NCBI GenBank assembly: GCA_043801585.1 | Contig: JAZDLX010000184.1 | Location: forward strand, 1-64,000 | Length of the DNA stretch: 64,000 bases | Direction of reading: 5' to 3' | From: a bacterium | GTDB lineage: Bacteria; Electryoneota; Electryoneia; Electryoneales; Electryoneaceae | Part shown: positions 1 through 64,000 of the stretch, in pieces | How positions within the stretch are numbered: position 1 is the first letter of the stretch | Layout of the letters: every line of letters begins with the position of its first letter | Notes under the pieces: model-generated | The model's database searches: none | What the model was told of the DNA's origin: nothing | Seen by the model: the letters and a program-made list of their open reading frames with translations, nothing else | Position numbers and translations under genes: made by a program

Positions 1-1008
1 ATAGAATTCATCCCAATCATGATCCGCGCCTCGAAGCAGTCTTCGCCAGTTTATAAATCCGGCATCTCGCAGCATTGTTTCCACTTCACTCTCGAAGTAA
101 CGTCGATGAACCGGGACATACCAGAAATCACAACGGTGGAAGATTCGACCGGAGCGGTAACCCATGACACTCATCGCCATCTGAGAGTATGCCTGGGGCA
201 CCGTATCGCGAAGAAGCCCGCGGCAAAGATCGACGATGTCCCAGAAGAGTGATTCCTTTCCACCATACAGGTACAACCACACCTGTCCGCCCGGTTTCAA
301 CACCCGATAGATCTCTTCCAACCCCTTTTCAGTACTCTCGGTGTGATGCAGGACGCCATTGGAAAAAACGAAGTCAAAACTCTCATCCGGGAATGGCAGA
401 TCGAGGACGGATGATTGGCGAAACTCAATCGAATTCCCTGCACCATTGATCCTTGTTTTACCCAGTTCAATCGCCTCGGGGCTGATATCGACACCCGCCA
501 CTTTGGGTATCCCCAGCGCGTGCAGGGCATGAGTGTAGCGGCCACCGCCGCATCCATCGTCAAGGGCATGTTCGATACCTTCAATTGATATTTCATTGCG
601 GTTAAAACGATCCCGCAGAATTTTCAATGTCTCATCACTGTATTCGTCAGGGGTAAAATCCTTCCACAGATCTGAATAAACCTTCCCGGTTTTCAGCGCA
701 AAATCTTCAATTGCTTCTCTGTTCCACACATCCGAAGTCACACTTTCCGAATGCATCGAACTGTCCATGATCTTCGCTAACGCTTCCAGATCAGTAAGGC
801 GAGTGTTCAGCATTTCAAGCCACGTGGCCGGATAGTTGAGGTCACGTAGATCATCGAGAAAGTCGAAGAGACTTGCTGCACTCATGACTCGCCAGAGCGG
901 CAAACCGGGCGCATTTGACAGAAAGTCAGAGAAGCGGTCCAACCAAGTCTGTCTCCGTACTTTCCAATCCTCATGAACGTTTGAACGTGTCTTTTCCGCG
1001 GAAGCCAT
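1..1008 (-). CDS. Class I SAM-dependent methyltransferase (partial, runs off left edge)
   Basis: Absent from the ORF track; translated by hand from ATG at 1008 (AAAGGAA upstream) and open to position 1. Contains ALDDGCGGGRY (motif I), GVDIS, LPFPDESFDFVFSNGVLHH and EIYRVLKPGG. Confidence 0.85.
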   Translation of the reverse strand, partial: MASAEKTRSNVHEDWKVRRQTWLDRFSDFLSNAPGLPLWRVMSAASLFDFLDDLRDLNYPATWLEMLNTRLTDLEALAKIMDSSMHSESVTSDVWNREAIEDFALKTGKVYSDLWKDFTPDEYSDETLKILRDRFNRNEISIEGIEHALDDGCGGGRYTHALHALGIPKVAGVDISPEAIELGKTRINGAGNSIEFRQSSVLDLPFPDESFDFVFSNGVLHHTESTEKGLEEIYRVLKPGGQVWLYLYGGKESLFWDIVDLCRGLLRDTVPQAYSQMAMSVMGYRSGRIFHRCDFWYVPVHRRYFESEVETMLRDAGFINWRRLLRGADHDWDEFY

Positions 1009-1032
1009 CGCTATTCCTTTCCTTGCCGTGTT

Positions 1033-2082
1033 TTATTCTTCAGTCCGCACCGCAAGCACATGACGTTCGTCCGCAAAGCGAAGCCGGTCAACGAGTACTT
1101 GGAGTGGATCCATCAATTGCTGAAGTTTCTCGCTAATTATTCTCAATCGACCCTCTTCCATCTTGTCGATCAGGGAATAGCGAAGGTGTTCGATAAAAGC
1201 AATCGAATCCGCGCCAAATACCCACTCGCCTACAGCCCGGCAACCAGCAATCCGCAACGCATACCCCACGGATGAATCCGTGTACAGTTGTGTATGAACG
1301 GCGCCGTCAAGCATCCGGGCATGAACTCCCTCAAAGACATTGTCGAGAAGCGCTGAAAGGCCAAAAGCCGGGACGGAGAAAAGCAGCAAAGTGCCCGGTG
1401 CCGTCTTGGCAAAGGCTCGGAAAAACTCACCGGCGTTTTCGATATGTTCCATCACAAAAAACGCCGTATAGATATCCGCGGGATGTTCAGACAGCACAAG
1501 GTGCGGGGAACGATCCCAGTGGAGAACCGGATTGCCGACAAGCTTCGCATTCGCTCTCTCGACGAGTTCCGATTCCGCCTCCAGACCCATGATTGTTTCC
1601 GCACCCTGCTCCTGAAGTGCGGAGAGGAAGTACCCCGCACCGCATCCGATTTCGACCCAGCGGAGCCCCAGCATCTCGTCGCGCGTCTTCCCCATTTCAC
1701 CGGCGAGACCTAACGCCCATTCCAACTTGGGAGCGTAGATGCGGTCGCGCCGCGACCTGAATTCGTTTTCATCGAGAGGCGGATAGACGCTGTCGAAGGT
1801 GATCCCGCCCTCGTTGCTAGTCGGATATCCCGGAGGGGGCAGCAGGCGTGTCTGCAAGTGTTCGCATCGAGGGCAGAAAACGTATTCGAGTCCACGGTGG
1901 TTCATTCGCTCTCCGGAGGTCAGGGAACCGCCGCAGAGGATGCAGACCTCCCGCATCGGACGTCCCGCCAGGCTCGCGACAAGCCCCCACTGACGTTCAA
2001 GCTGTTCGTTCGAACTCCGGCGATACGCCTGGATTTCAGGCGTGATGTGCGCCGACGGTTTCGAATAAGTCGTCTGCATCAC
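1033..2082 (-). CDS. Class I SAM-dependent methyltransferase with N-terminal CxxC...CxxC zinc motif
   Basis: CILC...CPRC; VEIGCGAGYFL SAM motif I; FFVMEHI; position in a glycan cluster. Confidence 0.8.
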   Translation of the reverse strand: MMQTTYSKPSAHITPEIQAYRRSSNEQLERQWGLVASLAGRPMREVCILCGGSLTSGERMNHRGLEYVFCPRCEHLQTRLLPPPGYPTSNEGGITFDSVYPPLDENEFRSRRDRIYAPKLEWALGLAGEMGKTRDEMLGLRWVEIGCGAGYFLSALQEQGAETIMGLEAESELVERANAKLVGNPVLHWDRSPHLVLSEHPADIYTAFFVMEHIENAGEFFRAFAKTAPGTLLLFSVPAFGLSALLDNVFEGVHARMLDGAVHTQLYTDSSVGYALRIAGCRAVGEWVFGADSIAFIEHLRYSLIDKMEEGRLRIISEKLQQLMDPLQVLVDRLRFADERHVLAVRTEE

Positions 2083-2755
2083 TCCTCATCCTCTCCAGCA
2101 GCTTCTCTGTGGGAACCTCGACATCCCCTCCGTCACGAACGATGCCTCGCATGCGCTGATAGTCGCTCTCGGTGTCAACCGTGAAGACACCCTCCACCAA
2201 GCTCAAGGCTTCTGGGGGCTCGATGGTGACGACTCGAAACAGGTCCGGATGTTTGTAGAAATGGAGGGTGACGTGCTCCCTGTCTTCTTCGTCGAGCAGG
2301 CCCCGTTTTGCACGGTTGCGCAATTTTTCCACGGAGAAGATTTCCACATCCAATCCGACCGGGTAGTGCCCCTTCGTCGTTAACAGATCGAAAGGCGACA
2401 AGCCATTTCCCCACTCGATGACGTCATCGACAATTTTCGCGTCCACCAACGGGCAGTCGCCGGTCACTCGCGCGACGTACTCGGCACCGGCCCAATCCGC
2501 CGCGTCCAGATAGCGGCCCGTCACATCCCGCTCACTGCCGCGATAAACCGGAACCCCGATTCGTTCCGCAAGGGAAACCAGGGAATCATCCTCCGGCTTC
2601 TCCGTCGTCGCCAGCACCTCCTTATCCGCGAGGTGACTCCGCTGAAGCCTGAGCAGGAGGAACTCGAGCATCGGCAAATCTCCGAGCGGCCTCATCACCT
2701 TTCCCGGCAAACGGGACGAGCCCATGCGGGCCGCGACGATCACGGTGACATTCAC
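2036..2755 (-). CDS. SpsF-like cytidylyltransferase (CMP-nonulosonate/KDO synthetase superfamily)
   Basis: AARMGSSRLPGKV, GSERDV..RY, RVTGDCPLVD, REHVT and TVDT..DY motifs. Confidence 0.85.
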   Translation of the reverse strand: MNVTVIVAARMGSSRLPGKVMRPLGDLPMLEFLLLRLQRSHLADKEVLATTEKPEDDSLVSLAERIGVPVYRGSERDVTGRYLDAADWAGAEYVARVTGDCPLVDAKIVDDVIEWGNGLSPFDLLTTKGHYPVGLDVEIFSVEKLRNRAKRGLLDEEDREHVTLHFYKHPDLFRVVTIEPPEALSLVEGVFTVDTESDYQRMRGIVRDGGDVEVPTEKLLERMRSDADDLFETVGAHHA

Positions 2756-4155
2756 GCGATGATTCCTCTTGCAAGATCCTGTTTCCTGACAAGGTCCTGT
2801 TCGACTGCGTAAAGCGTTCTCGCGATCTGCAGGTCCCGCTCGGTGCGGATGAAATAGGTCTCCTGCTCTGGAGCCACAAAATTCACGACCGAAGCACCTA
2901 TTAGGCTTCCCCGGTTAAGGATATGGTTGCGTGTCGCCAGCGTCGTAAAAGTCTCGATGTAGACCGCATTGAAATCGGAATTGAGTGCAGAGGGCGGGTT
3001 GACAGCACGCATTCCTGTCGCGGTCCTCATGAACACTGTCTGCTTCACCTCGCGCACCGCAATGGCTGTATCGGACTGATTCAGAATCAGGGTCGCCACC
3101 GCCTCCTCGAGAGTCTGAGTGGTTTTGAACGGGGCCTGGACGTAGTTCAGCAGGGAAATGCCGCGCCGTTCCGGGTCCAGCCGGTTTGCGATATTGCTCA
3201 GCGTATCGGCTATCGAACGGGAGCGCACGGTCTCTTCCGTTGTCCTTCTGTGGAAGACCAGCCGCGGATCGCCGAATTTGTTCATGGTATCGATCACATC
3301 CTCATTGTCGGAAGCGACGATGATGTGGTCGAACAGTGATGAACGGATGTTCTTCCGTATTGCCAGATCGAGCAGCGATACTCCATTGATCTGCGAATTC
3401 CAGAGGTCGTTGTGGAAATCGTAGAGGCGGCGGCAGGGGATGACCGCAATGATCGGCCGGTAGTTATCGACCACGTTTGCGATGGACTGAGTCTTGATAT
3501 ACCGCCTCGCATCGTAGATGCGGTAGGTCGTCTCCGTCAGGTTGTTCCCATGACGGCGGTAGTAGAAGAGCGGCAGATTGACATTCGAGCAGCGGTGCTG
3601 CCGGCACATTTTCAGCCAGAGATCCAGACCGTCCTGTGCGTCCACATCTATCCGGTATCCTCCAGCTTCCCTCAACAGCTCGGTGCGGATCATCGTACAC
3701 GCACCGTTCGCCGGCACATCCAGCATATGATTGTTCTCGTACAACCGTTCGCGGCGCTCAAGGGAGAGCACATTCCCCTGTTCATCGACAAGGAAGAAAT
3801 CCGGAAACACCAGCGCTGAATCGGGATGGCGATCGAGGAAACTTTTCATCACCATCAACGCGTTTTCATCGAGATAATCGTCCCCGTCGAGCCGGACGAA
3901 GTATTTTCCCCGTGACTCGATAAGGGCGAGATTTGCCACCCCGAGCAGGCCAATGCTGTTCGTATGGAACAACCGAATACGGGGATCACCCTGGTACAAC
4001 GCCATGATTTCTCGGGTGTTATCGCTGCTGTTGTCGTCAATCAGCAGCAATTCCCAATCGCTTTCGGTCTGGCGCAGCACACTCTCGATCGCTTGTTCGA
4101 GGAACTTGCCGTAGTTGTGCGAGGGGATGTAGACCGTGATCGCAGGCTCATGCAT
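2752..4155 (-). CDS. GT2 glycosyltransferase fused to a degenerate CMP-nonulosonate synthetase (NeuA-like) domain
   Basis: N-terminal IPSHNY..AIESVLRQ..IDDNSSD..RLDGDD (GT2). C-terminal IAVIPCRR..SLLDLAI..FDHIIVASDNED (cytidylyltransferase fold). Confidence 0.8.
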   Translation of the reverse strand: MHEPAITVYIPSHNYGKFLEQAIESVLRQTESDWELLLIDDNSSDNTREIMALYQGDPRIRLFHTNSIGLLGVANLALIESRGKYFVRLDGDDYLDENALMVMKSFLDRHPDSALVFPDFFLVDEQGNVLSLERRERLYENNHMLDVPANGACTMIRTELLREAGGYRIDVDAQDGLDLWLKMCRQHRCSNVNLPLFYYRRHGNNLTETTYRIYDARRYIKTQSIANVVDNYRPIIAVIPCRRLYDFHNDLWNSQINGVSLLDLAIRKNIRSSLFDHIIVASDNEDVIDTMNKFGDPRLVFHRRTTEETVRSRSIADTLSNIANRLDPERRGISLLNYVQAPFKTTQTLEEAVATLILNQSDTAIAVREVKQTVFMRTATGMRAVNPPSALNSDFNAVYIETFTTLATRNHILNRGSLIGASVVNFVAPEQETYFIRTERDLQIARTLYAVEQDLVRKQDLARGIIA

Positions 4156-4867
4156 ATGCCACCTCTCCGAGGCAAACAGATATTTCGTCCCTCCACGTGC
4201 ACAGGGTTTTCAGTTGATCCGGATCGACGCTGCCCAGGTGATCCGGACCGAACATCTCATGGTCGAGGGTGAAGTGTTTTTCGATGATCCTCGCGCCGCG
4301 AGCCATCGCCGCAAAGCTGGCTGTCAATCCCACCGTGTGATCGCTGAATCCGGTGTAGCGGTTGAAATCGATCTCCGCCAGACGAACCTCCTCCAGCGGA
4401 GTCGGATATTTCGAGACGCAGTAGAGGAAATCGACCGAACCGGCCGTATCGATCGCCGGGAATTCCTCCTCAGACCAATGTCCGAGCGAAACGATCAGCG
4501 GTTTGGCGGTATCGATGAGAGCTTCGATCAGGGGCTTGTCGTGAATGGAACGCGACGCCATCTTGTAGCGCCGGACCCCGCACTCCTCCAGCCATGCCAC
4601 CCGTTCCGGATCGAACGCCGAGGCCATGAATTCGATCCCCACCTCATCGCATTCACGCGCGAGCAGTTCCACCTGCCGGCGACTCAGCTCCGTGCTCAGG
4701 TTGTATTCGTACCAGGGATTGTTCTCCTTCGAGAACACCGCCCGAGCATCGAAAACCTGGAACTTGGCGACATCCGCACCGGCCTCCTTCACCCGGCGGA
4801 TCATCTCCTTCGCCAGATTCATATCGCCGTTGTGGTTCTGGCCGATTTCAGCAATGATCTCAATCAC
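4148..4867 (-). CDS. NeuB-family nonulosonic acid synthase (short, no C-terminal antifreeze-like domain)
   Basis: IAEIGQNHNGD, GADVAKFQ, YCVSKYP, GFSDHT and IEKHFTLD..GPDH motifs; 239 aa. Confidence 0.9.
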   Translation of the reverse strand: MIEIIAEIGQNHNGDMNLAKEMIRRVKEAGADVAKFQVFDARAVFSKENNPWYEYNLSTELSRRQVELLARECDEVGIEFMASAFDPERVAWLEECGVRRYKMASRSIHDKPLIEALIDTAKPLIVSLGHWSEEEFPAIDTAGSVDFLYCVSKYPTPLEEVRLAEIDFNRYTGFSDHTVGLTASFAAMARGARIIEKHFTLDHEMFGPDHLGSVDPDQLKTLCTWRDEISVCLGEVAYA

Positions 4868-6729
4868 GCGGCGACCTCCTCGTGCATCTCGAGCCAGCGA
4901 TTCAGTTGGATGAAACAGAACAGCGTGTGCCCGGTGAGACGCCGGGAATCCTCAAGCAATTCCCTGGCGTTCCAGGCCGCGTTCGGGTGCATCAATCCGT
5001 AGCGAGCCAGTGCCGATGAAGGGGAGAACGTCTCCTTCAGCATATCCGCCCACCTCCCCTTCAACCAATGATCGATGGGAACGTTAAAACCGTGCTTGGG
5101 CCGTTCGACGACCTCTCGTGGAAGGATGTCGGCGAATGCTTTCCGGAGAACCCATTTCAGCGTGTCGCCCCGGATCATCTGGTCAAAACTCAACTTGTCC
5201 GCCAACGCCTGGACAGCCGGTGCGGCAAACGGGACGCGCCCCTCCACCGATTCAGCCATGGCGAGACGGTCGACTTTTCGAAGCATCTCGTTCGGGAAAT
5301 AGAACCGCCGGTCGTGACGGATGTAGTCAATGGGATTCCAGTCATGCCCGTTCCTGAATGATGCGAAATGGCGCACCGAATCCGGAATCGTGCTCGACAT
5401 GTCTGGATGAAAAAGCAGCCGTTTATCCGCTTCGGAGGCGTAGTAGTGCCATGCCCAGGCCCGGCGGGGATGGGGTTGTGAGGAAATATCCTTAAGCAAC
5501 TGTTCGGTATTTACGCTGGTGTACTGGAAAGAGACCGGCTCCTGTCCGTTCGCTCCGCGGGTAACCTCCGAGCCGATTCTGCCGAGCTGTGGATACCAGG
5601 AATACCCGCCGAACGCTTCATCCGCTCCATCGCCGGAGAGCAGCACCTTGATCCCCGCTTCACGCGCCGCATGTGCCACCGCCAGAATGCCCAACCCGGA
5701 TGAAACGCCAAACGGTTGATCGCCGTAGTAGGTGAAATCATCGAGGAGATCGCGAAAGTCCTCCGCCGTCACCCGGATCGTGTGATGATCCGTTCCGAGT
5801 ACTTTCGCGTATTTCTCGACGTAGGGCGCTTCGTCCGCGTGCCCATGGAAGGGGTCGGAAACATCTTCAAAACCGATGGTGAAGGTGCTTAGGCGGTCAA
5901 GTTTGCGGGCCGCCAGAGTCGCAATGATCGAACTGTCCAGCCCGCTTGAGAGGAAACAGCCAACCGGAACGTCCGAGAGCAGCCTGCTCTCCACCGCCTC
6001 TTCGACTGTCGCTCGTGTGATCGCCAGAATGTCGGCATCGTCGGATGAATGGAGCTCAGGTCCGAACCGATTCGGAATCTCTTCGATATGGTGTTTGCCA
6101 TCCTCATGAACGAGCAGGTGTCCCGGCGGCAGCGCGAGGATCTCCTCGTACACCGTTTCAGGCTCCGGCACCCAGAGAAAAGTCGGATAATCCCAAAGCG
6201 CTCGCAGATTGAGGTGAAGCTGGAGGCCGGGGTAATGCCGCAAGGCGTGCAACTCCGAGGCAAAGGCAATTTCACCGGGTTTGGGAATCGCGTAGTAAAG
6301 CGGTTTCTCGCCGGGGATGTCACGCGCCAGCATCAAGCGGCGCCGTTTTGCATCCCACAATGCAACCGCGTACATCCCGTCCAAACGCTCAAACAAACGG
6401 ATTCCCAACCTGTCGTAAAGATGACAGATCACCTCTCCGTCAGAACGTGAGTGAAACCTTACGCCCGACGCTTCCAGTTCCTTCCGCAACTCGGGGGAAT
6501 TGTAAATCTCGCCGTTGTAGAGGAGCTGAACCGAACCGTCCGTGTTGCTCAGAGGCTGATCCCCGCCCGAGACATCGTTGATGCTCAGGCGTCGCATCCC
6601 GGCTCGATAGTCCCCATCGACGATAAATCCACTGGAGTCCGGGCCGCGATGGCGGAGTTGATCCACCATCCCGTGCAGGACATCCTCGGACCAATCACGG
6701 TGAGAGATAAATCCAGCGATTCCACACAT
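4864..6729 (-). CDS. asnB: Asparagine synthase (glutamine-hydrolysing)-like amidotransferase, probably glycan-modifying
   Basis: Start placed at MCGIAG (N-terminal Cys nucleophile, ATG at 6729). HRGPD, RRLSIND, NGEIYN, LSSGLDSS and SGDGADE motifs. Confidence 0.9.
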   Translation of the reverse strand: MCGIAGFISHRDWSEDVLHGMVDQLRHRGPDSSGFIVDGDYRAGMRRLSINDVSGGDQPLSNTDGSVQLLYNGEIYNSPELRKELEASGVRFHSRSDGEVICHLYDRLGIRLFERLDGMYAVALWDAKRRRLMLARDIPGEKPLYYAIPKPGEIAFASELHALRHYPGLQLHLNLRALWDYPTFLWVPEPETVYEEILALPPGHLLVHEDGKHHIEEIPNRFGPELHSSDDADILAITRATVEEAVESRLLSDVPVGCFLSSGLDSSIIATLAARKLDRLSTFTIGFEDVSDPFHGHADEAPYVEKYAKVLGTDHHTIRVTAEDFRDLLDDFTYYGDQPFGVSSGLGILAVAHAAREAGIKVLLSGDGADEAFGGYSWYPQLGRIGSEVTRGANGQEPVSFQYTSVNTEQLLKDISSQPHPRRAWAWHYYASEADKRLLFHPDMSSTIPDSVRHFASFRNGHDWNPIDYIRHDRRFYFPNEMLRKVDRLAMAESVEGRVPFAAPAVQALADKLSFDQMIRGDTLKWVLRKAFADILPREVVERPKHGFNVPIDHWLKGRWADMLKETFSPSSALARYGLMHPNAAWNARELLEDSRRLTGHTLFCFIQLNRWLEMHEEVAA

Positions 6730-7029
6730 AAAACGGCTGCGCCTCGTTTGCTTCAGGGACGATGCACCCTCATTCTTGCAAACGATAGGCCATTTTACGT
6801 GCGATGAGGCGGGGTAGAAAAACACTTGAAAAGTGCTATATGAAGGATGATAGATAAACTTCAAGAACTTCATGGTTCATAGATCTATAAAACAGAATAA
6901 AAAAACATAATTATTCATTTTAGTGGTTGTAATCATTCGCATGATAGCTTCATCCAGTTTCGAAGCTGATTCGCTTGGTCCCCTCTTCCTCCGCTTCAAG
7001 GCAATATTTGCCGCGAGTCCATTGGTGTT

Positions 7030-8061
7030 TTACGACACTGGAATCGGTCTGCCACTCTCGATGTAGTATTCCCTGAACCAGGCCAACGTGCGGTGAATGC
7101 CCTCCTCCACTTGAACCTGCGGCTGGTATCCCGTAAGCGCCTTCAGGGAATCGATGTTCGCATGGGTGGAACGCACGTCTCCCGGCTGCATCGGGAGCAG
7201 ATTCACCTGCGCCTTCTTCCCAAGTTCCTCTTCGATCAACTCGAGGAAACGCTGGAGACGGACAGCGCGTCCAGCGCCGATATTCAGCACTCTGAACGGC
7301 GCCGAACTGGTGGCCGGGCTCGGATCATCGGAGTTCCAGGATTCATTTACGGAGGGTTCCAGTGGAATCAGGCGGACGATCCCCTCGACAATGTCGTCCA
7401 CATAGGTCCAGTCCCGTTCCATATCACCGTGGTTGTACAGATCGATGGATTCTCCCAAGTGGATTGCCCTGGCAAATCGCCACAACGCCATGTCTGGCCG
7501 TCCCCAGGGCCCATAAACGCTGAAAAAACGCAATCCCGTACACGGAACTCCAAACATCGAGGCATAGCTGTGAGCCATCACCTCATTCGCCTTTTTCGAC
7601 GCCCCGTACAGTGATACCGGATGATCGACCGGTTGATCGACGGAGAAGGGCTGGTGGGTGTTCAGGCCATACACTGAGGAGGAAGAGGCGAAGATCAGGT
7701 GTTTGATCTTCATCTCCCGGCACATTTCGAGGATGTGAAAGAATCCGATCAGGTTGGAATCGATGTAGACCCGCGGTTTCTCAAGCGAATAACGCACACC
7801 CGCCTGAGCCGCCAGGTGAATCACAGCGTCAAAGGGACCCCGGTCAACCAGACTCCGAACCGCTCCCTCATCCGCGAGGTCACCTTTCACGAACTGGAAA
7901 CCAGCCTGGGTTTCCAGTCTTTCAAGCCGGGCCTGTTTCAACCGTACGTCATAGTAATCGTTCACGTTGTCGAGGGATACAACCTCATGCCCCTCTCGCA
8001 AAAGACGGTCGGACAGATGATACCCGATGAAACCCGCTGATCCAGTGACAAGAAGCCGCAC
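7030..8061 (-). CDS. NAD-dependent UDP-glucuronate 4-epimerase-like extended SDR
   Basis: GSAGFIG, HLAAQAGVRYS, SSSSVYG, YGASK, VYGPWGRPDMA and MQPGDV motifs. Confidence 0.93.
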   Translation of the reverse strand: MRLLVTGSAGFIGYHLSDRLLREGHEVVSLDNVNDYYDVRLKQARLERLETQAGFQFVKGDLADEGAVRSLVDRGPFDAVIHLAAQAGVRYSLEKPRVYIDSNLIGFFHILEMCREMKIKHLIFASSSSVYGLNTHQPFSVDQPVDHPVSLYGASKKANEVMAHSYASMFGVPCTGLRFFSVYGPWGRPDMALWRFARAIHLGESIDLYNHGDMERDWTYVDDIVEGIVRLIPLEPSVNESWNSDDPSPATSSAPFRVLNIGAGRAVRLQRFLELIEEELGKKAQVNLLPMQPGDVRSTHANIDSLKALTGYQPQVQVEEGIHRTLAWFREYYIESGRPIPVS

Positions 8062-8299
8062 ACTTCCTCCAGCCGTTTTCCACCCCGTTCGACATGATGG
8101 TTGAAAATAGTGAGCGGGTTCCCTCGGACAAAATCACAGTTTCCCTCCGGACAACTCTTCATCACAACCCTCCACACGCTTTTACGATGGCTCATCTCCT
8201 GAGAAGTCCGGGAAATCCTTGTGCTTACCGGGCAATAATCACCCGATTCAGACACCGTGAGCGAGTGCTCCACTACTTGTTATTTCTAACGTTACGTCA

Positions 8300-8315
8300 T
8301 GGCACTGACCTTGCA
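8300..8315 (+). promoter_or_regulatory. Putative sigma-54 (-24/-12) promoter
   Basis: TGGCAC-TGACC-TTGCA matches TGGCAC-N5-TTGC(A/T), 65 nt upstream of the ATG at 8381. Confidence 0.6.
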
Positions 8316-8380
8316 AGGAGTTCCGCATTCAATCTGTCCGACTGATACATAATAGCAGGGACCACGGAAGCGGAGACACG

Positions 8381-8954
8381 ATGCGGTCCGAAACAATCCT
8401 GGATCGGGTGAATAGGAATGCAGTGAAGGATACGGGAGAACCGTTTCTCACGCTCGTTGACGCGGATGAACAGGAAATCTCTTTTGCCTATTCTGAAGTG
8501 GTCGCCGAGGCGCAGGTCTGGGAAAAACGGATGATCGACGCCGGAGGGAAACCCGGTGACGTGAGCATCAAGGGTAACCGTGAAGCGTTCACTCAATTCG
8601 CCGTTGAGCACTCAATGGAAGGGGGTCGAGCACGTTATCAACGGGATCAATGCAAAACCCTCGCTGATCGTGCGCTATGTGGACATGAATCGTCAACCGT
8701 TCAATACGTTGAAGGAAATTCCACTTCTGCTCGGTCTCGACGTCAGCGATGGAACAATCCAAAAGGCGATCGAAACCTTCTCGTTCAAGACACTTGCCAG
8801 CGGAAAGCAGAGTGGGAATAAAGCCTTCTTCCGGAAGGGCATCGTGGGTGACTGGATGAATCACATGGACGAAAAAACCCATCACTTGATTTTGGCCCAA
8901 ACACGACCGGTGATCGAATCCCTGGGCTTGCTGCCGGAGGCGGTATCAGCCTGA
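8381..8954 (+). pseudogene. Chimeric remnant: AMP-binding (acyl-CoA/AMP ligase-like) N-terminus joined out of frame to a sulfotransferase C-terminus
   Basis: The 8381 frame reads PFLTLVD..EISFAYSEV..AGGKPGD, like an adenylate-forming enzyme N-terminus. The 8580 frame reads IVRYVDM..FSFKTL..FFRKGIVGDWMNH, the sulfotransferase C-terminal RKGxxGDW motif, with no N-terminal PAPS-binding loop. Confidence 0.6.
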
Positions 8955-8975
8955 GACATGTGTCCCAGGCAAGGT

Positions 8976-10202
8976 TCAGAAGGCAAAGAGGAATTGCAAT
9001 GCGAGGATTTGGACAGGGCCGGGAGTGTCGCTGCCCGCGTAGAACGAGCCCTGATAGTCCAGACGGATGAATCCTTCGCGGATGACACTGTAGCCAAGCG
9101 CCGCTTCGAGACGGTTGGCGTCCCATCCCCATGTTTCCTTTTCGCCCGTGTCAGGATTCATGATCTTGCTGTACTGCAAATGGTCATATCGTCCGGCGAG
9201 ATACGACTTCGCATTGATTTTGTAGCGAGCCTCGAGACAGCCTGTCAACAGATAGACGGAATCCTCGTTGAGGAAGGGCGTCTGCTATTGCTCCCACGCA
9301 AGCCCGGAGAAGAACTGCCAGTACGAAAAGGAGTATTCCAGGTAGCCGCCGTAGACGGTTGCCAGGTACGATTCAGATGCTTCGGGGTATGAACTTTTGG
9401 GATTCGACGCAATCTCTCGCGGCGCCGGACTGACCGAAGTGGAACGCTTGTTGTAGATATCATTACTTTCGGTTACTTCCGTTGGGTAAATCCAGGCTCC
9501 TGCCGCCGTTGACCCACCAAATCGCAGTCCTGGCATTGGCTTCAGGCCGACGGTCACGATTCCCTGATAGCTATCGTTCGCGGCAGCTTTTGGATTGGAA
9601 AGTGTTCCCTGGGTAAGAGCGATAGCTGATTCCAACCAACCTCGATCAAAGTGAAGAGAAAAGCCGGTATCCCAGCAGGCGTCATACGCGGGCGGAAGAG
9701 TGCGGGCGCCGTCTGCCTTGCGCTGCAGGAGGACGTCATTGTCAACGCGACCATCGATTGGCATCGGCGTTTTCCAGTGCCAAAGCATCGGAACACCGAT
9801 CAGTGGACTCTGGTTGAAATAAGTGCTGCGCCAGCCGCTCTGCCATCTTGACCAACTCGTCGATGAGGCGAGAGACAGGCCATTGGCGAAAACGAGAGAC
9901 ACGATAAGCGCAAAACCAATCACACCGAGACCGACGATGAAAAGCGCTCTTTGCAGTCTGCTGAGCAACTCTTCCCGCTGGCGTGTGGATTGAAATATCA
10001 AGCCTGTTGCCAACGGCGAATTGGTGGCGTCGTTCAACCGAAACACTGATCCGGCATAGGGTTCGCCGTTAAAGTGGAACTCGATAAAGGAACCTGCCGG
10101 AGAGATGTTGTCTGGACCGCGTCCAAGCCAGGGAACCCGTGGAAGGTCATTTAGCGTCCAGCCAAGAGTTGGCCTCGAGATAGATGACCGCAAGGATTTC
10201 AT
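8976..10202 (-). pseudogene. Disrupted outer-membrane beta-barrel gene fused to a sensor periplasmic/TM fragment
   Basis: ORFs 9285..10202 and 8976..9248 share one frame, separated by a single TAG (9285-9287). The product has amphipathic strands and ends LQFLFAF (terminal Phe). The N-terminal part is a hydrophobic helix (ALFIVGLGVIGFALIVSLVFANGLS) typical of a sensor TM2, and there is no signal peptide. Confidence 0.55.
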
Positions 10203-10443
10203 CCCTAATTGGTTCTATTGACTCCGTTTCCTCGAGGTTTCGGGATCGTGCCCAGGGGCTTGCCGCCTCCTGTTGACTTCTGGGCGCTTGAAGGATCTCG
10301 ACGTGTCCCTGGATATCCCCGGAAAACGCCGCAGTTAATTCAAGAATATTAAACACATAACAACGATAAAACCGACAATCGTCCGCAGGCATGGTTGGCA
10401 TCGGATCATAATTGCTCCAGAAGGGATCTTCGGAAGCCGTCAT
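10147..10443 (-). pseudogene. Short ORF, possibly a gene fragment
   Basis: Good SD (GGTAGGAG) before the ATG at 10443. PIRDEILAVIYLEAN is weakly reminiscent of a GAF-domain strand; lies in the decayed region. Confidence 0.25.
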
Positions 10444-10535
10444 CTCCTACCCCCTCTTGAACACGGAAACGGGGTAACAGAAGTTTGGAATTTCCAAGAT
10501 GATTCCAATGTCCTGATCAACGCAAACCGGATACG

Positions 10536-10570
10536 TTAGATGTGAAGGTTGCGATTAGATGTGAAGGTTG
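10536..10570. repeat. 16-bp perfect direct repeat TTAGATGTGAAGGTTG x2 (19-bp period)
   Basis: Copies at 10536-10551 and 10555-10570. Confidence 0.85.
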
Positions 10571-10701
10571 ATAGAGGAGCACAGAAGCGGATAGAATTAT
10601 CAGCATTTCGTTCCAACTCCTGCGAACAGCCCATCTTCCTTTGTAATCTCAGGTAGACTCCTAAACCTACAAGATCTTTTTACCAATGCAGGAGGAAAAA
10701 A

Positions 10702-12150
10702 GTGAGTACCCAGCCAAAACGCGTGGGCATTCTCGTGGGTGGTGGTCCTGCCCCCGGGATCAACAGCGTCATCGGCGCCGCAACGATCCGCTGTATCGTA
10801 AACGGCGCTGAAGTCATAGGAATTTATGATGGTTTCAAATGGCTCATGCAGGGTGACATTGATCACATCAAAGAGTTGACAATCGATCGAGTCAGCCGAA
10901 TCCACTTTCGCGGCGGCAGTTATATCGGTGTCTCGAGATCCAATCCTACCAAGGATCCCCGGGATCTCGAGAACACAGTCACCAGTCTGCTGCGCCTGAA
11001 TATCGACAAGTTGATTACCATCGGCGGCGACGATACCGCCTATTCCGCAATGAAGCTTGAGAAGATAGCGGACGGACGTATTCGCGTCGTTCACGTCCCC
11101 AAGACCATCGACAATGACCTGGATCTGCCCCACGGAATCTGCACGTTCGGATTCCAGACAGCTCGGCACCTCGGTGTCGATATTGTAAAAAACCTGATGG
11201 TGGACGCCAATACAACCAGCCGCTGGTTTTTCGTGATCACAATGGGCAGAAAAGCCGGACACCTTGCCCTGGGTATCGGCAAAGCCGCCGGAGCGACTCT
11301 CACTCTGATCCCCGAGGAATTCCACGACAAGAACAAGCTGACGATGAAGAAGCTGACGGATATCCTGGTCGGCGCCATCCTGAAACGCCTCTCCTACGGT
11401 CGGAGCGACGGTGTCGCTGTGTTGGCCGAAGGTCTCGTCGAGCACCTCTCCCCCGCAGATCTGAAAGCATTAGTGAACGTCGAACGGGATGCTCATGACA
11501 ACATTCGAATTGCGGAAATCAGCTTCGGGGAAATCCTCAAGAGTGCGGTGCAGCACAGGTTGGCGGAATTTGGAATCAAGACCACGATTATTGCAAAGAA
11601 CATCGGTTATGAACTTCGTTGCGCGGACCCGATCCCGTTCGACATGGAGTACACACGGGACCTCGGATTTGCTGCGGCTCAATTCCTGATGGAGGGTGGC
11701 AACGGCGCGATGGTTTCGATTCAGGACGGCCGTTTCGTCCCGATGTATTTCCATGATATTGTCGATCAGAAAACGGGACGCACCCGCATCCGCATGGTGG
11801 ACCCGAAATCGGAATCCTACCTGATCGGCCGCCGCTACATGATCCGATTGAATCAGGAAGATTTTGAGGATCCGCATGAACTCGCCAAGTACGCGGCAAC
11901 CTCCCATGTCTCACCGGAAGAGTTCCGCAAGCAGTTCTACTACCTGATCGCCGAAGACAGCAAATTCATCCGTACCACAATCAGCGGATGGGCGAAACGA
12001 GGATTGCACGGGAAAAACCACAAGGAAGAATCAACCGCAGCAGCAGGCTCAGCCCGTCCCGGAACGAGAACGTCCGGGAAAAAAGCATCTCCGGCGATAA
12101 AGAAGTCAAAAAACGCAGCAGGTGGCAGTAAAAGAGAGGGTCAGCATTAG
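10702..12150 (+). CDS. pfp: Pyrophosphate-dependent phosphofructokinase (diphosphate--fructose-6-phosphate 1-phosphotransferase)
   Basis: GGGPAPGIN, GGDDT and PKTIDND (the Asp and Lys that mark PPi use), TMGR and GYELR motifs; SD GGAGGA upstream. Confidence 0.92.
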   Translation: MSTQPKRVGILVGGGPAPGINSVIGAATIRCIVNGAEVIGIYDGFKWLMQGDIDHIKELTIDRVSRIHFRGGSYIGVSRSNPTKDPRDLENTVTSLLRLNIDKLITIGGDDTAYSAMKLEKIADGRIRVVHVPKTIDNDLDLPHGICTFGFQTARHLGVDIVKNLMVDANTTSRWFFVITMGRKAGHLALGIGKAAGATLTLIPEEFHDKNKLTMKKLTDILVGAILKRLSYGRSDGVAVLAEGLVEHLSPADLKALVNVERDAHDNIRIAEISFGEILKSAVQHRLAEFGIKTTIIAKNIGYELRCADPIPFDMEYTRDLGFAAAQFLMEGGNGAMVSIQDGRFVPMYFHDIVDQKTGRTRIRMVDPKSESYLIGRRYMIRLNQEDFEDPHELAKYAATSHVSPEEFRKQFYYLIAEDSKFIRTTISGWAKRGLHGKNHKEESTAAAGSARPGTRTSGKKASPAIKKSKNAAGGSKREGQH

Positions 12151-12225
12151 AAACAGGGGGTCATCCTGAATGCCGAAGGGTCGGCATGAAGGTTTTCTGA
12201 GTTCAGTTTAAACTCTGTAAACTCT

Positions 12226-12276
12226 GGGACAGTATGCTCACCTTGCCGTAAATCGGCAATGTGAGCATACTGTCCC
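12226..12276. repeat. Near-perfect 51-bp palindrome (REP-like) between convergent genes
   Basis: GGGACAGTATGCTCAC-c-TTGCCG-taaat-CGGCAA-t-GTGAGCATACTGTCCC; 22 of 23 pairs match. Confidence 0.8.
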
Positions 12277-12355
12277 TCGACTCTCACAAGCCTTTTTCAC
12301 AATCCGCCATAAAGCCAGAATGTCACCTTGTTCCAGTCCTCATTCACCTGCGCTG

Positions 12356-13198
12356 TCAGAACTTCAACACGTTGTACGTGCAGGTTTTGTACTCTTTGAT
12401 CTCATAGAACTGAGAATATCCGCGGAGGGATTCTGTGGAACCGAGCAGCAGGAAGCCATCCGTTTTCAGAATCCTGGCGGTTTTCTCGAACAGTCCTACC
12501 TTGAATTCATCGCGGAAATAGATGGCAACGTTTCGCATCATCACCAGGTCAAAGGGACCGCCGATGCCGTAGAAGGAATCCTGCAGATTGAATTTTCGGA
12601 AGGAGACGAACGCCTTGATCTCGTTTGAAATCTCCCACATCCGGCCATGCACCAAGAAATGCTTCAATTGAAGATCATGGGGCAATCCGCGACCCACGGA
12701 AAACACGTCGTACGTGCCCGAAATCGCCTGAAACAGCACAGCCTGCGAAATATCCGTACCGAGAACGTGGAACTGATCCGGATTGATCCTGATGCCGTTT
12801 TGTGCGGCCGCTTCCAGCACCAGAATCACAAAGCCGTAGGCTTCCTGACCGGTGGACGAAGCAGCACTCCAGACTCGCACACGCTCCCCACCCCGGATTT
12901 TATCGAGCAGGGAGGGCACGACAATCTCGTCAAGGAATCTCCAGGCGGATTCATCCCGGAACCAGAAGGTCTCGTGGGTGGTCATCGCGTCGATGATGCG
13001 ATCGCGCAGCTGCACGTTTCGGGATTTCGTAGCGTCGCTGTGCAGCTCGCTGAACGAGGAGTATCCATATTCGACGACAAGGTGGGACAACCGAGATTCG
13101 AGCAGGTATTCCTTTCCTCTGTCCAGGCGGATGCCACACTCACGCTCGATATATTCGCGCAAGCGTGCCGATTCCTGTTCTGTGATCGGTGCGATCAT
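12356..13198 (-). CDS. cheR: Chemotaxis protein-glutamate methyltransferase CheR
   Basis: TTHETFWFRD, RVWSAASSTGQEAY, GTDIS, FDLVMMRNVAIYF and LLGSTES motifs. Confidence 0.95.
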   Translation of the reverse strand: MIAPITEQESARLREYIERECGIRLDRGKEYLLESRLSHLVVEYGYSSFSELHSDATKSRNVQLRDRIIDAMTTHETFWFRDESAWRFLDEIVVPSLLDKIRGGERVRVWSAASSTGQEAYGFVILVLEAAAQNGIRINPDQFHVLGTDISQAVLFQAISGTYDVFSVGRGLPHDLQLKHFLVHGRMWEISNEIKAFVSFRKFNLQDSFYGIGGPFDLVMMRNVAIYFRDEFKVGLFEKTARILKTDGFLLLGSTESLRGYSQFYEIKEYKTCTYNVLKF

Positions 13199-14289
13199 GC
13201 GCGTCCAGCTTTTACAATGCTCACAATCCTGGAAGCGATGTCATTGAGCGGCAACACCTCATCCGCCTGGCCGGCCTTAACCAGCGATCCGGGCATGCCC
13301 CATACCACGCTGCTCTCATTGTCCTGTGCAATTGCATACGCCCCGGCCGAACGCAACGCACGCACCCCGGCCGTTCCATCCGATCCCATCCCTGTCAAAA
13401 TCACCGCAAGCACCTTGCCTCCGTACACCTTCGCGATGGATTCAAAAAGTCTGTCGACAGCCGGTTTGCAGTTATTGACAGGGGAAGAATCTTCCAGCAC
13501 CAGGCGCGTGTTCGCCGGAGTGCCACGCACGATCATGTGAAATCCGCCGGGGGCGATGTAGACATTTCCCGGTGATACGATCTCGTTAGCACGACCCTCT
13601 CGCACGCGGAGCGATGAAATCTGATCGAGTTGAGTTGCCAGGGTAGCGGTGAACAGCGGCGGCATGTGCTGGACAAGAAAGATCGGTACGCCGAAATCGC
13701 TTCGCAGCCGGGGAATGATCTGCCTCAGCGCCACCGGACCACCCGTGGATACTCCGATGGCCACCGCTTCGATGGCGACGGGAGGGGCGATTTCCCGTTT
13801 GAGCGGCGGGGCTGTTTCAAGGACCGTGGACGGCTCCCTGTCCGTCATCTTGGAGGAAACCGTGCGGATCGCACCTTTTTTTCGGTTTCGCACGACGTCG
13901 AGCAGCGGATAGAGCATTTCACTTAATTGTTTGAAGCTTTCGTCGGAAGTAAAGGCTGTGGGCTTGAGAACGAAATCCAGCGCGCCGCGCTGCAACGCCT
14001 TGATTGTCAATTGAGCGTGATTTTCGTTGACACCGCTGACCATGATGACTTCACCCGGGAGCCGGTCCTCCCGAAGCCGTCGAAGTACCTCCAACCCGTC
14101 AATTCCCGGCATCATCAAGTCAAGCAGAATCACATCCGGACGTTTTTCGCGTACAGCATCGAGAGCCTGGGTGCCGTCGATGATCAGTCCGACAACCTTC
14201 CCCTGAGGGTACTGCTCCACCACCCTCTTCAGGATCATCCGATAGGTTGCGGAATCGTCTACGATCAGGATATTCAGCGTCTCGCTCAC
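13195..14289 (-). CDS. cheB: Chemotaxis response regulator/methylesterase CheB
   Basis: N-terminal REC (IVDDS..LLDLMMP); GVSTGGP, VQHMP and LTGMGSDG catalytic motifs. Confidence 0.96.
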   Translation of the reverse strand: MSETLNILIVDDSATYRMILKRVVEQYPQGKVVGLIIDGTQALDAVREKRPDVILLDLMMPGIDGLEVLRRLREDRLPGEVIMVSGVNENHAQLTIKALQRGALDFVLKPTAFTSDESFKQLSEMLYPLLDVVRNRKKGAIRTVSSKMTDREPSTVLETAPPLKREIAPPVAIEAVAIGVSTGGPVALRQIIPRLRSDFGVPIFLVQHMPPLFTATLATQLDQISSLRVREGRANEIVSPGNVYIAPGGFHMIVRGTPANTRLVLEDSSPVNNCKPAVDRLFESIAKVYGGKVLAVILTGMGSDGTAGVRALRSAGAYAIAQDNESSVVWGMPGSLVKAGQADEVLPLNDIASRIVSIVKAGRA

Positions 14290-14420
14290 AAACCTTCCCC
14301 AGGCAACTGGTTCCTGTTGACGTTCATCCGAGATGTCGCCGTCTCATCGTCTTATTTCGCCGATCCATTCGGTAAAGCGACTGTTGAATTGCGTCAGGAT
14401 TCGCATCGTGATCCGATCTT

Positions 14421-14993
14421 TTACACTGCATCAGCAGGATGATCATTGACGGATTGTTTTGGATCCCGGAAGCCATCACGGCAGCGGTTCAGTACCCGTG
14501 TGACGTTCAGCAGAAGGATCAACTCATTGTTGTTTTTAATAACACCGTTGAGCATCATTTTCTTCTTTTCATCCAGATTCGAGGGCACGGGGCGTATGGC
14601 CTGACTGTCGATAACGATGGTCTCCTCGATACGGTCGATGAACAAACCGACGGTATCCTCGTTTTCGTACCCCAGTTCCATGACAACCTCGTCGCCACCC
14701 CTGATGCTGAGAAGCTCGCTCGTCGTCTTCAGGAACAGCAGCTTGGGATTTACCGCTGGTTCCTCTTTCTGCCCGAGGACGACGTTCATATCGATCACTG
14801 TGACAATCTTGCCACGGAGGTTGACCATGCCCATGAAAATGCCATGCGCTCCGGGAACCTCGGTGATGCCCAGCATATTATGGATTTCCTTGACGAGTTC
14901 GATCTGCACACCGAGCAGCGAGGAACCGACCCGAAAGGTGACCATGTGCAAAGTGCCGCTGTCATCCAGGTTTTTTGTCTCGTCCACGGTCAT
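14421..14993 (-). CDS. cheW: Chemotaxis coupling protein CheW
   Basis: VTFRVG..LGVQIELVKEI..ITEVPGA..GMVNLRGKIVTVID. Confidence 0.92.
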   Translation of the reverse strand: MTVDETKNLDDSGTLHMVTFRVGSSLLGVQIELVKEIHNMLGITEVPGAHGIFMGMVNLRGKIVTVIDMNVVLGQKEEPAVNPKLLFLKTTSELLSIRGGDEVVMELGYENEDTVGLFIDRIEETIVIDSQAIRPVPSNLDEKKKMMLNGVIKNNNELILLLNVTRVLNRCRDGFRDPKQSVNDHPADAV

Positions 14994-15005
14994 GTCTCCT
15001 GTCCG

Positions 15006-18000
15006 CTACTCTTTCGCATTGCCGACGTCCACACCGAGCAACTCCCACACCTTGGCAACCAACCGCTCCTTGTCAAGTTTCTCCTCCCAGTTATCAAAAC
15101 CCGCTTCTTTTCCCTGCTGGCGGGACGTTTCATCATCGAGTGCAGTCACGGCGATCACCGGCAAACTGGCGAGATTCGATTTCTTGCGGATCTCACGCAT
15201 CACCTCAAAACCGCTCATTCCGGGCATGATAATATCCAGCACTACCGCATCGAAGGATTCCCTGTCCAGCATCTCAAGCGCCTCAGCCCCGTTCTCCGCC
15301 AGTTTGACGCGGAATCCGGCAGATTCCAGGTACTTCTTCTCCATCATGCGGAAGAAGGGGGTGTCATCGACGATAAGCACCCGGGGGGCTTTTGCCGTTT
15401 TTGGGCGAGTCGTCTTTCCGCCGAATTTCCTGAATTGAGTTTCCTCGGGAAAAACCATGTCGAAGATTTCATACATGTTCGGCATCAGCGTGATTTTCTC
15501 CTCGAGGATGCTGCTTCCAAAAAGACCGGGCGCCACGATCGATTCAGTGTCCAGCTCGATCGTGGACTCGATGGTATCGATGATGTTTCGAAAGACGATC
15601 CCCACCGGATGTTTGTAGGTTTTCGGAACAAGCACTCCGAAATCTCCGTCGAGTGGATTTTTCGGACGCGCAATCGGAAGCATGTCATGCAGCATGATCA
15701 GGCGTAACTTTTCGCCCCGATACTGGTAATAGAGATTGTCATTGATCCACTCAATATCGTTTTTCCGGATTCGCTCGATGCGACTGATCAGTTGCAGCGG
15801 GATGGCAAAGCGCTCATCGGTTCCGTTGTCGAAAAGAAGCATTGAAACGGTTTCCTGGAGCTTTTCGATCTCTTTTTCCGCTGTCCGTTCCGCCTCCGCC
15901 GTGGCATCCTCGAACTCCCGGACACCCACGGCACCCGCCATCCCAGCCGGATCGAGAATCAACGCGACGGAACCATCCCCGAGAACAGTTGCTCCGCTAT
16001 AAAAACGCATCTTCTGAAAAAAGGAGGGAAGCGGTTTGACCACAATCTCATCCACGGCTTCAACCGTGCTGACCTGCATCGCAAACAGGGAAGCGCCAAA
16101 GCGCACGATGACAAATTGCACCGTCCCCTTCTGCATCCGAACAACCGACGCTGTTTCTCCTGCATCCTGCTTTTCCGTGGAGCCCTTTTCGTCCGATGAT
16201 GCGTGCGGGTTGCCGTTTTCGAGGTGAAGCAGATTCACCAACTTGAGGACAGGCAGGAGTTGATCGCGAAGCCGGAGTACTTCGACCCCCTGCACGGTGT
16301 TCACCTTGTTCTTCAAATCCTCGACACGAACACGCACCAGCTCATCGATGTTAATTTCCGGGATGATGAATTTCCGCCCGTTCACCTGGAAAACGAGACC
16401 CTTGACGATCGCGAGAGTCAACGGCAGGATCAGCCCGATACGGGTCCCTTTCCCCACCTTGGATTCGATATCGACACTGCCACTAAGCGATTCGATGTTC
16501 TTCAGCACAACGTCCATGCCAACACCGCGGCCCGAGAGGTTGGAAACCTGTTCGACCGTGGAAAAACCGGGCATGAAGATGATCCGCAATTTCTCCCGTT
16601 CGCTCATGGACTCCAGGGCTTCCTTCGAGATCTGCCCATTCTCCAACGCCTTCGCTGCGATTTTCGCGGGGTTTATCCCGTTTCCGTCGTCGATGATGTC
16701 GATATGAACCTGGCCGCCTTCCTGGTAGGCTTCGAAGCGTATGTTGCCTTGTGCTGATTTTCCGGATTTCTGCCGTTGCTCAGGGGTTTCGATGCCATGG
16801 TCGACAGCGTTGCGAACAAGGTGGGTCATTGGATCGACGAGCAGTTCAATGATCGTCTTGTCCACTTCAACGTTCTCGCCTTTCGTCTCCAGCACGATCT
16901 GCTTGCCTGTCTTCTTCGACAGGTCACGGACGGTTCGAGGGAACTTGCTGAACAGAACGCTCAATGGCTGCATTCGCAGAGTCATGATCTTTTCCTGGAT
17001 TTCCGTCGTCACCCAGGAGACGTTCTGCATTGAGAACTGCAATGCCTGTGACCCGGCGTCGGATATCCGGATCACCTCGCCGAGCTGATTACGGGCGAGG
17101 ACAAGCTCCCCGGCGAGATCCATCAGGTCGTTAAGCAGATTCACTGAAACGCGGAGCTTTTCGTTCGTCGTTTTCCGTTTCCGCAAATCCGCGAGTACAC
17201 GCGACTCCGCTGGCGTCGCACTTTTCTCGGAAGACTCCGCACTCCTGCCAGGCTCGCCGGCCGCTTCTACTCCCTTCGGCACAACATCTCCGGCTTCGGG
17301 CACATCCTCGGCTTCCTCCGCACTCAAGGCTGCCTCGGTATCATCCATGGATTTCTGTGGAGCGGGGGTTGGCACGGTGGTCACGGTGTCGCTCTTCATC
17401 GATTCCAGCGTTTCAAACGTTACCTGCTCAAACGCATCCCCGGAAACCTGGAGACCGCCTGCGATCAGGTCCGGGTCGAGGACGGTCGAATAATACATGT
17501 GCAGCGGTTTCCTGGCATCAACAGCTGCAGCAAGATCGATTGGATTGCCCTCAAGATCTGTGGAGGAGACAACTTTCCCCAGCCGTTCGATTTCACCCAC
17601 CCAGACGGAACCACTCGAAGGCCATTCGTTTTTCAAGGCGACATGATAAACGTATCGCCCCGATTCGATGAGATCGGCAAGCTGTTGCTTTGATACGCCT
17701 CTTCCGGTCGACTCCATCGGGCTGGTCTGCCGGGTGGATTCTGTTTCGGGCGTCTTTTTCGGTTCGGCTTTATCCGCCTGGGATTTTGCTTCCGGAGATT
17801 TATCTTTCGAGGTGCTGGAGGCTGTCCCTGCACTGACTTCCCGTTGATGGATCACCCGTTGCACCACGTCCTCGATGTCTTTCTTGTCACTGGCGGAAAG
17901 GTCCGAGAAAAGATCCTTGACGATATCAAAGCCATCAAAGAGCAGATCTATCAACTCCTGGGTGACGACAATTTTTCTGTCCCTGAGAAGCGAGAGGAGC

Positions 18001-18215
18001 GATTCCATCTCGTGGCTAAGATGACCGATATTCTCCAAACCAAAGAAACCGGCGCCGCCCTTGATGCTGTGAATCGCGCGAAAGATCCGGTTGATGATCT
18101 CGGGATCGGTGTCATCGCCGTTCTTTTCCAGCTCAAGCAGATCCGGTTCGATGATTGACAGGTTTTCCCTGGATTCGTCGAGGAACCCGGCCAGCAGTTC
18201 GGGATCATCAAACAT
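15006..18215 (-). CDS. cheA: Hybrid chemotaxis histidine kinase CheA (HPt, dimerisation, HATPase, two CheW domains, REC)
   Basis: IFRAIHSIKG (HPt), HLVRNAVDHGIE, DDGNGI, PGFST..SGRGVGMDVV, two CheW-like domains, and a C-terminal REC (IVDDT..LDIIMP). Confidence 0.96.
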   Translation of the reverse strand: MFDDPELLAGFLDESRENLSIIEPDLLELEKNGDDTDPEIINRIFRAIHSIKGGAGFFGLENIGHLSHEMESLLSLLRDRKIVVTQELIDLLFDGFDIVKDLFSDLSASDKKDIEDVVQRVIHQREVSAGTASSTSKDKSPEAKSQADKAEPKKTPETESTRQTSPMESTGRGVSKQQLADLIESGRYVYHVALKNEWPSSGSVWVGEIERLGKVVSSTDLEGNPIDLAAAVDARKPLHMYYSTVLDPDLIAGGLQVSGDAFEQVTFETLESMKSDTVTTVPTPAPQKSMDDTEAALSAEEAEDVPEAGDVVPKGVEAAGEPGRSAESSEKSATPAESRVLADLRKRKTTNEKLRVSVNLLNDLMDLAGELVLARNQLGEVIRISDAGSQALQFSMQNVSWVTTEIQEKIMTLRMQPLSVLFSKFPRTVRDLSKKTGKQIVLETKGENVEVDKTIIELLVDPMTHLVRNAVDHGIETPEQRQKSGKSAQGNIRFEAYQEGGQVHIDIIDDGNGINPAKIAAKALENGQISKEALESMSEREKLRIIFMPGFSTVEQVSNLSGRGVGMDVVLKNIESLSGSVDIESKVGKGTRIGLILPLTLAIVKGLVFQVNGRKFIIPEINIDELVRVRVEDLKNKVNTVQGVEVLRLRDQLLPVLKLVNLLHLENGNPHASSDEKGSTEKQDAGETASVVRMQKGTVQFVIVRFGASLFAMQVSTVEAVDEIVVKPLPSFFQKMRFYSGATVLGDGSVALILDPAGMAGAVGVREFEDATAEAERTAEKEIEKLQETVSMLLFDNGTDERFAIPLQLISRIERIRKNDIEWINDNLYYQYRGEKLRLIMLHDMLPIARPKNPLDGDFGVLVPKTYKHPVGIVFRNIIDTIESTIELDTESIVAPGLFGSSILEEKITLMPNMYEIFDMVFPEETQFRKFGGKTTRPKTAKAPRVLIVDDTPFFRMMEKKYLESAGFRVKLAENGAEALEMLDRESFDAVVLDIIMPGMSGFEVMREIRKKSNLASLPVIAVTALDDETSRQQGKEAGFDNWEEKLDKERLVAKVWELLGVDVGNAKE

Positions 18216-19016
18216 CGGTCCACCTCATTGCGATCTCGATCGTACAAAGCTGCGTCAACAGCAGAATATTTCCGACCTCTCGGTGAAAGAGGCCACCCTG
18301 ATGAACTGTGGCAAAGGCGTCTTCTCAGCAACAGACAGCCATTCGCTGCATGTCGTCAAAATGTAACGAAGATGCTCAACGTCAAATCCCAAATACTTAA
18401 ACTTGCTCTACACAGGCTTTCTTCCAAAGTCCATCAGGTGCTCCGCCGGGATAAAGTCCGGAAACAATGTCCCGTTCAGTTGCACAATAGGCTCAGTCAG
18501 AACCGTGACCACAGGATGTAGACGACAGAAGGTGCAAAATTCTGATGCACTATCGACCCACGCCCTACCCCGTCCTCCGATGTTTTTTTAAGCCGGGTCG
18601 CCACCGGATGAAAAGCGAAATCATCATACTCCGCTGGAAGCCACTACTATAACGGTATATGCGGGAATGGTAATGGGTTTGAAGACTTGCTCTTTCTGGA
18701 CATCACTCCGAGAGCGAGTTTGACAAGCCTTCCGGCCAAACTTGACAGGTTCCCACCCCTCCCTATAGCTTTCGGGACCAAGAGGGATGCCTATCCCCCG
18801 AAAGTCCTGTTTATTTATTGAAATACCAAAAATCCTGCACCCTGCAGCCGTCCAGTACAAGGGGTGATTGACGAGCGTATACTTTCCGCCTGCTAGGAGG
18901 GTTCCCTTGTTGAGAGGCCGAATACTTGATCCGTCGACACCTAGTTAGGACATCCTAATGCTGCTCTGCTGCCGTGTGTCCGGTACCGATGTTCCATGAA
19001 AGAGGGAGGGAAGACG

Positions 19017-20735
19017 ATGAACCGTGCCCTGGGCAAATCCCGGGTCAGATGGTCAAGGATACTGCCGCTTCTGTTAGCAGGAATGTTCCTTGCATCCGGG
19101 GTACAGGCAAAACCAAAGATGGTTTCCGGGAAGAAAGCGAAGTGGGTGGATCAACCGGAAATCATCGTCGGCGAGTCAAAGGTCGACAGAGAGGATCAGG
19201 CCCTCTCAACCGCTAAGGCGGATGCGCTGATTCAGGCATTGGAACTGCTGGGGACACATAAAAACCTCACTGTTTTCCGTGAATACTACATCGCCAAGTT
19301 CACCGGCGCCGAAGCGGAAGCCGTTCTGGGTGATGTTGCCAGAGAGTACCTGGATCTCGTGGAAGCGAACCACACCCTGGCCTACACAGAAGTGCAGGGA
19401 TGGAAAGACGGCAAGCAATCCTGGTTTGTCGGCCTCGCGGGTTACACCATCGCGGATTCAAGCCAAGCCTGGCAGAAAGCCTTTGCCGAGAAGTATCTGG
19501 CGGAAGGCCAGAAGGTAGCTGAGGCGGCAAAGAATGCAACCGCTGGCGGCGATTACTACGGTGGTCTTGCCAAGAGCGCCGAGGCGTTCATGATCTATGA
19601 CGGTCTGCTCGGAGCCTTCGGCGAAGCGCACCCGGAATTCCCTCAGATCACCGATCTGCAGATGGACGCCGAGATGGAGCTTGGGATGAAACTCGACAAG
19701 CTCTCGGTCTGGCCTGTGGCGAAACGCAAGTATCTCTCGCAGGAAGACCTGCCGAAGATGCTGAACATTTCCGTCAGCTACTCCACACCGGAAGGTGCGG
19801 TCCAACTCGCCGGTGTTCCCTTCAACTGGAAGGCTGCGGATGGATTGACCGTTGCCGTGTCGGGCACTGAGCTGGTCAGCGGTGACGACGGAAAGGCGAC
19901 CCTCACCCTGCAGAAGATGGAGGTCTCCGGGCCGGCTGGCATTGATATCGCACCCGTGCTCCCCCATCTGACGAGTGCTTTCATGAAATCTTTGCCATCC
20001 GCCAAGTTCGAGTTTATCGACAAGGCGAGCGGCAAGACCTTCAACGTGGATTCCGCGCCAATGGCTCTTATCGATGCGGACTCGGTCCTGCTAGGCGCGT
20101 CAAGCGATGACCCGTTGAAACAGGATGACGAGGTTCCCGCCGTCGAAGTAAAAGTGACTCCGTTCTACATGGATGTCCACGAAGTGACCAACGCACAATA
20201 CAAGGCATTCCTTGACGCTACTGGCTACAAGGGCGAATCGAGATTCAGCGATATTGGCGAGTTGAACGCCGATGATCACCCTGTCGTCGGAGTCACATTG
20301 CGCGATGCCTACGCCTACGCTATGTGGGCGGGAAAACGTCTCCCCAGCGAAGCTGAGTGGGAGCTGGCCGCCAGCGGTCCGGAAGGTTTAGTATATCCCT
20401 GGGGAAATGGTTTTGATCCTTCCAAATGCGCAAACCAGGCAAACAGCACGACTCCGATGGCTCCGGGCACCTTCCCGGGTGACAGTCCTTATGGAATCAA
20501 GGATCTGGCTGGGAATGTCTGGGAGTGGACCGCGGATGGATACGATTGGGAAATGCTGAAGAAGCAGAGTGCCGGGATGATGTACATGTCCCCGGAGGCG
20601 AAGGACCTGCGCAGCATTCGTGGCGGCAGCTACAAGAGTGGTCCTGCCGATCTGCGTACCAGCAACAGGCTTGGGATGAACCCGGCCGCACGCACGGATG
20701 ACATCGGTTTCCGCTGCGTGCGTGACGCAAACTGA
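19017..20735 (+). CDS. Exported protein with C-terminal FGE-sulfatase (SUMF1)-like domain
   Basis: Signal peptide (..ASGVQA); EVTNAQY, HPVVGV, RLPSEAEWELAA, YPWG, DLAGNVWEW, RGGSY and GFRCV motifs; SD GGGAGG before ATG 19017. Confidence 0.88.
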   Translation: MNRALGKSRVRWSRILPLLLAGMFLASGVQAKPKMVSGKKAKWVDQPEIIVGESKVDREDQALSTAKADALIQALELLGTHKNLTVFREYYIAKFTGAEAEAVLGDVAREYLDLVEANHTLAYTEVQGWKDGKQSWFVGLAGYTIADSSQAWQKAFAEKYLAEGQKVAEAAKNATAGGDYYGGLAKSAEAFMIYDGLLGAFGEAHPEFPQITDLQMDAEMELGMKLDKLSVWPVAKRKYLSQEDLPKMLNISVSYSTPEGAVQLAGVPFNWKAADGLTVAVSGTELVSGDDGKATLTLQKMEVSGPAGIDIAPVLPHLTSAFMKSLPSAKFEFIDKASGKTFNVDSAPMALIDADSVLLGASSDDPLKQDDEVPAVEVKVTPFYMDVHEVTNAQYKAFLDATGYKGESRFSDIGELNADDHPVVGVTLRDAYAYAMWAGKRLPSEAEWELAASGPEGLVYPWGNGFDPSKCANQANSTTPMAPGTFPGDSPYGIKDLAGNVWEWTADGYDWEMLKKQSAGMMYMSPEAKDLRSIRGGSYKSGPADLRTSNRLGMNPAARTDDIGFRCVRDAN

Positions 20736-20756
20736 CGAACCCCCACGGGAGGAAAT

Positions 20757-22076
20757 ATGGTAATTCGGATGTTACGAAAAACAAAGTCGTCATCGTGGGT
20801 TTCGCTGCTGCTGGCGGCCGGAATGCTGCTGGTATTCACTTCCTGCAGCAACGAACTCGGAAAAGGCAAGAAAGCCTACAATAAGCGCAACTACGATGAA
20901 GCGATCGCCCACTTCAATCAGGCTGGTGGCGAGGAGGGCAAGGCATGGGCTCAGTCGGCGGATTTCGCGAAACAGATAGAGAGCGAATTGATGGCGGGAG
21001 TCCAGGCGAAACGTACCGGCAACCTGGATGAAGCCGTCAACCATTTCCAGAAAGCCGTCGAGCTGGAAGGAAAGATTCCCCACCTCTCCAAATACCTGAA
21101 GACGAGGATGGGCGGTATCAAAATTGAGCTGACCCAGACGGTCGTCGAACAGCTCCGCAAGGCGAAGCAGGAGAAACGGTACGAAACCATACTCAAGATG
21201 AAGCCTCATGTTGGCGACTACATCACCGAGGGAGATCGATACTTCCAGGAGGTGCAGGACATCATCACCTTCGCCGAGGGCGAGATTCGCGTGATGAAAA
21301 AGGAAGAGGCGAAGGGTGACAAGCTCCTTGAGAGTGGTGACGAAAAAGGCGCCATCGAAGCCTGGCGGATGGCGATGAAGCACGCCAGCGTGGAGCATGG
21401 CAAACGCATCAGCCAGAAGTTGTACGACCTCCAGAACAAGGTTGAGGGAGGCATCCGGGGCGAGTTCGATTCCGCTATCGACAGCAGCCGCACCGCGCTG
21501 GAATCAGGCAAGTACAATCAGGCGCTGGAATCGGCGAACGCCGCCATCGAGGTGACCCAGAGGAACCCGGACATCACACTCGACGCAGGACTCGCCTACC
21601 GTTACAAGCGTCTTGCGGAAGAGAACCTCCGTGAACAGGAACTCGCTGCAGCAAAGGCACAGGCGGAGGCCGATCGCAAGAAGGCGATCGAAGAGTACAT
21701 CAGGATTCACGGCCAGCCGATGACACCCACAGTGATCGACTACAGCAAGGATAACAAGATCACCGCCAAGGGCAAAGGCAGAATCAAGAAGAACGAGCGC
21801 GGACGCTGGTACGCCACCGCCCTGATCGATGAGGGCGCTTACCGCAAACTGTACGTCCGTGTTCCTGAAGGGTACGAGGCGATTGTCACTCGCAGTCCTG
21901 ATAAGCAGGAGAAAGCGAATGATGTCGTCACCAAGACATTCATCGATCAAGGCTACATCTATTTCATAGCCGAAAACTTTACCGGCGGCCGTTTCTACAT
22001 CGTCGTAACCAACCCTGAAGGCAAGAAGGGCGATTACGAGGTGGATGCCACGCTGTACCACGAACTCGACAAGTAA
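20757..22076 (+). CDS. TPR-repeat lipoprotein
   Basis: Lipobox VFTSC; several TPR-like helices (NYDEAIAHFNQA, NLDEAVNHFQKAVE, GKYNQALESANAA). Confidence 0.7.
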   Translation: MVIRMLRKTKSSSWVSLLLAAGMLLVFTSCSNELGKGKKAYNKRNYDEAIAHFNQAGGEEGKAWAQSADFAKQIESELMAGVQAKRTGNLDEAVNHFQKAVELEGKIPHLSKYLKTRMGGIKIELTQTVVEQLRKAKQEKRYETILKMKPHVGDYITEGDRYFQEVQDIITFAEGEIRVMKKEEAKGDKLLESGDEKGAIEAWRMAMKHASVEHGKRISQKLYDLQNKVEGGIRGEFDSAIDSSRTALESGKYNQALESANAAIEVTQRNPDITLDAGLAYRYKRLAEENLREQELAAAKAQAEADRKKAIEEYIRIHGQPMTPTVIDYSKDNKITAKGKGRIKKNERGRWYATALIDEGAYRKLYVRVPEGYEAIVTRSPDKQEKANDVVTKTFIDQGYIYFIAENFTGGRFYIVVTNPEGKKGDYEVDATLYHELDK

Positions 22077-22140
22077 TGCGATTCGCGCCCGGGGTGGTTC
22101 CCCCACCCCGGGGCGCTGAACGAACCATGAGGATAAGCAG

Positions 22141-23706
22141 ATGAACAAGTTGATACAGCGCCGCCGCGCAACCGTCGCTCTCGCGATGACGCTCGTCGTG
22201 GCAACCCTGCTCGCTGCCGGCTGCGGGTTGCTGGGCGGGCGGAAACACGAGGTGATCGTCGCCTCGCCCAACCTGCCTGACAACCTTGTCCCGATTCTGC
22301 ATCAGAACGATGAAGCCAAGATGCTCTCCGACCTGCTCTACAACAGTCTCGCCGGATTCACGGGACGCCGGCAAAGCGAGATTGCACTGGAACTCGCGGA
22401 TGCCATCGAACAGAATCTGGAGAAAAAGGACAGCTACAAGATCCGTTTGAAAAAGGATGTCGCCTGGCACGATGGGCGGCCTTTTGACGGCCTTGACGTC
22501 CTTTACACCTGGGCCGCGATACAGAACCCAGCCAACGATTCACCCCTTCGCGGACGGTTGGGCGACATCATTACCGAACTGGATACCGTGGGAGACGTTT
22601 ACACGTTGCACTGCGCCTTCCGGGTAGCGGTCGCCCCGGATGACGCACTGTGGCTGCTCTCTTTTAAAATCCTCCCGCACATGATAAACGGTGCGGAGAT
22701 GCCGACGAACCTGGTGGAAACGGATGAAGGCCGTGCCTTCGGATCGAATCCGGTTGGAACGGGATCTTTCCGCTTTGTCCAGCGGACGTCCAACGAACTT
22801 GAGATTTCAAGCATCAATCCGGACCAGGCGATTCAGAAGGTGCTGTTCCGCCTCCAGCGTGATCCGAACCTGCGGACGCTGAACCTGATCAAGAACCGTG
22901 TGGACGTCATCTTCAACGTCGATCCGGAAACTTACGAGCAGCTTGACAAGAAGGGACTTCCGCACAGCACCTATGCACCGAAAGCGTTCTATGCCCTGGC
23001 GTTGAACTGTTCCCGCGGCTTCACCGCCAACGAAACTTTCCGTGCGGCCCTTGCGACGGGCGTCAATCAGGTCGCTATTGCAGCAGAACTCTTCGGTGAG
23101 GACGGCAAGGATTTCTCGATGCTGAACGCCTTTCCCGCGAACGACAATCCGCTTTACAAACGTCTCCCGCCGACCCAGGCCTTTGACGCCGAAAAGGCAA
23201 AGACTCTGGTCATCAAGAGCGGCTACAACGGTGAAGAGCTTGAGTTGATGGTCAACGAAGGCATGGGCAGTGTCGGACGTGTGACGGGACAGCGTCTCGT
23301 CGATCAGTTGAAGGAAATCGGCGTCAACGCGAAGCTTTCGGTGATCGGAACAGCCTTCCAGGCCAAACTGGTCGAAGGCCGTTACGATATGGCGCTGGTG
23401 CTCGAAGATGGTTTCGGCAGGAAATACGACCACTACGCTCTGTACTACAGCCGAGGAAGCCGCAACATCAGCCGTATCCGAAACGTTCAGTTGGATGACG
23501 TTGCCGAAAAGTGGAACAACAGCATCGTGATGGATATCAAGTTCCCGCTCACTCAGGAACTGAACACGATCCTCGGAAGACTCAACCCGTACGCTTACCT
23601 CTTCAGCTCTCCTCAGCGCGTTTATTACAGTAAAAAGCTGAGGAATGTGACGATTATTGACGAGGATGCGTTGATCAAGACACTCCCTCTGTGGAACAAG
23701 GGTTGA
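22141..23706 (+). CDS. ABC transporter substrate-binding lipoprotein, family 5 (OppA/DppA/NikA-like)
   Basis: Lipobox LAAGC; LKKDVAWHDGRPFDGLDVLYT and PVGTGSF motifs. Confidence 0.9.
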   Translation: MNKLIQRRRATVALAMTLVVATLLAAGCGLLGGRKHEVIVASPNLPDNLVPILHQNDEAKMLSDLLYNSLAGFTGRRQSEIALELADAIEQNLEKKDSYKIRLKKDVAWHDGRPFDGLDVLYTWAAIQNPANDSPLRGRLGDIITELDTVGDVYTLHCAFRVAVAPDDALWLLSFKILPHMINGAEMPTNLVETDEGRAFGSNPVGTGSFRFVQRTSNELEISSINPDQAIQKVLFRLQRDPNLRTLNLIKNRVDVIFNVDPETYEQLDKKGLPHSTYAPKAFYALALNCSRGFTANETFRAALATGVNQVAIAAELFGEDGKDFSMLNAFPANDNPLYKRLPPTQAFDAEKAKTLVIKSGYNGEELELMVNEGMGSVGRVTGQRLVDQLKEIGVNAKLSVIGTAFQAKLVEGRYDMALVLEDGFGRKYDHYALYYSRGSRNISRIRNVQLDDVAEKWNNSIVMDIKFPLTQELNTILGRLNPYAYLFSSPQRVYYSKKLRNVTIIDEDALIKTLPLWNKG

Positions 23707-23749
23707 GCTGAAGAATGTTGGTTAAACTGCAGGAATGATCCTTGTCAGG

Positions 23750-23775
23750 GGGAGGGCGAAGCAGCGCTCTCCCCC
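23750..23775 (+). other. Intergenic stem-loop downstream of the substrate-binding protein gene
   Basis: GGGGAGGGCG-aagcag-CGCTCTCCCC between the SBP and permease genes, a typical position for a stability or attenuation hairpin. Confidence 0.55.
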
Positions 23776-23797
23776 TTCTCCATACGCGGAGGGTTGC

Positions 23798-24745
23798 GTG
23801 CAAAAAAAACGGATCATGACGCTGCTGATGCTGGTGGGGAAGGCGTTACTGAAGACGGTATTCCTTGTCCTTCTTTCGACCTGGTTGACCGCTCTCGTCC
23901 TCGGGATTCTCCCTCAGCGTGAACGCAGCATGGACGTGCAACAGCAGGGACAAACGGTTGAGCAACGCTCGCAGACCGTGATGGACCGTTACGGCGATTG
24001 GCTTGTCGGGTTGCTGCACTTCGATCTGGGACATTCCGAGCACTATTTCGGCGACAAGGTGAGCAAATACGTTTTCAGCAATCTCCTGCTCACATTCTCA
24101 CTCAGCCTTTTCAGTGTCATCATCAGCGCGGCGTTCGGAGTGCTGCTTGGGGTACACAGTGCCATTCGAAGTTCCTGGCGGATCCAGCCGCCGCCTGACG
24201 CGAAGCGGGAAGCCGGCTTCAACCTTTTCCGCTACACCCTGTATGTGATTAACGCCGTGCCGACCTACATCCTCGGCATCATGCTGCTGCTCATTGCGAC
24301 GACCGCACCGATGGGATTGCTGGTGATGATCAGCATGGTTCTCGGCAGCGGGATCATGATGGATTTTGCACAGATGTCCGCAAGGCTGATGGAAGAGGAG
24401 TTTCAGGAGCCCTACGTCCTGAACGCTCTCGGGCTCGGAATGAAGGCCGGAGGTGCACTGCCAAGACCGGGAACGGTAAGCTGGCACGCGTTCCGTGCCG
24501 CATCCGCGAGCCTGCTTCCGTTGATCGGCTCCAAGGTTCCCTTCATCATGGGCAACGTTCTCGTGATCGAAATGGTGTTCGAACTTCCGGGGCTTTCGGA
24601 ACCGTTGCTCGGTGGATTGATCAACCAGGATCTGCCGCTGGTGCTCTCCGTGTTGCTGCTTGCGGTGCTGGTTGTGCAGGTGATCGCGGCGTTGACGGAG
24701 GTACTGGACTTTGTCATCAACCCAGGCAAACAATTCCTGATCTGA
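23798..24745 (+). CDS. ABC transporter permease (OppB/DppB-like)
   Basis: Multiple TM helices; YGDWLVGLLHFDLGHS; VIEMVFELPGL. GTG start chosen downstream of the hairpin, with GGAGG upstream. Confidence 0.88.
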   Translation: MQKKRIMTLLMLVGKALLKTVFLVLLSTWLTALVLGILPQRERSMDVQQQGQTVEQRSQTVMDRYGDWLVGLLHFDLGHSEHYFGDKVSKYVFSNLLLTFSLSLFSVIISAAFGVLLGVHSAIRSSWRIQPPPDAKREAGFNLFRYTLYVINAVPTYILGIMLLLIATTAPMGLLVMISMVLGSGIMMDFAQMSARLMEEEFQEPYVLNALGLGMKAGGALPRPGTVSWHAFRAASASLLPLIGSKVPFIMGNVLVIEMVFELPGLSEPLLGGLINQDLPLVLSVLLLAVLVVQVIAALTEVLDFVINPGKQFLI

Positions 24746-24764
24746 CCTTACGGGGGAACCTATA

Positions 24765-25712
24765 GTGCTTGAAAGCTATCTCCTATCGGCCTTGAGCGCA
24801 CTCGCTGTTCTGGTTCTGCTCGTCTGGCAAGTTCGTCGGCGGAACAACAGGAGCGCTATCGTGGGCCTGATCCTGCTACTGCCATTGTTGCTCAGTCCGA
24901 CGATCACACTGATCGCCGGGAGCAGTCTGCAGAACGGGATCACGGAATATCGTTTCGAACGGTTCAGCCCACCCTCCGAACACGGAGCGCTGGGCACCGA
25001 TGCAAGGGGGCGTGACGTCCTTCAGTCCGCCCTGGTTGGAAGTGCGAACACCTGGGCTGTGACCGCGGCCGCCCTGGTCGTCTCGGTAATCCTGGGGCTG
25101 ACGTTCGGTTTGCTCGCCGCCTCCCAGCGTCACTTTGTCAGTTGGCTGGCGGGTGTGGTGATGCAGTTTTTTGAGGTCTTCCCCTTTGTCTTTTTCCTCG
25201 CGATCACACTTGCAGCGTATCGTCAGTACGGATACATCACGGATATCAAACAGAGCGCCGGATCGGCGGCTCTGTTTATCGGCTTGATGATGGGGTTGAT
25301 TTCAATGCCCTATCTCGGACGGGTGGTCGAGCGTCTCGCACGGCAGGAGATGCGAAATCCCTACATCCAGACACTGCACAGCGCGGGCGTTCCCTCCTGG
25401 AAAATCCTTTGGCGGAACATCCTATTTCACAATATTTTGCCGAGCATTCTGCTTCAGATTTCACTCCTTGTGGGGGTGATCATCCTGATGAGCAGTGCGA
25501 TTGATTATATCCTCGAAATCGGCTTCGGCGATTATGGACAAACGGGCATCCTGAGCCTTGGCAAGCTGCTCGCTCATGGGCGACAGTCTGTTGTCTTTGG
25601 CGAAGGACTCTGGGCGGTGCTGACACCCGCTGTCGGCATTCTGATCAGCGTGCTGGGGAGCAGTCTTCTTGTCGAAGGGCTCACCCGGCGTCGTGTCACG
25701 GTCAAGCAGTAG
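24765..25712 (+). CDS. ABC transporter permease (OppC/DppC-like)
   Basis: PPSEHGALGTDARGRDVL; EAA-like PYIQTLHSAGV; TM helices. Confidence 0.88.
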   Translation: MLESYLLSALSALAVLVLLVWQVRRRNNRSAIVGLILLLPLLLSPTITLIAGSSLQNGITEYRFERFSPPSEHGALGTDARGRDVLQSALVGSANTWAVTAAALVVSVILGLTFGLLAASQRHFVSWLAGVVMQFFEVFPFVFFLAITLAAYRQYGYITDIKQSAGSAALFIGLMMGLISMPYLGRVVERLARQEMRNPYIQTLHSAGVPSWKILWRNILFHNILPSILLQISLLVGVIILMSSAIDYILEIGFGDYGQTGILSLGKLLAHGRQSVVFGEGLWAVLTPAVGILISVLGSSLLVEGLTRRRVTVKQ

Positions 25713-25721
25713 GAGGCGGCG

Positions 25722-27395
25722 ATGACGAATGATGGCAGAGAAACCATCCAGGTGCACATCGACCGCTGCCGCGTGAGAAGATCCAAACACGTGGTGCTGC
25801 GTGACGTGCACTTCGATTTTATTGAAGGCGACCGGTTGACCGTTCTCGGCGCCTCCGGTGCCGGAAAATCCACCCTGATGAACGCGATTCTCGGTTACCT
25901 CGATCCGTTCACCTGGGAGATCGATGGCGAAGTTCTTTGGGGCGGCGTCGACCTGCTCAAGCTGAATCCCGTCGAGTGGGAGGAATTCCGCGGGCGGGAG
26001 TTCCGGGTTCTTTTCCAGGAACCGGCACGCATGGTCCACCCCATGTTCAAGGTGGACAGGCAAATTCTGGACGCGTACCGGATGGTCATGCCGAATATCA
26101 CCGAGGAGGAGCTGGAACGCCGCATCGGCGAAATTCGCCGAGACCTGCGGATCAGCCGGACGGACGAGACGATGGGATCGTTCCCTTCCGAGGTTTCCGG
26201 TGGGCAGCTCCAGCGCATTGCCCTGGCGATCAGCCTGGGACCACCTGCTCGTTTCTATTTCGCGGATGAACCGGCGAACGCCCTCGACGCCGAAATCACC
26301 TGGGAGCTGATCAAGGTTCTCCGGACAAAGCTGGACGGCGGCGACCTGAAAGCGCTCTGGTTGATCACCCACGACATCAACGTGTCGATCAGCGCTGGAT
26401 GCACCAAGGTGCTTTTCCTTGACGATACCTTCACCGGCCATACGATGCCGATGAAACAGTTTATGGAAGATCCGGGATTCGATTACGGCCGGGACTGGTT
26501 GAACACCCAGATGCGCATCTACGAGTCCTATCGCAGCCAGGAGCTCTCGACGGAGGTGGACCTGGAGGATGCATCGACCCTGATGATGGTCAAGGATTTC
26601 TCCTACCGGTATCCAATCAAAGGCATCATCTACCGCAAAGGGAAACCGGTGATTTCGGATGTCTCTTTCGCTTTGAAACGGGGAGAATTCGTCGGACTCG
26701 CCGGTAACAGCGGTGCGGGGAAAACAACGATTGGCAGATGCCTGGGGCACATCCAGCACGATTTCGATGGGGAAATCATCTACGACACCGCAACCGTCAG
26801 CCGCGGCAAACATGTCCCCACCAGCGTCCAGTACATGATGCAGGATGCTGCCCGCAGCTTCGACCCGAACCAGAAAATCTGGGAGAACCTGCGGCAATGC
26901 GCGGACGGACGCCGTCTTGACTGGAACCTCGTGGAAAAAGAGGTGCGGATGATGATGGAGCGTCTCGGCCTCTCCGATGAGCTTCTCCACCGTTTTCCCC
27001 ATGAACTCTCCGGTGGCCAGCGCCAACGGGTGGCGTTCATTCGATCGATCATGGGTCCCACGGAACTTTTTATCGCCGACGAACCGTTTGTCAATCTGGA
27101 CCCGATTATTCAGCTCGAGATGTCAAAACTCCTGCGCGACAAACGCCAGGGAGAAAAACCGATGTCCGGGGTCCTCGTCAGTCATAACTTCGGTCTGCTG
27201 GCCCCACTCTGTGACAGGATCGTCGTCTTATCCGGCGGAAGACAGATTGAATCCGCTGAAACGAAAGAACTTATCTCTGCTCCACAGCAGGATGAAACGA
27301 AACGGCTGATCCGGGCGGCGATCAAACTTGGACAAATCGCCCTCGAAGAGGACGCTGAAGCCCGTTTCCACGGATTCGAGGACTCTCAAGCGTAA
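25722..27395 (+). CDS. Fused double ABC ATPase (OppD/OppF-like)
   Basis: Two ATPase domains: GASGAGKS/VSGGQLQR/FADEP and GNSGAGKT/LSGGQRQR/IADEP. Confidence 0.92.
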   Translation: MTNDGRETIQVHIDRCRVRRSKHVVLRDVHFDFIEGDRLTVLGASGAGKSTLMNAILGYLDPFTWEIDGEVLWGGVDLLKLNPVEWEEFRGREFRVLFQEPARMVHPMFKVDRQILDAYRMVMPNITEEELERRIGEIRRDLRISRTDETMGSFPSEVSGGQLQRIALAISLGPPARFYFADEPANALDAEITWELIKVLRTKLDGGDLKALWLITHDINVSISAGCTKVLFLDDTFTGHTMPMKQFMEDPGFDYGRDWLNTQMRIYESYRSQELSTEVDLEDASTLMMVKDFSYRYPIKGIIYRKGKPVISDVSFALKRGEFVGLAGNSGAGKTTIGRCLGHIQHDFDGEIIYDTATVSRGKHVPTSVQYMMQDAARSFDPNQKIWENLRQCADGRRLDWNLVEKEVRMMMERLGLSDELLHRFPHELSGGQRQRVAFIRSIMGPTELFIADEPFVNLDPIIQLEMSKLLRDKRQGEKPMSGVLVSHNFGLLAPLCDRIVVLSGGRQIESAETKELISAPQQDETKRLIRAAIKLGQIALEEDAEARFHGFEDSQA

Positions 27396-27561
27396 GGAAA
27401 ACCACAATAGACCGAGACTAACACAAACGCGAGCGGTGATCCGTTCCCTTCTTTTTTGTATGTTAAAAACCATGTCAGTTCTCTGACATTTCTTCCTTTT
27501 CCGCTTTCGAGGCTGACGAAGTATTTTTATTCTCTGCGTTCAGCAGCACGAGGGCGCACCG

Positions 27562-27840
27562 ATGACACAGGAAAACGAGTTTGTAACTCTCCTTCTTGGA
27601 TTTGGGACGCTCATTTTTATCTTCGCCTTTCTGCCACGTCTCAAAATTCCTGCGAGGTCTGGTTGGCTTTTTCTTGCCCTTGCCGGCCAGAGCATTGCCT
27701 GGATTTTCACGGTTCTCGAATTCTGGTTTTACCCGTATGTTTTCAATGTAATAGAACACATGGGTTATTCGATCTGCTCCATTTCCCTGTTGATCTGGGT
27801 ACTGCCCTTCGCACGACCGACGAAGGAGCAGCATCAATGA
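27562..27840 (+). CDS. Small 3-TM membrane protein translationally coupled to the downstream kinase
   Basis: 92 aa with three hydrophobic segments; SD GAGGG; its stop overlaps the kinase start (ATGA, 27837-27840). Confidence 0.7.
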   Translation: MTQENEFVTLLLGFGTLIFIFAFLPRLKIPARSGWLFLALAGQSIAWIFTVLEFWFYPYVFNVIEHMGYSICSISLLIWVLPFARPTKEQHQ

Positions 27841-30041
27841 ACCCGACCCTCCTTTTCGATGGCATTTCGCTTATTGCCTCGCTTGCGCTGACCGCAGCAG
27901 TAGTCGCAAGCTGGCGACGATTTTACATTCCCACGGAGACGAAAATCCTGGTCTCCCTGATGCTGTTGACGGTGATCTTCAGAAGTATTTCCAACGTTCT
28001 CGAATGGAGTGGAATTTCCACCGCTCTCGATATCTACGAAGATTACACCGAGCTTCTGCTTCCGCTGATCTGGATTTTCTTGCTGATCAGCCTGATGCAC
28101 AACGAATCCAAGAAGCGACTGGAACTCAGCGAGGAGCGGTATCGGACAGTCACGTCCATGACCAATGACTTCGTGTATTCGATCGCCATCCATGAAGACG
28201 GCACGATTGGCGAACTTTGGATTGGCGGGGCTTTTGAGCAGATCACCGGCTACAAGATCGAGGCGATAAACATCGAAACGAGCTGGAACCAACTTGTACA
28301 CCCGGAAGACAAGGCTAACGCTCATGAATCTCTGATCGATGCCCTTGCAAATCGAAAGAGTTCGTGCGATTACAGGATCATCAGGAACGATGGTAAAACG
28401 ATCTGGGTTCATGATTCACGATTTCCGGTGGTCGATCCGGTAACGAAACAGGTCGTACGCATCTACGGGACCGTTCGTGATGCAACGGATCTCTTTTTAA
28501 GCTCCCAGGCGTTGAATGAAATCGAGAATCGTCTCAATCGAGCGCAAGCTGTCGCGCATGTCGGGAATTGGGAAATCGACCTGGCGACGAACGCCATGAA
28601 AGCCTCCGAGGAATCCTACCGGCTTTATGGATTTAAACATTTTGAGCCTGAGATGCCGCTGAAGAAGGTTCAATCGTCAGTGATGCCGGAAGATCGGCCA
28701 CGCATGGATGCAGCCTTACGCGATCTCCTGCTGGGGAAAGCCGAATACAATGTTCGATTTCGCATCCGCCGTGCCAACGACGGTGCGATCCGCCACATTC
28801 AATCTCAGGCGGATATTGAACGTGATGCTTTAGGCAACCCGAAACGGGTTATCGGTACAATCCAGGATGTTACCGAACTGGTCAGCCTCGAGGAACAGTA
28901 CTACCAGGCACAGAAAATGGAGGCGATTGGTCAATTCGCGGGAGGAGTGGCACACGATATCAACAACCTGATCACGACGATCATCGGACATACGGAACTC
29001 ATCCATCTTCAGCTCGAAAAGGGCAGTCACGAAAAAGCGAAGAAAAACCTCGATGAAATCCTGAAGGCCTCCGAACGTGCCGCAACCCTGAATAGACGGC
29101 TGCTCACCTTCAGCAGAAAACACGATGTGGAACTGCGGGTGGTCAGCATCAATTCCGTCATTGGCAACCTCGAAAATCTGTTGCGGCGGATCATCGGAGA
29201 AGAAATCGCCCTGAATGTCGAGTATTCCGATGACAATCCCTGTACCCGGGCGGATGTGTCCTACCTCGAACAAATCGTCATGAACGTGATTGTCAACGCT
29301 CGGGATGCAATGCCAAACGGCGGCCTTCTCAATATTCGCACTCGGACCAGGATTGTTAAAAATGAAATGGCTGTTGGAACTCCCGAACCCTTCAGCGGAA
29401 AGTACGCCGTCATCACCATTGAGGACAGCGGCACGGGGATGACGCATGAGCAGATGAAACACATCTTTGAACCGTTCTTCACGACCAAGGAAGCGGGCAT
29501 AGGCACCGGATTGGGCCTGTCGACGGTTTCCGGTTTGGTCAAGCAACTTGATGGGCATGTCCAGGTCGAGAGCACTTCGGGAAAGGGGACCACATTCCAC
29601 ATCTGCCTGCCCAGTGTAAATCCGACTGAATTGAAAATGGAATCGATTAAAACGACTCCTTTGGCGTCACACGGCAACGAAGTCATCCTGTTCGTGGAAG
29701 ATGATGACGCAGTGAGAAAACTCGCCACGAGTATTCTCCGCACGCACGGCTATCATGTCTACGATGCGGCTCATGCCCATGAGGCGATCGAAATCGCGGG
29801 GACGCTGAAAGAAAAACCGGATCTTATCATCACGGATGTTGTAATGCCTGACATCCGGGGTCCCGAAATGATCCTTGAACTGCGCAAGATCTGGCCAATG
29901 GTCAAAGCGCTCTATATCTCAGGGTATGAAGCGCGTTCGAACAACTTGATACCGGACGATGCGCCGTTCCTGCGGAAACCCTTCACTGTGCATTCATTGA
30001 CTGCAGCGGTTCGTGAGATTCTGGACGGCACCCCTCTTTAA
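27837..30041 (+). CDS. Membrane-bound hybrid sensor histidine kinase (TM, 2 PAS, HisKA, HATPase, REC)
   Basis: Start placed at MNPTLL. AGGVAHDINN H-box, NARDAM, FEPFFTTK, GTGLGLS, REC ITDVVMP; PAS motifs VHPED and VMPED. Confidence 0.93.
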   Translation: MNPTLLFDGISLIASLALTAAVVASWRRFYIPTETKILVSLMLLTVIFRSISNVLEWSGISTALDIYEDYTELLLPLIWIFLLISLMHNESKKRLELSEERYRTVTSMTNDFVYSIAIHEDGTIGELWIGGAFEQITGYKIEAINIETSWNQLVHPEDKANAHESLIDALANRKSSCDYRIIRNDGKTIWVHDSRFPVVDPVTKQVVRIYGTVRDATDLFLSSQALNEIENRLNRAQAVAHVGNWEIDLATNAMKASEESYRLYGFKHFEPEMPLKKVQSSVMPEDRPRMDAALRDLLLGKAEYNVRFRIRRANDGAIRHIQSQADIERDALGNPKRVIGTIQDVTELVSLEEQYYQAQKMEAIGQFAGGVAHDINNLITTIIGHTELIHLQLEKGSHEKAKKNLDEILKASERAATLNRRLLTFSRKHDVELRVVSINSVIGNLENLLRRIIGEEIALNVEYSDDNPCTRADVSYLEQIVMNVIVNARDAMPNGGLLNIRTRTRIVKNEMAVGTPEPFSGKYAVITIEDSGTGMTHEQMKHIFEPFFTTKEAGIGTGLGLSTVSGLVKQLDGHVQVESTSGKGTTFHICLPSVNPTELKMESIKTTPLASHGNEVILFVEDDDAVRKLATSILRTHGYHVYDAAHAHEAIEIAGTLKEKPDLIITDVVMPDIRGPEMILELRKIWPMVKALYISGYEARSNNLIPDDAPFLRKPFTVHSLTAAVREILDGTPL

Positions 30042-30061
30042 GTTTCACGGCAATCCTGACA

Positions 30062-30937
30062 TCAGGGAAACAGAACGACTCCCACCCGGAGCGCACGAGT
30101 ATCCCGATTGTAAAGCCTGATGCTTTCTCCCCGTCCTGTGAAGTACTGCAGCATCAATGTGGGCATCCAGGCGAGACGGCTGTCGAGGAGCACGGGGTGT
30201 GCAAAGATATCCAACTGGAACCTTTTCAGGATTCTTCCGGAAACGCCCCAATTGGTTTCCGCGTGAACGCCGAGCACACGCATTCCATCCGGATACCGTT
30301 GAAGCAGCGGTTGCCAGTTCACCGCTACGTCACCCCACCCCAGGTGATCCTCGATATCAGGATTGTCCATATCGTTGAACGGTACCCAGACACTCAAACG
30401 CATCAGCAGGGGATGGTTGGTCAGATCTCCGAATTCAATTCGCAGGATTGCACGGTTCCACGTCCTGCTCGCCTCTCCCCCCAATCCATTTGATTGATGG
30501 GTATACGATATTCGTACCGATGGTTTCGACCATGACCACGCATTCCCGAGTTTCGCGTAACCGTTGTCCCAATAGACAAACACTTCCGGCGTGTACGTGT
30601 TTTCCAACGCCGGGGAGTTCTTGGTGTAGGGATCCCAGAAGGACGATTGGGTGAAGGACGCGTATATGCCGTCCGCATTTTTCCCAAACGGGATCACCTG
30701 CGCCTGCAGGACAAATCGGAATTTCATCTGGTTGTGCGAATCGGTGAAAAGGTCGTTGGTCTTTCCGTTTTTCTCGGAACCGAATCCAGCGAGGAACCAA
30801 CTGGGATCCGCCAGACCAAACCTTCGTGGGGCATCCGCATGTTGCTCCACCTGCGCATCTGCGGAAACATCGCAAAGGAGGGCAAGCAGGCCGGCGACGA
30901 ACATTGACAGTGCACGATTCATCCAGCGAAAATACAA
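30062..30937 (-). CDS. pldA: Outer-membrane phospholipase A (OMPLA)
   Basis: Signal peptide; FTQSSFW, ENTYTPEVF, HQSNG..SRTWNR active-site motif, QYFTGRGES..YN. Confidence 0.85.
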   Translation of the reverse strand: MYFRWMNRALSMFVAGLLALLCDVSADAQVEQHADAPRRFGLADPSWFLAGFGSEKNGKTNDLFTDSHNQMKFRFVLQAQVIPFGKNADGIYASFTQSSFWDPYTKNSPALENTYTPEVFVYWDNGYAKLGNAWSWSKPSVRISYTHQSNGLGGEASRTWNRAILRIEFGDLTNHPLLMRLSVWVPFNDMDNPDIEDHLGWGDVAVNWQPLLQRYPDGMRVLGVHAETNWGVSGRILKRFQLDIFAHPVLLDSRLAWMPTLMLQYFTGRGESIRLYNRDTRALRVGVVLFP

Positions 30938-30988
30938 AAAAGAGGGACAACGTTGCTGACGTTGTCCCCTATCGCGAACCTCTTCGGG

Positions 30989-33900
30989 CTATACCTTTTT
31001 CACTTGAAGTGTTGCTTCCGCCGCGCCTACCCGGGTCGTTTCCGACCCCTGCGCGCCTTTCAGCTTCTCGTTGATCTTCATCTTAACGGACAGAGTCTCA
31101 TCACGGACCGTACCATTATGTTCATCGAGTGCCTTCAGAAGATCCGCGGCATCTGTCATCACCGCGAGCTCGATCCTGTCCTCCACATCGAAACCGGTGT
31201 CTTTTCGCAGCACCTGAACCTTGCGGATCAGGTCACGCACGAGACCCTCACGCAGCAATTCATCGCTGAGGCGTATGTCAAGGGCAACCACGATCGGCTG
31301 GTTCTCCACTTCACCGGCAACGATGGTATCCCGGGGATGGGAGACGAATTTGAACAGTTCCGCGGGAACCGGAATGTCCACGCCTGAAAGCTTCAGTTCA
31401 CCGCTCTTACGGACCGTTTCAACATACTGCTGCATGGTTTCCGCATCTGCCTTGTCGAGAGCCGCCTTGACCCTGGGCGCATCCCCCCGAAGCACCTTGC
31501 CGGCAGACACAAGATCCAACATCAGCGCCTCTTCATCCAGCGCGTTTCGATGGTCGGCGAACTCGATGGTTTTGACGTTCAATTCATCGGCGATGGTCGC
31601 CACATCCTGTTTGATTATTTCCTGGAGATCCGATTCGCAGACGACATACAGCGTCTGCAGCGGCTGGCGGACCTTCAGCTGAGCCTGGTTGCGGAGGTTC
31701 AAGGCGGCGCGGATCACAGCACGATTCGTGAAAATTTCACCGAGCAGTTCGTCATCCACGCGGCTCTCGTCGGCAACGGGCCAATCGGCGAGATGAACGG
31801 ATTCCACGGCGGATTTATCGAAGGGACGCACCGCCTCCTGCCAGATGTGCTCCGTGAGGAAGGGAATGATCGGCGCCATCACGCGCAGGATGGTCCTGAT
31901 CGCCAAAGAAAGCACGACATACGCCGTGCGTTTGGAGTCACCGTCGGACTCTTTCCAAAATCGGCGGCGGTTGACACGAACATAAAAATTCGAGAGTTCA
32001 TCGACGAACGTTTCAAATTCCCGGACGACGACCGTTGTGTTGTAGTCGTCATAGGCTGCCGTGCAACGGTCGAGGAATGCCTCTGTTCGCGCCAATGCCC
32101 AGCGGTCGCTGCGGGTCAACGCCTCTTCCACGATGGTTGTGCCGGTCAGATCGAGCTTGTCAAGCTGGGCATAGGTGTTGAAGAAAACGAAGATGTTCCA
32201 GAACCCAAGCAGTTTCCGGTGAACCTCCCAACCGAGATTGAAGCCGAAGCGGACATTCTGAACTGGATTCGCGGCACAGAAAAGGTAGCGCATGGCATCC
32301 GCGCCGATCTTGTCCGCAGCTTCGTCAAACTGGATCATGTAGCCGGTTTTACTGAACCGTCCGCCCTCTTCCGAGACGACGGATTCGTGGGCAAGAACCC
32401 GCTGATAGGGCGACCGGCCCGAGATCGTGACCCCCATGAAGAGCATCGAGTAGAACCACAGGCGCACCTGCTCGCGCATTTCACAGATCCACTCGGCGGG
32501 GTACCATTTCTTCTCCCACTCCTCCCGGTCACGGAAATACCCGCGAGTCGTGTAAGGAACGATCCCTGCATCGAGCCAGACATCCCCCACCTCCGGAATA
32601 CGTGTCACACCCTCCGCGTGGCAATGGGGGCAGGTGATCGTGATCGAATCGATCCATGGGCGATGCAATTCCGGGAGGTTGTCGACGGCGGGACCACCCA
32701 ATTCCCTGAGATGGTCTCGGCTTCCGACGACAGTCACCTCACCGCATTCGTGGCAAACGTAGAAGGGAAGCGGCATTCCATAAAACCGTTTCCGGCTGAT
32801 GTTCCAATCACCCATGTTCTGCAGCCAATCCTGCATCAGCAGACCTGCATGCGCCGGTCGCCAGTCAACCTCCGCTGCAGCTTTCAGCAGTTGCGGCTTC
32901 AACTCATCGGTGCGGATGAACCAGGCATTGACCAGCTTGAACATGATCGGTGTCTTGCAGCGCCAGCAAACCGGGTAACTGTGGGTGTAATCGTGGTCGT
33001 AAAACAGCTTTCCAAGTTTCCTGATCTCCGCGATCACATCGTCGGCGACCTGGGAAGCATCGCGCCCCTCGAGCCACCCATACCCGTTGACATACACTCC
33101 TGCTTCATCAATCGGCTCGAGGCTGGGCAACCCCAACGAGTTGCCGAGTTCAAAGTCTTCCGCGCCGCAACCCGGTGCAATGTGAACGACCCCCGTTCCC
33201 TCCTCGGCATCCACCTCATCCCAGGAGACGATCTTATGTGCACCCATCGCTGCCTGCGCCGGGAGATCGGGGAACACCGTCTCGTAATGAAGCCCGAACA
33301 GTTCTTCGCCTTTGAAAACGCGTAACACCTTGAACTTCACATGGTCAATCGCCTTCAGCGCGTCTTTACCGATGATGAGTGTCCCCTCCTGCCCTGCAAC
33401 GGAGATTTCGGCGTATTCGATTGCAGGATTGATCGCGAGCGCAACGTTGGCGGCGAGTGTCCACGGTGTGGTCGTCCAAACGAGAACACGTTGTCCCGGC
33501 CTCTCTACGATGGGCAGAGCGACGATCAACGAACGGTGTGTCATCTCACGGTGCGAACCGCTCATCTCATGTTCGGAAAGGGATGTGCCGCAGCGGGTGC
33601 ACCATGACATGGCGCGCTTGTCAGTGTAGATCCAGCCTTTGTCGTGGAGCGTTCTCAGGAAATGCCAGATACCCTGGATGTTCTCATCGGTATGAGTGTA
33701 GTAGCTGTTCGGCCAGTCCATCCACTGTCCCAATCGGATCGACTGCTCTGTCTGTTTAGTGGAATAATTCTTGACTCGGGCCTTGCAGGCGTTGACGAAT
33801 TTCTCAATGCCGAATTTCTCGATCTCGGATTTGTCCTTGAAGCCGATTTCCTTCTCGACCTCGACCTCGACCCAGAGACCCTGGCTGTCGAATCCGTTCT

Positions 33901-34174
33901 GCCAATGGGTATCATATCCTCGGAGGGTTTTGTACCTGACGAAAACATCTTTCAGAGTGCGTCCCCACGCATGATGCACTCCCATGGGATTGTTGGCGGT
34001 AATCGGTCCGTCAAGAAAACGGAACGTGGGTCCTCCCGCCAACTTCTCACGGAGCTTGTCGAAACAGTTGTGTTCTTTCCAGAACGCCAGCACATCATGC
34101 TCGATCTGGATGAAATTCACACCGCTGCTTCCCTCGTCATGCGCTTTGTCATTGCCTCCGTTGACGCTACTCAT
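30989..34174 (-). CDS. ileS: Isoleucine--tRNA ligase, type 2, with altered signature motifs
   Basis: DGPITAN.PMGVHH, WTTTPWTL, GTGVVHIAPG, DWNISRKRFYG, DVWLDAG and C-terminal EGLVRDLIRKVQVLRK..F.VEDRI (IleRS2 type). An alternative start lies at 34195. Confidence 0.95.
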   Translation of the reverse strand: MSSVNGGNDKAHDEGSSGVNFIQIEHDVLAFWKEHNCFDKLREKLAGGPTFRFLDGPITANNPMGVHHAWGRTLKDVFVRYKTLRGYDTHWQNGFDSQGLWVEVEVEKEIGFKDKSEIEKFGIEKFVNACKARVKNYSTKQTEQSIRLGQWMDWPNSYYTHTDENIQGIWHFLRTLHDKGWIYTDKRAMSWCTRCGTSLSEHEMSGSHREMTHRSLIVALPIVERPGQRVLVWTTTPWTLAANVALAINPAIEYAEISVAGQEGTLIIGKDALKAIDHVKFKVLRVFKGEELFGLHYETVFPDLPAQAAMGAHKIVSWDEVDAEEGTGVVHIAPGCGAEDFELGNSLGLPSLEPIDEAGVYVNGYGWLEGRDASQVADDVIAEIRKLGKLFYDHDYTHSYPVCWRCKTPIMFKLVNAWFIRTDELKPQLLKAAAEVDWRPAHAGLLMQDWLQNMGDWNISRKRFYGMPLPFYVCHECGEVTVVGSRDHLRELGGPAVDNLPELHRPWIDSITITCPHCHAEGVTRIPEVGDVWLDAGIVPYTTRGYFRDREEWEKKWYPAEWICEMREQVRLWFYSMLFMGVTISGRSPYQRVLAHESVVSEEGGRFSKTGYMIQFDEAADKIGADAMRYLFCAANPVQNVRFGFNLGWEVHRKLLGFWNIFVFFNTYAQLDKLDLTGTTIVEEALTRSDRWALARTEAFLDRCTAAYDDYNTTVVVREFETFVDELSNFYVRVNRRRFWKESDGDSKRTAYVVLSLAIRTILRVMAPIIPFLTEHIWQEAVRPFDKSAVESVHLADWPVADESRVDDELLGEIFTNRAVIRAALNLRNQAQLKVRQPLQTLYVVCESDLQEIIKQDVATIADELNVKTIEFADHRNALDEEALMLDLVSAGKVLRGDAPRVKAALDKADAETMQQYVETVRKSGELKLSGVDIPVPAELFKFVSHPRDTIVAGEVENQPIVVALDIRLSDELLREGLVRDLIRKVQVLRKDTGFDVEDRIELAVMTDAADLLKALDEHNGTVRDETLSVKMKINEKLKGAQGSETTRVGAAEATLQVKKV

Positions 34175-34464
34175 CTTTCTCGCCTCGTGCTGCATCGTAG
34201 TGTGTTGATCCGCCGTCTACATCCCAGGATAGGGATGTATGAAACCACTGTCTCCATTCGTTCACCAGAATCACCTCAGGAACGAGATACGGCTTCGAGC
34301 AGGTCAATATAGGAAACACGGCGCCCGAACGCAGATACCGGAAGATGCTGTCCGAGACGGCTCGAGAATGGTTGATGAAACATTTTTTACCGGTCAACGC
34401 CTTCGGCTGGGAGACTGTGGAGACACACCCGGGAGTACGTCTTAATCGTTTCGGGTTTCTCCAC

Positions 34465-34493
34465 TTGATCCTTCGTCCGAAACCCTCTATGTT
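34465..34493 (+). promoter_or_regulatory. Putative sigma-70 promoter of the aromatic amino acid superoperon
   Basis: TTGATC (34465-34470), 17-nt spacer, TATGTT (34488-34493); ends 8 nt before the leader ATG. Confidence 0.55.
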
Positions 34494-34501
34494 GGTTTGT
34501 C

Positions 34502-34639
34502 ATGATGGATCGATTGCACAAGACGAGCGCACAGCAGGGTTGGTGGCGCAGCGAAAGCACTGCTTGGTGGTGGTATTACGCCAGGCCGGTGGGCGCCTCC
34601 GTCCGCTCGTTCGCATCCGTCTTCAGGACTCCCCTATAG
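34502..34639 (+). CDS. trpL: Attenuator leader peptide, Trp/Tyr-rich (MMDRLHKTSAQQGWWRSESTAWWWYYARPVGASVRSFASVFRTPL)
   Basis: Hand translation gives a 45-aa ORF with 5 Trp (WW, WWW) and tandem Tyr, directly upstream of an intrinsic terminator and the aro/trp operon. Confidence 0.85.
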   Translation: MMDRLHKTSAQQGWWRSESTAWWWYYARPVGASVRSFASVFRTPL

Positions 34640-34662
34640 CGTTACGGATCAACGGCGAAGAC

Positions 34663-34696
34663 AACGCCCACCGGAATTTCCGGTGGGCGTTTTTTT
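34663..34696 (+). terminator. Attenuator (intrinsic terminator) of the aro/trp leader
   Basis: AACGCCCACCGGA-att-TCCGGTGGGCGTT followed by a T-run. Its 5' arm is complementary to CCGGTGGGCG at 34586-34595 (antiterminator). Confidence 0.9.
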
Positions 34697-34739
34697 ATTG
34701 CCCGCCGGCACGTGAAACACGGCAGAAAGGAGCAGCGAG

Positions 34740-35771
34740 GTGATCATCGTTTTGAAGCCGGGCACGGACAAGAAGATCATCCAGGAGATACTGGATCATA
34801 TCGCCGAAACAGGCTTGAAGCCCCTGTACATGCCGGGGGAAGAGCGGGTTGTTCTCGGTGCGATCGGGGACGAACGGATTCTGGGCAAACTTCACCTTGA
34901 AAACCATCCCAGTGTCGAAGAGGTGAAGCCTGTCCTCGCTCCCTACAAGATGGTCAGCCGGGAGATCCATCCGGACGACACGGTGGTGTCCATCGGCGGG
35001 GTTCCTGTCGGAAATGGATTTTTCACGGTCATCGCCGGTCCCTGCGCCGTGGAAAGTCTCGATCAGATGCGGGAAACCGGACATGCCGTGGTGGCGGCGG
35101 GAGCCTCAGCCCTGCGCGGTGGGGCGTTCAAGCCCCGCACCAGCCCCTACTCCTTTCAGGGTCTGGGAGTGGAGGGCCTCGAGATTCTGTCTCAGGTGTC
35201 GCGGGAGTTGGGCGTTCCGACCGTTACCGAAGTTGTCGAGGTCGGGGACATCGAGGCCGTGGAACAACATTCCGACGCCTTTCAGGTCGGCGCACGCAAC
35301 ATGCAGAATTTCCGGCTCCTGATGGAACTGGGACAGTGCCGCAAGCCGGTTCTGCTGAAGCGAGGAATGGCGGCCACCATCGAGGACCTTCTGATGGCCG
35401 CCGAATACATCCTCTCGCAGGGAAACTCAAACGTCATCCTCTGCGAACGCGGCATCCGAACCTTCGAAACCGCCACTCGCAACACTCTCGATCTGAACGC
35501 CGTTCCCTTTATCAAGCAACGCAGCCACCTGCCGGTTCTCGTCGATCCCTCTCACGGCACAGGATTGCGTGAACTTGTGGCACCAATGTCTCTCGCGGCG
35601 GCGGCGGCCGGAGCGGATGGCCTGTTGATCGAGGTGCACAGGAATCCCGCACAAGCTCTTTCGGATGGACGGCAATCCCTCTTCCCCGATCAGTTTGCAG
35701 ATCTCATGGACAGGCTTCGTCCGTTGGTTTCTGCGCTTGGACGAAAACTGAACACAACGGTGGCGGCATGA
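34740..35771 (+). CDS. aroF: DAHP synthase, class I-beta with N-terminal ACT-like domain
   Basis: [44 protein letters not shown] and DPSHGTG motifs. Confidence 0.96.
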
Positions 35772-37324
35772 ACAGCGACTATCCAAAACGTTCCGTGGCT
35801 GCCGGCACCATCCACCGCGAAGTGGACCCATTTGCCCTCTACCGCCATTTGACTGGGGGAGCACCGGACACCGCCCTGCTCGAATCCCGCGATGGGAACG
35901 GTAAGAACAACACACAAAGCCTGCTTCTGGTACGTTCCGCCCTTCGCATCGAGGGTTACGGACGTCGGGTCAAGGTCACCCCTCTCACTGATGCCGGACG
36001 TTCGGTCCTCGAATCGCAACATGACCGATTGGTAAAAGTGGGAACAGCCAACTCTGAAGGAGACAGCCTTGTCATCGAGTTTCCACCCCTCGATGGGAAT
36101 GCCAGCGAGGAGGAGCGGCTTTTGGCTAACGGTCCGCTGGATATCCTGCGGACATTCGCTTTCGGCTGGAATGGACAGGAGAAAACACCGATTCTGTTGA
36201 CGGGGATGCTCGGGTATGATTTTCTGGAAACCTTTGAGAAACTCCCGCCTCCGAAGCGAGATGGCCTGAACACTCCGGACCTTCTCTTCGAACTTCCCGA
36301 AGTGCTCGTCCGCGTCGACCATCTCCACCGCGAAGTCCAGGTCCAGGTGCATTCCTACGGCAACCGAAAGCCCGATGATAAAGCGCTCGCTGAGGTCGTG
36401 AATGCCGTACAGGCCTTCCCCGAAATGGACACAGCCTCCGTTTTCACCCAAGTTCCCGAAAAAATGCCGTCCGGCTTCCACGTGGATCTCGACGATTCAG
36501 CTTACCGCGCCATTGTCGAGTTGATGAAGCGCCACATTGTCGCCGGGGATGTCTTCCAGATTGTCCCGTCCCGCACCTTCAGCCTGCCCTGCAGGGACGC
36601 AATGCAAGCATACCATGCATTGCGGGATTTGAATCCAAGCCCTTACCTGTTCTATCTCGCAGACAGGGATTTTACACTCTTTGGATCTTCGCCGGAGACC
36701 TGCGTTCGCGTGGCTGGCAATCCGCGAAAAGTCACCCTCTTCCCCATCGCCGGAACACGTCCACGTGGCAGAAACGGGGACGGCAGCCTCGATGTTGACC
36801 TCGACAACCGGCTTGAAGCAGAGCTGAAACTGCACGGGAAAGAGCTGGCTGAGCACATGATGCTCGTGGACCTGGCGCGCAACGATGTCGCCCGCATCAG
36901 CAATCCCGGGACACGGCGGGTTTCCCGCCTGCTCGAAATCGAACGGTACAGCCATGTAATGCATCTCGTCAGCCGGGTTGAGGGAACCTTGCGCGACGGG
37001 TACGACGCTCTGCACGCCTACCTCGCAACCATGACGATGGGAACACTCACAGGAGCTCCGAAAGTCGAAGCCGCCCGTTTGCTGCGAAAACACGAAGCGG
37101 ATCGACGCGGACCCTATGGAGGCGCCGTGGGCTACCTGACGTCTGAAGGGATTCTCGACACCGCTATCGTGATCCGCTCAGCCGTCGTCCTCAGTGGGAT
37201 CGCTCATGTCCGCGCGGGAGCCGGAATCGTGTTCGATTCTCAGCCGCAGGCGGAAGCGGATGAAACCCGCAGCAAGGCGAATGCGGTTCTTCAGGCGATA
37301 GCACTTTCGGAAGGAGGCCGGTGA
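35768..37324 (+). CDS. trpE: Anthranilate synthase component I
   Basis: ALLES, GDVFQIVPSR, NPSPY, PIAGTRPRG, KELAEHMMLVDLARND and GTLTGAPK motifs. Confidence 0.96.
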   Translation: MNSDYPKRSVAAGTIHREVDPFALYRHLTGGAPDTALLESRDGNGKNNTQSLLLVRSALRIEGYGRRVKVTPLTDAGRSVLESQHDRLVKVGTANSEGDSLVIEFPPLDGNASEEERLLANGPLDILRTFAFGWNGQEKTPILLTGMLGYDFLETFEKLPPPKRDGLNTPDLLFELPEVLVRVDHLHREVQVQVHSYGNRKPDDKALAEVVNAVQAFPEMDTASVFTQVPEKMPSGFHVDLDDSAYRAIVELMKRHIVAGDVFQIVPSRTFSLPCRDAMQAYHALRDLNPSPYLFYLADRDFTLFGSSPETCVRVAGNPRKVTLFPIAGTRPRGRNGDGSLDVDLDNRLEAELKLHGKELAEHMMLVDLARNDVARISNPGTRRVSRLLEIERYSHVMHLVSRVEGTLRDGYDALHAYLATMTMGTLTGAPKVEAARLLRKHEADRRGPYGGAVGYLTSEGILDTAIVIRSAVVLSGIAHVRAGAGIVFDSQPQAEADETRSKANAVLQAIALSEGGR

Positions 37325-37938
37325 TGAACGGCAGGTTGAACGTTTTCTTCCTCGACAATGTGGACTCCTTCGTTTTCAACCTCGTTGATGAATTCTCCCG
37401 GCGGAGGTGCAATGTCCAAATCTGGAGAAACACGATCTCCGTTGAACGGGCACTCGGCCTCCTCGCCACAATGCCGGAGCCGAAACTGCTGGTGATCAGC
37501 CCGGGGCCCGGATCGCCGGGAGAGGCGGGATGCAGTGTTGAATTGATCCGTCGCCTGCCGGTGGAGATCCCGATGCTGGGTGTCTGCCTCGGTCACCAGG
37601 CACTGATCGAAGCCTATGGCGGGATCGTAGGTCCCGCGGGTGAGATCGTTCACGGAAAATCATCCCTCCTCACCCACGACGGCACCGGCCTGTTCGAGAA
37701 CATTCCCAGCCCGATGATGATCGGACGCTACCATTCTCTTTCGGCACTGAAGATGCCGGCATCGCTGCGAGTAATCGCTTCCCTGGGCGGCATCGTGATG
37801 GCTGTCGAGCACGAATCACGACCCCTCTGGGGAGTGCAGTTCCATCCGGAATCCATTCTCACCCCGCACGGAGGACGACTTCTCGAAAACGTCTTGAGAA
37901 GAGTCGTTACCCCCGTCAAGGAGGTACAGCATGCATGA
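37324..37938 (+). CDS. trpG: Anthranilate synthase component II (glutamine amidotransferase)
   Basis: LDNVDSF, SPGPG, GVCLGHQ, RYHSL and QFHPES motifs. Confidence 0.95.
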   Translation: MNGRLNVFFLDNVDSFVFNLVDEFSRRRCNVQIWRNTISVERALGLLATMPEPKLLVISPGPGSPGEAGCSVELIRRLPVEIPMLGVCLGHQALIEAYGGIVGPAGEIVHGKSSLLTHDGTGLFENIPSPMMIGRYHSLSALKMPASLRVIASLGGIVMAVEHESRPLWGVQFHPESILTPHGGRLLENVLRRVVTPVKEVQHA

Positions 37939-38941
37939 CTACCTCGACAGAGTAGCGAACCGTCAGGCGTTGAACGGTTCTGAAATGGAAGAGATTTTCA
38001 GCGCCATGGTCGCGGGCGAACTGGAACCGGTTTACATCGCTGCTCTGCTGGTTGGCCTGCGAACGAAGGGCGAAACCCCCGAAGAAATCGCCGGAGCGGC
38101 AAAAGCCCTGCGCGACCACGCTCTTCCCTTTCCCGCACCATCCGGAACCTTTGTGGATGTTTGTGGAACTGGCGGTGATTCCTCGGGCACGATCAACATT
38201 TCCACCGCCGCTGCCGTGGTGCTGGCGGAAATGGGAATTCCTGTTGCCAAACATGGCAATCGTTCCGTTTCGTCAAAATGCGGGTCCGCGGATCTTCTCG
38301 AAGCATTTGGCGTAAAGTTGGACCCCGAACCTGCAATAGCGCGGAAATGTCTTGATGAGGTGGGGATTTGCTTCCTCTTTGCGCCGCAGTATCACAGTGG
38401 CCTGCGTCACGCCATGCCGATCCGCAAGGCGCTGAGAATGAGGACCATTTTCAACATCCTCGGCCCCCTTGCGAATCCGGCACAGCCGCCAGTGCAGTTA
38501 ATGGGAGTCTACGATGCAGCATTGGTTGTTCCCATTGCCAAAACGTTGAGTCATCTCGGCGCTCAAAAATCTCTCGTTGTCCACGGCGATGGACTCGACG
38601 AAATCAGCGTCTCTGCCCCGACGACAGCGGCGATGTCGACGAATGGGACCGTCGAAACACTCGAAATCATCCCGGAGGAAACGGGACTTAAACGGTATCC
38701 ACAAGAAGCGTTGGCAGGTGGAGACGCAGCGGAAAACCGGAAGTTGATCGAAGCGCTTTTATCCGGAAAGGGATCTCCCGCCCATGAGGCAGCGGTGGCT
38801 ATCAACGCCGGGGCCGCAGCCTGGGTCGCCGGAACTGCATCATCTCTTCGGGATGGCACTCAGTCAGCCCTCGAAACCATCCGTTCAGGCAAATGCATCG
38901 AACGGGTAAACCAATGGGCGGAGATCTCACATGGTTCTTGA
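37931..38941 (+). CDS. trpD: Anthranilate phosphoribosyltransferase
   Basis: DVCGTGGD..NIST, KHGNRSVSSKCGSADLLE, RTIFNILGPLANP and GLDEIS motifs. Confidence 0.97.
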   Translation: MHDYLDRVANRQALNGSEMEEIFSAMVAGELEPVYIAALLVGLRTKGETPEEIAGAAKALRDHALPFPAPSGTFVDVCGTGGDSSGTINISTAAAVVLAEMGIPVAKHGNRSVSSKCGSADLLEAFGVKLDPEPAIARKCLDEVGICFLFAPQYHSGLRHAMPIRKALRMRTIFNILGPLANPAQPPVQLMGVYDAALVVPIAKTLSHLGAQKSLVVHGDGLDEISVSAPTTAAMSTNGTVETLEIIPEETGLKRYPQEALAGGDAAENRKLIEALLSGKGSPAHEAAVAINAGAAAWVAGTASSLRDGTQSALETIRSGKCIERVNQWAEISHGS

Positions 38942-40316
38942 CAGAATCATCGAACACAAGCGCCAGGAGGTCGATGACCAGCAGCGGAACCTGCCACTCG
39001 AGCAGTTTCTGGACCGGATCGATCCCAGCAATCGTTCCTTTCTCAAGGCGATCACCCGCGAACACACGGGCTTCATTCTCGAGGTAAAAAAGGCGTCGCC
39101 GTCACAAGGATTGATCCGGGAGGATTTTGACCCACTCCTGATCGCGGAAGCGTACGCGCCGTTTGCGGATGCGATCAGTGTCCTGACAGACCGGAAATTC
39201 TTTCAGGGCAGCTTCCAGACGCTCGAAATCATACGCGGCGTAGCGCCTCAACCCGTGCTCTGCAAAGACTTCATCCTTGAGCCCTACCAGGTGTACAAGG
39301 CGCGGCTGCATGGCGCCGACGCCGTTCTGCTGATGCTTTCGGTGCTTGACGATAATGAGTATTTGGCGTGCAACTCGGCCGTCGAGGAATTGCAGATGAG
39401 TGCGCTCGTCGAGGTGCACACACCGCAGGAGCTGGAGCGGGCAAGGAAACTCGGCGCGAAAATCATCGGGATCAACAATCGAAACCTGAAGACACTCGAG
39501 GTTGACCTTGACACGACACTCCATCTCGCTCCGGAGGCAAAAACCTTTGCGGATGCCGTTGTCTGTGAATCGGGCATTCATTCGCATGATGACGTGCTCC
39601 GACTACGGGATTGCGTGGACGCCTTTCTGGTCGGGACGAGCCTGATGGCGCGGCCGGATCTCGGGTTCGCTGTCCGGGAAATCATCTTTGGCCCAACGAA
39701 AGTGTGTGGATTGACACGCGTGGAAGACGTCCGCGCGGCCCAGGCAGCGGGAGCCGTGTACGGCGGCATGATTTTTGCCGAAAATTCTCCGCGTCGAATA
39801 ACATCGGAACTCGCAATAGAACTGAACCGGGGGGCACCCCTGCGGTGGGTGGGAGTATTCGTGAATTCACCGGTGGAAACGGTGGCCGATCACGCTCACA
39901 GGCTGAACCTCACCGCAGTCCAGCTCAACGGAGATGAAAACGGGGAGTACATCCACACGCTTCGTCCCCTGCTGCCCGGAAGCTGCGAGATCTGGAAAGC
40001 GCACCCTATTGCGGACAGGATACCGACGCTGAAAATGGACGGTGTCGACCGGCACTTGCTCGATGCCTTCGACCCGGTCATGCGTGGCGGCACAGGAAAG
40101 ACGTTCAATTGGACATTATTGAACGGCACGGACCGCAACAAGATCATTCTCTCGGGTGGTTTGAATCCGACCAACGCCGCTCAGGCGGATCGCGTTGGCG
40201 CTGCCATTCTTGATGTCAATTCCGGAGTCGAACAGGCGCCGGGCCGAAAAGATCCCAGGAAGCTGACAGAGTTTTTCAGAGAACTTCGGGGAGTGCGCAC
40301 AGGGGGAGAACGATGA
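38931..40316 (+). CDS. trpCF: Bifunctional indole-3-glycerol phosphate synthase / phosphoribosylanthranilate isomerase
   Basis: [26 protein letters not shown] and ESGI (TrpC), followed by [20 protein letters not shown] and DVNSGVE (TrpF). Confidence 0.96.
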
Positions 40317-41503
40317 GACAGAATGGACGATTCGGCAAGTGGGGCGGTTGTTTCGTGCCCGAGATCCTGCTCCCTGCGCTCGAACAACTCGAAGCCGCGT
40401 GGCTGGATTTTCGCGAGAACGACAGCTTCCGCAAAGAACTCGACACCCTGCTGCGCGATTATGCCGGGCGGCCGACACCCCTTTACTGTTGCCGGAATCT
40501 CGCGGCGGACACACCCGCGCAAATCTGGCTGAAACGAGAAGACCTTCTCCACGGCGGGGCACACAAGACCAACCAGGTGCTGGGGCAGGCTTTGCTCGCA
40601 CGCCACCTGGGAAAGACCCGGTTGATTGCGGAGACGGGTGCAGGACAGCACGGCGTCGCCACTGCGTTTGTCGGCGCTCTGTTTGGTTTCGAGACGGTGA
40701 TCTACATGGGGGCGAAGGATGTCGAGCGCCAGCGGCAAAACGTTTTTCGCATGGAGCTGATGGGCGCTGCTGTGATCCCGGTGACCAAGGGATCGGCCAC
40801 GTTAAAAGACGCGATCAATGACGCGATGCGTGACTGGACAGCGAGCTATGAGACAACCCACTACATGCTCGGGACGGTTGCAGGCCCGCACCCCTTCCCC
40901 AGTATGGTACGTGATTTTCAGAGCGTCATCGGAAACGAAGCCCGCAACCAGATACTAAGCAAAACAGGACGCCTTCCCGATGAAGTGATCGCCTGCGTGG
41001 GTGGCGGATCCAATGCCATCGGCATCTTTCACGCCTTCCTTGACGACCGGGATGTAACTCTCGTCGGAGTGGAACCGGCAGGACGCGGACTCGCAACGGG
41101 GCAGCATGGAGCATCTCTCGAACTTGGAACGCCCGGTGTACTTCACGGTTCGTTTACCCACCTGCTGCAGAACGGCGATGGTCAGGTTGAGGAATCCTAC
41201 TCCATCTCAGCGGGATTGGACTATCCCGGAGTGGGACCTGAACACGTCCACCTGCGGGAAACAGGCCGAGCCACCTATACATCGGCGACAGACGAAGAGG
41301 CTCTGAATGCGTTCGAGGCTCTCGCACGCCACGAGGGCATCCTCCCCGCGCTTGAGTCCGCCCACGCCGTTGCCTACGCATTGAAGCGGGCGCGAGAAAC
41401 AAGGGAAGAATCCATTCTGCTCGTCAATCTCTCCGGGCGCGGCGACAAGGATCTCGAAACCGTTCGCAAGGCGCTTTCAACTGAGACGATGGAGGTGGCG
41501 TGA
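40313..41503 (+). CDS. trpB: Tryptophan synthase beta chain
   Basis: [49 protein letters not shown] and NLSGRGDKD motifs. Confidence 0.98.
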
Positions 41504-42321
41504 GCGCACGCTATGAAAAGATGTTCCGTCGCCTTGGCGATCTGGGAGAGATCGCATTTGTCCCGTTCACGGTGCTCGGCGACCCGAACCCGGAAGCGAG
41601 CCTTGAGGCCATCCGGGCGATGATTTCGGGGGGGGCCGATGCGCTCGAACTTGGCATTCCCTTTTCCGATCCGGTGGCGGACGGCCCGACGATTCAGGCG
41701 GCAGACATTCGGGCTCTCTCCTCGGGGTCGACCGTTCATTCAGCATGGAATCTGATTTCGAGGATACGAACCGAGAATCCCGATCTGCCCATCGGTCTGC
41801 TCCTTTACGCCAATCTCGTCGTGCACGGCGGACTGGAAGCCTTCTACCACAACGCCTTGAAAGCAGGTGTGGACTCGGTGCTCGTCGCCGATTTACCCAC
41901 TCTTGAAGCGATCCCATTCTGCACGGCTGCGCGGCGTGCGAGTATTGATCCCGTTCTGATCGCTCCACCAAACGCAGATGTTCAGCGGCTCGAAATCATT
42001 TCCCGAGAGGGCCGTGGGTACACCTACGTGATCACTCGGCGGGGAGTCACTGGAGCCGACGAACAGGTTCACCTGGACCACACCGCACTGCTCGATACGC
42101 TGCAAAGGTTTCAGGCGCCTCCCCCACTTTTCGGCTTCGGCATCTCGAAACCCGAACATGTGCTCGCAGCGAAATATGCCGGCGCCGCCGGTGTGATCAG
42201 CGGTTCGGCTGTCGTCTCCCGTATCGAAAGAAATCTTGGGGACATCGATTCCATGGTGAAGGACATCCATGATTTCGTCGTGGAGATGAAGGCGGCGACT
42301 CGCAACGGAGGCCGGTCATGA
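41500..42321 (+). CDS. trpA: Tryptophan synthase alpha chain
   Basis: [27 protein letters not shown] and ISGSA motifs. Confidence 0.98.
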
Positions 42322-43412
42322 TTCTCAGCCATTTGACATTTATCCGAGAGTCCAGCAGCCGCATTCTTCTCGAATCCGGAGCGAGGAGCCACCTGAGCAA
42401 CTTCGTCGATCTCGATTTTGTGACGAGCGCCACCCTGATCGCTGATACGAACGTTTACTCGTTCCACGGCTCCGAAGTCCGTGATTCGCTCGAACACCTT
42501 TTCGGATCGGTTACCGTGATCACAGTCCCTCCCGGCGAAGGCAGCAAGACCCGGGACACCGTGGCCAAAATTCAGGATCGACTGAGCGAAGAGAAGGTTG
42601 ACCGCCGAGGTCTCGTCGTCGGGTTGGGCGGAGGTGTGACGCTCGATATTGCCGGGTATGTCGCAGCGACCTATCTGCGAGGCATTCCCTGGATTGCGAT
42701 GCCGACCTCTCTGCTCGCCCAGGTGGACGCGGGAATCGGTGGCAAGACCGGTGTCAATACGAGCAAAGGAAAGAATCTCGCTGGCGCGTTTCATCCACCT
42801 TTGCAGGTCATCATCGACCCTGAGGTCCTGAATACTCTCCCCTTGATTGAATGGAGAAATGGACTCGTGGAAGCGGTCAAACATGCCTGGATTGCCGATG
42901 CAGATCTGTTCTCACTGTTCGAGAACACTGCTTCATCCCTGAAGAGCGGCCCGGACTCACATCTTCATGACTGGCTAAATGCAGCGATCCAAGTAAAAAT
43001 ATCTGTTGTTGCTGAGGATCCTTTTGAACTGGGAAAGCGCTCGATCCTTAACGCCGGGCATACAGTCGGTCACGCCATCGAGGCGGCGACCGATCATGCG
43101 ATCAGGCATGGATTCGCCGTTGCGAGAGGTCTTGTTGTCGAATCGAGAGCGGCTGGCGAAAGAACCGGATTGCCTGTGGATCACATCCGGAGACTCGAAC
43201 ATCTGCTGGAAGAGCTGGAGGTGCTGCCGCCTACAAACGGCATCGATTTCGACTCTCTCCTCCCCTTCCTGCTTCGTGACAAAAAGAATCAGCGGGATCA
43301 TGTTCGCATCTCCCTGCCGGCGAGCCTCGGCCGTTCCTCTGCGATTGATGGTTCGTGGACGATTGACGTGCAACCGGACGCGTTGCGCCACGCCTGGGAG
43401 AGTTTCCAATGA
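42318..43412 (+). CDS. aroB: 3-dehydroquinate synthase
   Basis: GEGSK, GGGVTLDIAGYVAATYLRGI, PTSLLAQVDAGIGGKTG, KNLAGAF and LNAGHTVGHAIE motifs. Confidence 0.95.
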   Translation: MILSHLTFIRESSSRILLESGARSHLSNFVDLDFVTSATLIADTNVYSFHGSEVRDSLEHLFGSVTVITVPPGEGSKTRDTVAKIQDRLSEEKVDRRGLVVGLGGGVTLDIAGYVAATYLRGIPWIAMPTSLLAQVDAGIGGKTGVNTSKGKNLAGAFHPPLQVIIDPEVLNTLPLIEWRNGLVEAVKHAWIADADLFSLFENTASSLKSGPDSHLHDWLNAAIQVKISVVAEDPFELGKRSILNAGHTVGHAIEAATDHAIRHGFAVARGLVVESRAAGERTGLPVDHIRRLEHLLEELEVLPPTNGIDFDSLLPFLLRDKKNQRDHVRISLPASLGRSSAIDGSWTIDVQPDALRHAWESFQ

Positions 43413-44845
43413 TCTGTGTGACAGGTCTTGAACGGACGATAGCGGAACTGGCCCGCCGACTCGAACAGTATTCCGGGCAGTTGCAGGAAGTGCGGCTGGA
43501 CGCGCTCGACCGGATCGAAGAAGATATCTACCACCTGCTGAAACTTCACGATCCGTTGATCGTCACCTGCCGCGGGACAGCCGAGGGAGGACTGTTCACG
43601 GGAACGCCCGGAGAGCAATCGGAGATCCTGCATCGTCTGCTCATCTCCAACCCAGCCTATGTCGACCTCGAGACGAGCATCCCGTTAAACATCCGCAGGA
43701 CACTTGAACATGCCGGGCAGAACTCTCGAATCATCACGTCGCATCATCAGTTCAAAACCTCCTTGACGATTCGAAACGATCTCCTGAAGCTCTCCGATGA
43801 ACCGGGCGATCTGTTGAAATATGCAGTTCAGGTCGGCGACGCGGCGGAATTGCTTCCGCTCCTTGAGACGCAGATTCCGGATCACCGCCCCTTCCTGCGC
43901 ATCGGGATGGGCGATGCGGGAATGATCACGCGCGGACTCTTTTCCTCGTTCGGATCGCCATGGACGTACGTCACCGCGGATTCCTCCACTTCATCTGCAC
44001 CGGGTCAGTTGACCGTCGAACAGGCAAAGCGGTGGCGGATCGACTCCCTTTCCCACCCTGCACCATACGGGTTGATTGGAGGACCACAGGTCATCCACTC
44101 GCCGGGAATGGACGTCTACAACCAGTTGTTTGCAGGTTACGGTGTGGATGCCCTGTATCTGCCCATTATTACCGCTCGCCTCGGGGATACCCTTCCTTTG
44201 CTGAAGGCGCTCGATTTCGCGGGACTCAGCGTCACCATGCCCGCGAAGATCGCCGCTTTGGAACTCTGCGACGAACGATCCGAGGAAGCGGTTGCTGCTG
44301 GTGCGGTGAACACTATCCTCTTTAATCACAAACAGTTCATCGGCGACAACACGGATGTTACGGCCTTGCGCGAACTGCTTCGTGACGAGACAGGAAAGGT
44401 CCTTATCCTCGGTGCGGGCGGTGTGGCGCGAGCCGCCCTTGCGGCTGTGGGACAACGGGGAATTGTGACCGCCCGTGACCCGGAACGCGCAACAGCCGTC
44501 GCCGGTATGTTTGGCGCTGCGACTCTGGAGTGGGAGCACCGCGATCGATGCGGCGCGAGAACAATTGTCAACGCCACTCCCCTCGGCATGGACGGCATCT
44601 CCAGCCCCCTTCCCGCGGAGACTCCACTTGCGGACAAACGGATCATCGACGTTGTGATGAAACGGGACGGCACACCGTTGACGCGCCGTGCAAAGGAGGC
44701 CGGAGCAAAAGTCGTGGACGGTTTCGAGATCTGGGTGCGACAGGGTGCTGCACAGATGAGCAGATTCCTCGACCGCAAGGTCACCGCAGGAGAGTTGCGA
44801 ACGCTCCTCGACGAGCTTCACGCTGGAGCATTCAATGGACCTTAG
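43409..44845 (+). CDS. aroE: Fused type I 3-dehydroquinate dehydratase / shikimate dehydrogenase (AroD-AroE)
   Basis: N-terminal EVRLD, VTCR..EGG, YVDLE, SHH, GMG and APGQ (AroD type I). C-terminal HSP, SVTMPAK, GAVNT, GDNTD, LGAGGVARA and VNATPLGM (AroE). Confidence 0.9.
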   Translation: MICVTGLERTIAELARRLEQYSGQLQEVRLDALDRIEEDIYHLLKLHDPLIVTCRGTAEGGLFTGTPGEQSEILHRLLISNPAYVDLETSIPLNIRRTLEHAGQNSRIITSHHQFKTSLTIRNDLLKLSDEPGDLLKYAVQVGDAAELLPLLETQIPDHRPFLRIGMGDAGMITRGLFSSFGSPWTYVTADSSTSSAPGQLTVEQAKRWRIDSLSHPAPYGLIGGPQVIHSPGMDVYNQLFAGYGVDALYLPIITARLGDTLPLLKALDFAGLSVTMPAKIAALELCDERSEEAVAAGAVNTILFNHKQFIGDNTDVTALRELLRDETGKVLILGAGGVARAALAAVGQRGIVTARDPERATAVAGMFGAATLEWEHRDRCGARTIVNATPLGMDGISSPLPAETPLADKRIIDVVMKRDGTPLTRRAKEAGAKVVDGFEIWVRQGAAQMSRFLDRKVTAGELRTLLDELHAGAFNGP

Positions 44846-46028
44846 GCTGTCGATCTCCGCCCCCGCCTCGAAGAGTGCGACCCAGCGGGCTCTGTTCCTG
44901 TCGACGCTCGCGTCAGGAACGAGTACGCTTCACGGACCGCTCGACTGCGAAGACAGCCGGGCTCTCGCAGATGCTTTACGCGGTTTGGGTGTGAAGATCG
45001 ATCAGCAATCGGACCGGTGGATCGTATCTGGAGACACTCTGCAAGCGGCTTCGGCGACCCTGTACTGCTCAAACGCGGGAACCTGCATCCGTTTTCTGGC
45101 GGCGGCGTCTCTGCTGTTGCCATCATCGGTGACACTGGACGCCGGAGAGCAGTTGCGGAAACGGCCGTTGCAAGACATTGCGGATGCTCTCAGACGTGCA
45201 GGAATGCACGTTGAATTCACGGATCGTGAAGGGTTTGCTCCGCTTACGATCACTCCTGGAGATTCCATCCGTAACGAGATCGAGCTGGATGCCAGCCGCA
45301 CCAGCCAGTTCCTTTCGGGCCTGTTGATGGTTGCGCCTCGCTTGGGCGGTATAAGTATCCGCACCGGAAAACATCTGGTCTCGCGTCCCTATGTGGATCT
45401 GACGCTCGCCCTGATGTCGGCGTTCGGAGGACCTCCTGTCCGTGAACATGAAAACGTTTTTTTCGTACCGGCGGGAGCCTACCAGGCGTGCGACATGACC
45501 ATCGAGGGCGACTGGTCCGCCGCCGCGATGATCCTGACAGCGGGCTGGATTTCCGGTCTGAAAATAGACATCCCCAATCTGAATTCTGAAAGTGTCCAGG
45601 GCGACCGGGCGATCGTTCTGTTTCTGGAAGAACTGGGGAGGCCCCGCCATCACCGTTTCGACCTGGCGATATGCCCTGATCTGATCACTCCGCTCGCAGT
45701 GGCCTGCGCATTTGCGGAGCATCCCAGTGAGATTCGGAACGTTGCACATGCCCGGATCAAGGAAAGTGACCGGATTGCCGCCACGGTCCAAATGCTGAAC
45801 GCTGTTGGCGTCGCGGCCGAACAACTTGCAGATGGATTGCTCATCACGCCGGGAGGTGCTTTTCACCCGGCAACCGTCGAGGATCATGGCGATCATCGCG
45901 TCGCCATGGCGGCGGGGGTGATTTCTTTACGCATCCCCGGAGTGAAACCGACAACCCCGGAATGCGTAAAAAAATCCTACCCGAATTTCTGGAATGTCAT
46001 GGAGGAACTGCGATGTTCCTTACGCTGA
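44835..46028 (+). CDS. aroA: 3-phosphoshikimate 1-carboxyvinyltransferase (EPSP synthase)
   Basis: PASKSATQR, NAGTCIRF, SQFLSGLL, SRPYVDLT, EGDWS, RIKESDRI and GDHRVAMA motifs. Confidence 0.94.
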   Translation: MDLRLSISAPASKSATQRALFLSTLASGTSTLHGPLDCEDSRALADALRGLGVKIDQQSDRWIVSGDTLQAASATLYCSNAGTCIRFLAAASLLLPSSVTLDAGEQLRKRPLQDIADALRRAGMHVEFTDREGFAPLTITPGDSIRNEIELDASRTSQFLSGLLMVAPRLGGISIRTGKHLVSRPYVDLTLALMSAFGGPPVREHENVFFVPAGAYQACDMTIEGDWSAAAMILTAGWISGLKIDIPNLNSESVQGDRAIVLFLEELGRPRHHRFDLAICPDLITPLAVACAFAEHPSEIRNVAHARIKESDRIAATVQMLNAVGVAAEQLADGLLITPGGAFHPATVEDHGDHRVAMAAGVISLRIPGVKPTTPECVKKSYPNFWNVMEELRCSLR

Positions 46029-46534
46029 TCGGTCCCCGTGGCGCAGGGAAAACAACTCTCGGCCGTAAGCTCGCCGACCGAGTCGGAGTGAGCTTCACTG
46101 ATCTCGACACTGTGATCGAGTGGAAAGAGGGGCGTTCCGTGCCGGACATCTTTGCACACGGTGGCGAGGCTGAATTTCGAATCCTGGAACGGGAAGCATT
46201 CGAAGAAATGCACTGCCGCGATGCAACGATTCTGGCGACAGGTGGTGGAGTCATTTTTCATCCGGAGACTCAGATTGAATTGGGAATCACGGGGAAAACG
46301 ATTCTCCTGCTCGCCGACCCGATAGTTCTTGCGGAGCGGATACGGGGTTCTGAACGTCCCAGCCTCACGGGTCTGGACGCGGCGAGTGAGATTGGACAGG
46401 TTCTCGCCGAGCGCCGTGAGATCTACGAAAAGTGCGCGGCGCGTACGATTGACACAACAATCCTTTCGATTGAAGAGGCGGTCGATGTCCTCGAACACAT
46501 TTGGAAATCTCTTTCGGGCGACCAGTTTCGGTGA
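46013..46534 (+). CDS. aroK: Shikimate kinase
   Basis: LIGPRGAGKTT P-loop, DLD, GEAEFR..E, ATGGG and RPSL motifs; ATG at 46013 with GGAGGA upstream. Confidence 0.92.
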   Translation: MFLTLIGPRGAGKTTLGRKLADRVGVSFTDLDTVIEWKEGRSVPDIFAHGGEAEFRILEREAFEEMHCRDATILATGGGVIFHPETQIELGITGKTILLLADPIVLAERIRGSERPSLTGLDAASEIGQVLAERREIYEKCAARTIDTTILSIEEAVDVLEHIWKSLSGDQFR

Positions 46535-47570
46535 GTCCCATGGTGCAGGCATTGGCGTCGTCATCGATGGCGTGCCACCGCGCCTGCGTCTCGACCTGGA
46601 GGCCATCCAACTCCAGCTCGACCGACGCCGTCCCGGCCAGAGCAGAGTAACAACATCGCGATCCGAATCGGACCGTGTTGAGGTTCTCTCCGGACTCCAT
46701 GAGGGGGTTACCACCGGTGCGCCTCTAACCCTGTTCGTTCGGAACAGCAACACCCGGCCGGAAGACTACGAAAATCTTCGCAACACCTTCCGCCCCGGGC
46801 ATGCGGATTTCACCTGGTACAAGAAATACGGAGTCCGTGATTATCTCGGAGGCGGACGCTCCTCCGGACGCGAGACCATCGCCCGGGTGGCGGCGGGCGC
46901 GGTGGCGAGGCAGATCCTCGCGGTTCATGGAATTTCCGTTCTCGGATACGTCGTTTCGGTGGGAGACGTCGAAGTTGAATCGTTTGACCCTGCTATCATC
47001 GAATCGAATCCTGTGCGCTGCGCGGACCCTGACGCCGCCGCCCGGATGGAAGCCCTGATTCTTCGCGTGAAGGAAGATGGCGACTCGGTTGGTGGAATCG
47101 TCGAGGTCCGCTGCCAGGGGGTACCTGCCGGACTCGGCGATCCGGTGTTCGACAAACTGGATGCCCTGATTGCCCGGGCAATTCTTTCCATCGGTGCGAC
47201 GAAAGGGATCGAATTTGGATTGGGGTTTGCAATGGCTCGAATGCGCGGCAGCCAGGCTCACGATCCGATCCGTCCAGATGGAGTCGATGGCGACCGGGCG
47301 GGAGGCATTCTCGGCGGTGTCTCAAACGGAGGCGATATCGTTTTCCGTGTTGCAGTGAAACCACCTGCGTCAATTGAACTCGAACAGGATACCGTCACCC
47401 TCGACAATCAACCCCACCGCATCGCCGTACAGGGGCGTCATGACCCTTGCATCGCACCGAGATTGGTTCCTGTTGCCGAGGCGATGACGGCGCTCGTGCT
47501 TGTCGATGTATTGATGAGACAGACGGCACTTCGAGGAGTACTGCCGGAAGATGGTGATAACGATGCTTGA
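46485..47570 (+). CDS. aroC: Chorismate synthase
   Basis: Start at MSSNTFG; GESHG, RRRPGQ, RPGHAD, GGGRSSGRET and GRHDPC motifs. Confidence 0.97.
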   Translation: MSSNTFGNLFRATSFGESHGAGIGVVIDGVPPRLRLDLEAIQLQLDRRRPGQSRVTTSRSESDRVEVLSGLHEGVTTGAPLTLFVRNSNTRPEDYENLRNTFRPGHADFTWYKKYGVRDYLGGGRSSGRETIARVAAGAVARQILAVHGISVLGYVVSVGDVEVESFDPAIIESNPVRCADPDAAARMEALILRVKEDGDSVGGIVEVRCQGVPAGLGDPVFDKLDALIARAILSIGATKGIEFGLGFAMARMRGSQAHDPIRPDGVDGDRAGGILGGVSNGGDIVFRVAVKPPASIELEQDTVTLDNQPHRIAVQGRHDPCIAPRLVPVAEAMTALVLVDVLMRQTALRGVLPEDGDNDA

Positions 47571-48615
47571 TGAACTACGCAACCAGATACGTGAAGTAGA
47601 CGCCTCGATAGCGGAACTGATCGCCAGGCGCCTCGATCTTGCACGCCGTATCGGCGAAGAAAAGGTGAAGCTCGGTCTGCCTGTACGGGATTTCGCAACC
47701 GAAAAACGTGTACTCGAAACGATGGACCGGCACGCCGAAAGACTTGGGATCGACCGTGAAATCCTCGAGGGAGTTGTCTTGCAACTGATTCGGGGATCGG
47801 TTCAACTGCAGAGCCGCAACCGGGTTCCGCTTCACTCGCGTGGCAACCTTCGTGCGGCTGTCATCGGTGGTGATGGCCACATGGGAAAATGGTTCGAGGG
47901 ATTTCTCTCGTCGCGCGGTTATGACGTGATCATTATCGAAAAGGACGATGATCTCCGACTGTCGCTTGAGTCCGATCTGATCGTCGTTTCTGTGCCCCTT
48001 GACAGGACGGGGGAAGTCCTCAGGCGGATCGCCGGCGAAAATCCGCGTGGCATTATCATTGAAGTCGCCAGTCTGAAATCCGATTTCGTGGATCAAATCC
48101 CCGAGTGGATCGAGAGCGGGATGCGTATCGCATGCATCCATCCCATGTTCGGTGCGGAGGCCGATCTGCTGGCGGGTCAGAACCTGATCGTCTGCGAATC
48201 GGGATGCAAAGAGGCGGAGGATGCTGCCGCGGATCTTTTCTCGGATTCGGCGGTCCATGTTGTCCGTATCCCGCTCGCGGATCATGATCGCATCATGGCC
48301 TGGGTACTCAACCTCCCCCACCTGCTGAATCTGCTGGCGGCCGATCTTCTTTCAGCATCGACTGAAGATCATGAACGGCTGCGTGAATTCGGTGGAACAA
48401 CATTCAACCGTCAGCACGCTGTGACAAGTGAGGTGGTCTCGGAGAATCCCGATCTCTACTATCACATCCAGCACATTAACCGTCATCGCGGTGAATTTTT
48501 TAACCATTTCCGCGAGAGTCTTCAGCGTATCATTGGGGTTATCGAACGAAATGACAGGGAAGCGTTTGTGAAACAGATGAACGGATGGAGCCGCTGGTTT
48601 CGAGGGGAACGATGA
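47563..48615 (+). CDS. tyrA: Fused chorismate mutase (AroQ) / prephenate dehydrogenase
   Basis: LDELRNQI.EVD..I..LIARRL.LA..IGEEK..L (CM), then IGGDGHMGKWF, EVASLK, IHPMFG and HDRIMA...LPH (PDH). Confidence 0.9.
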   Translation: MLDELRNQIREVDASIAELIARRLDLARRIGEEKVKLGLPVRDFATEKRVLETMDRHAERLGIDREILEGVVLQLIRGSVQLQSRNRVPLHSRGNLRAAVIGGDGHMGKWFEGFLSSRGYDVIIIEKDDDLRLSLESDLIVVSVPLDRTGEVLRRIAGENPRGIIIEVASLKSDFVDQIPEWIESGMRIACIHPMFGAEADLLAGQNLIVCESGCKEAEDAAADLFSDSAVHVVRIPLADHDRIMAWVLNLPHLLNLLAADLLSASTEDHERLREFGGTTFNRQHAVTSEVVSENPDLYYHIQHINRHRGEFFNHFRESLQRIIGVIERNDREAFVKQMNGWSRWFRGER

Positions 48616-49610
48616 ACCGAATTGAAGGATTCGGCCTGGCGCCCACTACCGCCGCGTTTGTCGCATCCTACGATCAAAATCGCGGGTGGAATCAGGGGAA
48701 ATGGATGGAGCCCGGCGAGCAACTCAAGATTCCTTTGCAAGCCTCGGTTCTGTCCTATGGTCTATCGGTCTTCGAAGGGTTGAAGGCATACAGGACTGTA
48801 AAGGACACCATCCTCCTCTTCCGGGTTCGCGATCATGCAGAACGGTTCCAACGGTCCGCCAAGGCGGTCGGTTTGCCGACTTTTCCCGTTGAGAAATTCG
48901 TTCAGACATGCCGCGACACTGCTTTGCGCAACGCCGCGCATCTGCCACCGGTGGGCAAGGGGTCCTTGTATCTGCGTCCCGTGTTATTTGCGAACGAGGC
49001 GCGACTGGGCATGGGTCTTCCCGCGACAGCTCGCTTTGTTCTCTTCGCGAGTCCGGTGTCGGAATACTTTCAGGGTTCCGAACAGGGTGTCAGCCTGTTG
49101 CTGCTCGACCGTTCCCGTGTCCCGGCTGGTGGCATCGGCTATGCCAAGTGTTCCGGGAATTACGCAGGGACGCTTTTGACAAGGGTTCAGGCGATGCATG
49201 ACGGTTATGATGACGTGCTCTACTGCGATGCCCGGAATCCCGGTACCGTTGCCGAGCTGACCGGGGCGAACATTTTCGCCCGAATCGATGAAACGCTGGT
49301 GGTGACTCCACCAGCGTCCGACCAGATTCTTGCGGGCATTACCCGCGATTCGGTCATTCACCTGATGCGGGACCAGGGAGTGAACGTCGAGGAGCGCCCT
49401 CTGACCATAACCGAACTTACCGCGGCACAGGAATCGTTTTGCACGGGGACCGCATGGGGTGTTGTCGGAGTCAGAGAGTTGCGCCACGGCTCATCATCCA
49501 TTCGCTTTCCCACAATGCAACTTTCCCATCAACTGGTGAAAAAACTGCAAGCCGTCCAAACAGGTGAACGTGCCGATCCATTTGACTGTGAGTTGATTCC
49601 GTTTGAGTGA
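48612..49610 (+). CDS. ilvE: Class IV PLP aminotransferase (IlvE/BCAT-like), probably the aromatic aminotransferase of the operon
   Basis: YGLSVFEGLKAY, LYLRPV, AKCSGNY (PLP Lys), ELTGANIF, ILAGITRDS and GTA motifs. Confidence 0.88.
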   Translation: MNRIEGFGLAPTTAAFVASYDQNRGWNQGKWMEPGEQLKIPLQASVLSYGLSVFEGLKAYRTVKDTILLFRVRDHAERFQRSAKAVGLPTFPVEKFVQTCRDTALRNAAHLPPVGKGSLYLRPVLFANEARLGMGLPATARFVLFASPVSEYFQGSEQGVSLLLLDRSRVPAGGIGYAKCSGNYAGTLLTRVQAMHDGYDDVLYCDARNPGTVAELTGANIFARIDETLVVTPPASDQILAGITRDSVIHLMRDQGVNVEERPLTITELTAAQESFCTGTAWGVVGVRELRHGSSSIRFPTMQLSHQLVKKLQAVQTGERADPFDCELIPFE

Positions 49611-49677
49611 TCCACCATGTAAAACGCCGCACCTCGCAGGTACGGCGTCGCTTCCATTCTGTTCAGGGATTCGGTCG

Positions 49678-51288
49678 TTACTGTTCCGTTGGCAAGTAAG
49701 TATTTGCATCCGTTCGGATATAGCGGAGCAACCGATTGTTCTCCGTGTCGGAAATGTAGACAACACCCTCCGAGGTGGCGACTCCCGTAGGTCCACTGAG
49801 GATCGGCCACAGGACTTTCACCGTGGAATCTGCCGCCACTGAAAGGTCGAACATCGTGTCTTGCTGGGCGATATAGGTTTGCAAAACGGGGGGATTCAGC
49901 AGATCCGAGTACGCAAGATCGAGAGATTGCAGGACGCTGGCGAAGGATTGTGCGGAATCCAGCAAAACCGTAGTAGTCCTTGCGGAAAGAAATCCCACGA
50001 GGTCCGGGTTCAAAACAGCGTCCAACTCGTCTCCCCGTTGCGCCAGGTAATCATCCAGTAACTCGCCGGCATTCAGGTCGATAAATTCCGGTTCGGCGGC
50101 AACCTCACGAAATTTGAAACCATTCGGAAAGAACGCCGTCACCCGATTCTGTCTTTGATCCGCAACGTAGATCAATCCAAGACCACGGGCATCCCGTTCG
50201 CCCACGGCAACCGACATCGGTCTGCTGAAATAATTCAGTTTCAGCAGTTGCGGTTCACCCTCTTCCGTGACCGAAATATCAAAATACCAGTTCGATCCCG
50301 TTCCCGTGACTTTCTGAACTTTGAAGTTGCCTGCTGACTGCGCGAAGAAAATCGAAGTCGAACTTCCACCACCCTGTGTGACGAGACTGGTCGGAGAGTT
50401 TGCCGATCCCCGCCCCTGTCCAGCACCCACAGCAACAGCATGGTGATTACCAAGATATGTATAGAAGACTACTCCGTTATCGAGAACAAGCAAACGCTTG
50501 GGCAGCACCGATATTTCAACGATACGATCGTCCTGTTCATCGGTGAAGTAGATCATATGCGAATTGGCGCCCCCTGCGGCGACATCAGTAAGTTTCGGTT
50601 TTGCTGCCGTTCCGATTGCGTAGGAATGATCTACATAGAAGAGATAAGGATTCGTTACAGATGCCAGTGAATCCGGGTCGGTCGTGGAAGTGTAATCGGC
50701 GACCACATAATTCTGGGCATCGAACATACCAAGCTGCTGATAGAGAGGCGTTGAATTGTCAAGGACTACAGTATCCTCGGTTGCTGGGTTCACAAAGGTG
50801 ACCGTCTGAATCAACGCCTGAATACCTGTCTGGGCGGCATACTGGTTCCAGCAATAGATTTTGTCGGTCCCATTCACCATGAAGAGGTTCAGCTTGGTAT
50901 CCTGACCAATTCCCCTCGGAGCATTCGACGTATCCGTCACCGAAGTGAACAGATTATCCCTGACTGTGGATCCAGTGGTTGTCAATTGAACCACGTGACC
51001 ATTGGTGTTTCCGTCCACCTCGGTAAAATCCACTACATACATAAAACCATCTGGGCCGATTAAAAGATCGGCTGGATTTGTCCATGTGTAGCCGTGGGCT
51101 GCATCCCAATCGGGAGAAAGACGAACGAAACTCGTATCGTTTGCACCGAAGTCCTCAACCTTGTTTTCGATCGCGGTCGGCAACGCGGGGTGATCTCCGC
51201 ATCCCGTCATCATCAGTCCGGTCATCAGCAGAACCGCCAGGCTGATCATCGATGCGTTGGCAAATCGTATGGTATAATGCCGCATCAT
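49678..51288 (-). CDS. Lipoprotein with NHL-like beta-propeller repeats
   Basis: Lipobox MMTGC; repeats PADLLIGPDGFMYVVD, PMSVAVG..IYVADQRQNRV and PTGVATSEGVVYISDTENNRL. Confidence 0.75.
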   Translation of the reverse strand: MMRHYTIRFANASMISLAVLLMTGLMMTGCGDHPALPTAIENKVEDFGANDTSFVRLSPDWDAAHGYTWTNPADLLIGPDGFMYVVDFTEVDGNTNGHVVQLTTTGSTVRDNLFTSVTDTSNAPRGIGQDTKLNLFMVNGTDKIYCWNQYAAQTGIQALIQTVTFVNPATEDTVVLDNSTPLYQQLGMFDAQNYVVADYTSTTDPDSLASVTNPYLFYVDHSYAIGTAAKPKLTDVAAGGANSHMIYFTDEQDDRIVEISVLPKRLLVLDNGVVFYTYLGNHHAVAVGAGQGRGSANSPTSLVTQGGGSSTSIFFAQSAGNFKVQKVTGTGSNWYFDISVTEEGEPQLLKLNYFSRPMSVAVGERDARGLGLIYVADQRQNRVTAFFPNGFKFREVAAEPEFIDLNAGELLDDYLAQRGDELDAVLNPDLVGFLSARTTTVLLDSAQSFASVLQSLDLAYSDLLNPPVLQTYIAQQDTMFDLSVAADSTVKVLWPILSGPTGVATSEGVVYISDTENNRLLRYIRTDANTYLPTEQ

Positions 51289-51302
51289 TGGCTCGGTCGT
51301 CC

Positions 51303-52430
51303 TTAGAAGGAAAATTCCAGGCTCAAACGTGTCACCTGATCCAACAATCCGAATTCCGTATAACTGACGTCCACACTCATCGCCTTTGTACTGAAAGGCA
51401 GTCGTAAACCTGCGCCGACCGTCCAGGGATCCTCATCCGTATTCGCCTTGAGACCGCCGCGAATGTAGAATTGCCCGGCGAATGAATACTCCGCGCCAGT
51501 GACAAAGTTCTCCGAATTGTCTACAGGATGGTTCAACTGGAAGGAAGCAAGCAATCTGTGGGGACCGCTGGCAAACAACGTCATCGCGGCACCCACGCGA
51601 AATTCGGTTGGAGGACTGAATTCCGTGAAACCCGTCTCAACAATGTCACCGTTGGGGTCTGGCGCAAGGAAACTCCCCTTCGGACTGGCATTGGGACCAA
51701 AGTGCATCAACGCCACACCGATTCGCAGATCGCGGTAGCCTGTCCAGTAATAGGTGCCGATATCGAACATCACGTTGTCCATCTGGGTATCGGCAAGGGT
51801 CTCACGAACACCCTTGAGCGTGATCCCCCACGAGAAGTTCTGGGTCATTTCCCAGGCGAACGTTGCGCCGATCTGCACGTCGCCGTAACTGTAATACTCG
51901 CCTGTGCCATCCGGGTGGTATTCCGTGGTGATTTCCTGGTCCGGTGCCTGCAAGCTGATGGCGGACACACCGATCGCACCAATGCTGATCGGCATCACCG
52001 CGCTGACGGCGCTGTAGCTAAGGTCACCAATCCATTTGAAACTGACCAATCCCACGCTGTAACGTCCGCCGGAAAGCCTGTTGATTCCCGTTCTCGGTCC
52101 CTTGACCCCCTCGGCAGGACGCTGGGGATCCACGGTGTAAGCGCCGTTCCAGCGGTTGTAAATCTGCGCGATCCCCCCCGGATTCCAGAAGGAAGCAAAT
52201 GCATCGTTGGCAATCGCTACATAGGCACCGCCGAGTCCTTCGGCACGGGAACCAACCGGAATCTTGAGGAAAGTCATCGCCGAAGTGCCGACACGCTGAT
52301 CACCGAAGTTCGGGAAAAGACTCTGAGCCTGGGCGGACGGTAGCGCCATCACAAGAACCAACAGGGCAACAATACCTGCCAGTATTTTGATGTTCGCAGT
52401 CATTGCGTTTTTCACGTTTCTGCGTCCCAT
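51303..52430 (-). CDS. PorV/PorQ-family outer-membrane protein (T9SS cargo shuttle)
   Basis: FLKIPVGSRAEGLGGAYVA...FWNPGGIA signature; beta-barrel strands; C-terminal Phe. Confidence 0.85.
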   Translation of the reverse strand: MGRRNVKNAMTANIKILAGIVALLVLVMALPSAQAQSLFPNFGDQRVGTSAMTFLKIPVGSRAEGLGGAYVAIANDAFASFWNPGGIAQIYNRWNGAYTVDPQRPAEGVKGPRTGINRLSGGRYSVGLVSFKWIGDLSYSAVSAVMPISIGAIGVSAISLQAPDQEITTEYHPDGTGEYYSYGDVQIGATFAWEMTQNFSWGITLKGVRETLADTQMDNVMFDIGTYYWTGYRDLRIGVALMHFGPNASPKGSFLAPDPNGDIVETGFTEFSPPTEFRVGAAMTLFASGPHRLLASFQLNHPVDNSENFVTGAEYSFAGQFYIRGGLKANTDEDPWTVGAGLRLPFSTKAMSVDVSYTEFGLLDQVTRLSLEFSF

Positions 52431-52432
52431 GC

Positions 52433-55195
52433 TCAGAACCTCACCGAAGTGCCGAAAAATACCTGTCGAGGTGCTTTGTACCGGCCGGGATCGACGAGAA
52501 TGAAGCCCTGCGCGTTTTCCCATGACACCGGTGCCGGATCACCTCTCTCATAGGGATGACCGGTAAGTGCATTGATCTGGTTCGGCACTTTGAAATCAAA
52601 TGCGTTCAACGCCTCAATGAAGAACCGCACACTGGTCCTTTGGGCAAGAGGTATCTCTTTGTACAGCTTGATATCCACGGTATTCCACCACGGCGCCAGC
52701 TCGCTGTACCGCTCACCCGATTCCTGATAGTCCTGGCCTTCGTTGGTGAGTACGATCGGGGTATAACGTTTGCCTGTCGAAAGATCCCACCGCACGCTGC
52801 CACCCCAGTTCGTCGGCCAATTAATGCCGAACCAGTGTGGAGGGCTGTTTGGAGGAACCCTCAACCAGACCGTCAGGCCAAGCCGGATGGGGGTATCCCA
52901 GGCGAGGTATTCCTCACCCAGTGTCTTCTCCTGGATGTGGGTATCCGCAGCAGCCTGAATCGCCGCCGCAGCGCTTGAGCTCTTCCCCGTCGCTATCTGG
53001 TACGCGAAGTCCACATTCCCCGACCAGTAGGTTCCCTGCCGCGCCCGGAAACGCATCTCCAGGCCGCGTACACGCGCATAGTCCTGGTTGAAATATTGAT
53101 AGTACGAGATGTTGCCGAGACGCGGGTTCGAGCTTGTCACCTGGAACGAAGTGGCGTAATCGTAAAGGTCCTTGTAAAACGCGGAGATCTCGAGCACCTG
53201 GTTGCCCGTGAACCGGTGCTTGATACCCATCTCGTAGGACACGGTTGTCTGGGGATTCAGGTTCGGATTTCCGAAAAGCTGATAGGTGCTCGGGCTGTAG
53301 GATCTCAGCTTGCTGAAGACGTATGCGTACTTGGGCCGCTGGCTGAAATGCCCGTAGTTGAAAAAGAGCACATCCGAATCCGTCACCGGGTGGCTGACGC
53401 CGAGGCGGGGGCTCAAGTGGGATTTGATGCGACGACCAAGAATCTCGCTCGTCTCATCCATGTAAAGCTGACGCGCCGCATCGGTCAGAGTGATCACATT
53501 CGGATCGGCGATCGCGTCCTCCACGTACTTCCCCGGATTCCACCAATCGAAGCGGAGGCCGACGTTCGCGATCATCCCCTTGAACTCAATCTTGTCCTGG
53601 GCGTAGAACGTGCCCGCTTCCGACATCGCGGAATACATATCATAATCACCGCCGAGGTCGGTGGATGCAACCCATGGATCATGGACTGTCAAGGATTGCA
53701 GTTTTGTCTGTTCGTACTCGATACCGATCTTCACCAGATTCCGGCTGTTCGCCTGACTGGTGAGTTTCCACTTCAACTGAAAGGTGTCGTTGTAGTGATC
53801 GTGGTAGGTATCACCGTTTCCGACATCCCACAGGCCGTCACCCGTTTTTGTGAGGATTTCGCCCAGATTGCCGACATCGTAGAAAACCGGAAGGTTGTCA
53901 ACCGGCTGGGTGTAATCGGTGTAATACTTCCCCAGCGGCGCACTTGTCACTCTGTTGTAGAAATTGCCCAGGGTCAATTCATAAAAGGTCTTTCTCGACA
54001 GAGTATGGGTGATGTTCAAACCGTGCTGAATGCCTTCACGCGAGATTGTATTGTACTGGGAGAGAATATCCATGTACTCCAGCGGGAAATATTTTTTATC
54101 CTCCACCACCGCGTCGAAGTATCCCTGATTGATCTGAAGACTCCTGCCGAAGTTATATGAAATTTTGAACGTAGGAATTGGTTTGTAGGTGTACTTCGCC
54201 ATGATTGAATAATTGTTTTCTTCGCGAAGTGCAAAGGGATCCCATTGGTTTCGTATCGGAACGAGTTCGCCTGAAGCATTCGGGAGATAAGTGTCCGAGA
54301 CATACCCGTATCCATTCAAGAAAATCGAAGACTTACCGGGTACGTCCAGCCCGATCGATTTCAGAGCACCGCTGGTGATCGGGTCGGGACCGCCAAGCGA
54401 AAATTCGACATTGTTCGTATTCTGGTGCCGGGAGGGCCAACCAGAGAAATTGTCGGTTTTCGTCTGAAAACTCCCTTCCCACTCGTCGCCGCCTTCCTTG
54501 GTCTCCACGTTGACGAGGCCCGACATCGCCTGGCCGTATTCCGCGTTGAAACCGCCCGTGATCACTTCGATTTCCTTGACGGCTTCCGCGGAGATGTAAA
54601 CGCCCAACCCCTGTCCGCTGATGGGATCCTTAACAGACAAGTTGTCGATGATGTACATGTTTTCGTCGGCCCGGCCTCCGCGAATGTGTACATCGCTGTT
54701 GTCCTTGACCACTCCCACCTGCTGGCCGATGACGTCGTTCAGCCCTTCGACGACGAGTTCGTTGATCTCCTTGCTGTTTATCGTGCGCGAGGTGGCTGTC
54801 TGATCCACATCGAGCAAAGGTCGTTCGCCGATTATGACAATCTCCTGACCCAGCGAGAGCACGGTGGGCTCGAGGGCGATGTCCACGGTCAGGATTTCAT
54901 CACCCTCGATCCGCAGATCGGTGTTAAGGTACAATTTATACCCGATGGAACTGGCCTGAAGATCGTAGCTTCCCGGGTTGACAGCCATGATGACATAGTT
55001 GCCGTCAAGGTCCGTTGAAGCGCCCTTGTAGGTGCCCTTCAGAATGATGTTCACGCCAACCAGCGGTTCGCCTGTCTGGGCGTTGGTTATCGAGCCCATG
55101 ATTCGGCCGGCGAAAGCTGGGATCGCCGCAACCATCAATATGGAAGCCAACAGCAGAACAATTGCGGCGCGTGCAGTCACAATTCTCCTATTCAT
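52433..55195 (-). CDS. TonB-dependent receptor with N-terminal carboxypeptidase-regulatory-like domain
   Basis: TGEPLVGVNI..GASTDLDGNY; plug HIRGGRADE..TGGFNAEYGQAMSGLVN..TKEG; SPRLGVSHP, GNPNLNP; ends PRQVFFGTSVRF. Confidence 0.93.
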   Translation of the reverse strand: MNRRIVTARAAIVLLLASILMVAAIPAFAGRIMGSITNAQTGEPLVGVNIILKGTYKGASTDLDGNYVIMAVNPGSYDLQASSIGYKLYLNTDLRIEGDEILTVDIALEPTVLSLGQEIVIIGERPLLDVDQTATSRTINSKEINELVVEGLNDVIGQQVGVVKDNSDVHIRGGRADENMYIIDNLSVKDPISGQGLGVYISAEAVKEIEVITGGFNAEYGQAMSGLVNVETKEGGDEWEGSFQTKTDNFSGWPSRHQNTNNVEFSLGGPDPITSGALKSIGLDVPGKSSIFLNGYGYVSDTYLPNASGELVPIRNQWDPFALREENNYSIMAKYTYKPIPTFKISYNFGRSLQINQGYFDAVVEDKKYFPLEYMDILSQYNTISREGIQHGLNITHTLSRKTFYELTLGNFYNRVTSAPLGKYYTDYTQPVDNLPVFYDVGNLGEILTKTGDGLWDVGNGDTYHDHYNDTFQLKWKLTSQANSRNLVKIGIEYEQTKLQSLTVHDPWVASTDLGGDYDMYSAMSEAGTFYAQDKIEFKGMIANVGLRFDWWNPGKYVEDAIADPNVITLTDAARQLYMDETSEILGRRIKSHLSPRLGVSHPVTDSDVLFFNYGHFSQRPKYAYVFSKLRSYSPSTYQLFGNPNLNPQTTVSYEMGIKHRFTGNQVLEISAFYKDLYDYATSFQVTSSNPRLGNISYYQYFNQDYARVRGLEMRFRARQGTYWSGNVDFAYQIATGKSSSAAAAIQAAADTHIQEKTLGEEYLAWDTPIRLGLTVWLRVPPNSPPHWFGINWPTNWGGSVRWDLSTGKRYTPIVLTNEGQDYQESGERYSELAPWWNTVDIKLYKEIPLAQRTSVRFFIEALNAFDFKVPNQINALTGHPYERGDPAPVSWENAQGFILVDPGRYKAPRQVFFGTSVRF

Positions 55196-56699
55196 CGAAC
55201 ACCACCTGGATGAATCTGCCTACAATCGCGGGGTCTTTGATCGTCTCCAAAGGTACCGTTAACAGCGTGTACGATTTGTCAACCCTGCGAACGCAGACAA
55301 TCGGTGTCCCGCTGTACTGCGGAGGACTTTTCACGCTGGGATCAAGGCGGTAGAGAATTTCGATCCCGGGTTTTTCAGCGAGGCCAATCCAGACGCGACT
55401 TACCAATTCGTCCAGCATCATCGTCGGCAGCCCGGTTCCTTCTTCAGGCACAAAGTACACGGTGTCCGCTGCTGATGTGTAGACACGGGGCCGACTCAAA
55501 TCATAGTTGATTGCGTACGTGCTGTCCGACAAATCGAGAACCATCCCGGTGTCCACGGTCATCGTCGTTAAAAGCATTCGGTTGCCGGGGGTATTGATAA
55601 ACCCGTACATGGAGTTGAAAGCCTGCCGCAGCAGAGGTGTGCCATAGAAGGAATACCAGAGTACCCGCTTGAATTTGAGCAGCGTTTCCGAAATATCGAC
55701 GGCGACATAGGGCAATTCAGTGCCCAGTTCCCAGGTGCTGTACACATCGCCTTCCTCGCCACCGTACAGGGAATCGAAAATGGCGCGGTAGAAATCCAGA
55801 TGCACGTTCCCTTCATCGAGATAGTAGTCGTCCACAATCAGATAATCGCCTGCCGGTTGTTTCACCACCCACTTCAACGGATCGCTGGCAACATGAGAAT
55901 CCGGGAAATGAATCGTCGGAGACTGGAATCCGGCAAGGTCTTCCACTTTCAGCCAGAAGTTGTGTTCTCCCGTTTCAAGATCACGAAGTGTTACGGTATT
56001 GTAGATCGCGTCCATCTCCTGCCAGGCGGTATCGCCCGGAAGCGGATCGAGGGCATAGTAAACTTTTTCAATGGTCTGGTAGCCATCGGGGTCCGTAGCA
56101 TCCCAGGCAAACGACCGAACATTGAAGGTTTTGTAAGTCTTGCCAGCATAGGATACCGGATTCGACGCAAGACGGAACGACACGTCCGGCCGGCTGTTGA
56201 AGACAGGAAAGGTGATCGTCGCAGGATCCGGATCGATCGCGCCTTCGTTGTCAACCGCCAGGACCTGGAATGTGAATTCCGCGGTCGGGGTGCGAATCGG
56301 GAGAGTGAACTCCTTTTGCTCAAGCGTTGTCGAATTCCAGGTGGAATCGTTCACCTGCTGCCAAGAGTCGTCATACCATTGAGTGTCGACGACGATCCCG
56401 AGAGTATCAGTGACAAGCAATCCCCAGCGATACTCGTAGCTGACGATCCATCCATCAGAATCTTCAGCCCACCAATGCATCACCTTGTTACTTGAACTTG
56501 CAACCGGTAATACTCCCGGATCCGGTACAATCGACAAGTAGGTCTGCGGAGGACGATTATCCGAGCTTCCCAGTACATTCCCGGTCCGTCCATCCGCCCC
56601 AACCGGGTCGAGATTCTGACAGCCGAGCTGAACCAGCGCAATCAATGCCAAGGTCAGCACCGCTGCTAAAACCACCAAACCCGTCTTGCGTGCACTCAT
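55188..56699 (-). CDS. Lipoprotein with two Y_Y_Y/FN3-like beta-sandwich modules
   Basis: Lipobox VQLGC; repeated W..D.DG..YEY/YY...F.V.A/V.D..G modules; SD GGAGGA upstream of ATG 56699. Confidence 0.65.
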   Translation of the reverse strand: MSARKTGLVVLAAVLTLALIALVQLGCQNLDPVGADGRTGNVLGSSDNRPPQTYLSIVPDPGVLPVASSSNKVMHWWAEDSDGWIVSYEYRWGLLVTDTLGIVVDTQWYDDSWQQVNDSTWNSTTLEQKEFTLPIRTPTAEFTFQVLAVDNEGAIDPDPATITFPVFNSRPDVSFRLASNPVSYAGKTYKTFNVRSFAWDATDPDGYQTIEKVYYALDPLPGDTAWQEMDAIYNTVTLRDLETGEHNFWLKVEDLAGFQSPTIHFPDSHVASDPLKWVVKQPAGDYLIVDDYYLDEGNVHLDFYRAIFDSLYGGEEGDVYSTWELGTELPYVAVDISETLLKFKRVLWYSFYGTPLLRQAFNSMYGFINTPGNRMLLTTMTVDTGMVLDLSDSTYAINYDLSRPRVYTSAADTVYFVPEEGTGLPTMMLDELVSRVWIGLAEKPGIEILYRLDPSVKSPPQYSGTPIVCVRRVDKSYTLLTVPLETIKDPAIVGRFIQVVFDE

Positions 56700-56753
56700 C
56701 TCCAACAGTCCTCCGAACCGGACAGAACGACTTTCCGATCTTCAAAAGAATCC

Positions 56754-56793
56754 CCTCCCCACGCATCAATCGTGATGTTGATGCGTGGGGAGG
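56754..56793 (-). terminator. 16-bp stem-loop after the OB-fold protein gene (partial terminator or stability hairpin)
   Basis: CCTCCCCACGCATCAA-8 nt-TTGATGCGTGGGGAGG; followed by GGATTCTTTT on the minus strand. Confidence 0.65.
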
Positions 56794-56824
56794 TTGAGAA
56801 TCGAATCAATGTCAGATGCTTCTG

Positions 56825-59731
56825 TTACTTGATCAGAACCATCTTCTGCATCTTGTGGAAATCAGCCGCATCGAAGCGCAGGAAGTAAACGCCCGAAGCC
56901 ACCGGCATATTCGAATCGTTCACACCGTGCCACATCACCGTATGCTGTCCAGCGACCATCGGCTGATCAATCAGCGTCCGGACCTTCTGGCCCAGCATGT
57001 TGTAAACAATCACCTTGACAGCAGCATTCTTGGGAAGCTGGAAGGCGACCGTGGTGGATGGGTTGAACGGGTTCGGATAGACGGGATACAGCGCGAAGAC
57101 CTTCGGCAGACCGGCCTCTGCGACAGATGCTTGCGGTCCCAGGAGGCTCTCCACATCGTACCAGAGACGTGGCTCGAGCTTCCAGGTGCCATAGCTGTAC
57201 AACCAGATGCCCTGGATCCACGCCGGGCTGGTGTTCGATGTACCACCCGCGAGACCGCTGAACCAGGCCTTGATCGTCGAATTGTTGGCGGCATAGTTGA
57301 TCATGTCATCATCGACAAGGAACCGGTTGCCGCCGGCATCCTCAAAGGTCCAGTCGTACGAGTTCTTCTGCACGAAGGTCGGGTTCAGGATCTTCACAGC
57401 CTGGCTCTCATAGGGCTCAGGTGTGCCGGTCAGATCCGTAACGGAAACTTCGTGGAAGGTCAATGCATTGCCGGAGCTGTTGACTGTGAAGTTCGTGCCA
57501 ACGCTCTTCAGACGGGTGTTGTTGACGAACTTGCTGCCACCCGTGATTTCGTTGACGACACCGGTGACGGTAATCGCATCACCCGCTTCAACGGCACTTC
57601 CAACAGCCATGTCAGTGCTGTTGATGTGGACCAGAATTGAGTTCCATGAAGGATCCGTACCTGCTTGGAGATAGTACGCGCAACCTTCCGTATAGCCGTA
57701 CTGGAAAGCAATGTCATTGCTGTCGATAACGACACCCGTTACGGTGACGCTGTAACCTTCGTAACGGCTGCTTCCGCCGGCATACGGTGTCCACTGAAGC
57801 TGTGCAATCGTCAACGGGCTGGCTGACACGTGATACCCGTTGAGGAACTTGCTGGTGTCACTCGGCTCAAGGGTTGTAACGACCGATAGGTCTTCAAAGG
57901 TGTTGAATGCCTCTGAGAAGTACCAGACATCGGCACCCTCGGACTGCGCCGGGATTATGGCCACGAAGGAGTCGCCTTCAACGTTGGTCATCTTGACGCC
58001 TGTAAAGTCGCCGGTTTCACCGACACGGTACCAGACGAACGCGCTGTCAACCTGCACATCGTCAATGATGTTGTACGCGATACCAACCGCATCCGAAGGA
58101 GTCGGAGCAGCGATGTTGCGGCCACCACTGACGAAGAGCGGCGGAGCCTCGCCGAGAACGATGTCGATCAATGGAAACTTGGGAGCAACCTTGTAGGTCC
58201 AGTGCGATCCATCGACATCACCAAGAGAACCGAAGTGATCATAGACCCAGCCGACGACACTGTCGATGATGGTGTTTACTGGCGGTTGACCAAAGGTATC
58301 CCAGTTTGACGCTTCCGGTGAACCGGTAAAGTCGGAGTCGTCGTCGATACCGAATCCGGGTGTGGCGTCCGGAGTAGGATCATCCACAACGAATTTCATG
58401 TTGTCGAGACCCGGGGTATTGTTCACAACCTGGACACCCTTCAGGTAGACAAACGCCGTGCCCCACTTCTCGATTTTACGGCCGTCACGGACATCGGCAA
58501 CAGTCACCTGAACTGGTGCGGGGAGCGGGTGATCGAACGTTGGGACTTCGATCGGCTCCGTGATGAACAGCTCGGTCATGTTGCCTTCACCGGTGATGTA
58601 CTCGGAGATGTACCCGGTGACAATCACCTCATCGCCATCAAAGAGATACGGAAATGCCGTGGAGTCAGGATCATAGGAGAGCACCGAACTCCAGGGCTGC
58701 TCGACGGGATCGGTATCGAGAGCATATACCGCATCGGACATGATGAACTTCACGCCAGCACCGGCGTAGTTGAGGCCTGTGGAACTGGTCACAACACCAC
58801 GCACGGTGACTGTATCCTGTCTGCCGGTAACTGTTCCATCAAAGAATGCGTAACGTGCGTTCGATGAGTAGGACTGATCCAGCATGTAGGTGTTGCCGCT
58901 TCCATCCGTCTGGATCTTCATGTCGTACGGACGGACCTGCTGGAACCACGAGAACTGGGTATACCAGCCGTTGTCAGGATCTACGGCAACCTTCAGGTCA
59001 TGGCTGATTTCGGGAAGGATGTGGTACCCGTAAGAGACGTTGACAACACCGCGAACGTAATCGAAGGGCTGGTCCAGCAATCGCTTGTGGAAATAGCCGT
59101 ACGTGGTGTTTTGCGGGTTGTCAATCAGCACAGTGCTGTCGCCGTCAGTGACAGACCATTCACCGTATCCGGCATCAGCATTGTCACATACCACATCATT
59201 CACTTGGACCAGGACACCTTCCCACTGCTCAGCGCCTGTACGGTTGTAAAACGGGGTCAGGTCCGCTGCAGGAACAACCGTGTAAGCGCACGCAGCAGGC
59301 AGATCAGTCCAGTCCACAACGTCCGAGAGAACAGTGACATCCGTTGCGGGTGTCATCGGCGAAATTTCAGTGATGTAGTTGCCGTTCGTGTCACTGCCGG
59401 ATTTGTACTCCGTCACCTTGCCTCGAACACTGACCTTCGTGCCGAAAGCAAAATCAAAACCCGCAGCGCTTTTGTAGATGTAGACGCCATGCCAGGCGCC
59501 TGCGGAGTCTGCCATCCAGAAACCGCGTCCATCGGGATTCATGGAGAGTGGTTCAAACGTAACCCAACCCTCTACAGTTACGGTGTCGCCCATCAGGGTA
59601 CTTCGATCTTCAGTCACTGGGTCGGCAACGAACTGTACCGTTTTGATGGGTGTAATACCCGGCCATTCCGTAGCGTACGTCGCGGAAACAGCCAACAGCA
59701 TCACAACCATCAGAATGATAACTTTACGCAT
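56825..59731 (-). CDS. T9SS-secreted protein with three OB-fold-like repeat units, an Ig-like domain and a C-terminal secretion tail
   Basis: Signal peptide; three units TV.V.G.V...W..V/I...G..V.V.G.V.EY/E plus E.WEG.LV-like segments; C-terminal YPNPFNPST..VASGVYF..KMVLIK. Confidence 0.8.
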   Translation of the reverse strand: MRKVIILMVVMLLAVSATYATEWPGITPIKTVQFVADPVTEDRSTLMGDTVTVEGWVTFEPLSMNPDGRGFWMADSAGAWHGVYIYKSAAGFDFAFGTKVSVRGKVTEYKSGSDTNGNYITEISPMTPATDVTVLSDVVDWTDLPAACAYTVVPAADLTPFYNRTGAEQWEGVLVQVNDVVCDNADAGYGEWSVTDGDSTVLIDNPQNTTYGYFHKRLLDQPFDYVRGVVNVSYGYHILPEISHDLKVAVDPDNGWYTQFSWFQQVRPYDMKIQTDGSGNTYMLDQSYSSNARYAFFDGTVTGRQDTVTVRGVVTSSTGLNYAGAGVKFIMSDAVYALDTDPVEQPWSSVLSYDPDSTAFPYLFDGDEVIVTGYISEYITGEGNMTELFITEPIEVPTFDHPLPAPVQVTVADVRDGRKIEKWGTAFVYLKGVQVVNNTPGLDNMKFVVDDPTPDATPGFGIDDDSDFTGSPEASNWDTFGQPPVNTIIDSVVGWVYDHFGSLGDVDGSHWTYKVAPKFPLIDIVLGEAPPLFVSGGRNIAAPTPSDAVGIAYNIIDDVQVDSAFVWYRVGETGDFTGVKMTNVEGDSFVAIIPAQSEGADVWYFSEAFNTFEDLSVVTTLEPSDTSKFLNGYHVSASPLTIAQLQWTPYAGGSSRYEGYSVTVTGVVIDSNDIAFQYGYTEGCAYYLQAGTDPSWNSILVHINSTDMAVGSAVEAGDAITVTGVVNEITGGSKFVNNTRLKSVGTNFTVNSSGNALTFHEVSVTDLTGTPEPYESQAVKILNPTFVQKNSYDWTFEDAGGNRFLVDDDMINYAANNSTIKAWFSGLAGGTSNTSPAWIQGIWLYSYGTWKLEPRLWYDVESLLGPQASVAEAGLPKVFALYPVYPNPFNPSTTVAFQLPKNAAVKVIVYNMLGQKVRTLIDQPMVAGQHTVMWHGVNDSNMPVASGVYFLRFDAADFHKMQKMVLIK

Positions 59732-59809
59732 GTTTCTTTATACCTCCCTGTTGGTGAGGATTGTATCTCTCACTTGTCCGTTACACCTGTCCCGGTTGCA
59801 CCGGGCTCT

Positions 59810-62293
59810 TTATTTGATCACCAGAAAACGTCCCATCTTCTTGTCTCCGGAATCGGTGTCCTTGACGACGTAGATGTAGAGTCCCGTTGCGATTTCCTGT
59901 CCTTTCTCCGTCAGCAGATCCCAGGCGTGTTCACCACCGGCGAATGCGCTTCTTTCACCGGTGGAAGACGATCCTCCGATTCGCGCGACATCCTGAGCGC
60001 TATAGGTGGCGGCATCATGTTCGAACCGGTCGATTCGTTCGCCGGCGGTATTGAAGATAGTCACCTCGCAATGCTGGGGGAGATAACGGAACCAGATCAA
60101 CCGCTCATCCTGATTCAAACCGTCCCATGCAGCGCGTCCCCGATATGGATTCGGGTACACGCTGATACGTTGATCGTTGCTGGCGACCGGCCGTGTGCCG
60201 GGATAGGCGAATGTACGGTTTGCGGTTCTATTGGACTCAAGACTCTGCAGGTTGTTCGCCGGGTCGCCCCGGTCATATGCCGTCACCGAGTAATAGAGCT
60301 CACGCGGCCAGCCGTTTTTGACGCCGTAATTGACCCATCGGTAGGTCGGTTCAAATCCAAACTGTGATTGAATTGCGCTTCTAATCGAATCCTCCTGTTC
60401 AACCGTCAACTCCCCGCTGGCGACGAGGGAGTCGAGATGGATGGAGGCCATACCGAGGTCATACCCAACGTGGGTGTTGTCATCATCCGTGGGATCGACG
60501 TCATAATTGACATCCCAATCCGCCAGCAGGGTCCACTCGCCGGTTACACCTTCACTGGTGGTCTTCGGAGAGGAATATACCCGATAGCCTTCAAAGTCGA
60601 TCTTGTTGCTGATCGGATCGACGGCAAATTCCGGAGCATTGTTCCAGTAGAGTGTTACCTGACGGTCCGCGGGCACGATGGCGAGTGATGGAGCAGGAGG
60701 TGCACCTGGCAAAATGTAGCGGGTAATTTTTCCATCACCGTCTTTGTCCTCACCCGGATCCAGGATGCCGTTCCCGTTGCGATCTTCGCCATCATAGGCG
60801 ATCTGTGCCCATTCCGCGTTCAGATACAGGTTACTCCGGCGTTCCGCATTGTCATCACCCGTTCCGTTCCAGAGTCCTGCTACAATCGCATAAGCCACCT
60901 TGTACCGTTCGCCGGGAGCAAGGTTAGGCATCGGACCGGTGGAGAGGAAAAGCATCCATGACTGTTGATAATCGCTTGTCGTCGGAAGACGGTTGCCGTC
61001 GAGACCGACGCGCATCACGTTATAGCGATCTTCCTCGGTCTGAGGCATTCCATATTCATCAGGGAATCGCGACCCACCCCACGTCCACTGGTGAAAATAG
61101 GCATTCCAAGTATTCGGTAGAGCTGCAGCATTGACCGGTTCAGCGCCCAATACCTTCACCCCGAGATAACTCTGAGCCCACCCGGCATCCCCGTCAAAAT
61201 CGAACTGCATCGCCAGACGCTTTGAATTGCTGTAAGCGTTCATGTTGTCATACCAGTTCCAACGCCCACCGGGACCACCCTGACTGCTGTAATAATTCGT
61301 GTAATTCATATTACCAACGGAACCATCCACCCAGACGCCGAAATAGGGATCGGTGATTGCTTTCCCCGTCCAGATCGTGTCGCCATCGGCAAATTCCCGG
61401 ACAACTCCTGCGCCATAATTCACTGTCTCGCCGCCAGCTCCCGCGATCCTCATGCCCGTGGGAATGTTCGTCACCGTGTAGTTGAGGATCGTAAAGGCAT
61501 CCGCGAACGGATCGTTCCAGGAGTAGGCTTCGAGATAGACGTGGATACCGAGAGGTTGATGGTACTTGACTGCAACACCAGTCCCCGGAACAATGAGATT
61601 GGTGTCGGTAAAAGCGGTGATCAGGTCCTGGTGACTGACGGCGTTGGGATCGTAAACGGTGGCGTAGGCGGCGTAGGGGTTTGAGGGTGAGGCATCGACG
61701 ATGGAGCTTCGGGTGACGACGGAATCCCAAGAGGTCGTTCCAAAGTCCCACTCCCCGTTGACCAACGGGGCGTCGATCGCACCACCAAACGTGATGTACG
61801 GGTCTATTGGATCGTCTGCGTGCGTCAGGTCAAACCTGCGGTCGATTTCTGCCAGATGCCGGAAAACAGGTGTATCCCTGATCGTCCGTTGTGCCGAGGA
61901 GGTGAACTCCCACCCACCTTCATCGGGCGCAAACACACCATCGTAAACAGCAGTGGTAACGTGTACTTGTCCATCCTTGACACCACCGATCCAGATGCCA
62001 GCATAACTGAAATGTTCGATCTGTTCTTTCGCGATTGTCGTGCGGATTTTGTACATGCAGGAGGGTTGGTCGGGGGTGTTGAATCCCTGGCCAAGAACAC
62101 CAAAGTTTGTGATCGTCAAGCCGATGTTTCCGACGCTGGTATTATGCCAGTAATCATCACTGGCCGTCTTCCGTAACGCTTTCCCCTGATCAGCGGCGAT
62201 GGTCACATTCGCTGCCAGAATCAGCCCAGCGCCAAAAAACGCCAGTGCAGTACGAACTGGGCTACGAAAGCGATGGATAGGTAAGTGTCTCAC
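59810..62293 (-). CDS. Large exported protein with variant T9SS-type C-terminal domain
   Basis: Signal peptide; GNIGLTITNFG; DxDGDG calcium-type loops; FN3-like DFEGYRVY..YSVTAYD; C-terminal VYPNPY..AWDLLT..IATGLYIYVV..GRFLVIK. Confidence 0.75.
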   Translation of the reverse strand: MRHLPIHRFRSPVRTALAFFGAGLILAANVTIAADQGKALRKTASDDYWHNTSVGNIGLTITNFGVLGQGFNTPDQPSCMYKIRTTIAKEQIEHFSYAGIWIGGVKDGQVHVTTAVYDGVFAPDEGGWEFTSSAQRTIRDTPVFRHLAEIDRRFDLTHADDPIDPYITFGGAIDAPLVNGEWDFGTTSWDSVVTRSSIVDASPSNPYAAYATVYDPNAVSHQDLITAFTDTNLIVPGTGVAVKYHQPLGIHVYLEAYSWNDPFADAFTILNYTVTNIPTGMRIAGAGGETVNYGAGVVREFADGDTIWTGKAITDPYFGVWVDGSVGNMNYTNYYSSQGGPGGRWNWYDNMNAYSNSKRLAMQFDFDGDAGWAQSYLGVKVLGAEPVNAAALPNTWNAYFHQWTWGGSRFPDEYGMPQTEEDRYNVMRVGLDGNRLPTTSDYQQSWMLFLSTGPMPNLAPGERYKVAYAIVAGLWNGTGDDNAERRSNLYLNAEWAQIAYDGEDRNGNGILDPGEDKDGDGKITRYILPGAPPAPSLAIVPADRQVTLYWNNAPEFAVDPISNKIDFEGYRVYSSPKTTSEGVTGEWTLLADWDVNYDVDPTDDDNTHVGYDLGMASIHLDSLVASGELTVEQEDSIRSAIQSQFGFEPTYRWVNYGVKNGWPRELYYSVTAYDRGDPANNLQSLESNRTANRTFAYPGTRPVASNDQRISVYPNPYRGRAAWDGLNQDERLIWFRYLPQHCEVTIFNTAGERIDRFEHDAATYSAQDVARIGGSSSTGERSAFAGGEHAWDLLTEKGQEIATGLYIYVVKDTDSGDKKMGRFLVIK

Positions 62294-62629
62294 GGTCGTA
62301 GCAGGTCCTCACGTTGCTTCCTGAACGGATGCCAATGATTCGACCAGATCGACTTCAGGAGTACAAACCCCTCTGCAGCCGACCTTGCGTCAAGCTGCCG
62401 AACTCTCGTTAAGCTCTCATGAGGAAAAGGTTTAGGTCTCCCGAGAAGCTAACGAATCTTCGGAACCGTGGGAACTGGATCATGTTCCACATTTCACGGC
62501 TTCGGAGAAGATAGGGGCCTTAATCAGACAGCTCCAAGGTCGAGGAGAGTCGTTTTTTAAGGTAGGTATTCCAAACCCTAAGCCCCTGTCTCTGAGAGAT
62601 TTGGCCCCATTTTTAATAACATCACAAGG

Positions 62630-63937
62630 TTATCGAATCAATGTCACACGTCGAAGATCCACACTCCCGCCGCTGACAGTTCTCAACAGATAGACACCGC
62701 TGGAAAGTTTGTCCGCCGGGAGGGTCAAATGATGAGCTCCGGCGGTGAGATACCCCGCCTGCATCTCCCAGACCTGACGTCCGAGGAGATTGTACAGCGC
62801 AAGATGGACCTGGCCGGATTGCCTCAGGTTCAGACTCACACTGGCTGTGCTGTTGAAGGGATTCGGATAGACTGAAACGATCATGAAATGTGAAGGGAGG
62901 TTCTGCACGTAATCGTCCCGCACACCTGAGATCCCATCCACCGCAATGTCCATGACGACCGGGAGGTGATCCGAGGCATAATAGAGGGCGTCAGCCACTT
63001 CTCGGCGAACTGCAAGGTTTTCCGGATAGTTGATATTTAAGTTAAAGTGCTGCCCATCATTACCGAAAGCGTGGTAGCTTTCCGGCAAGTAATCAAGGCC
63101 GGTGCTGTCGAAGAATTCCGGTGACGCGAGGATGAAGTCGAAACGGTCGTCAAGGCCCCCTGTCGCACCTTCATCATAGAGACCTGTTGAAGAGGTGCGT
63201 GTGCTTTGGGTATGAACATCCGCAAACGCACTGTTGTTGGTCCACGATCCCACCCGATTGATAGGATCTCGGAAAAGATCGGTTGACGTTGCGGCTTGCC
63301 AGGCTGTCCCGCTTGCACGATAGAGATTAAAGTCGCCACAGAAAATTAGATTGCTCCCCACCAGAGATTTGTTGTTGATCTGTGTGATCATTGCGTTGAT
63401 CTGCTGCGTCCTCGTCGACTCATCTGCACTATTATTACTTGCTTTCAGGTGCGTGATGAACACGTACATCGTATCAAACAAGTCGTCGTGCTGGAAATTC
63501 ACCTGAAATTGTACGATATCGCGAATCGGTGCGGTGATCAGGTAGATCGGCCCCAGGGAAATCCCGCGATCCGTACGATAGTAAAGCTGAACATCATAGG
63601 AGGATGTCGGTGACAGGAGTGACTTTGCCCACTTGCCGGGGGCGATAACGTCGAGGACGTTGCTAAGGAACCGAGTTGATCCCGTACCACTCCAAACTTC
63701 TTCCACAGAAATGATGTCTGGATCAATCGTGGAGATGACCGTCCGATAATAGGGCTCACGTTCATCCTCGTGATGATCGGCAACGCCGTCATAAGTGTAG
63801 TTCAAGATGTTCCACGCCATAAAGCGGAGCGTTTCCGTCTGTGCCTGAACAGAGTGGATAAAGGTGAGGGAAACCAGCGTGATCAGCAAGCCGCCTGAGA
63901 TCCAACTCTTCAGAAACCGTTTCGTTGCACCGTGCAT
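62630..63937 (-). CDS. Secreted exonuclease/endonuclease/phosphatase (DNase I-like fold) with T9SS C-terminal tail
   Basis: Signal peptide; MAWNIL, VEE, THLKA, GDFN, RFDFIL and SDHLPV (EEP catalytic set); C-terminal YPNPFN..LSSGVYLL. Confidence 0.88.
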   Translation of the reverse strand: MHGATKRFLKSWISGGLLITLVSLTFIHSVQAQTETLRFMAWNILNYTYDGVADHHEDEREPYYRTVISTIDPDIISVEEVWSGTGSTRFLSNVLDVIAPGKWAKSLLSPTSSYDVQLYYRTDRGISLGPIYLITAPIRDIVQFQVNFQHDDLFDTMYVFITHLKASNNSADESTRTQQINAMITQINNKSLVGSNLIFCGDFNLYRASGTAWQAATSTDLFRDPINRVGSWTNNSAFADVHTQSTRTSSTGLYDEGATGGLDDRFDFILASPEFFDSTGLDYLPESYHAFGNDGQHFNLNINYPENLAVRREVADALYYASDHLPVVMDIAVDGISGVRDDYVQNLPSHFMIVSVYPNPFNSTASVSLNLRQSGQVHLALYNLLGRQVWEMQAGYLTAGAHHLTLPADKLSSGVYLLRTVSGGSVDLRRVTLIR

Positions 63938-64000
63938 GGTACGTTCTCCCAAGGCTCTTTCGTACGCACTTCAGTATGGCAAAGATCATGCAGCATGATA

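Follow-up and report, generated by a model that had tools for sequence, protein, structure and literature searches.

A putative leader-peptide attenuator with Trp and Tyr codons ahead of a 14-gene aromatic amino acid operon in Electryoneota

Most documented cases of leader-peptide attenuation come from Proteobacteria, Actinobacteria and a handful of further groups. In E. coli, the trp leader has 14 codons, two of them for Trp, and its attenuation follows a ribosome-stalling logic, while the multivalent attenuators of the thr operon (Thr and Ile) and of ilvGMEDA (Leu, Val and Ile) read several amino acids. The Bacteroid-trp motif also carries an ORF with Trp codons. A basic description of E. 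coli trpL is given in excerpts of PMC11802643, and the same excerpts describe the aroR leader of Corynebacterium glutamicum, located before aroF (DAHP synthase), which contains Phe-Tyr-Phe and responds to Phe and not to Tyr (Neshat et al. 2014, cited therein), as well as a separate trpL that belongs to the trp operon of that species. In Bacillus subtilis the aro/trp supraoperon is under TRAP control, and attenuators have been predicted ahead of several supraoperons that contain tyrA, according to excerpts of Song et al. (2005, PMC1173090). The Bacteroid-trp motif (RF01692; Weinberg et al. 2010, PMC2864571) is a cis-regulatory RNA associated with trp genes in a group related to Bacteroidetes.

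We examined a 64,000-nt stretch of DNA from a bacterium of the family Electryoneaceae (hereafter the window), in which a sequence-only reading had proposed an attenuator with Trp and Tyr codons ahead of an aromatic amino acid operon. The features discussed below, all on the + strand, are the following.

34465..34493, promoter-like site read by eye (putative function): -35-like hexamer at 34465-34470, 17-nt spacer, -10-like hexamer at 34488-34493
34502..34639, leader ORF of 45 sense codons and a TAG stop (34637), by translation
34541..34546, first control cluster, Trp codons 14-15, by translation
34558..34591, anti-antiterminator (1:2) hairpin predicted in minimum-energy folds: 5' arm 34558-34569, 3' arm 34579-34591
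34565..34579, second control cluster, by translation: Trp codons 22-24 (34565-34573), then Tyr codons 25-26 (34574-34579)
34586..34595, antiterminator strand (region 2), within codons 29-32, exact complement of 34665-34674 in the terminator 5' arm
34601..34660, predicted inner hairpin between regions 2 and 3; it includes the 3' end of the ORF, with the stop codon, and stacks beneath the 2:3 pairing
34663..34698, intrinsic terminator from the terminator scan: 5' arm (region 3) 34663-34675, loop 34676-34678, 3' arm (region 4) 34679-34691, U tract to 34698
34740-35771, DAHP synthase gene, first of the operon (Pfam)
34740..49610, operon of 14 genes by Pfam matches, from DAHP synthase to a class IV aminotransferase; after DAHP synthase the order is trpE, trpG, trpD, trpC-trpF fusion, trpB, trpA, aroB, aroD-aroE fusion, aroA, aroK and aroC
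47551-48615, chorismate mutase-prephenate dehydrogenase gene (tyrA) (Pfam)
48612-49610, class IV aminotransferase gene, last of the operon (Pfam)

Like E. coli trpL, the window element combines a short ORF with adjacent Trp codons, four RNA segments predicted to form alternative 1:2, 2:3 and 3:4 hairpins, and a terminator directly ahead of the first biosynthetic gene. It differs from trpL in its 45 codons, its two control clusters, the Tyr codons within a cluster and the lack of a Shine-Dalgarno sequence, and its operon covers the common pathway and the Tyr branch in addition to the trp genes. The stop codon lies 41 nt past region 2, unlike that of trpL; thus, region 2 cannot be masked by a ribosome that pauses there. 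The leader aroR of C. glutamicum resembles the window element, a putative leader-peptide attenuator like it, in its place ahead of a DAHP synthase gene and in aromatic codons that include Tyr, but in the window a single Trp and Tyr leader precedes the DAHP synthase, trp and shikimate genes and tyrA together. As in E. coli thr and ilvGMEDA, one leader with codons for several amino acids stands before an operon that feeds several end products, although the amino acids differ. The Bacillus supraoperon also unites trp genes, common-pathway genes and tyrA in one unit; it differs from the window operon in gene order and fusions and in its TRAP gene, of which we found no counterpart here. A full-text literature search for a combined Trp and Tyr leader gave no paper containing both 'tyrosine codons' and 'tryptophan codons'.

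The Rfam scan of positions 33900-35000 at E values up to 10 returned sub-threshold, terminator-driven matches alone. Trp_leader (RF00513) scored 17.5 bits (E 1.5) against a gathering threshold of 41 bits, which leaves the window outside that family, and Bacteroid-trp (RF01692) had no match in this interval at E up to 10. Among 14 trpE loci and 6 further loci, the sole Rfam match at gathering threshold was a T-box in L008. These searches bear on the alternative that the operon is controlled by protein- or tRNA-mediated antitermination (TRAP-like or T-box-like) with the ORF irrelevant. In Firmicutes, a T-box occupies this position and gates operons in which trpE follows DAHP synthase (L008, 93 bits), and the Bacillus aro/trp supraoperon uses TRAP, according to the excerpts of PMC1173090. 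Against this, no Rfam family reached threshold in the window region, in a genome of the same genus (G001) or in a diverged relative (L063), and the T-box model (RF00230), which found the T-box before the DAHP synthase gene of L008 in the same search, had no match in these three. TRAP (TrpBP, PF02081) also had 0 matches in the source genome, which is 92% complete, while the control search found the Bacillus subtilis TRAP. We consider this alternative extremely unlikely.

Successive ORFs of the operon overlap or abut, and we infer that the 14 genes form a single transcript. The scan of positions 34000-50000 detected 20 terminator-like sites, not far from the shuffle background of 16.7 +/- 3.3; the leader terminator was the strongest by far, and no strong internal terminator was found within the operon. 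The sequence-only reading had placed the attenuator ahead of an entire aromatic operon, and the gene content, running from DAHP synthase to tyrA and the aminotransferase, turned out to be fuller than it had stated. A prephenate dehydratase gene was not found in the source genome. The leader element sits in a 544-nt divergent intergenic region, between an isoleucyl-tRNA-synthetase-like gene on the opposite strand and the DAHP synthase gene; since the upstream gene is divergent, the terminator closes no upstream gene.

The two control clusters of the leader ORF contain five Trp and two Tyr codons in total, and two Phe codons follow at codons 37 (34610) and 41 (34622). Translation confirmed the length and all the Trp, Tyr and Phe positions given by the sequence-only reading. 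The promoter-like site matched 8 of 12 consensus positions, one below the threshold of the scan tool, and was absent from the list of that tool; the same arrangement aligned in G001 with 9 of 12 matches, and a -35-like hexamer aligned in L063 too. No Shine-Dalgarno sequence was found ahead of the leader ORF and its ATG begins 8 nt past the -10-like hexamer; thus, we predict leaderless or nearly leaderless translation of the leader peptide.

The terminator stem (34663-34691) is a perfect helix of 13 pairs, 9 of them G-C, with a 3-nt loop and a T run behind it, and it ends 41 nt before the start codon of DAHP synthase. As the earlier reading had claimed, the 10-mer at 34586-34595 is an exact copy of part of the terminator 3' arm, and it pairs in 10 of 10 positions with 34665-34674. 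This site was the best duplex partner of the 5' arm in the upstream leader (-24.0 kcal/mol), while dinucleotide-shuffled leaders gave a mean of -14.9 (sd 2.2) and none of 500 was as good. The antiterminator (2:3) pairing is thus mutually exclusive with the terminator and beyond chance, and the shuffle result together with the anatomy of the site indicates that the element exceeds chance expectation. Across 16 leaders, the homologous region 2 site was the best duplex partner in 15 (duplex search), and regions 2, 3 and 4 were swapped together at two stem positions in the clade of the window compared with the remaining leaders. The MAFFT and covariance-model alignments (A2, A4, A6) placed the terminator arms of several sequences 1-2 columns out of register; thus, we used an anchor-based table, in which the automatic choice of region 2 landed on Trp codons in 6 of 16 rows, and our own shuffle tests in place of pair-counting.

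We folded the leader with and without masked ribosome footprints, as the sequence-only reading had suggested. In the predicted 1:2 hairpin, the 5' arm contains Trp 22-23, the 3' arm contains one half of the antiterminator strand, and Trp 24 and Tyr 25-26 fall in the loop. When the RNA was folded up to region 3, the antiterminator formed 9-10 of 10 pairs with W14, W15, W22-24 or Y25 in the A site and 6 of 10 with Y26, a position in which the ribosome would overlap region 2 by roughly 4 nt. A ribosome at the stop codon left 0 of 10, and region 2 paired back on the Trp-codon segment. The folds, however, fail to single out the Trp and Tyr codons, since stalls at F37 or F41 also gave 8 of 10 antiterminator pairs and the ribosome-free RNA already gave 9 of 10. 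Once region 4 was included, the terminator (13 of 13 pairs) became the minimum-energy structure in every mask state; thus, the switch must be kinetic, which is beyond what folding can show. The 1:2 hairpin was predicted in three leaders of the type found in this genus (window, G001 and L063), in registers that differ between lineages. In G001 an equivalent hairpin was predicted, and the pre-terminator leader as a whole folded no better than its shuffles (z = 0.36); in L063 the hairpin was stronger, with Tyr 20 and Trp 23 in its 5' arm, and an inner hairpin of poorly conserved sequence was predicted at the position matching that of the window.

A DNA search in 41 relatives detected a copy of the leader solely in the same-genus genome; thus, we searched for other relatives through their proteins. 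In G001 (80% DNA identity) the ORF, the WWW-YY run, region 2 and the terminator were all kept, with one compensatory pair change in the terminator stem, ahead of the same 14 genes in the same order. The codons aligned with Trp 14-15 read Ser-Trp in G001, while the second control cluster was identical. The L062 contig is near-identical to that of G001 and keeps the element. L063, a diverged metagenome contig, shares 80% identity in DAHP synthase and 62% in TrpE and has the same gene order, which was read as far as trpD. Its leader ORF has 44 codons and a stop codon in the same alignment column as that of the window. Frame and stop column are common to the three leaders, whose ORFs have 44-45 codons and no internal indel. 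Identity between the window and L063 was 92% in region 2, 92% in region 3 and 85% in region 4, a span of 85-100% when the stop codon is counted in, compared with 41% over the whole stretch aligned. Among the three leaders, 11 of 12 positions of region 2 and its 2 flanking nucleotides were invariant, as was the Trp 24 codon, while codons 33-45 had 18% invariant nucleotide positions. The Trp/Tyr small ORF and stems that the sequence-only reading proposed to look for in related genomes were thus kept in G001, L062 and L063, and not in L006, from another lineage (DAHP synthase 69% identical, same order after it), where we recognised no upstream leader or terminator.

The low invariance of codons 33-45 fits constraint on the RNA rather than on the peptide, and it also weighs on the alternative that the terminated leader RNA or the 45-residue peptide functions in trans, besides or instead of controlling the operon in cis. 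Trans functions of rnTrpL and peTrpL have been reported in Sinorhizobium. At 44-45 codons, the ORF of the genus-type leaders is exceptionally long (12 of the 14 other leaders in the phylum have 25-27), and three lineages keep both its length and the position of its stop, which would suit such a function; the peptide, though, is poorly conserved outside the control codons and region 2, and we regard a role in trans as unlikely.

Trp-rich leaders were found throughout the trpE-bearing part of the phylum. A trpE gene was present in 15 of the 79 species genomes, and all 15 carried a Trp-rich leader. In each of the 13 trpE loci other than those of this type, trpE was preceded by a small Trp-rich ORF, by a segment complementary to the terminator 5' arm and by a terminator. 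The covariance model gave exactly one match per genome in 16 of the 79 genomes, always ahead of the trp operon. These 16 comprise the 15 genomes with trpE and G072, a genome outside the training set, where the match, located ahead of trpE, has three Trp codons in a row. A further model was trained without this genus, on the leaders of families f6 and f9 of the same phylum (R2): the held-out G072 scored 59.5 bits against it, while the window matched in the terminator hairpin alone (15.6 bits, E 0.011) and G001 and L063 had no match at E up to 1. Homology between the window leader and the f6/f9 leaders was therefore unsupported, given that the held-out model matched only the terminator.

The f6/f9 leaders nevertheless resemble that of the window in their Trp-rich ORF, in a region 2 that lies over Val-Gly-type codons and pairs with the terminator 5' arm, in the core of the terminator stem and in an operon that includes a DAHP synthase gene. 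The spacing from Tyr 25 to region 2 in the window is 9 nt, close to the 8 nt that follow the last Trp codon in f9 leaders, which speaks for Tyr 25 as a control codon. The f6/f9 leaders differ from that of the window in the stop codon, located 5-11 nt past region 2 in 10 of 11 parsed loci (41 nt in the window), in having no inner hairpin, and in DAHP synthase being the last gene of the operon instead of the first. In f6 genomes, small ORFs rich in aromatic codons also precede the second DAHP synthase gene (L033 and L035); we considered them as possible Tyr leaders and rejected them, as they overlap promoter-like sequence and have no terminator.

These data also speak to the possibility that the ORF arose by chance and that the terminator next to it is constitutive, or an insulator, and does no more than reduce transcription of the operon. 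Such an arrangement would agree with the thermodynamic dominance of the terminator in every fold that included region 4, but the Trp run, the exact 10-nt complement, the frame and stop conserved in diverged relatives and the one-per-genome tie to trp operons argue against it, and a constitutive terminator ahead of an essential biosynthetic operon would be maladaptive; we judge it very unlikely. The ORF with clustered Trp and Tyr codons stands upstream of genes for Trp and Tyr synthesis, a terminator lies between the ORF and the first structural gene, an exclusive antiterminator is present, and conservation of the element goes with conservation of the operon. The sequence-level features of trpL/pheL-type attenuation, as the earlier reading had recognised, were therefore present, with the 1:2 hairpin as a predicted part. 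That the leader is a working Trp-sensing, ribosome-mediated attenuator is likely, and Trp sensing is well supported by sequence comparison; Tyr sensing is plausible.

We then compared the Tyr codons across lineages. In f9, Tyr and Trp codons alternate in the leader, and the superoperon under it, of independent arrangement, contains prephenate dehydrogenase and shikimate genes. The f6 leaders have Trp codons and no adjacent Tyr (0 of 11); their operon ends after trpA and DAHP synthase where the end was examined (G020 and G034), and tyrA was located elsewhere in the 4 f6 genomes searched. Tyr beside Trp codons was thus confined to the two lineages with tyrA under the leader, which have different gene orders, a link that amounts to two lineages against one. 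In the control zone of L063, Tyr occupies codons 14, 16 and 20 and a single Trp occupies codon 23, with one Tyr codon aligned to Trp 15 of the window and a second two codons further on. The 'possibly Tyr' of the sequence-only reading gains strength, short of demonstration, from Tyr codons that track tyrA in two lineages and replace most of the Trp codons of L063.

The same observations can be read with Trp as the only signal and the Tyr codons as passengers, either as A/U-rich nucleotides of the 1:2 loop or carried along in the expansion of Trp repeats. Tyr 25-26 lie in the predicted hairpin loop, where they could be placed for structural reasons, and a stall at Tyr 26 keeps fewer antiterminator pairs than the stalls at Trp; the Tyr/Trp alternation of f9 reads as a repeated 6-nt unit and may have arisen by duplication; the tyrA correlation rests on few independent lineages; and the aroR leader of C. 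glutamicum has a Tyr codon in an operon unaffected by Tyr supply, according to the excerpts of PMC11802643. This account fits less well with L063, where Tyr outnumbers Trp 3:1 in the control zone and one Tyr codon lies in the arm that sequesters region 2, with the occurrence of Tyr beside Trp in both lineages with tyrA under the leader and in none of the f6 leaders, and with the fact that the Tyr-making operon of those two lineages has no other visible Tyr signal. A leader responding to Trp alone is a serious possibility, with odds somewhat below even. Given a working Trp attenuator, we hold the chances that the Tyr codons also act as control codons to be evenly balanced.

For Phe, the sequence-only reading had argued that stalling at its two codons, downstream of the antiterminator segment, should not promote readthrough, in agreement with the lack of a Phe branch in the operon. 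The folds did not separate Phe from Trp codons, while the missing Phe branch held; the case against Phe sensing therefore rests on the poor conservation of the Phe codons and on that missing branch.

The boldest reading compatible with these data, with a probability of roughly 0.4, is a two-signal attenuator in which a leaderless peptide would read the charging of both tRNA-Trp and tRNA-Tyr and gate all the aromatic biosynthesis found, given that no Phe-branch gene was found. Leader codons would track operon content: Tyr codons would have joined Trp codons twice independently, with the merger of tyrA and the common-pathway genes, and would have largely replaced Trp in one relative.

In the mechanism that we propose for the attenuator, the transcript would begin a few nt ahead of the leader ATG, and translation of the leader would accompany its transcription. 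With ample Trp and Tyr, the ribosome would reach the stop codon at 34637, the control-codon segment would refold onto region 2 (1:2 hairpin) and region 3 would be left free, so that the 3:4 terminator could form and the transcript would end near 34696. A ribosome stalled with Trp 14-15, Trp 22-24 or Tyr 25 in the A site would instead cover region 1 and expose region 2, which would pair with region 3 at the base of a long hairpin ahead of the synthesis of region 4, and transcription would proceed through DAHP synthase and the genes behind it. A shortage of charged tRNA-Trp, and probably also of charged tRNA-Tyr, would thus likely let the polymerase read into the operon.

The element is predicted to be a known mechanism in an unusual version, with two amino acids as signals and a whole pathway as target. 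It would extend leader-peptide attenuation to a small, largely uncultured phylum and would place a single switch over the shikimate entry enzyme and both end branches, with a leader peptide that is apparently translated without a ribosome-binding site. The covariance model can serve annotation as a marker specific to the trp operons of this phylum. Finally, the leader would exemplify one whose control codons appear to shift as the genes of a second end product join the operon, and the Trp-only and the Trp and Tyr leaders of the phylum would form a directly testable pair for the evolution of regulation.

We recovered the leader ORF with its Trp, Tyr and Phe codons, as well as the terminator at 34663–34696, as the sequence-only reading had placed them. 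Translation put Trp at codons 14–15 and 22–24, Tyr at codons 25–26 and Phe at codons 37 and 41. The element lies within a divergent intergenic region of 544 nt and, since the upstream gene is on the minus strand, its terminator ends no upstream gene. It is followed by 14 plus-strand ORFs, with neighbours overlapping or abutting throughout; the gene 3' of the operon is on the opposite strand. This bore out the claim of an operon that combines DAHP synthase, the common shikimate pathway and both branches.

Features of the predicted attenuator and its operon
30989–34195, minus strand: isoleucyl-tRNA-synthetase-like gene upstream of the element
34502–34639, plus strand: leader ORF, 45 sense codons and a TAG stop
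34663–34691, plus strand: terminator stem, perfect 13 pairs, 3-nt loop, then a T run (terminator scan)
Operon gene 1, plus strand: DAHP synthase with a ferredoxin-like N-terminal domain
Operon trp genes, plus strand: trpE, trpG, trpD, trpC-trpF fusion, trpB, trpA
Operon shikimate genes, plus strand: aroB, aroD-aroE fusion, aroA, aroK, aroC
Operon tyrA, plus strand: chorismate mutase-prephenate dehydrogenase
48612–49610, plus strand: class IV aminotransferase, last operon gene, its ATG overlapping the tyrA stop codon

Terminator-like matches in 34000–50000 were at the shuffle background level in number, and the leader terminator was far stronger than the 19 others. The segment 34586–34595 (region 2) is a copy of part of the terminator 3' arm (region 4) and the full complement of 34665–34674 in the 5' arm (region 3). 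In a duplex search it was the best leader partner of the 5' arm (−24.0 kcal/mol); shuffled leaders averaged −14.9 kcal/mol and 0 out of 500 matched the observed value, which upheld the proposed pairing. Directly after the U tract, 34699–34709 is complementary to region 2 and to the terminator 3' arm, and pairs with 34585–34595 when the full length is folded; G001, the sole same-genus genome, has the identical segment, and the metagenome contig L063 lacks it. A 132-codon ORF (34345–34743, plus strand) runs in another frame across leader and terminator; its frame is lost in G001 and it is most likely spurious.

We searched relatives for the leader upstream of DAHP synthase, as the sequence-only reading had suggested, and found the ORF and stems kept in G001 and L063. 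Among 41 relatives, the DNA search detected the element only in G001, which carries the same 14 genes. The G001 leader matches that of the window in length and contains no indel; the three Trp codons followed by two Tyr codons are retained, as is an identical region 2, and one terminator pair is altered on both sides. Another metagenome contig (L062) repeats G001. L063 is more distant (DAHP synthase 80% and TrpE 62% identical), with the same gene order as far as trpD, and its leader ORF of 44 codons aligns to that of the window without gaps, with the stop codon in the same column. Between the two, region 2 was 92% identical, the terminator arms 92% and 85% and the stop codon 100%, against 41% over the whole aligned stretch; in the alignment of window, G001 and L063, the codon for Trp 24 did not vary. 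At the level of sequence, this is the pattern that a ribosome-read RNA switch would leave. Two MAGs of another lineage (L006 and L007) have a DAHP synthase gene (69% identical) followed by trpE, trpG and trpD. No leader or terminator was recognisable upstream of the gene in L006; in L007 it lies inside a longer operon, the start of which is out of view.

We then folded the transcript as far as region 3, masking 28 nt for the ribosome.

Antiterminator (2:3) pairs formed in each mask state
A site at W14: 9/10
A site at W15, W22, W23 or W24: 10/10
A site at Y25: 9/10
A site at Y26: 6/10
A site at F37 or F41: 8/10
Ribosome at the stop codon: 0/10
No ribosome: 9/10

The expected response was obtained at the Trp codons, at Y25 and at the stop codon, but the no-ribosome and Phe-codon states also pair, so these folds are in favour of the model but do not distinguish the control codons. 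A ribosome at the stop codon is predicted to let region 2 fold back onto the Trp-codon segment through a local hairpin (34558–34569 with 34579–34591) and a second pairing (34542–34549 with 34593–34600). Hairpins sequestering region 2 were also predicted in G001 and L063, and in L063 the 5' arm includes Tyr 20 together with Trp 23. A long hairpin is predicted in which the 2:3 pairing is the basal stem and the upper part (34601–34660) contains the ORF end. When region 4 was added, the terminator prevailed in all mask states (13/13 pairs), and the switch must accordingly be decided by kinetics, like known attenuators. In a comparison of 16 leaders, regions 2, 3 and 4 of the window's clade change jointly at two positions of the stem, and for 15 of the 16 the 5' arm had its best partner in the homologous region 2 site. 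The conservation in the genus and L063, the shuffled leaders and the difference between stop-codon and Trp-stall folds support ribosome-mediated attenuation, and we predict that the element is very likely a working attenuator of the 14-gene Trp/Tyr operon.

No Shine-Dalgarno sequence was found before the leader ATG at 34502, and −35-like and −10-like hexamers with a 17-nt spacer end 8 nt 5' of it, which suggests leaderless translation. The window site scores under the scan threshold, and the hexamer spacing in G001 is the same.

Shorter leaders were found elsewhere in the phylum. All 13 trpE loci outside the genus had a small ORF with two to four Trp codons 5' of trpE, a segment complementary to the terminator 5' arm and then that terminator. 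A covariance model of the phylum leaders gave exactly one match per genome in 16 out of 79 genomes, namely the 15 with trpE and G072, a genome outside the training set, in which the match precedes trpE and has three consecutive Trp codons. Trained without the window's genus, the model scored G072 at 59.5 bits, matched only the terminator in the window (15.6 bits, E 0.011) and gave no match in G001 or L063. Judged by sequence, the long and short leaders thus share an architecture, and the held-out model gives no support for common descent. In 10 of the 11 correctly parsed short-leader loci the stop codon lies 5–11 nt 3' of region 2, where a terminating ribosome would cover it; in the window it lies 41 nt past, so that refolding of the 1:2 hairpin behind the ribosome would have to mask region 2. 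DAHP synthase is the first gene of the window operon and the last in trp operons of the f6 and f9 type, two families of the phylum.

The Tyr codons may not act as control codons at all, leaving a leader that senses only Trp; we regard this as possible, on the doubtful side. The lineages that bear on the question are few (two with Tyr vs one without), the two Tyr codons of the window sit in a predicted hairpin loop, and the Tyr/Trp pattern of f9 resembles a duplicated hexamer. The C. glutamicum aroR leader contains Tyr, yet Tyr supply is described as having no effect there (PMC11802643). In favour of Tyr sensing, which is plausible, Tyr codons adjoin Trp codons in the f9 and window lineages, whose leader-governed operons include prephenate dehydrogenase. 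Two f9 leaders alternate four Tyr, three Trp and one Cys in eight codons, and a third has three Tyr codons. One f9 leader (G057) governs trpEGDCFBA, two DAHP synthase genes, prephenate dehydrogenase, aroA, aroE, aroC, aroK and an aroB-aroQ fusion, a superoperon assembled separately from that of the window, as gene order and fusions differ. Across the 11 f6 leaders, no Tyr codon adjoins the Trp codons; f6 operons end after DAHP synthase (downstream end examined in G020 and G034), and tyrA lies elsewhere in the four f6 genomes searched, adjoining a second DAHP synthase gene in two. Tyr 25 is 9 nt before region 2, close to the 8 nt at which the last Trp codon of f9 leaders stands. The control zone of L063 has three Tyr codons (14, 16 and 20) vs one Trp (23), a sequence pattern showing that Tyr codons can take over most of it. 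Small Tyr/Phe-rich ORFs also occur 5' of the second DAHP synthase gene of f6 genomes (L033, L035); they overlap promoter-like sequence and no terminator follows them. One shares a Tyr-Pro-Tyr-Ser-Cys run with the L063 leader, with different Ser codons, which may be chance.

The search for prephenate dehydratase (PF00800) succeeded in all 14 control genomes and in none of six phylum members with trp operons: the window's genome (92% complete), G001, G057, G020, G034 and G037, one of the six being rated 100% complete. These organisms either require external Phe or use an unrecognised enzyme. The lack of a Phe-branch gene agreed with the sequence-only reading; its expectation that Phe-codon stalls should not promote readthrough did not fit the pairs remaining at F37 and F41. 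The operon seems to contain all the aromatic biosynthesis that we detected in its genome, for Trp and Tyr and not Phe. Translational coupling links the class IV (branched-chain type) aminotransferase gene to tyrA, arranged alike in G001; the enzyme presumably does the final transamination to Tyr, for which, if so, it is of an unusual family.

The window does not belong to the enterobacterial Trp_leader family by sequence (17.5 bits vs a threshold of 41), Bacteroid-trp and T-box gave no match at its leader, and no TRAP gene was found in its genome (92% complete). Unlike the window, a Firmicute relative, Lachnoanaerobaculum (L008:2195–2439, also L009 and L065), has the same gene pair gated by a T-box (93 bits) before the DAHP synthase gene and then trpE. 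A Lentisphaerae MAG (L010:2280–2460) has, 5' of a DAHP synthase gene, a Phe/Tyr-rich small ORF and then a terminator-like hairpin with a T run; no Rfam family matches, and it may be a Phe/Tyr leader. C. glutamicum has a leader peptide upstream of a DAHP synthase operon (aroR; PMC11802643), and Song et al. 2005 (PMC1173090) catalogued trp/aro supraoperons as well as predicted attenuators before tyrA-containing clusters. Our searches of a limited collection found no paper combining tyrosine and tryptophan codons with a leader peptide or attenuator (full text), and no Desulfovibrio trp leader.

Trp auxotrophy seems to be the rule in the phylum: with an E cutoff of 1e-60, trpE was detected in only 15 out of 79 species genomes, and there are entire families with neither trpE nor the window-type DAHP synthase. 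In the window's own family, this synthase was present in 2 of 16 genomes and trpE (E 1e-30 or better) in 3 of 16. The window's DAHP synthase and TrpE (34740–37324) are more similar to those of the other-lineage MAGs (69% and 49% identity) than to the best of the phylum outside the genus (at most 52% and 44%), and these genes may have undergone horizontal exchange. As read from sequence, the predicted attenuator is conserved in the genus and one more distant relative, and every trp operon seen in the phylum has a shorter Trp leader as its counterpart. While the mechanism as such is well established, this element is a new form of it, of moderate interest, in joining Trp with Tyr codons, in covering the whole pathway, in its long ORF and inner hairpin, and in a start that is probably leaderless.

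Follow-up and report, generated by a model that had tools for sequence, protein, structure and literature searches.

A conserved SusD-less outer-membrane operon of FCB bacteria, a candidate system for nucleic-acid uptake

What an outer-membrane locus imports when it encodes a TonB-dependent receptor and secreted surface proteins without SusD is the question raised by the stretch of DNA studied here, a window of 64,000 nucleotides from an Electryoneaceae bacterium (GCA_043801585.1, contig JAZDLX010000184.1, positions 1-64,000). An initial annotation had proposed that seven co-oriented genes in this window bind, cut and import extracellular DNA or RNA. Seven minus-strand open reading frames, all co-oriented, were indeed found with the span and order that it gave; its right-hand limit, 63937, is the second start of the EEP gene, an ATG, in a reading frame that begins at 63952.

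A six-gene core and its distribution

The features of the locus, in order of transcription, are as follows.

62630..63952, minus strand: EEP-superfamily phosphoesterase with a signal peptide and a type A T9SS tail (PF03372, PF18962); accessory, predicted nuclease
59810..62293, minus strand: 827-aa cargo, a non-catalytic beta-supersandwich and candidate SusD-like lid (structure model and structural matches)
56825..59731, minus strand: 968-aa OB surface protein ending in a type A T9SS tail, a candidate for the capture of nucleic acid (structure model and profiles)
56754..56793, minus strand: 16-bp hairpin with a T-rich tail, located between the genes for the OB protein and the lipoprotein, likely an internal terminator or mRNA stabiliser
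55188..56705, minus strand: 505-aa lipoprotein of no known family, single-copy operon marker (Cys29 conservation)
52433..55195, minus strand: TonB-dependent receptor with an N-terminal carboxypeptidase-regulatory-like domain, plug and barrel (PF00593, PF07715, PF13715)
51303..52523, minus strand: small beta-barrel of the PorV/PorQ family (NF033709), real start probably near 52403
49678..51288, minus strand: NHL-repeat lipoprotein, last gene of the operon (PF01436, E 1.9e-7)

It had been suggested that the locus might extend past the right edge, but it ends with the EEP gene; the contig continues with a small gene resembling cold-shock genes and with a molybdenum-hydroxylase cluster (labels recognised from sequence). 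Searches with Pfam and NCBIfam bore out the absence of SusD (searched at E 0.05), glycoside hydrolase and peptidase catalytic domains from the seven proteins. Overall, promoters and terminators were no more numerous than in shuffled sequences. SprA, the T9SS translocon, is encoded in the genome (contig C204).

Six of these genes, encoding the cargo, OB-fold protein, 505-aa lipoprotein, receptor, PorV-family barrel and NHL lipoprotein, form a conserved outer-membrane operon, and the EEP gene, 336 bp from the cargo gene, is an exchangeable accessory outside this core. The operon occurs in six FCB groups of mostly uncultured bacteria, usually in one copy, with the same gene order across groups and all six genes contiguous at 79/117 loci. 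Matches to the lipoprotein profile were found in 105/151 Marinisomatota, 61/101 Balneola class, 32/81 KSB1, 32/61 Melioribacteraceae class and 25/51 Calditrichota genomes, and the OB protein in 13/15 genomes of the window's own family. A scan of genome contigs was dominated by the T9SS tail motif, and 5/78 of its loci were the operon (six loci examined). The EEP gene was ruled out as a seventh core member by its patchy presence and variable position in the survey of homologous loci and Marinisomatota genomes: it is present in 34/151 of the latter, of which 26 also carry the operon, and in 10 of these 26 the two lie no more than about 20 kb apart. Across five groups its orthologues lie next to the operon, sometimes on one side and sometimes on the other, and on either strand.

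Surface proteins, receptor and accessory enzyme

The domain assignments first made for the EEP protein with its T9SS tail, the T9SS-tailed OB cargo, the PorV/PorQ-family barrel, the receptor and the NHL lipoprotein all hold, except that the "triple OB-fold" is three OB-OB pairs, or six predicted barrels (about residues 22-255, 256-528 and 639-862), with an Ig domain at 529-638. The type A tail model TIGR04183 scores above its cut-off in the EEP and OB proteins, the tail of the latter being of the T9SS/FlgD kind. In the structure model of the OB protein (pLDDT 87.6), which has detectable internal repeats, the OB pairs match the AspRS anticodon domain, MCM, SSB and RPA (Z 8.9-11). Residues 54-179 match the ExeM model (E 2.4e-9), a protein whose OB region is reported to be crucial for activity (PMC6085458). 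The OB family overlaps DUF5689, the family of DdbD: 29/51 members match it (best E 4.5e-9), the window's own protein matching neither DUF5689 nor PF01336. Longer homologues carry fused lamin-tail domains, and at two loci (L160, L208) genes adjoining the operon join the same OB domains to PLD-like catalytic domains. A catalytic-fusion search with the first OB pair yielded 12 proteins with no nuclease domain among those listed, which is weak evidence. None of 20 paralogous control loci (described below) matched the OB profiles. The protein is strongly acidic (pI 4.3), with more acidic than basic residues in every domain, a point that counts against nucleic acid as substrate.

The OB gene is followed at 75/79 loci by a hairpin whose energy lies 5 kcal/mol or more below that of shuffled sequences, as against 4-14/79 loci for the other four genes. 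A T-rich tail accompanies it at 36/79 loci, and from these sequence features it is likely an internal terminator or mRNA stabiliser.

The cargo has EF-hand-like acidic motifs, an Fn3-like domain and an atypical C-terminal domain, its tail giving no match to the type A T9SS model. In a structure model of pLDDT 71, residues 53-528 match the N-terminal beta-sandwich of GH116/GH15/GH94-type enzymes (Z 15-16, rmsd 3-4 Å, 220-260 residues aligned). A glycoside hydrolase was rejected, as the match is confined to this non-catalytic beta-sandwich and the catalytic barrel is absent from the model. With whole proteins as queries, Foldseek returned mainly Ig/Fn3 matches driven by length, and ESM Atlas only unnamed clusters for the cargo and the lipoprotein. 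The cargo is a candidate SusD-like lid, which the PorV-family barrel would hold. This barrel scores 163 bits against NF033709 (cut-off 90) and 49 bits against the canonical PorV model NF033710 (cut-off 250).

All three receptor domains (PF00593, PF07715, PF13715) exceed their cut-offs, and the SusC/RagA model TIGR04056 reaches 51 bits (cut-off 368) over the N-terminal part only. A branch of 100% SH-aLRT separates 22 operon receptors from 14 control receptors in a quick tree. The 505-aa lipoprotein, whose gene overlaps the receptor start by 8 bp, has an invariant Cys29 (18/18 aligned), no Pfam or NCBIfam match and no paralogue in the genome, and the NHL lipoprotein gene follows the PorV gene at nearly all loci. 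Paralogues of the cargo lie between receptor and PorV genes at 19/20 control loci. The SusD-less receptor-cargo-PorV arrangement pointed out in the initial annotation is real, and is not particular to this locus: it recurs as a general module, and each genome has 7-25 PorV-family matches.

The EEP protein matches PF03372 at E 4e-4, below the cut-off that its orthologues exceed, and the T9SS tail PF18962 at E 1e-8. Residues N48, E85, H168, D207, N209, D272, D328 and H329 are invariant in 14/14 aligned orthologues and presumably represent the EEP catalytic set (N, E, H, GDxN, D and SDH), so that all motif residues of the superfamily are conserved at the window locus and in orthologues. A single-sequence PDB search gave nothing below E 0.1, and the EEP profile finds its nearest solved relatives in nocturnin and TDP2 rather than in DNases, with phosphatases among the relatives. 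Nuclease family models match 5/14 members, the window's own protein lying far under the cut-off, and the ExeM/NucH model NF033681 (cut-off 300) gives 13 bits for the EEP and 37 bits for the OB protein. Lamin-tail fusions also occur among EEP homologues. The protein is an EEP-superfamily phosphoesterase, an optional partner of the operon and a putative nuclease.

Phosphoesterase neighbours and candidate substrates

As controls for the operon loci we used 20 receptor-cargo-PorV loci drawn from five genomes, together with 14 loci from the genome of the window. A phosphoesterase lies within 3.5 kb at 60/117 operon loci and 1/20 paralogous control loci (Fisher p 5e-5, kin not being independent); the control loci carry glycosidases or peptidases instead. 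The excess persists without the two richest groups (28/80 vs 1/20, p 0.006) and in genome-matched pairs (3/5 vs 1/20, p 0.016). The enzymes belong to about ten unrelated families, namely two EEP types, PhoA, NPP, PLD-like, endonuclease I, 5'-nucleotidase, ComEC-like MBL, metallophosphoesterase and GDPD, and lie on differing sides of the operon. PhoA stands within the operon at nine loci of the window's family, NPP occurs at 14 loci, GDPD at three and PF04185 at one (L209). This neighbourhood survey, of the kind called for in the initial annotation, supports the link proposed there, but 57/117 loci have no such enzyme (present at 2/10 in Calditrichota and 5/18 in KSB1), and some carry a thermolysin inserted within the operon (four loci, L203-L206), an upstream C69 peptidase (ten loci) or a nearby GH97 (L153).

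Many of the positive loci are kin (20/21 in one class).

On balance, and on contextual evidence, we lean towards an operon for feeding on extracellular DNA or RNA, whose fragments it would capture and import, the cutting being predicted to fall to exchangeable phosphoesterases, the EEP protein among them. The type IX system would export the OB protein, cargo and EEP protein. The OB protein, for which the hairpin behind its gene probably means production in excess, would bind nucleic acid through aromatic and metal-bridged contacts, and free nucleases would cut what it holds. The PorV-family barrel would grip the cargo by its atypical tail beside the TonB receptor, in the place of SusD or DdbD; oligonucleotides or nucleotides would then cross the receptor, and periplasmic phosphatases would free phosphate and nucleosides.

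The same neighbours could instead indicate a broad scavenger of organic phosphate from nucleotides, phospholipid head groups and sugar phosphates, with nucleic acid as one source. PhoA, NPP, GDPD and PLD enzymes also act on non-nucleic phosphoesters. The recruitment of general phosphoesterases (PhoA, NPP, GDPD, PF04185) and the PstS or Na/Pi transporter genes near six loci (L048, L184, L145, L146, L148, L150) agree with such a role, which we nevertheless consider unlikely: it leaves unexplained the OB pairs and the lamin-tail fusions of OB and EEP homologues, both ExeM-like traits, and an Rfam scan found no known riboswitch or other element in the window stretch or seven loci. Rather less probable still is outer-membrane DNA entry for natural transformation, as in Riemerella, where a DUF5689 protein and a receptor-like barrel (RA0C_RS04915/04920) are needed (PMC8459023). 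The operon is mostly single copy with no dedicated regulator seen beside it, the genome encodes ComEC, and ComEC-like MBL and helix-hairpin-helix genes flank four loci (L039, L040, L142, L154). However, ComEC is also present in 10/14 control genomes, the genome's secretin could serve a pilus route, and PhoA, NPP and 5'-nucleotidase neighbours suit feeding better.

We regard as improbable that the operon imports something else, such as peptides or envelope fragments, or is structural, its phosphoesterase neighbours having been inherited by a few clades. The thermolysin inside four loci, peptidases beside others, the acidity of the OB protein and the kinship of many positives would fit, whereas the diversity of enzyme families, their differing sides and an excess that holds in the reduced and genome-matched sets would not.

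Beyond nucleic-acid feeding at this locus, we tentatively suggest, at somewhat less than even chances, that in FCB bacteria outside Bacteroidia a third polymer-uptake machine, composed of TonB receptor, beta-supersandwich cargo and dedicated PorV-family barrel, replaces SusC/SusD in many substrate-specific copies per genome. The operon would be its ancient nucleic-acid version and a main route of extracellular DNA/RNA recycling in SAR406/Marinisomatota, KSB1, Calditrichota, Ignavibacteria and Rhodothermia. In seawater and sediments, little is known of which microbes eat extracellular DNA and RNA, and how. If the proposal is true, the operon, mostly single copy and present in 40-70% of the genomes sampled from five FCB groups, would serve as a marker gene set for this trait, type IX secretion would be tied directly to TonB import by a dedicated PorV-family barrel, and SusD-less utilisation loci would become recognisable in phyla overlooked by SusC/D-based searches. 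The trait is testable in cultured Rhodothermia, Ignavibacteria and Calditrichota.

Relation to known systems

PUL-like DNA utilisation has already been published for ddbABCDEF of Bacteroides thetaiotaomicron (Sharan et al.; bioRxiv 10.1101/2025.03.18.642099 = PMC12478041); a search of the main texts of openly accessible papers found no account of either the six-gene operon or the receptor-cargo-PorV triad. The ddb locus is likewise PUL-like and SusD-less with a TonB receptor, and the operon would work in a similar way from different parts; the DUF5689-type OB protein and secreted nucleases of ddb have candidate counterparts in the OB protein and the EEP protein. In the operon, by contrast, the OB protein has three OB pairs, is a cargo of the T9SS and is not the adjacent partner of the receptor, an unrelated lipoprotein gene and the hairpin separating the two genes; the core adds a PorV-family barrel, the beta-supersandwich cargo and two unrelated lipoproteins, and enzymes are optional and exchangeable. 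The Riemerella anatipestifer pair RA0C_RS04915/RA0C_RS04920 combines a receptor-like barrel whose carboxypeptidase-regulatory-like domain is of the kind also seen in the operon's receptor with a DUF5689 protein, for which the OB protein is a candidate counterpart, but is a two-gene system of Flavobacteriaceae with no PorV, cargo or NHL lipoprotein described (PMC8459023). Shewanella ExeM combines lamin-tail, OB-OB and EEP domains, all found in or beside the operon homologues, in one polypeptide (PMC6085458), whereas OB pairs and EEP are here separate proteins tied to an importer.

SusC/SusD PULs likewise join a receptor, surface binding proteins and substrate-specific hydrolases, and the paralogous triads carry glycosidases or peptidases; the operon differs in having no SusD, a receptor far under the SusC cut-off, and a PorV-family barrel with T9SS cargo instead. 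The PorV shuttle of type IX secretion and barrel-cargo pairs of the PorP/SprF type are known. In common with these, the operon encodes a PorV/PorQ-family barrel together with a cargo that has an atypical C-terminal domain, but the module described here is tied to a TonB receptor and has 7-25 matches per genome.

Layout and conservation of the operon

Seven long, co-oriented ORFs occupy 49678-63952 on the minus strand in the order given by the initial annotation: an EEP-superfamily phosphoesterase with a T9SS tail, an 827-aa cargo, a 968-aa OB protein, a lipoprotein, a TonB receptor, a PorV-family barrel and an NHL lipoprotein. Pfam and NCBIfam support the EEP domain with its T9SS tail, the T9SS tail of the 968-aa protein, the TonB receptor, the PorV/PorQ family and NHL, and, as first claimed, the same scans found no SusD, glycosidase or peptidase domain among the seven proteins. 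The last four genes overlap or are closely spaced, whereas 336 bp separate the EEP gene from the cargo gene downstream of it. The suggestion that the locus may extend past the right edge did not hold: the contig runs on to 81,682 bp, and we end the locus at the EEP gene because the next genes, with labels recognised from sequence, are a small cold-shock-protein-like gene (~64190-64400) and a same-strand molybdenum-hydroxylase cluster (64848-81378) resembling selenium-dependent xanthine dehydrogenase and purine catabolism genes. The start of this purine-catabolism-like cluster also adjoins the locus in a same-genus genome (L025) and was not seen beside other loci. Genes labelled in the same way as an aromatic amino-acid pathway (43409-49610, plus strand) converge on the operon end.

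The operon architecture, comprising the six genes from cargo to NHL lipoprotein, is real and widespread, and its named homologues are FCB-group bacteria. The OB protein has matches in 23/79 genomes of the window's phylum and in 13/15 of its family, some weak matches in other families not coming from the operon. A lipoprotein profile built from 18 rows, some of them drawn from the very groups it was run against, matched (thresholds 1e-8 or 1e-20) 105/151 Marinisomatota genomes, 61/101 genomes of the class to which a Balneola record belongs, 32/81 of the phylum containing a KSB1 record, 32/61 of the class containing a Melioribacteraceae record and 25/51 Calditrichota genomes, almost always with one copy per matching genome in these five groups, which are named here after record titles. 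Our locus set comprised 100 regions around lipoprotein matches, picked for long contigs, and 22 others; removing a duplicate (L046), a truncated locus (L047), an orphan OB gene (L030) and two orphan lipoproteins (L192, L193) left 117. The six genes are contiguous in 79/117, and most of the remainder are interrupted by an additional gene, a contig end or a wrongly called ORF, the operon being rearranged or incomplete in L153, L191, L195 and L209. In a quick receptor tree, a branch with full support separates the 22 operon receptors used from the 14 of 19 receptors of paralogous control loci that were included.

In L157, L158 and L132 the operon genes look fragmented, possibly through assembly errors. 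An MFS transporter, presumably GlpT-like by motif, adjoins the OB gene without the rest of the operon in L030 (1007-2416, together with a HAD hydrolase) and L037 (2-676).

In the window, the OB gene is followed by a 16-bp hairpin whose tail is T-rich. In 75/79 loci a hairpin that exceeds shuffled sequences in stability by 5 kcal/mol or more comes after this gene (median -23.8 kcal/mol; T-rich tail in 36/79), versus 13/79 for the cargo gene, 4/79 for the lipoprotein, 14/79 for the receptor and 9/79 for PorV, a contrast due in part to the later genes abutting coding sequence. We infer that the genes upstream of the hairpin are expressed above the downstream four.

The secreted proteins

The protein annotated as a triple OB-fold cargo retains its OB folds and T9SS tail, but sub-profiles resolve it into three OB-OB pairs and an Ig domain (A-B-A-B-Ig-A-B-tail). 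In its model (pLDDT 87.6) the domains resemble the AspRS anticodon, MCM, SSB and RPA OB folds (Z 8.9-11), a structural match that bears on fold and not on function. A match to the ExeM model (E 2.4e-9) spans residues 54-179, and ExeM activity depends crucially on a two-OB region, according to an excerpt of PMC6085458. DUF5689 is matched by 29/51 aligned OB-family members and PF01336 by 33/51; the window's own protein, strongly acidic (pI 4.3), matches neither. The cargo model (pLDDT 71) predicts a beta-supersandwich resembling the N-terminal domains, themselves non-catalytic, that several glycosidase families carry (Z 15-16); acidic EF-hand-like motifs come next, then an Fn3-like domain and finally an atypical tail.

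The EEP protein, initially called a nuclease, is a phosphoesterase, with motif residues kept in 14/14 orthologues (Marinisomatota ones add a lamin-tail domain). It is likely a nuclease as predicted from sequence: the named enzyme families matched by the 14 members are all nucleases (ExeM 5/14, MnuA 5/14, exonuclease III 2/14), but its best solved relatives, nocturnin and TDP2, temper the original call.

Phosphoesterases beside the operon

The survey for co-occurring nucleases or nucleotidases that the annotation had proposed found a phosphoesterase beside 60/117 loci by hand count, the controls having mainly glycosidases and peptidases. Non-core ORFs within 3.5 kb of the operon (626 ORFs, 294 clusters) were scanned through representatives of all clusters but ~70 that resembled housekeeping genes or fragments; some positives were assigned via their cluster, and L197's own scan gave no match at 1e-8.

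Loci with a phosphoesterase beside the operon, by lineage
Window's phylum: 12/16
Marinisomatota: 15/40
Rhodothermia: 20/21
KSB1: 5/18
L048 (single locus): 0/1
Ignavibacteria: 6/11
Calditrichota: 2/10

The phosphoesterase type varies with lineage: in the window's family nine loci have PhoA within the operon, Balneola relatives have NPP beside it, and other neighbours include a second EEP type, endonuclease I, 5'-nucleotidase, ComEC-like MBL, metallophosphoesterase and GDPD. PLD-like neighbours bear the same OB domains as the OB protein.

As controls, five genomes each contributed four high-scoring paralogous PorV-family loci (20 in all), the top match and the orthologue left out; 19/20 contain a receptor, a cargo-like gene and PorV. 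Scanned at E 1e-8, stricter than for part of the test set, their whole 20-kb windows hold glycosidases (GH2, 3, 9, 13, 16, 18, 130), peptidases and one acid phosphatase, with no secreted nuclease or OB-profile match in any of the 20; the count of loci with a phosphoesterase rises from 1/20 to 4/20 if PAP2, HD and Mut7-C are included. BLAST of these loci with EEP, PhoA, MBL and lamin-tail queries found nothing. Fisher tests of operon versus control loci gave p = 5e-5 with the strict count and 0.014 with the generous one, 0.006 once the two richest groups were removed and 0.016 for genome-matched loci, all overstated since kin are not independent. At 14 paralogous loci of the window's genome, often on short contigs, none of 14 phosphoesterase or lamin-tail queries matched within 15 kb.

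In L048, L184, L145, L146, L148, L150-L152, L157 and L158, genes for phosphate transport (PstS, Na/Pi) or for purine synthesis are a few kb or less away from the operon. A second, different TonB-type receptor adjoins the operon in L176-L178, L180, L183 and L048 (PF25183 in L176). Upstream of the operon in L142 and L154 are a helix-hairpin-helix protein and 5'-nucleotidase-like genes; Riemerella transformation reportedly requires a helix-hairpin-helix protein.

Function and relation to known systems

From context and fold, we lean slightly towards an operon that would capture nucleic-acid fragments and import them as nutrients, its secreted proteins presumably being exported through SprA, which the window's genome encodes. 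Against a nucleic-acid reading, EEP occurs in 34/151 Marinisomatota genomes and lies near the operon in 10/26 having both (contig breaks hiding some), L203-L206 have genes for a T9SS protein of the thermolysin family and for a small lipoprotein between the OB and lipoprotein genes, and a peptidase C69 gene precedes the operon in ten loci. We regard a substrate unrelated to nucleic acid as improbable. Broad organophosphate scavenging is unlikely, and competence for natural transformation somewhat more so: the window's genome has ComEC, but ComEC is common.

The combination of TonB receptor, cargo-like gene and PorV-family gene is a general module (L223-L242; contigs C72, C181, C128, C143, C32 and C74 of the window's genome). 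Its neighbours are glycosidases, LacI regulators or peptidases, PorV-family matches number 7-25 per genome, and it looks like a SusC/D substitute. A Rhodothermus xylan locus, in which an excerpt of PMC6987092 places three hypothetical proteins after a receptor, may contain an unrecognised triad of this kind.

Our literature searches turned up no description of the operon, nor is there one in excerpts of PMC5317091, PMC8630151 and PMC11285876. The closest known system is ddbABCDEF, in which DNA depletion needs the receptor, a DUF5689 partner and nucleases (bioRxiv 10.1101/2025.03.18.642099), and which has a relative in Riemerella (excerpt of PMC8459023). By analogy the operon may work alike, but by adjacency, that is, a DUF5689 gene directly beside the receptor gene, it is not a member, and it has PorV, cargo and two lipoproteins in addition. 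The kind of system was itself described recently, the operon's architecture being the part that is apparently undescribed.
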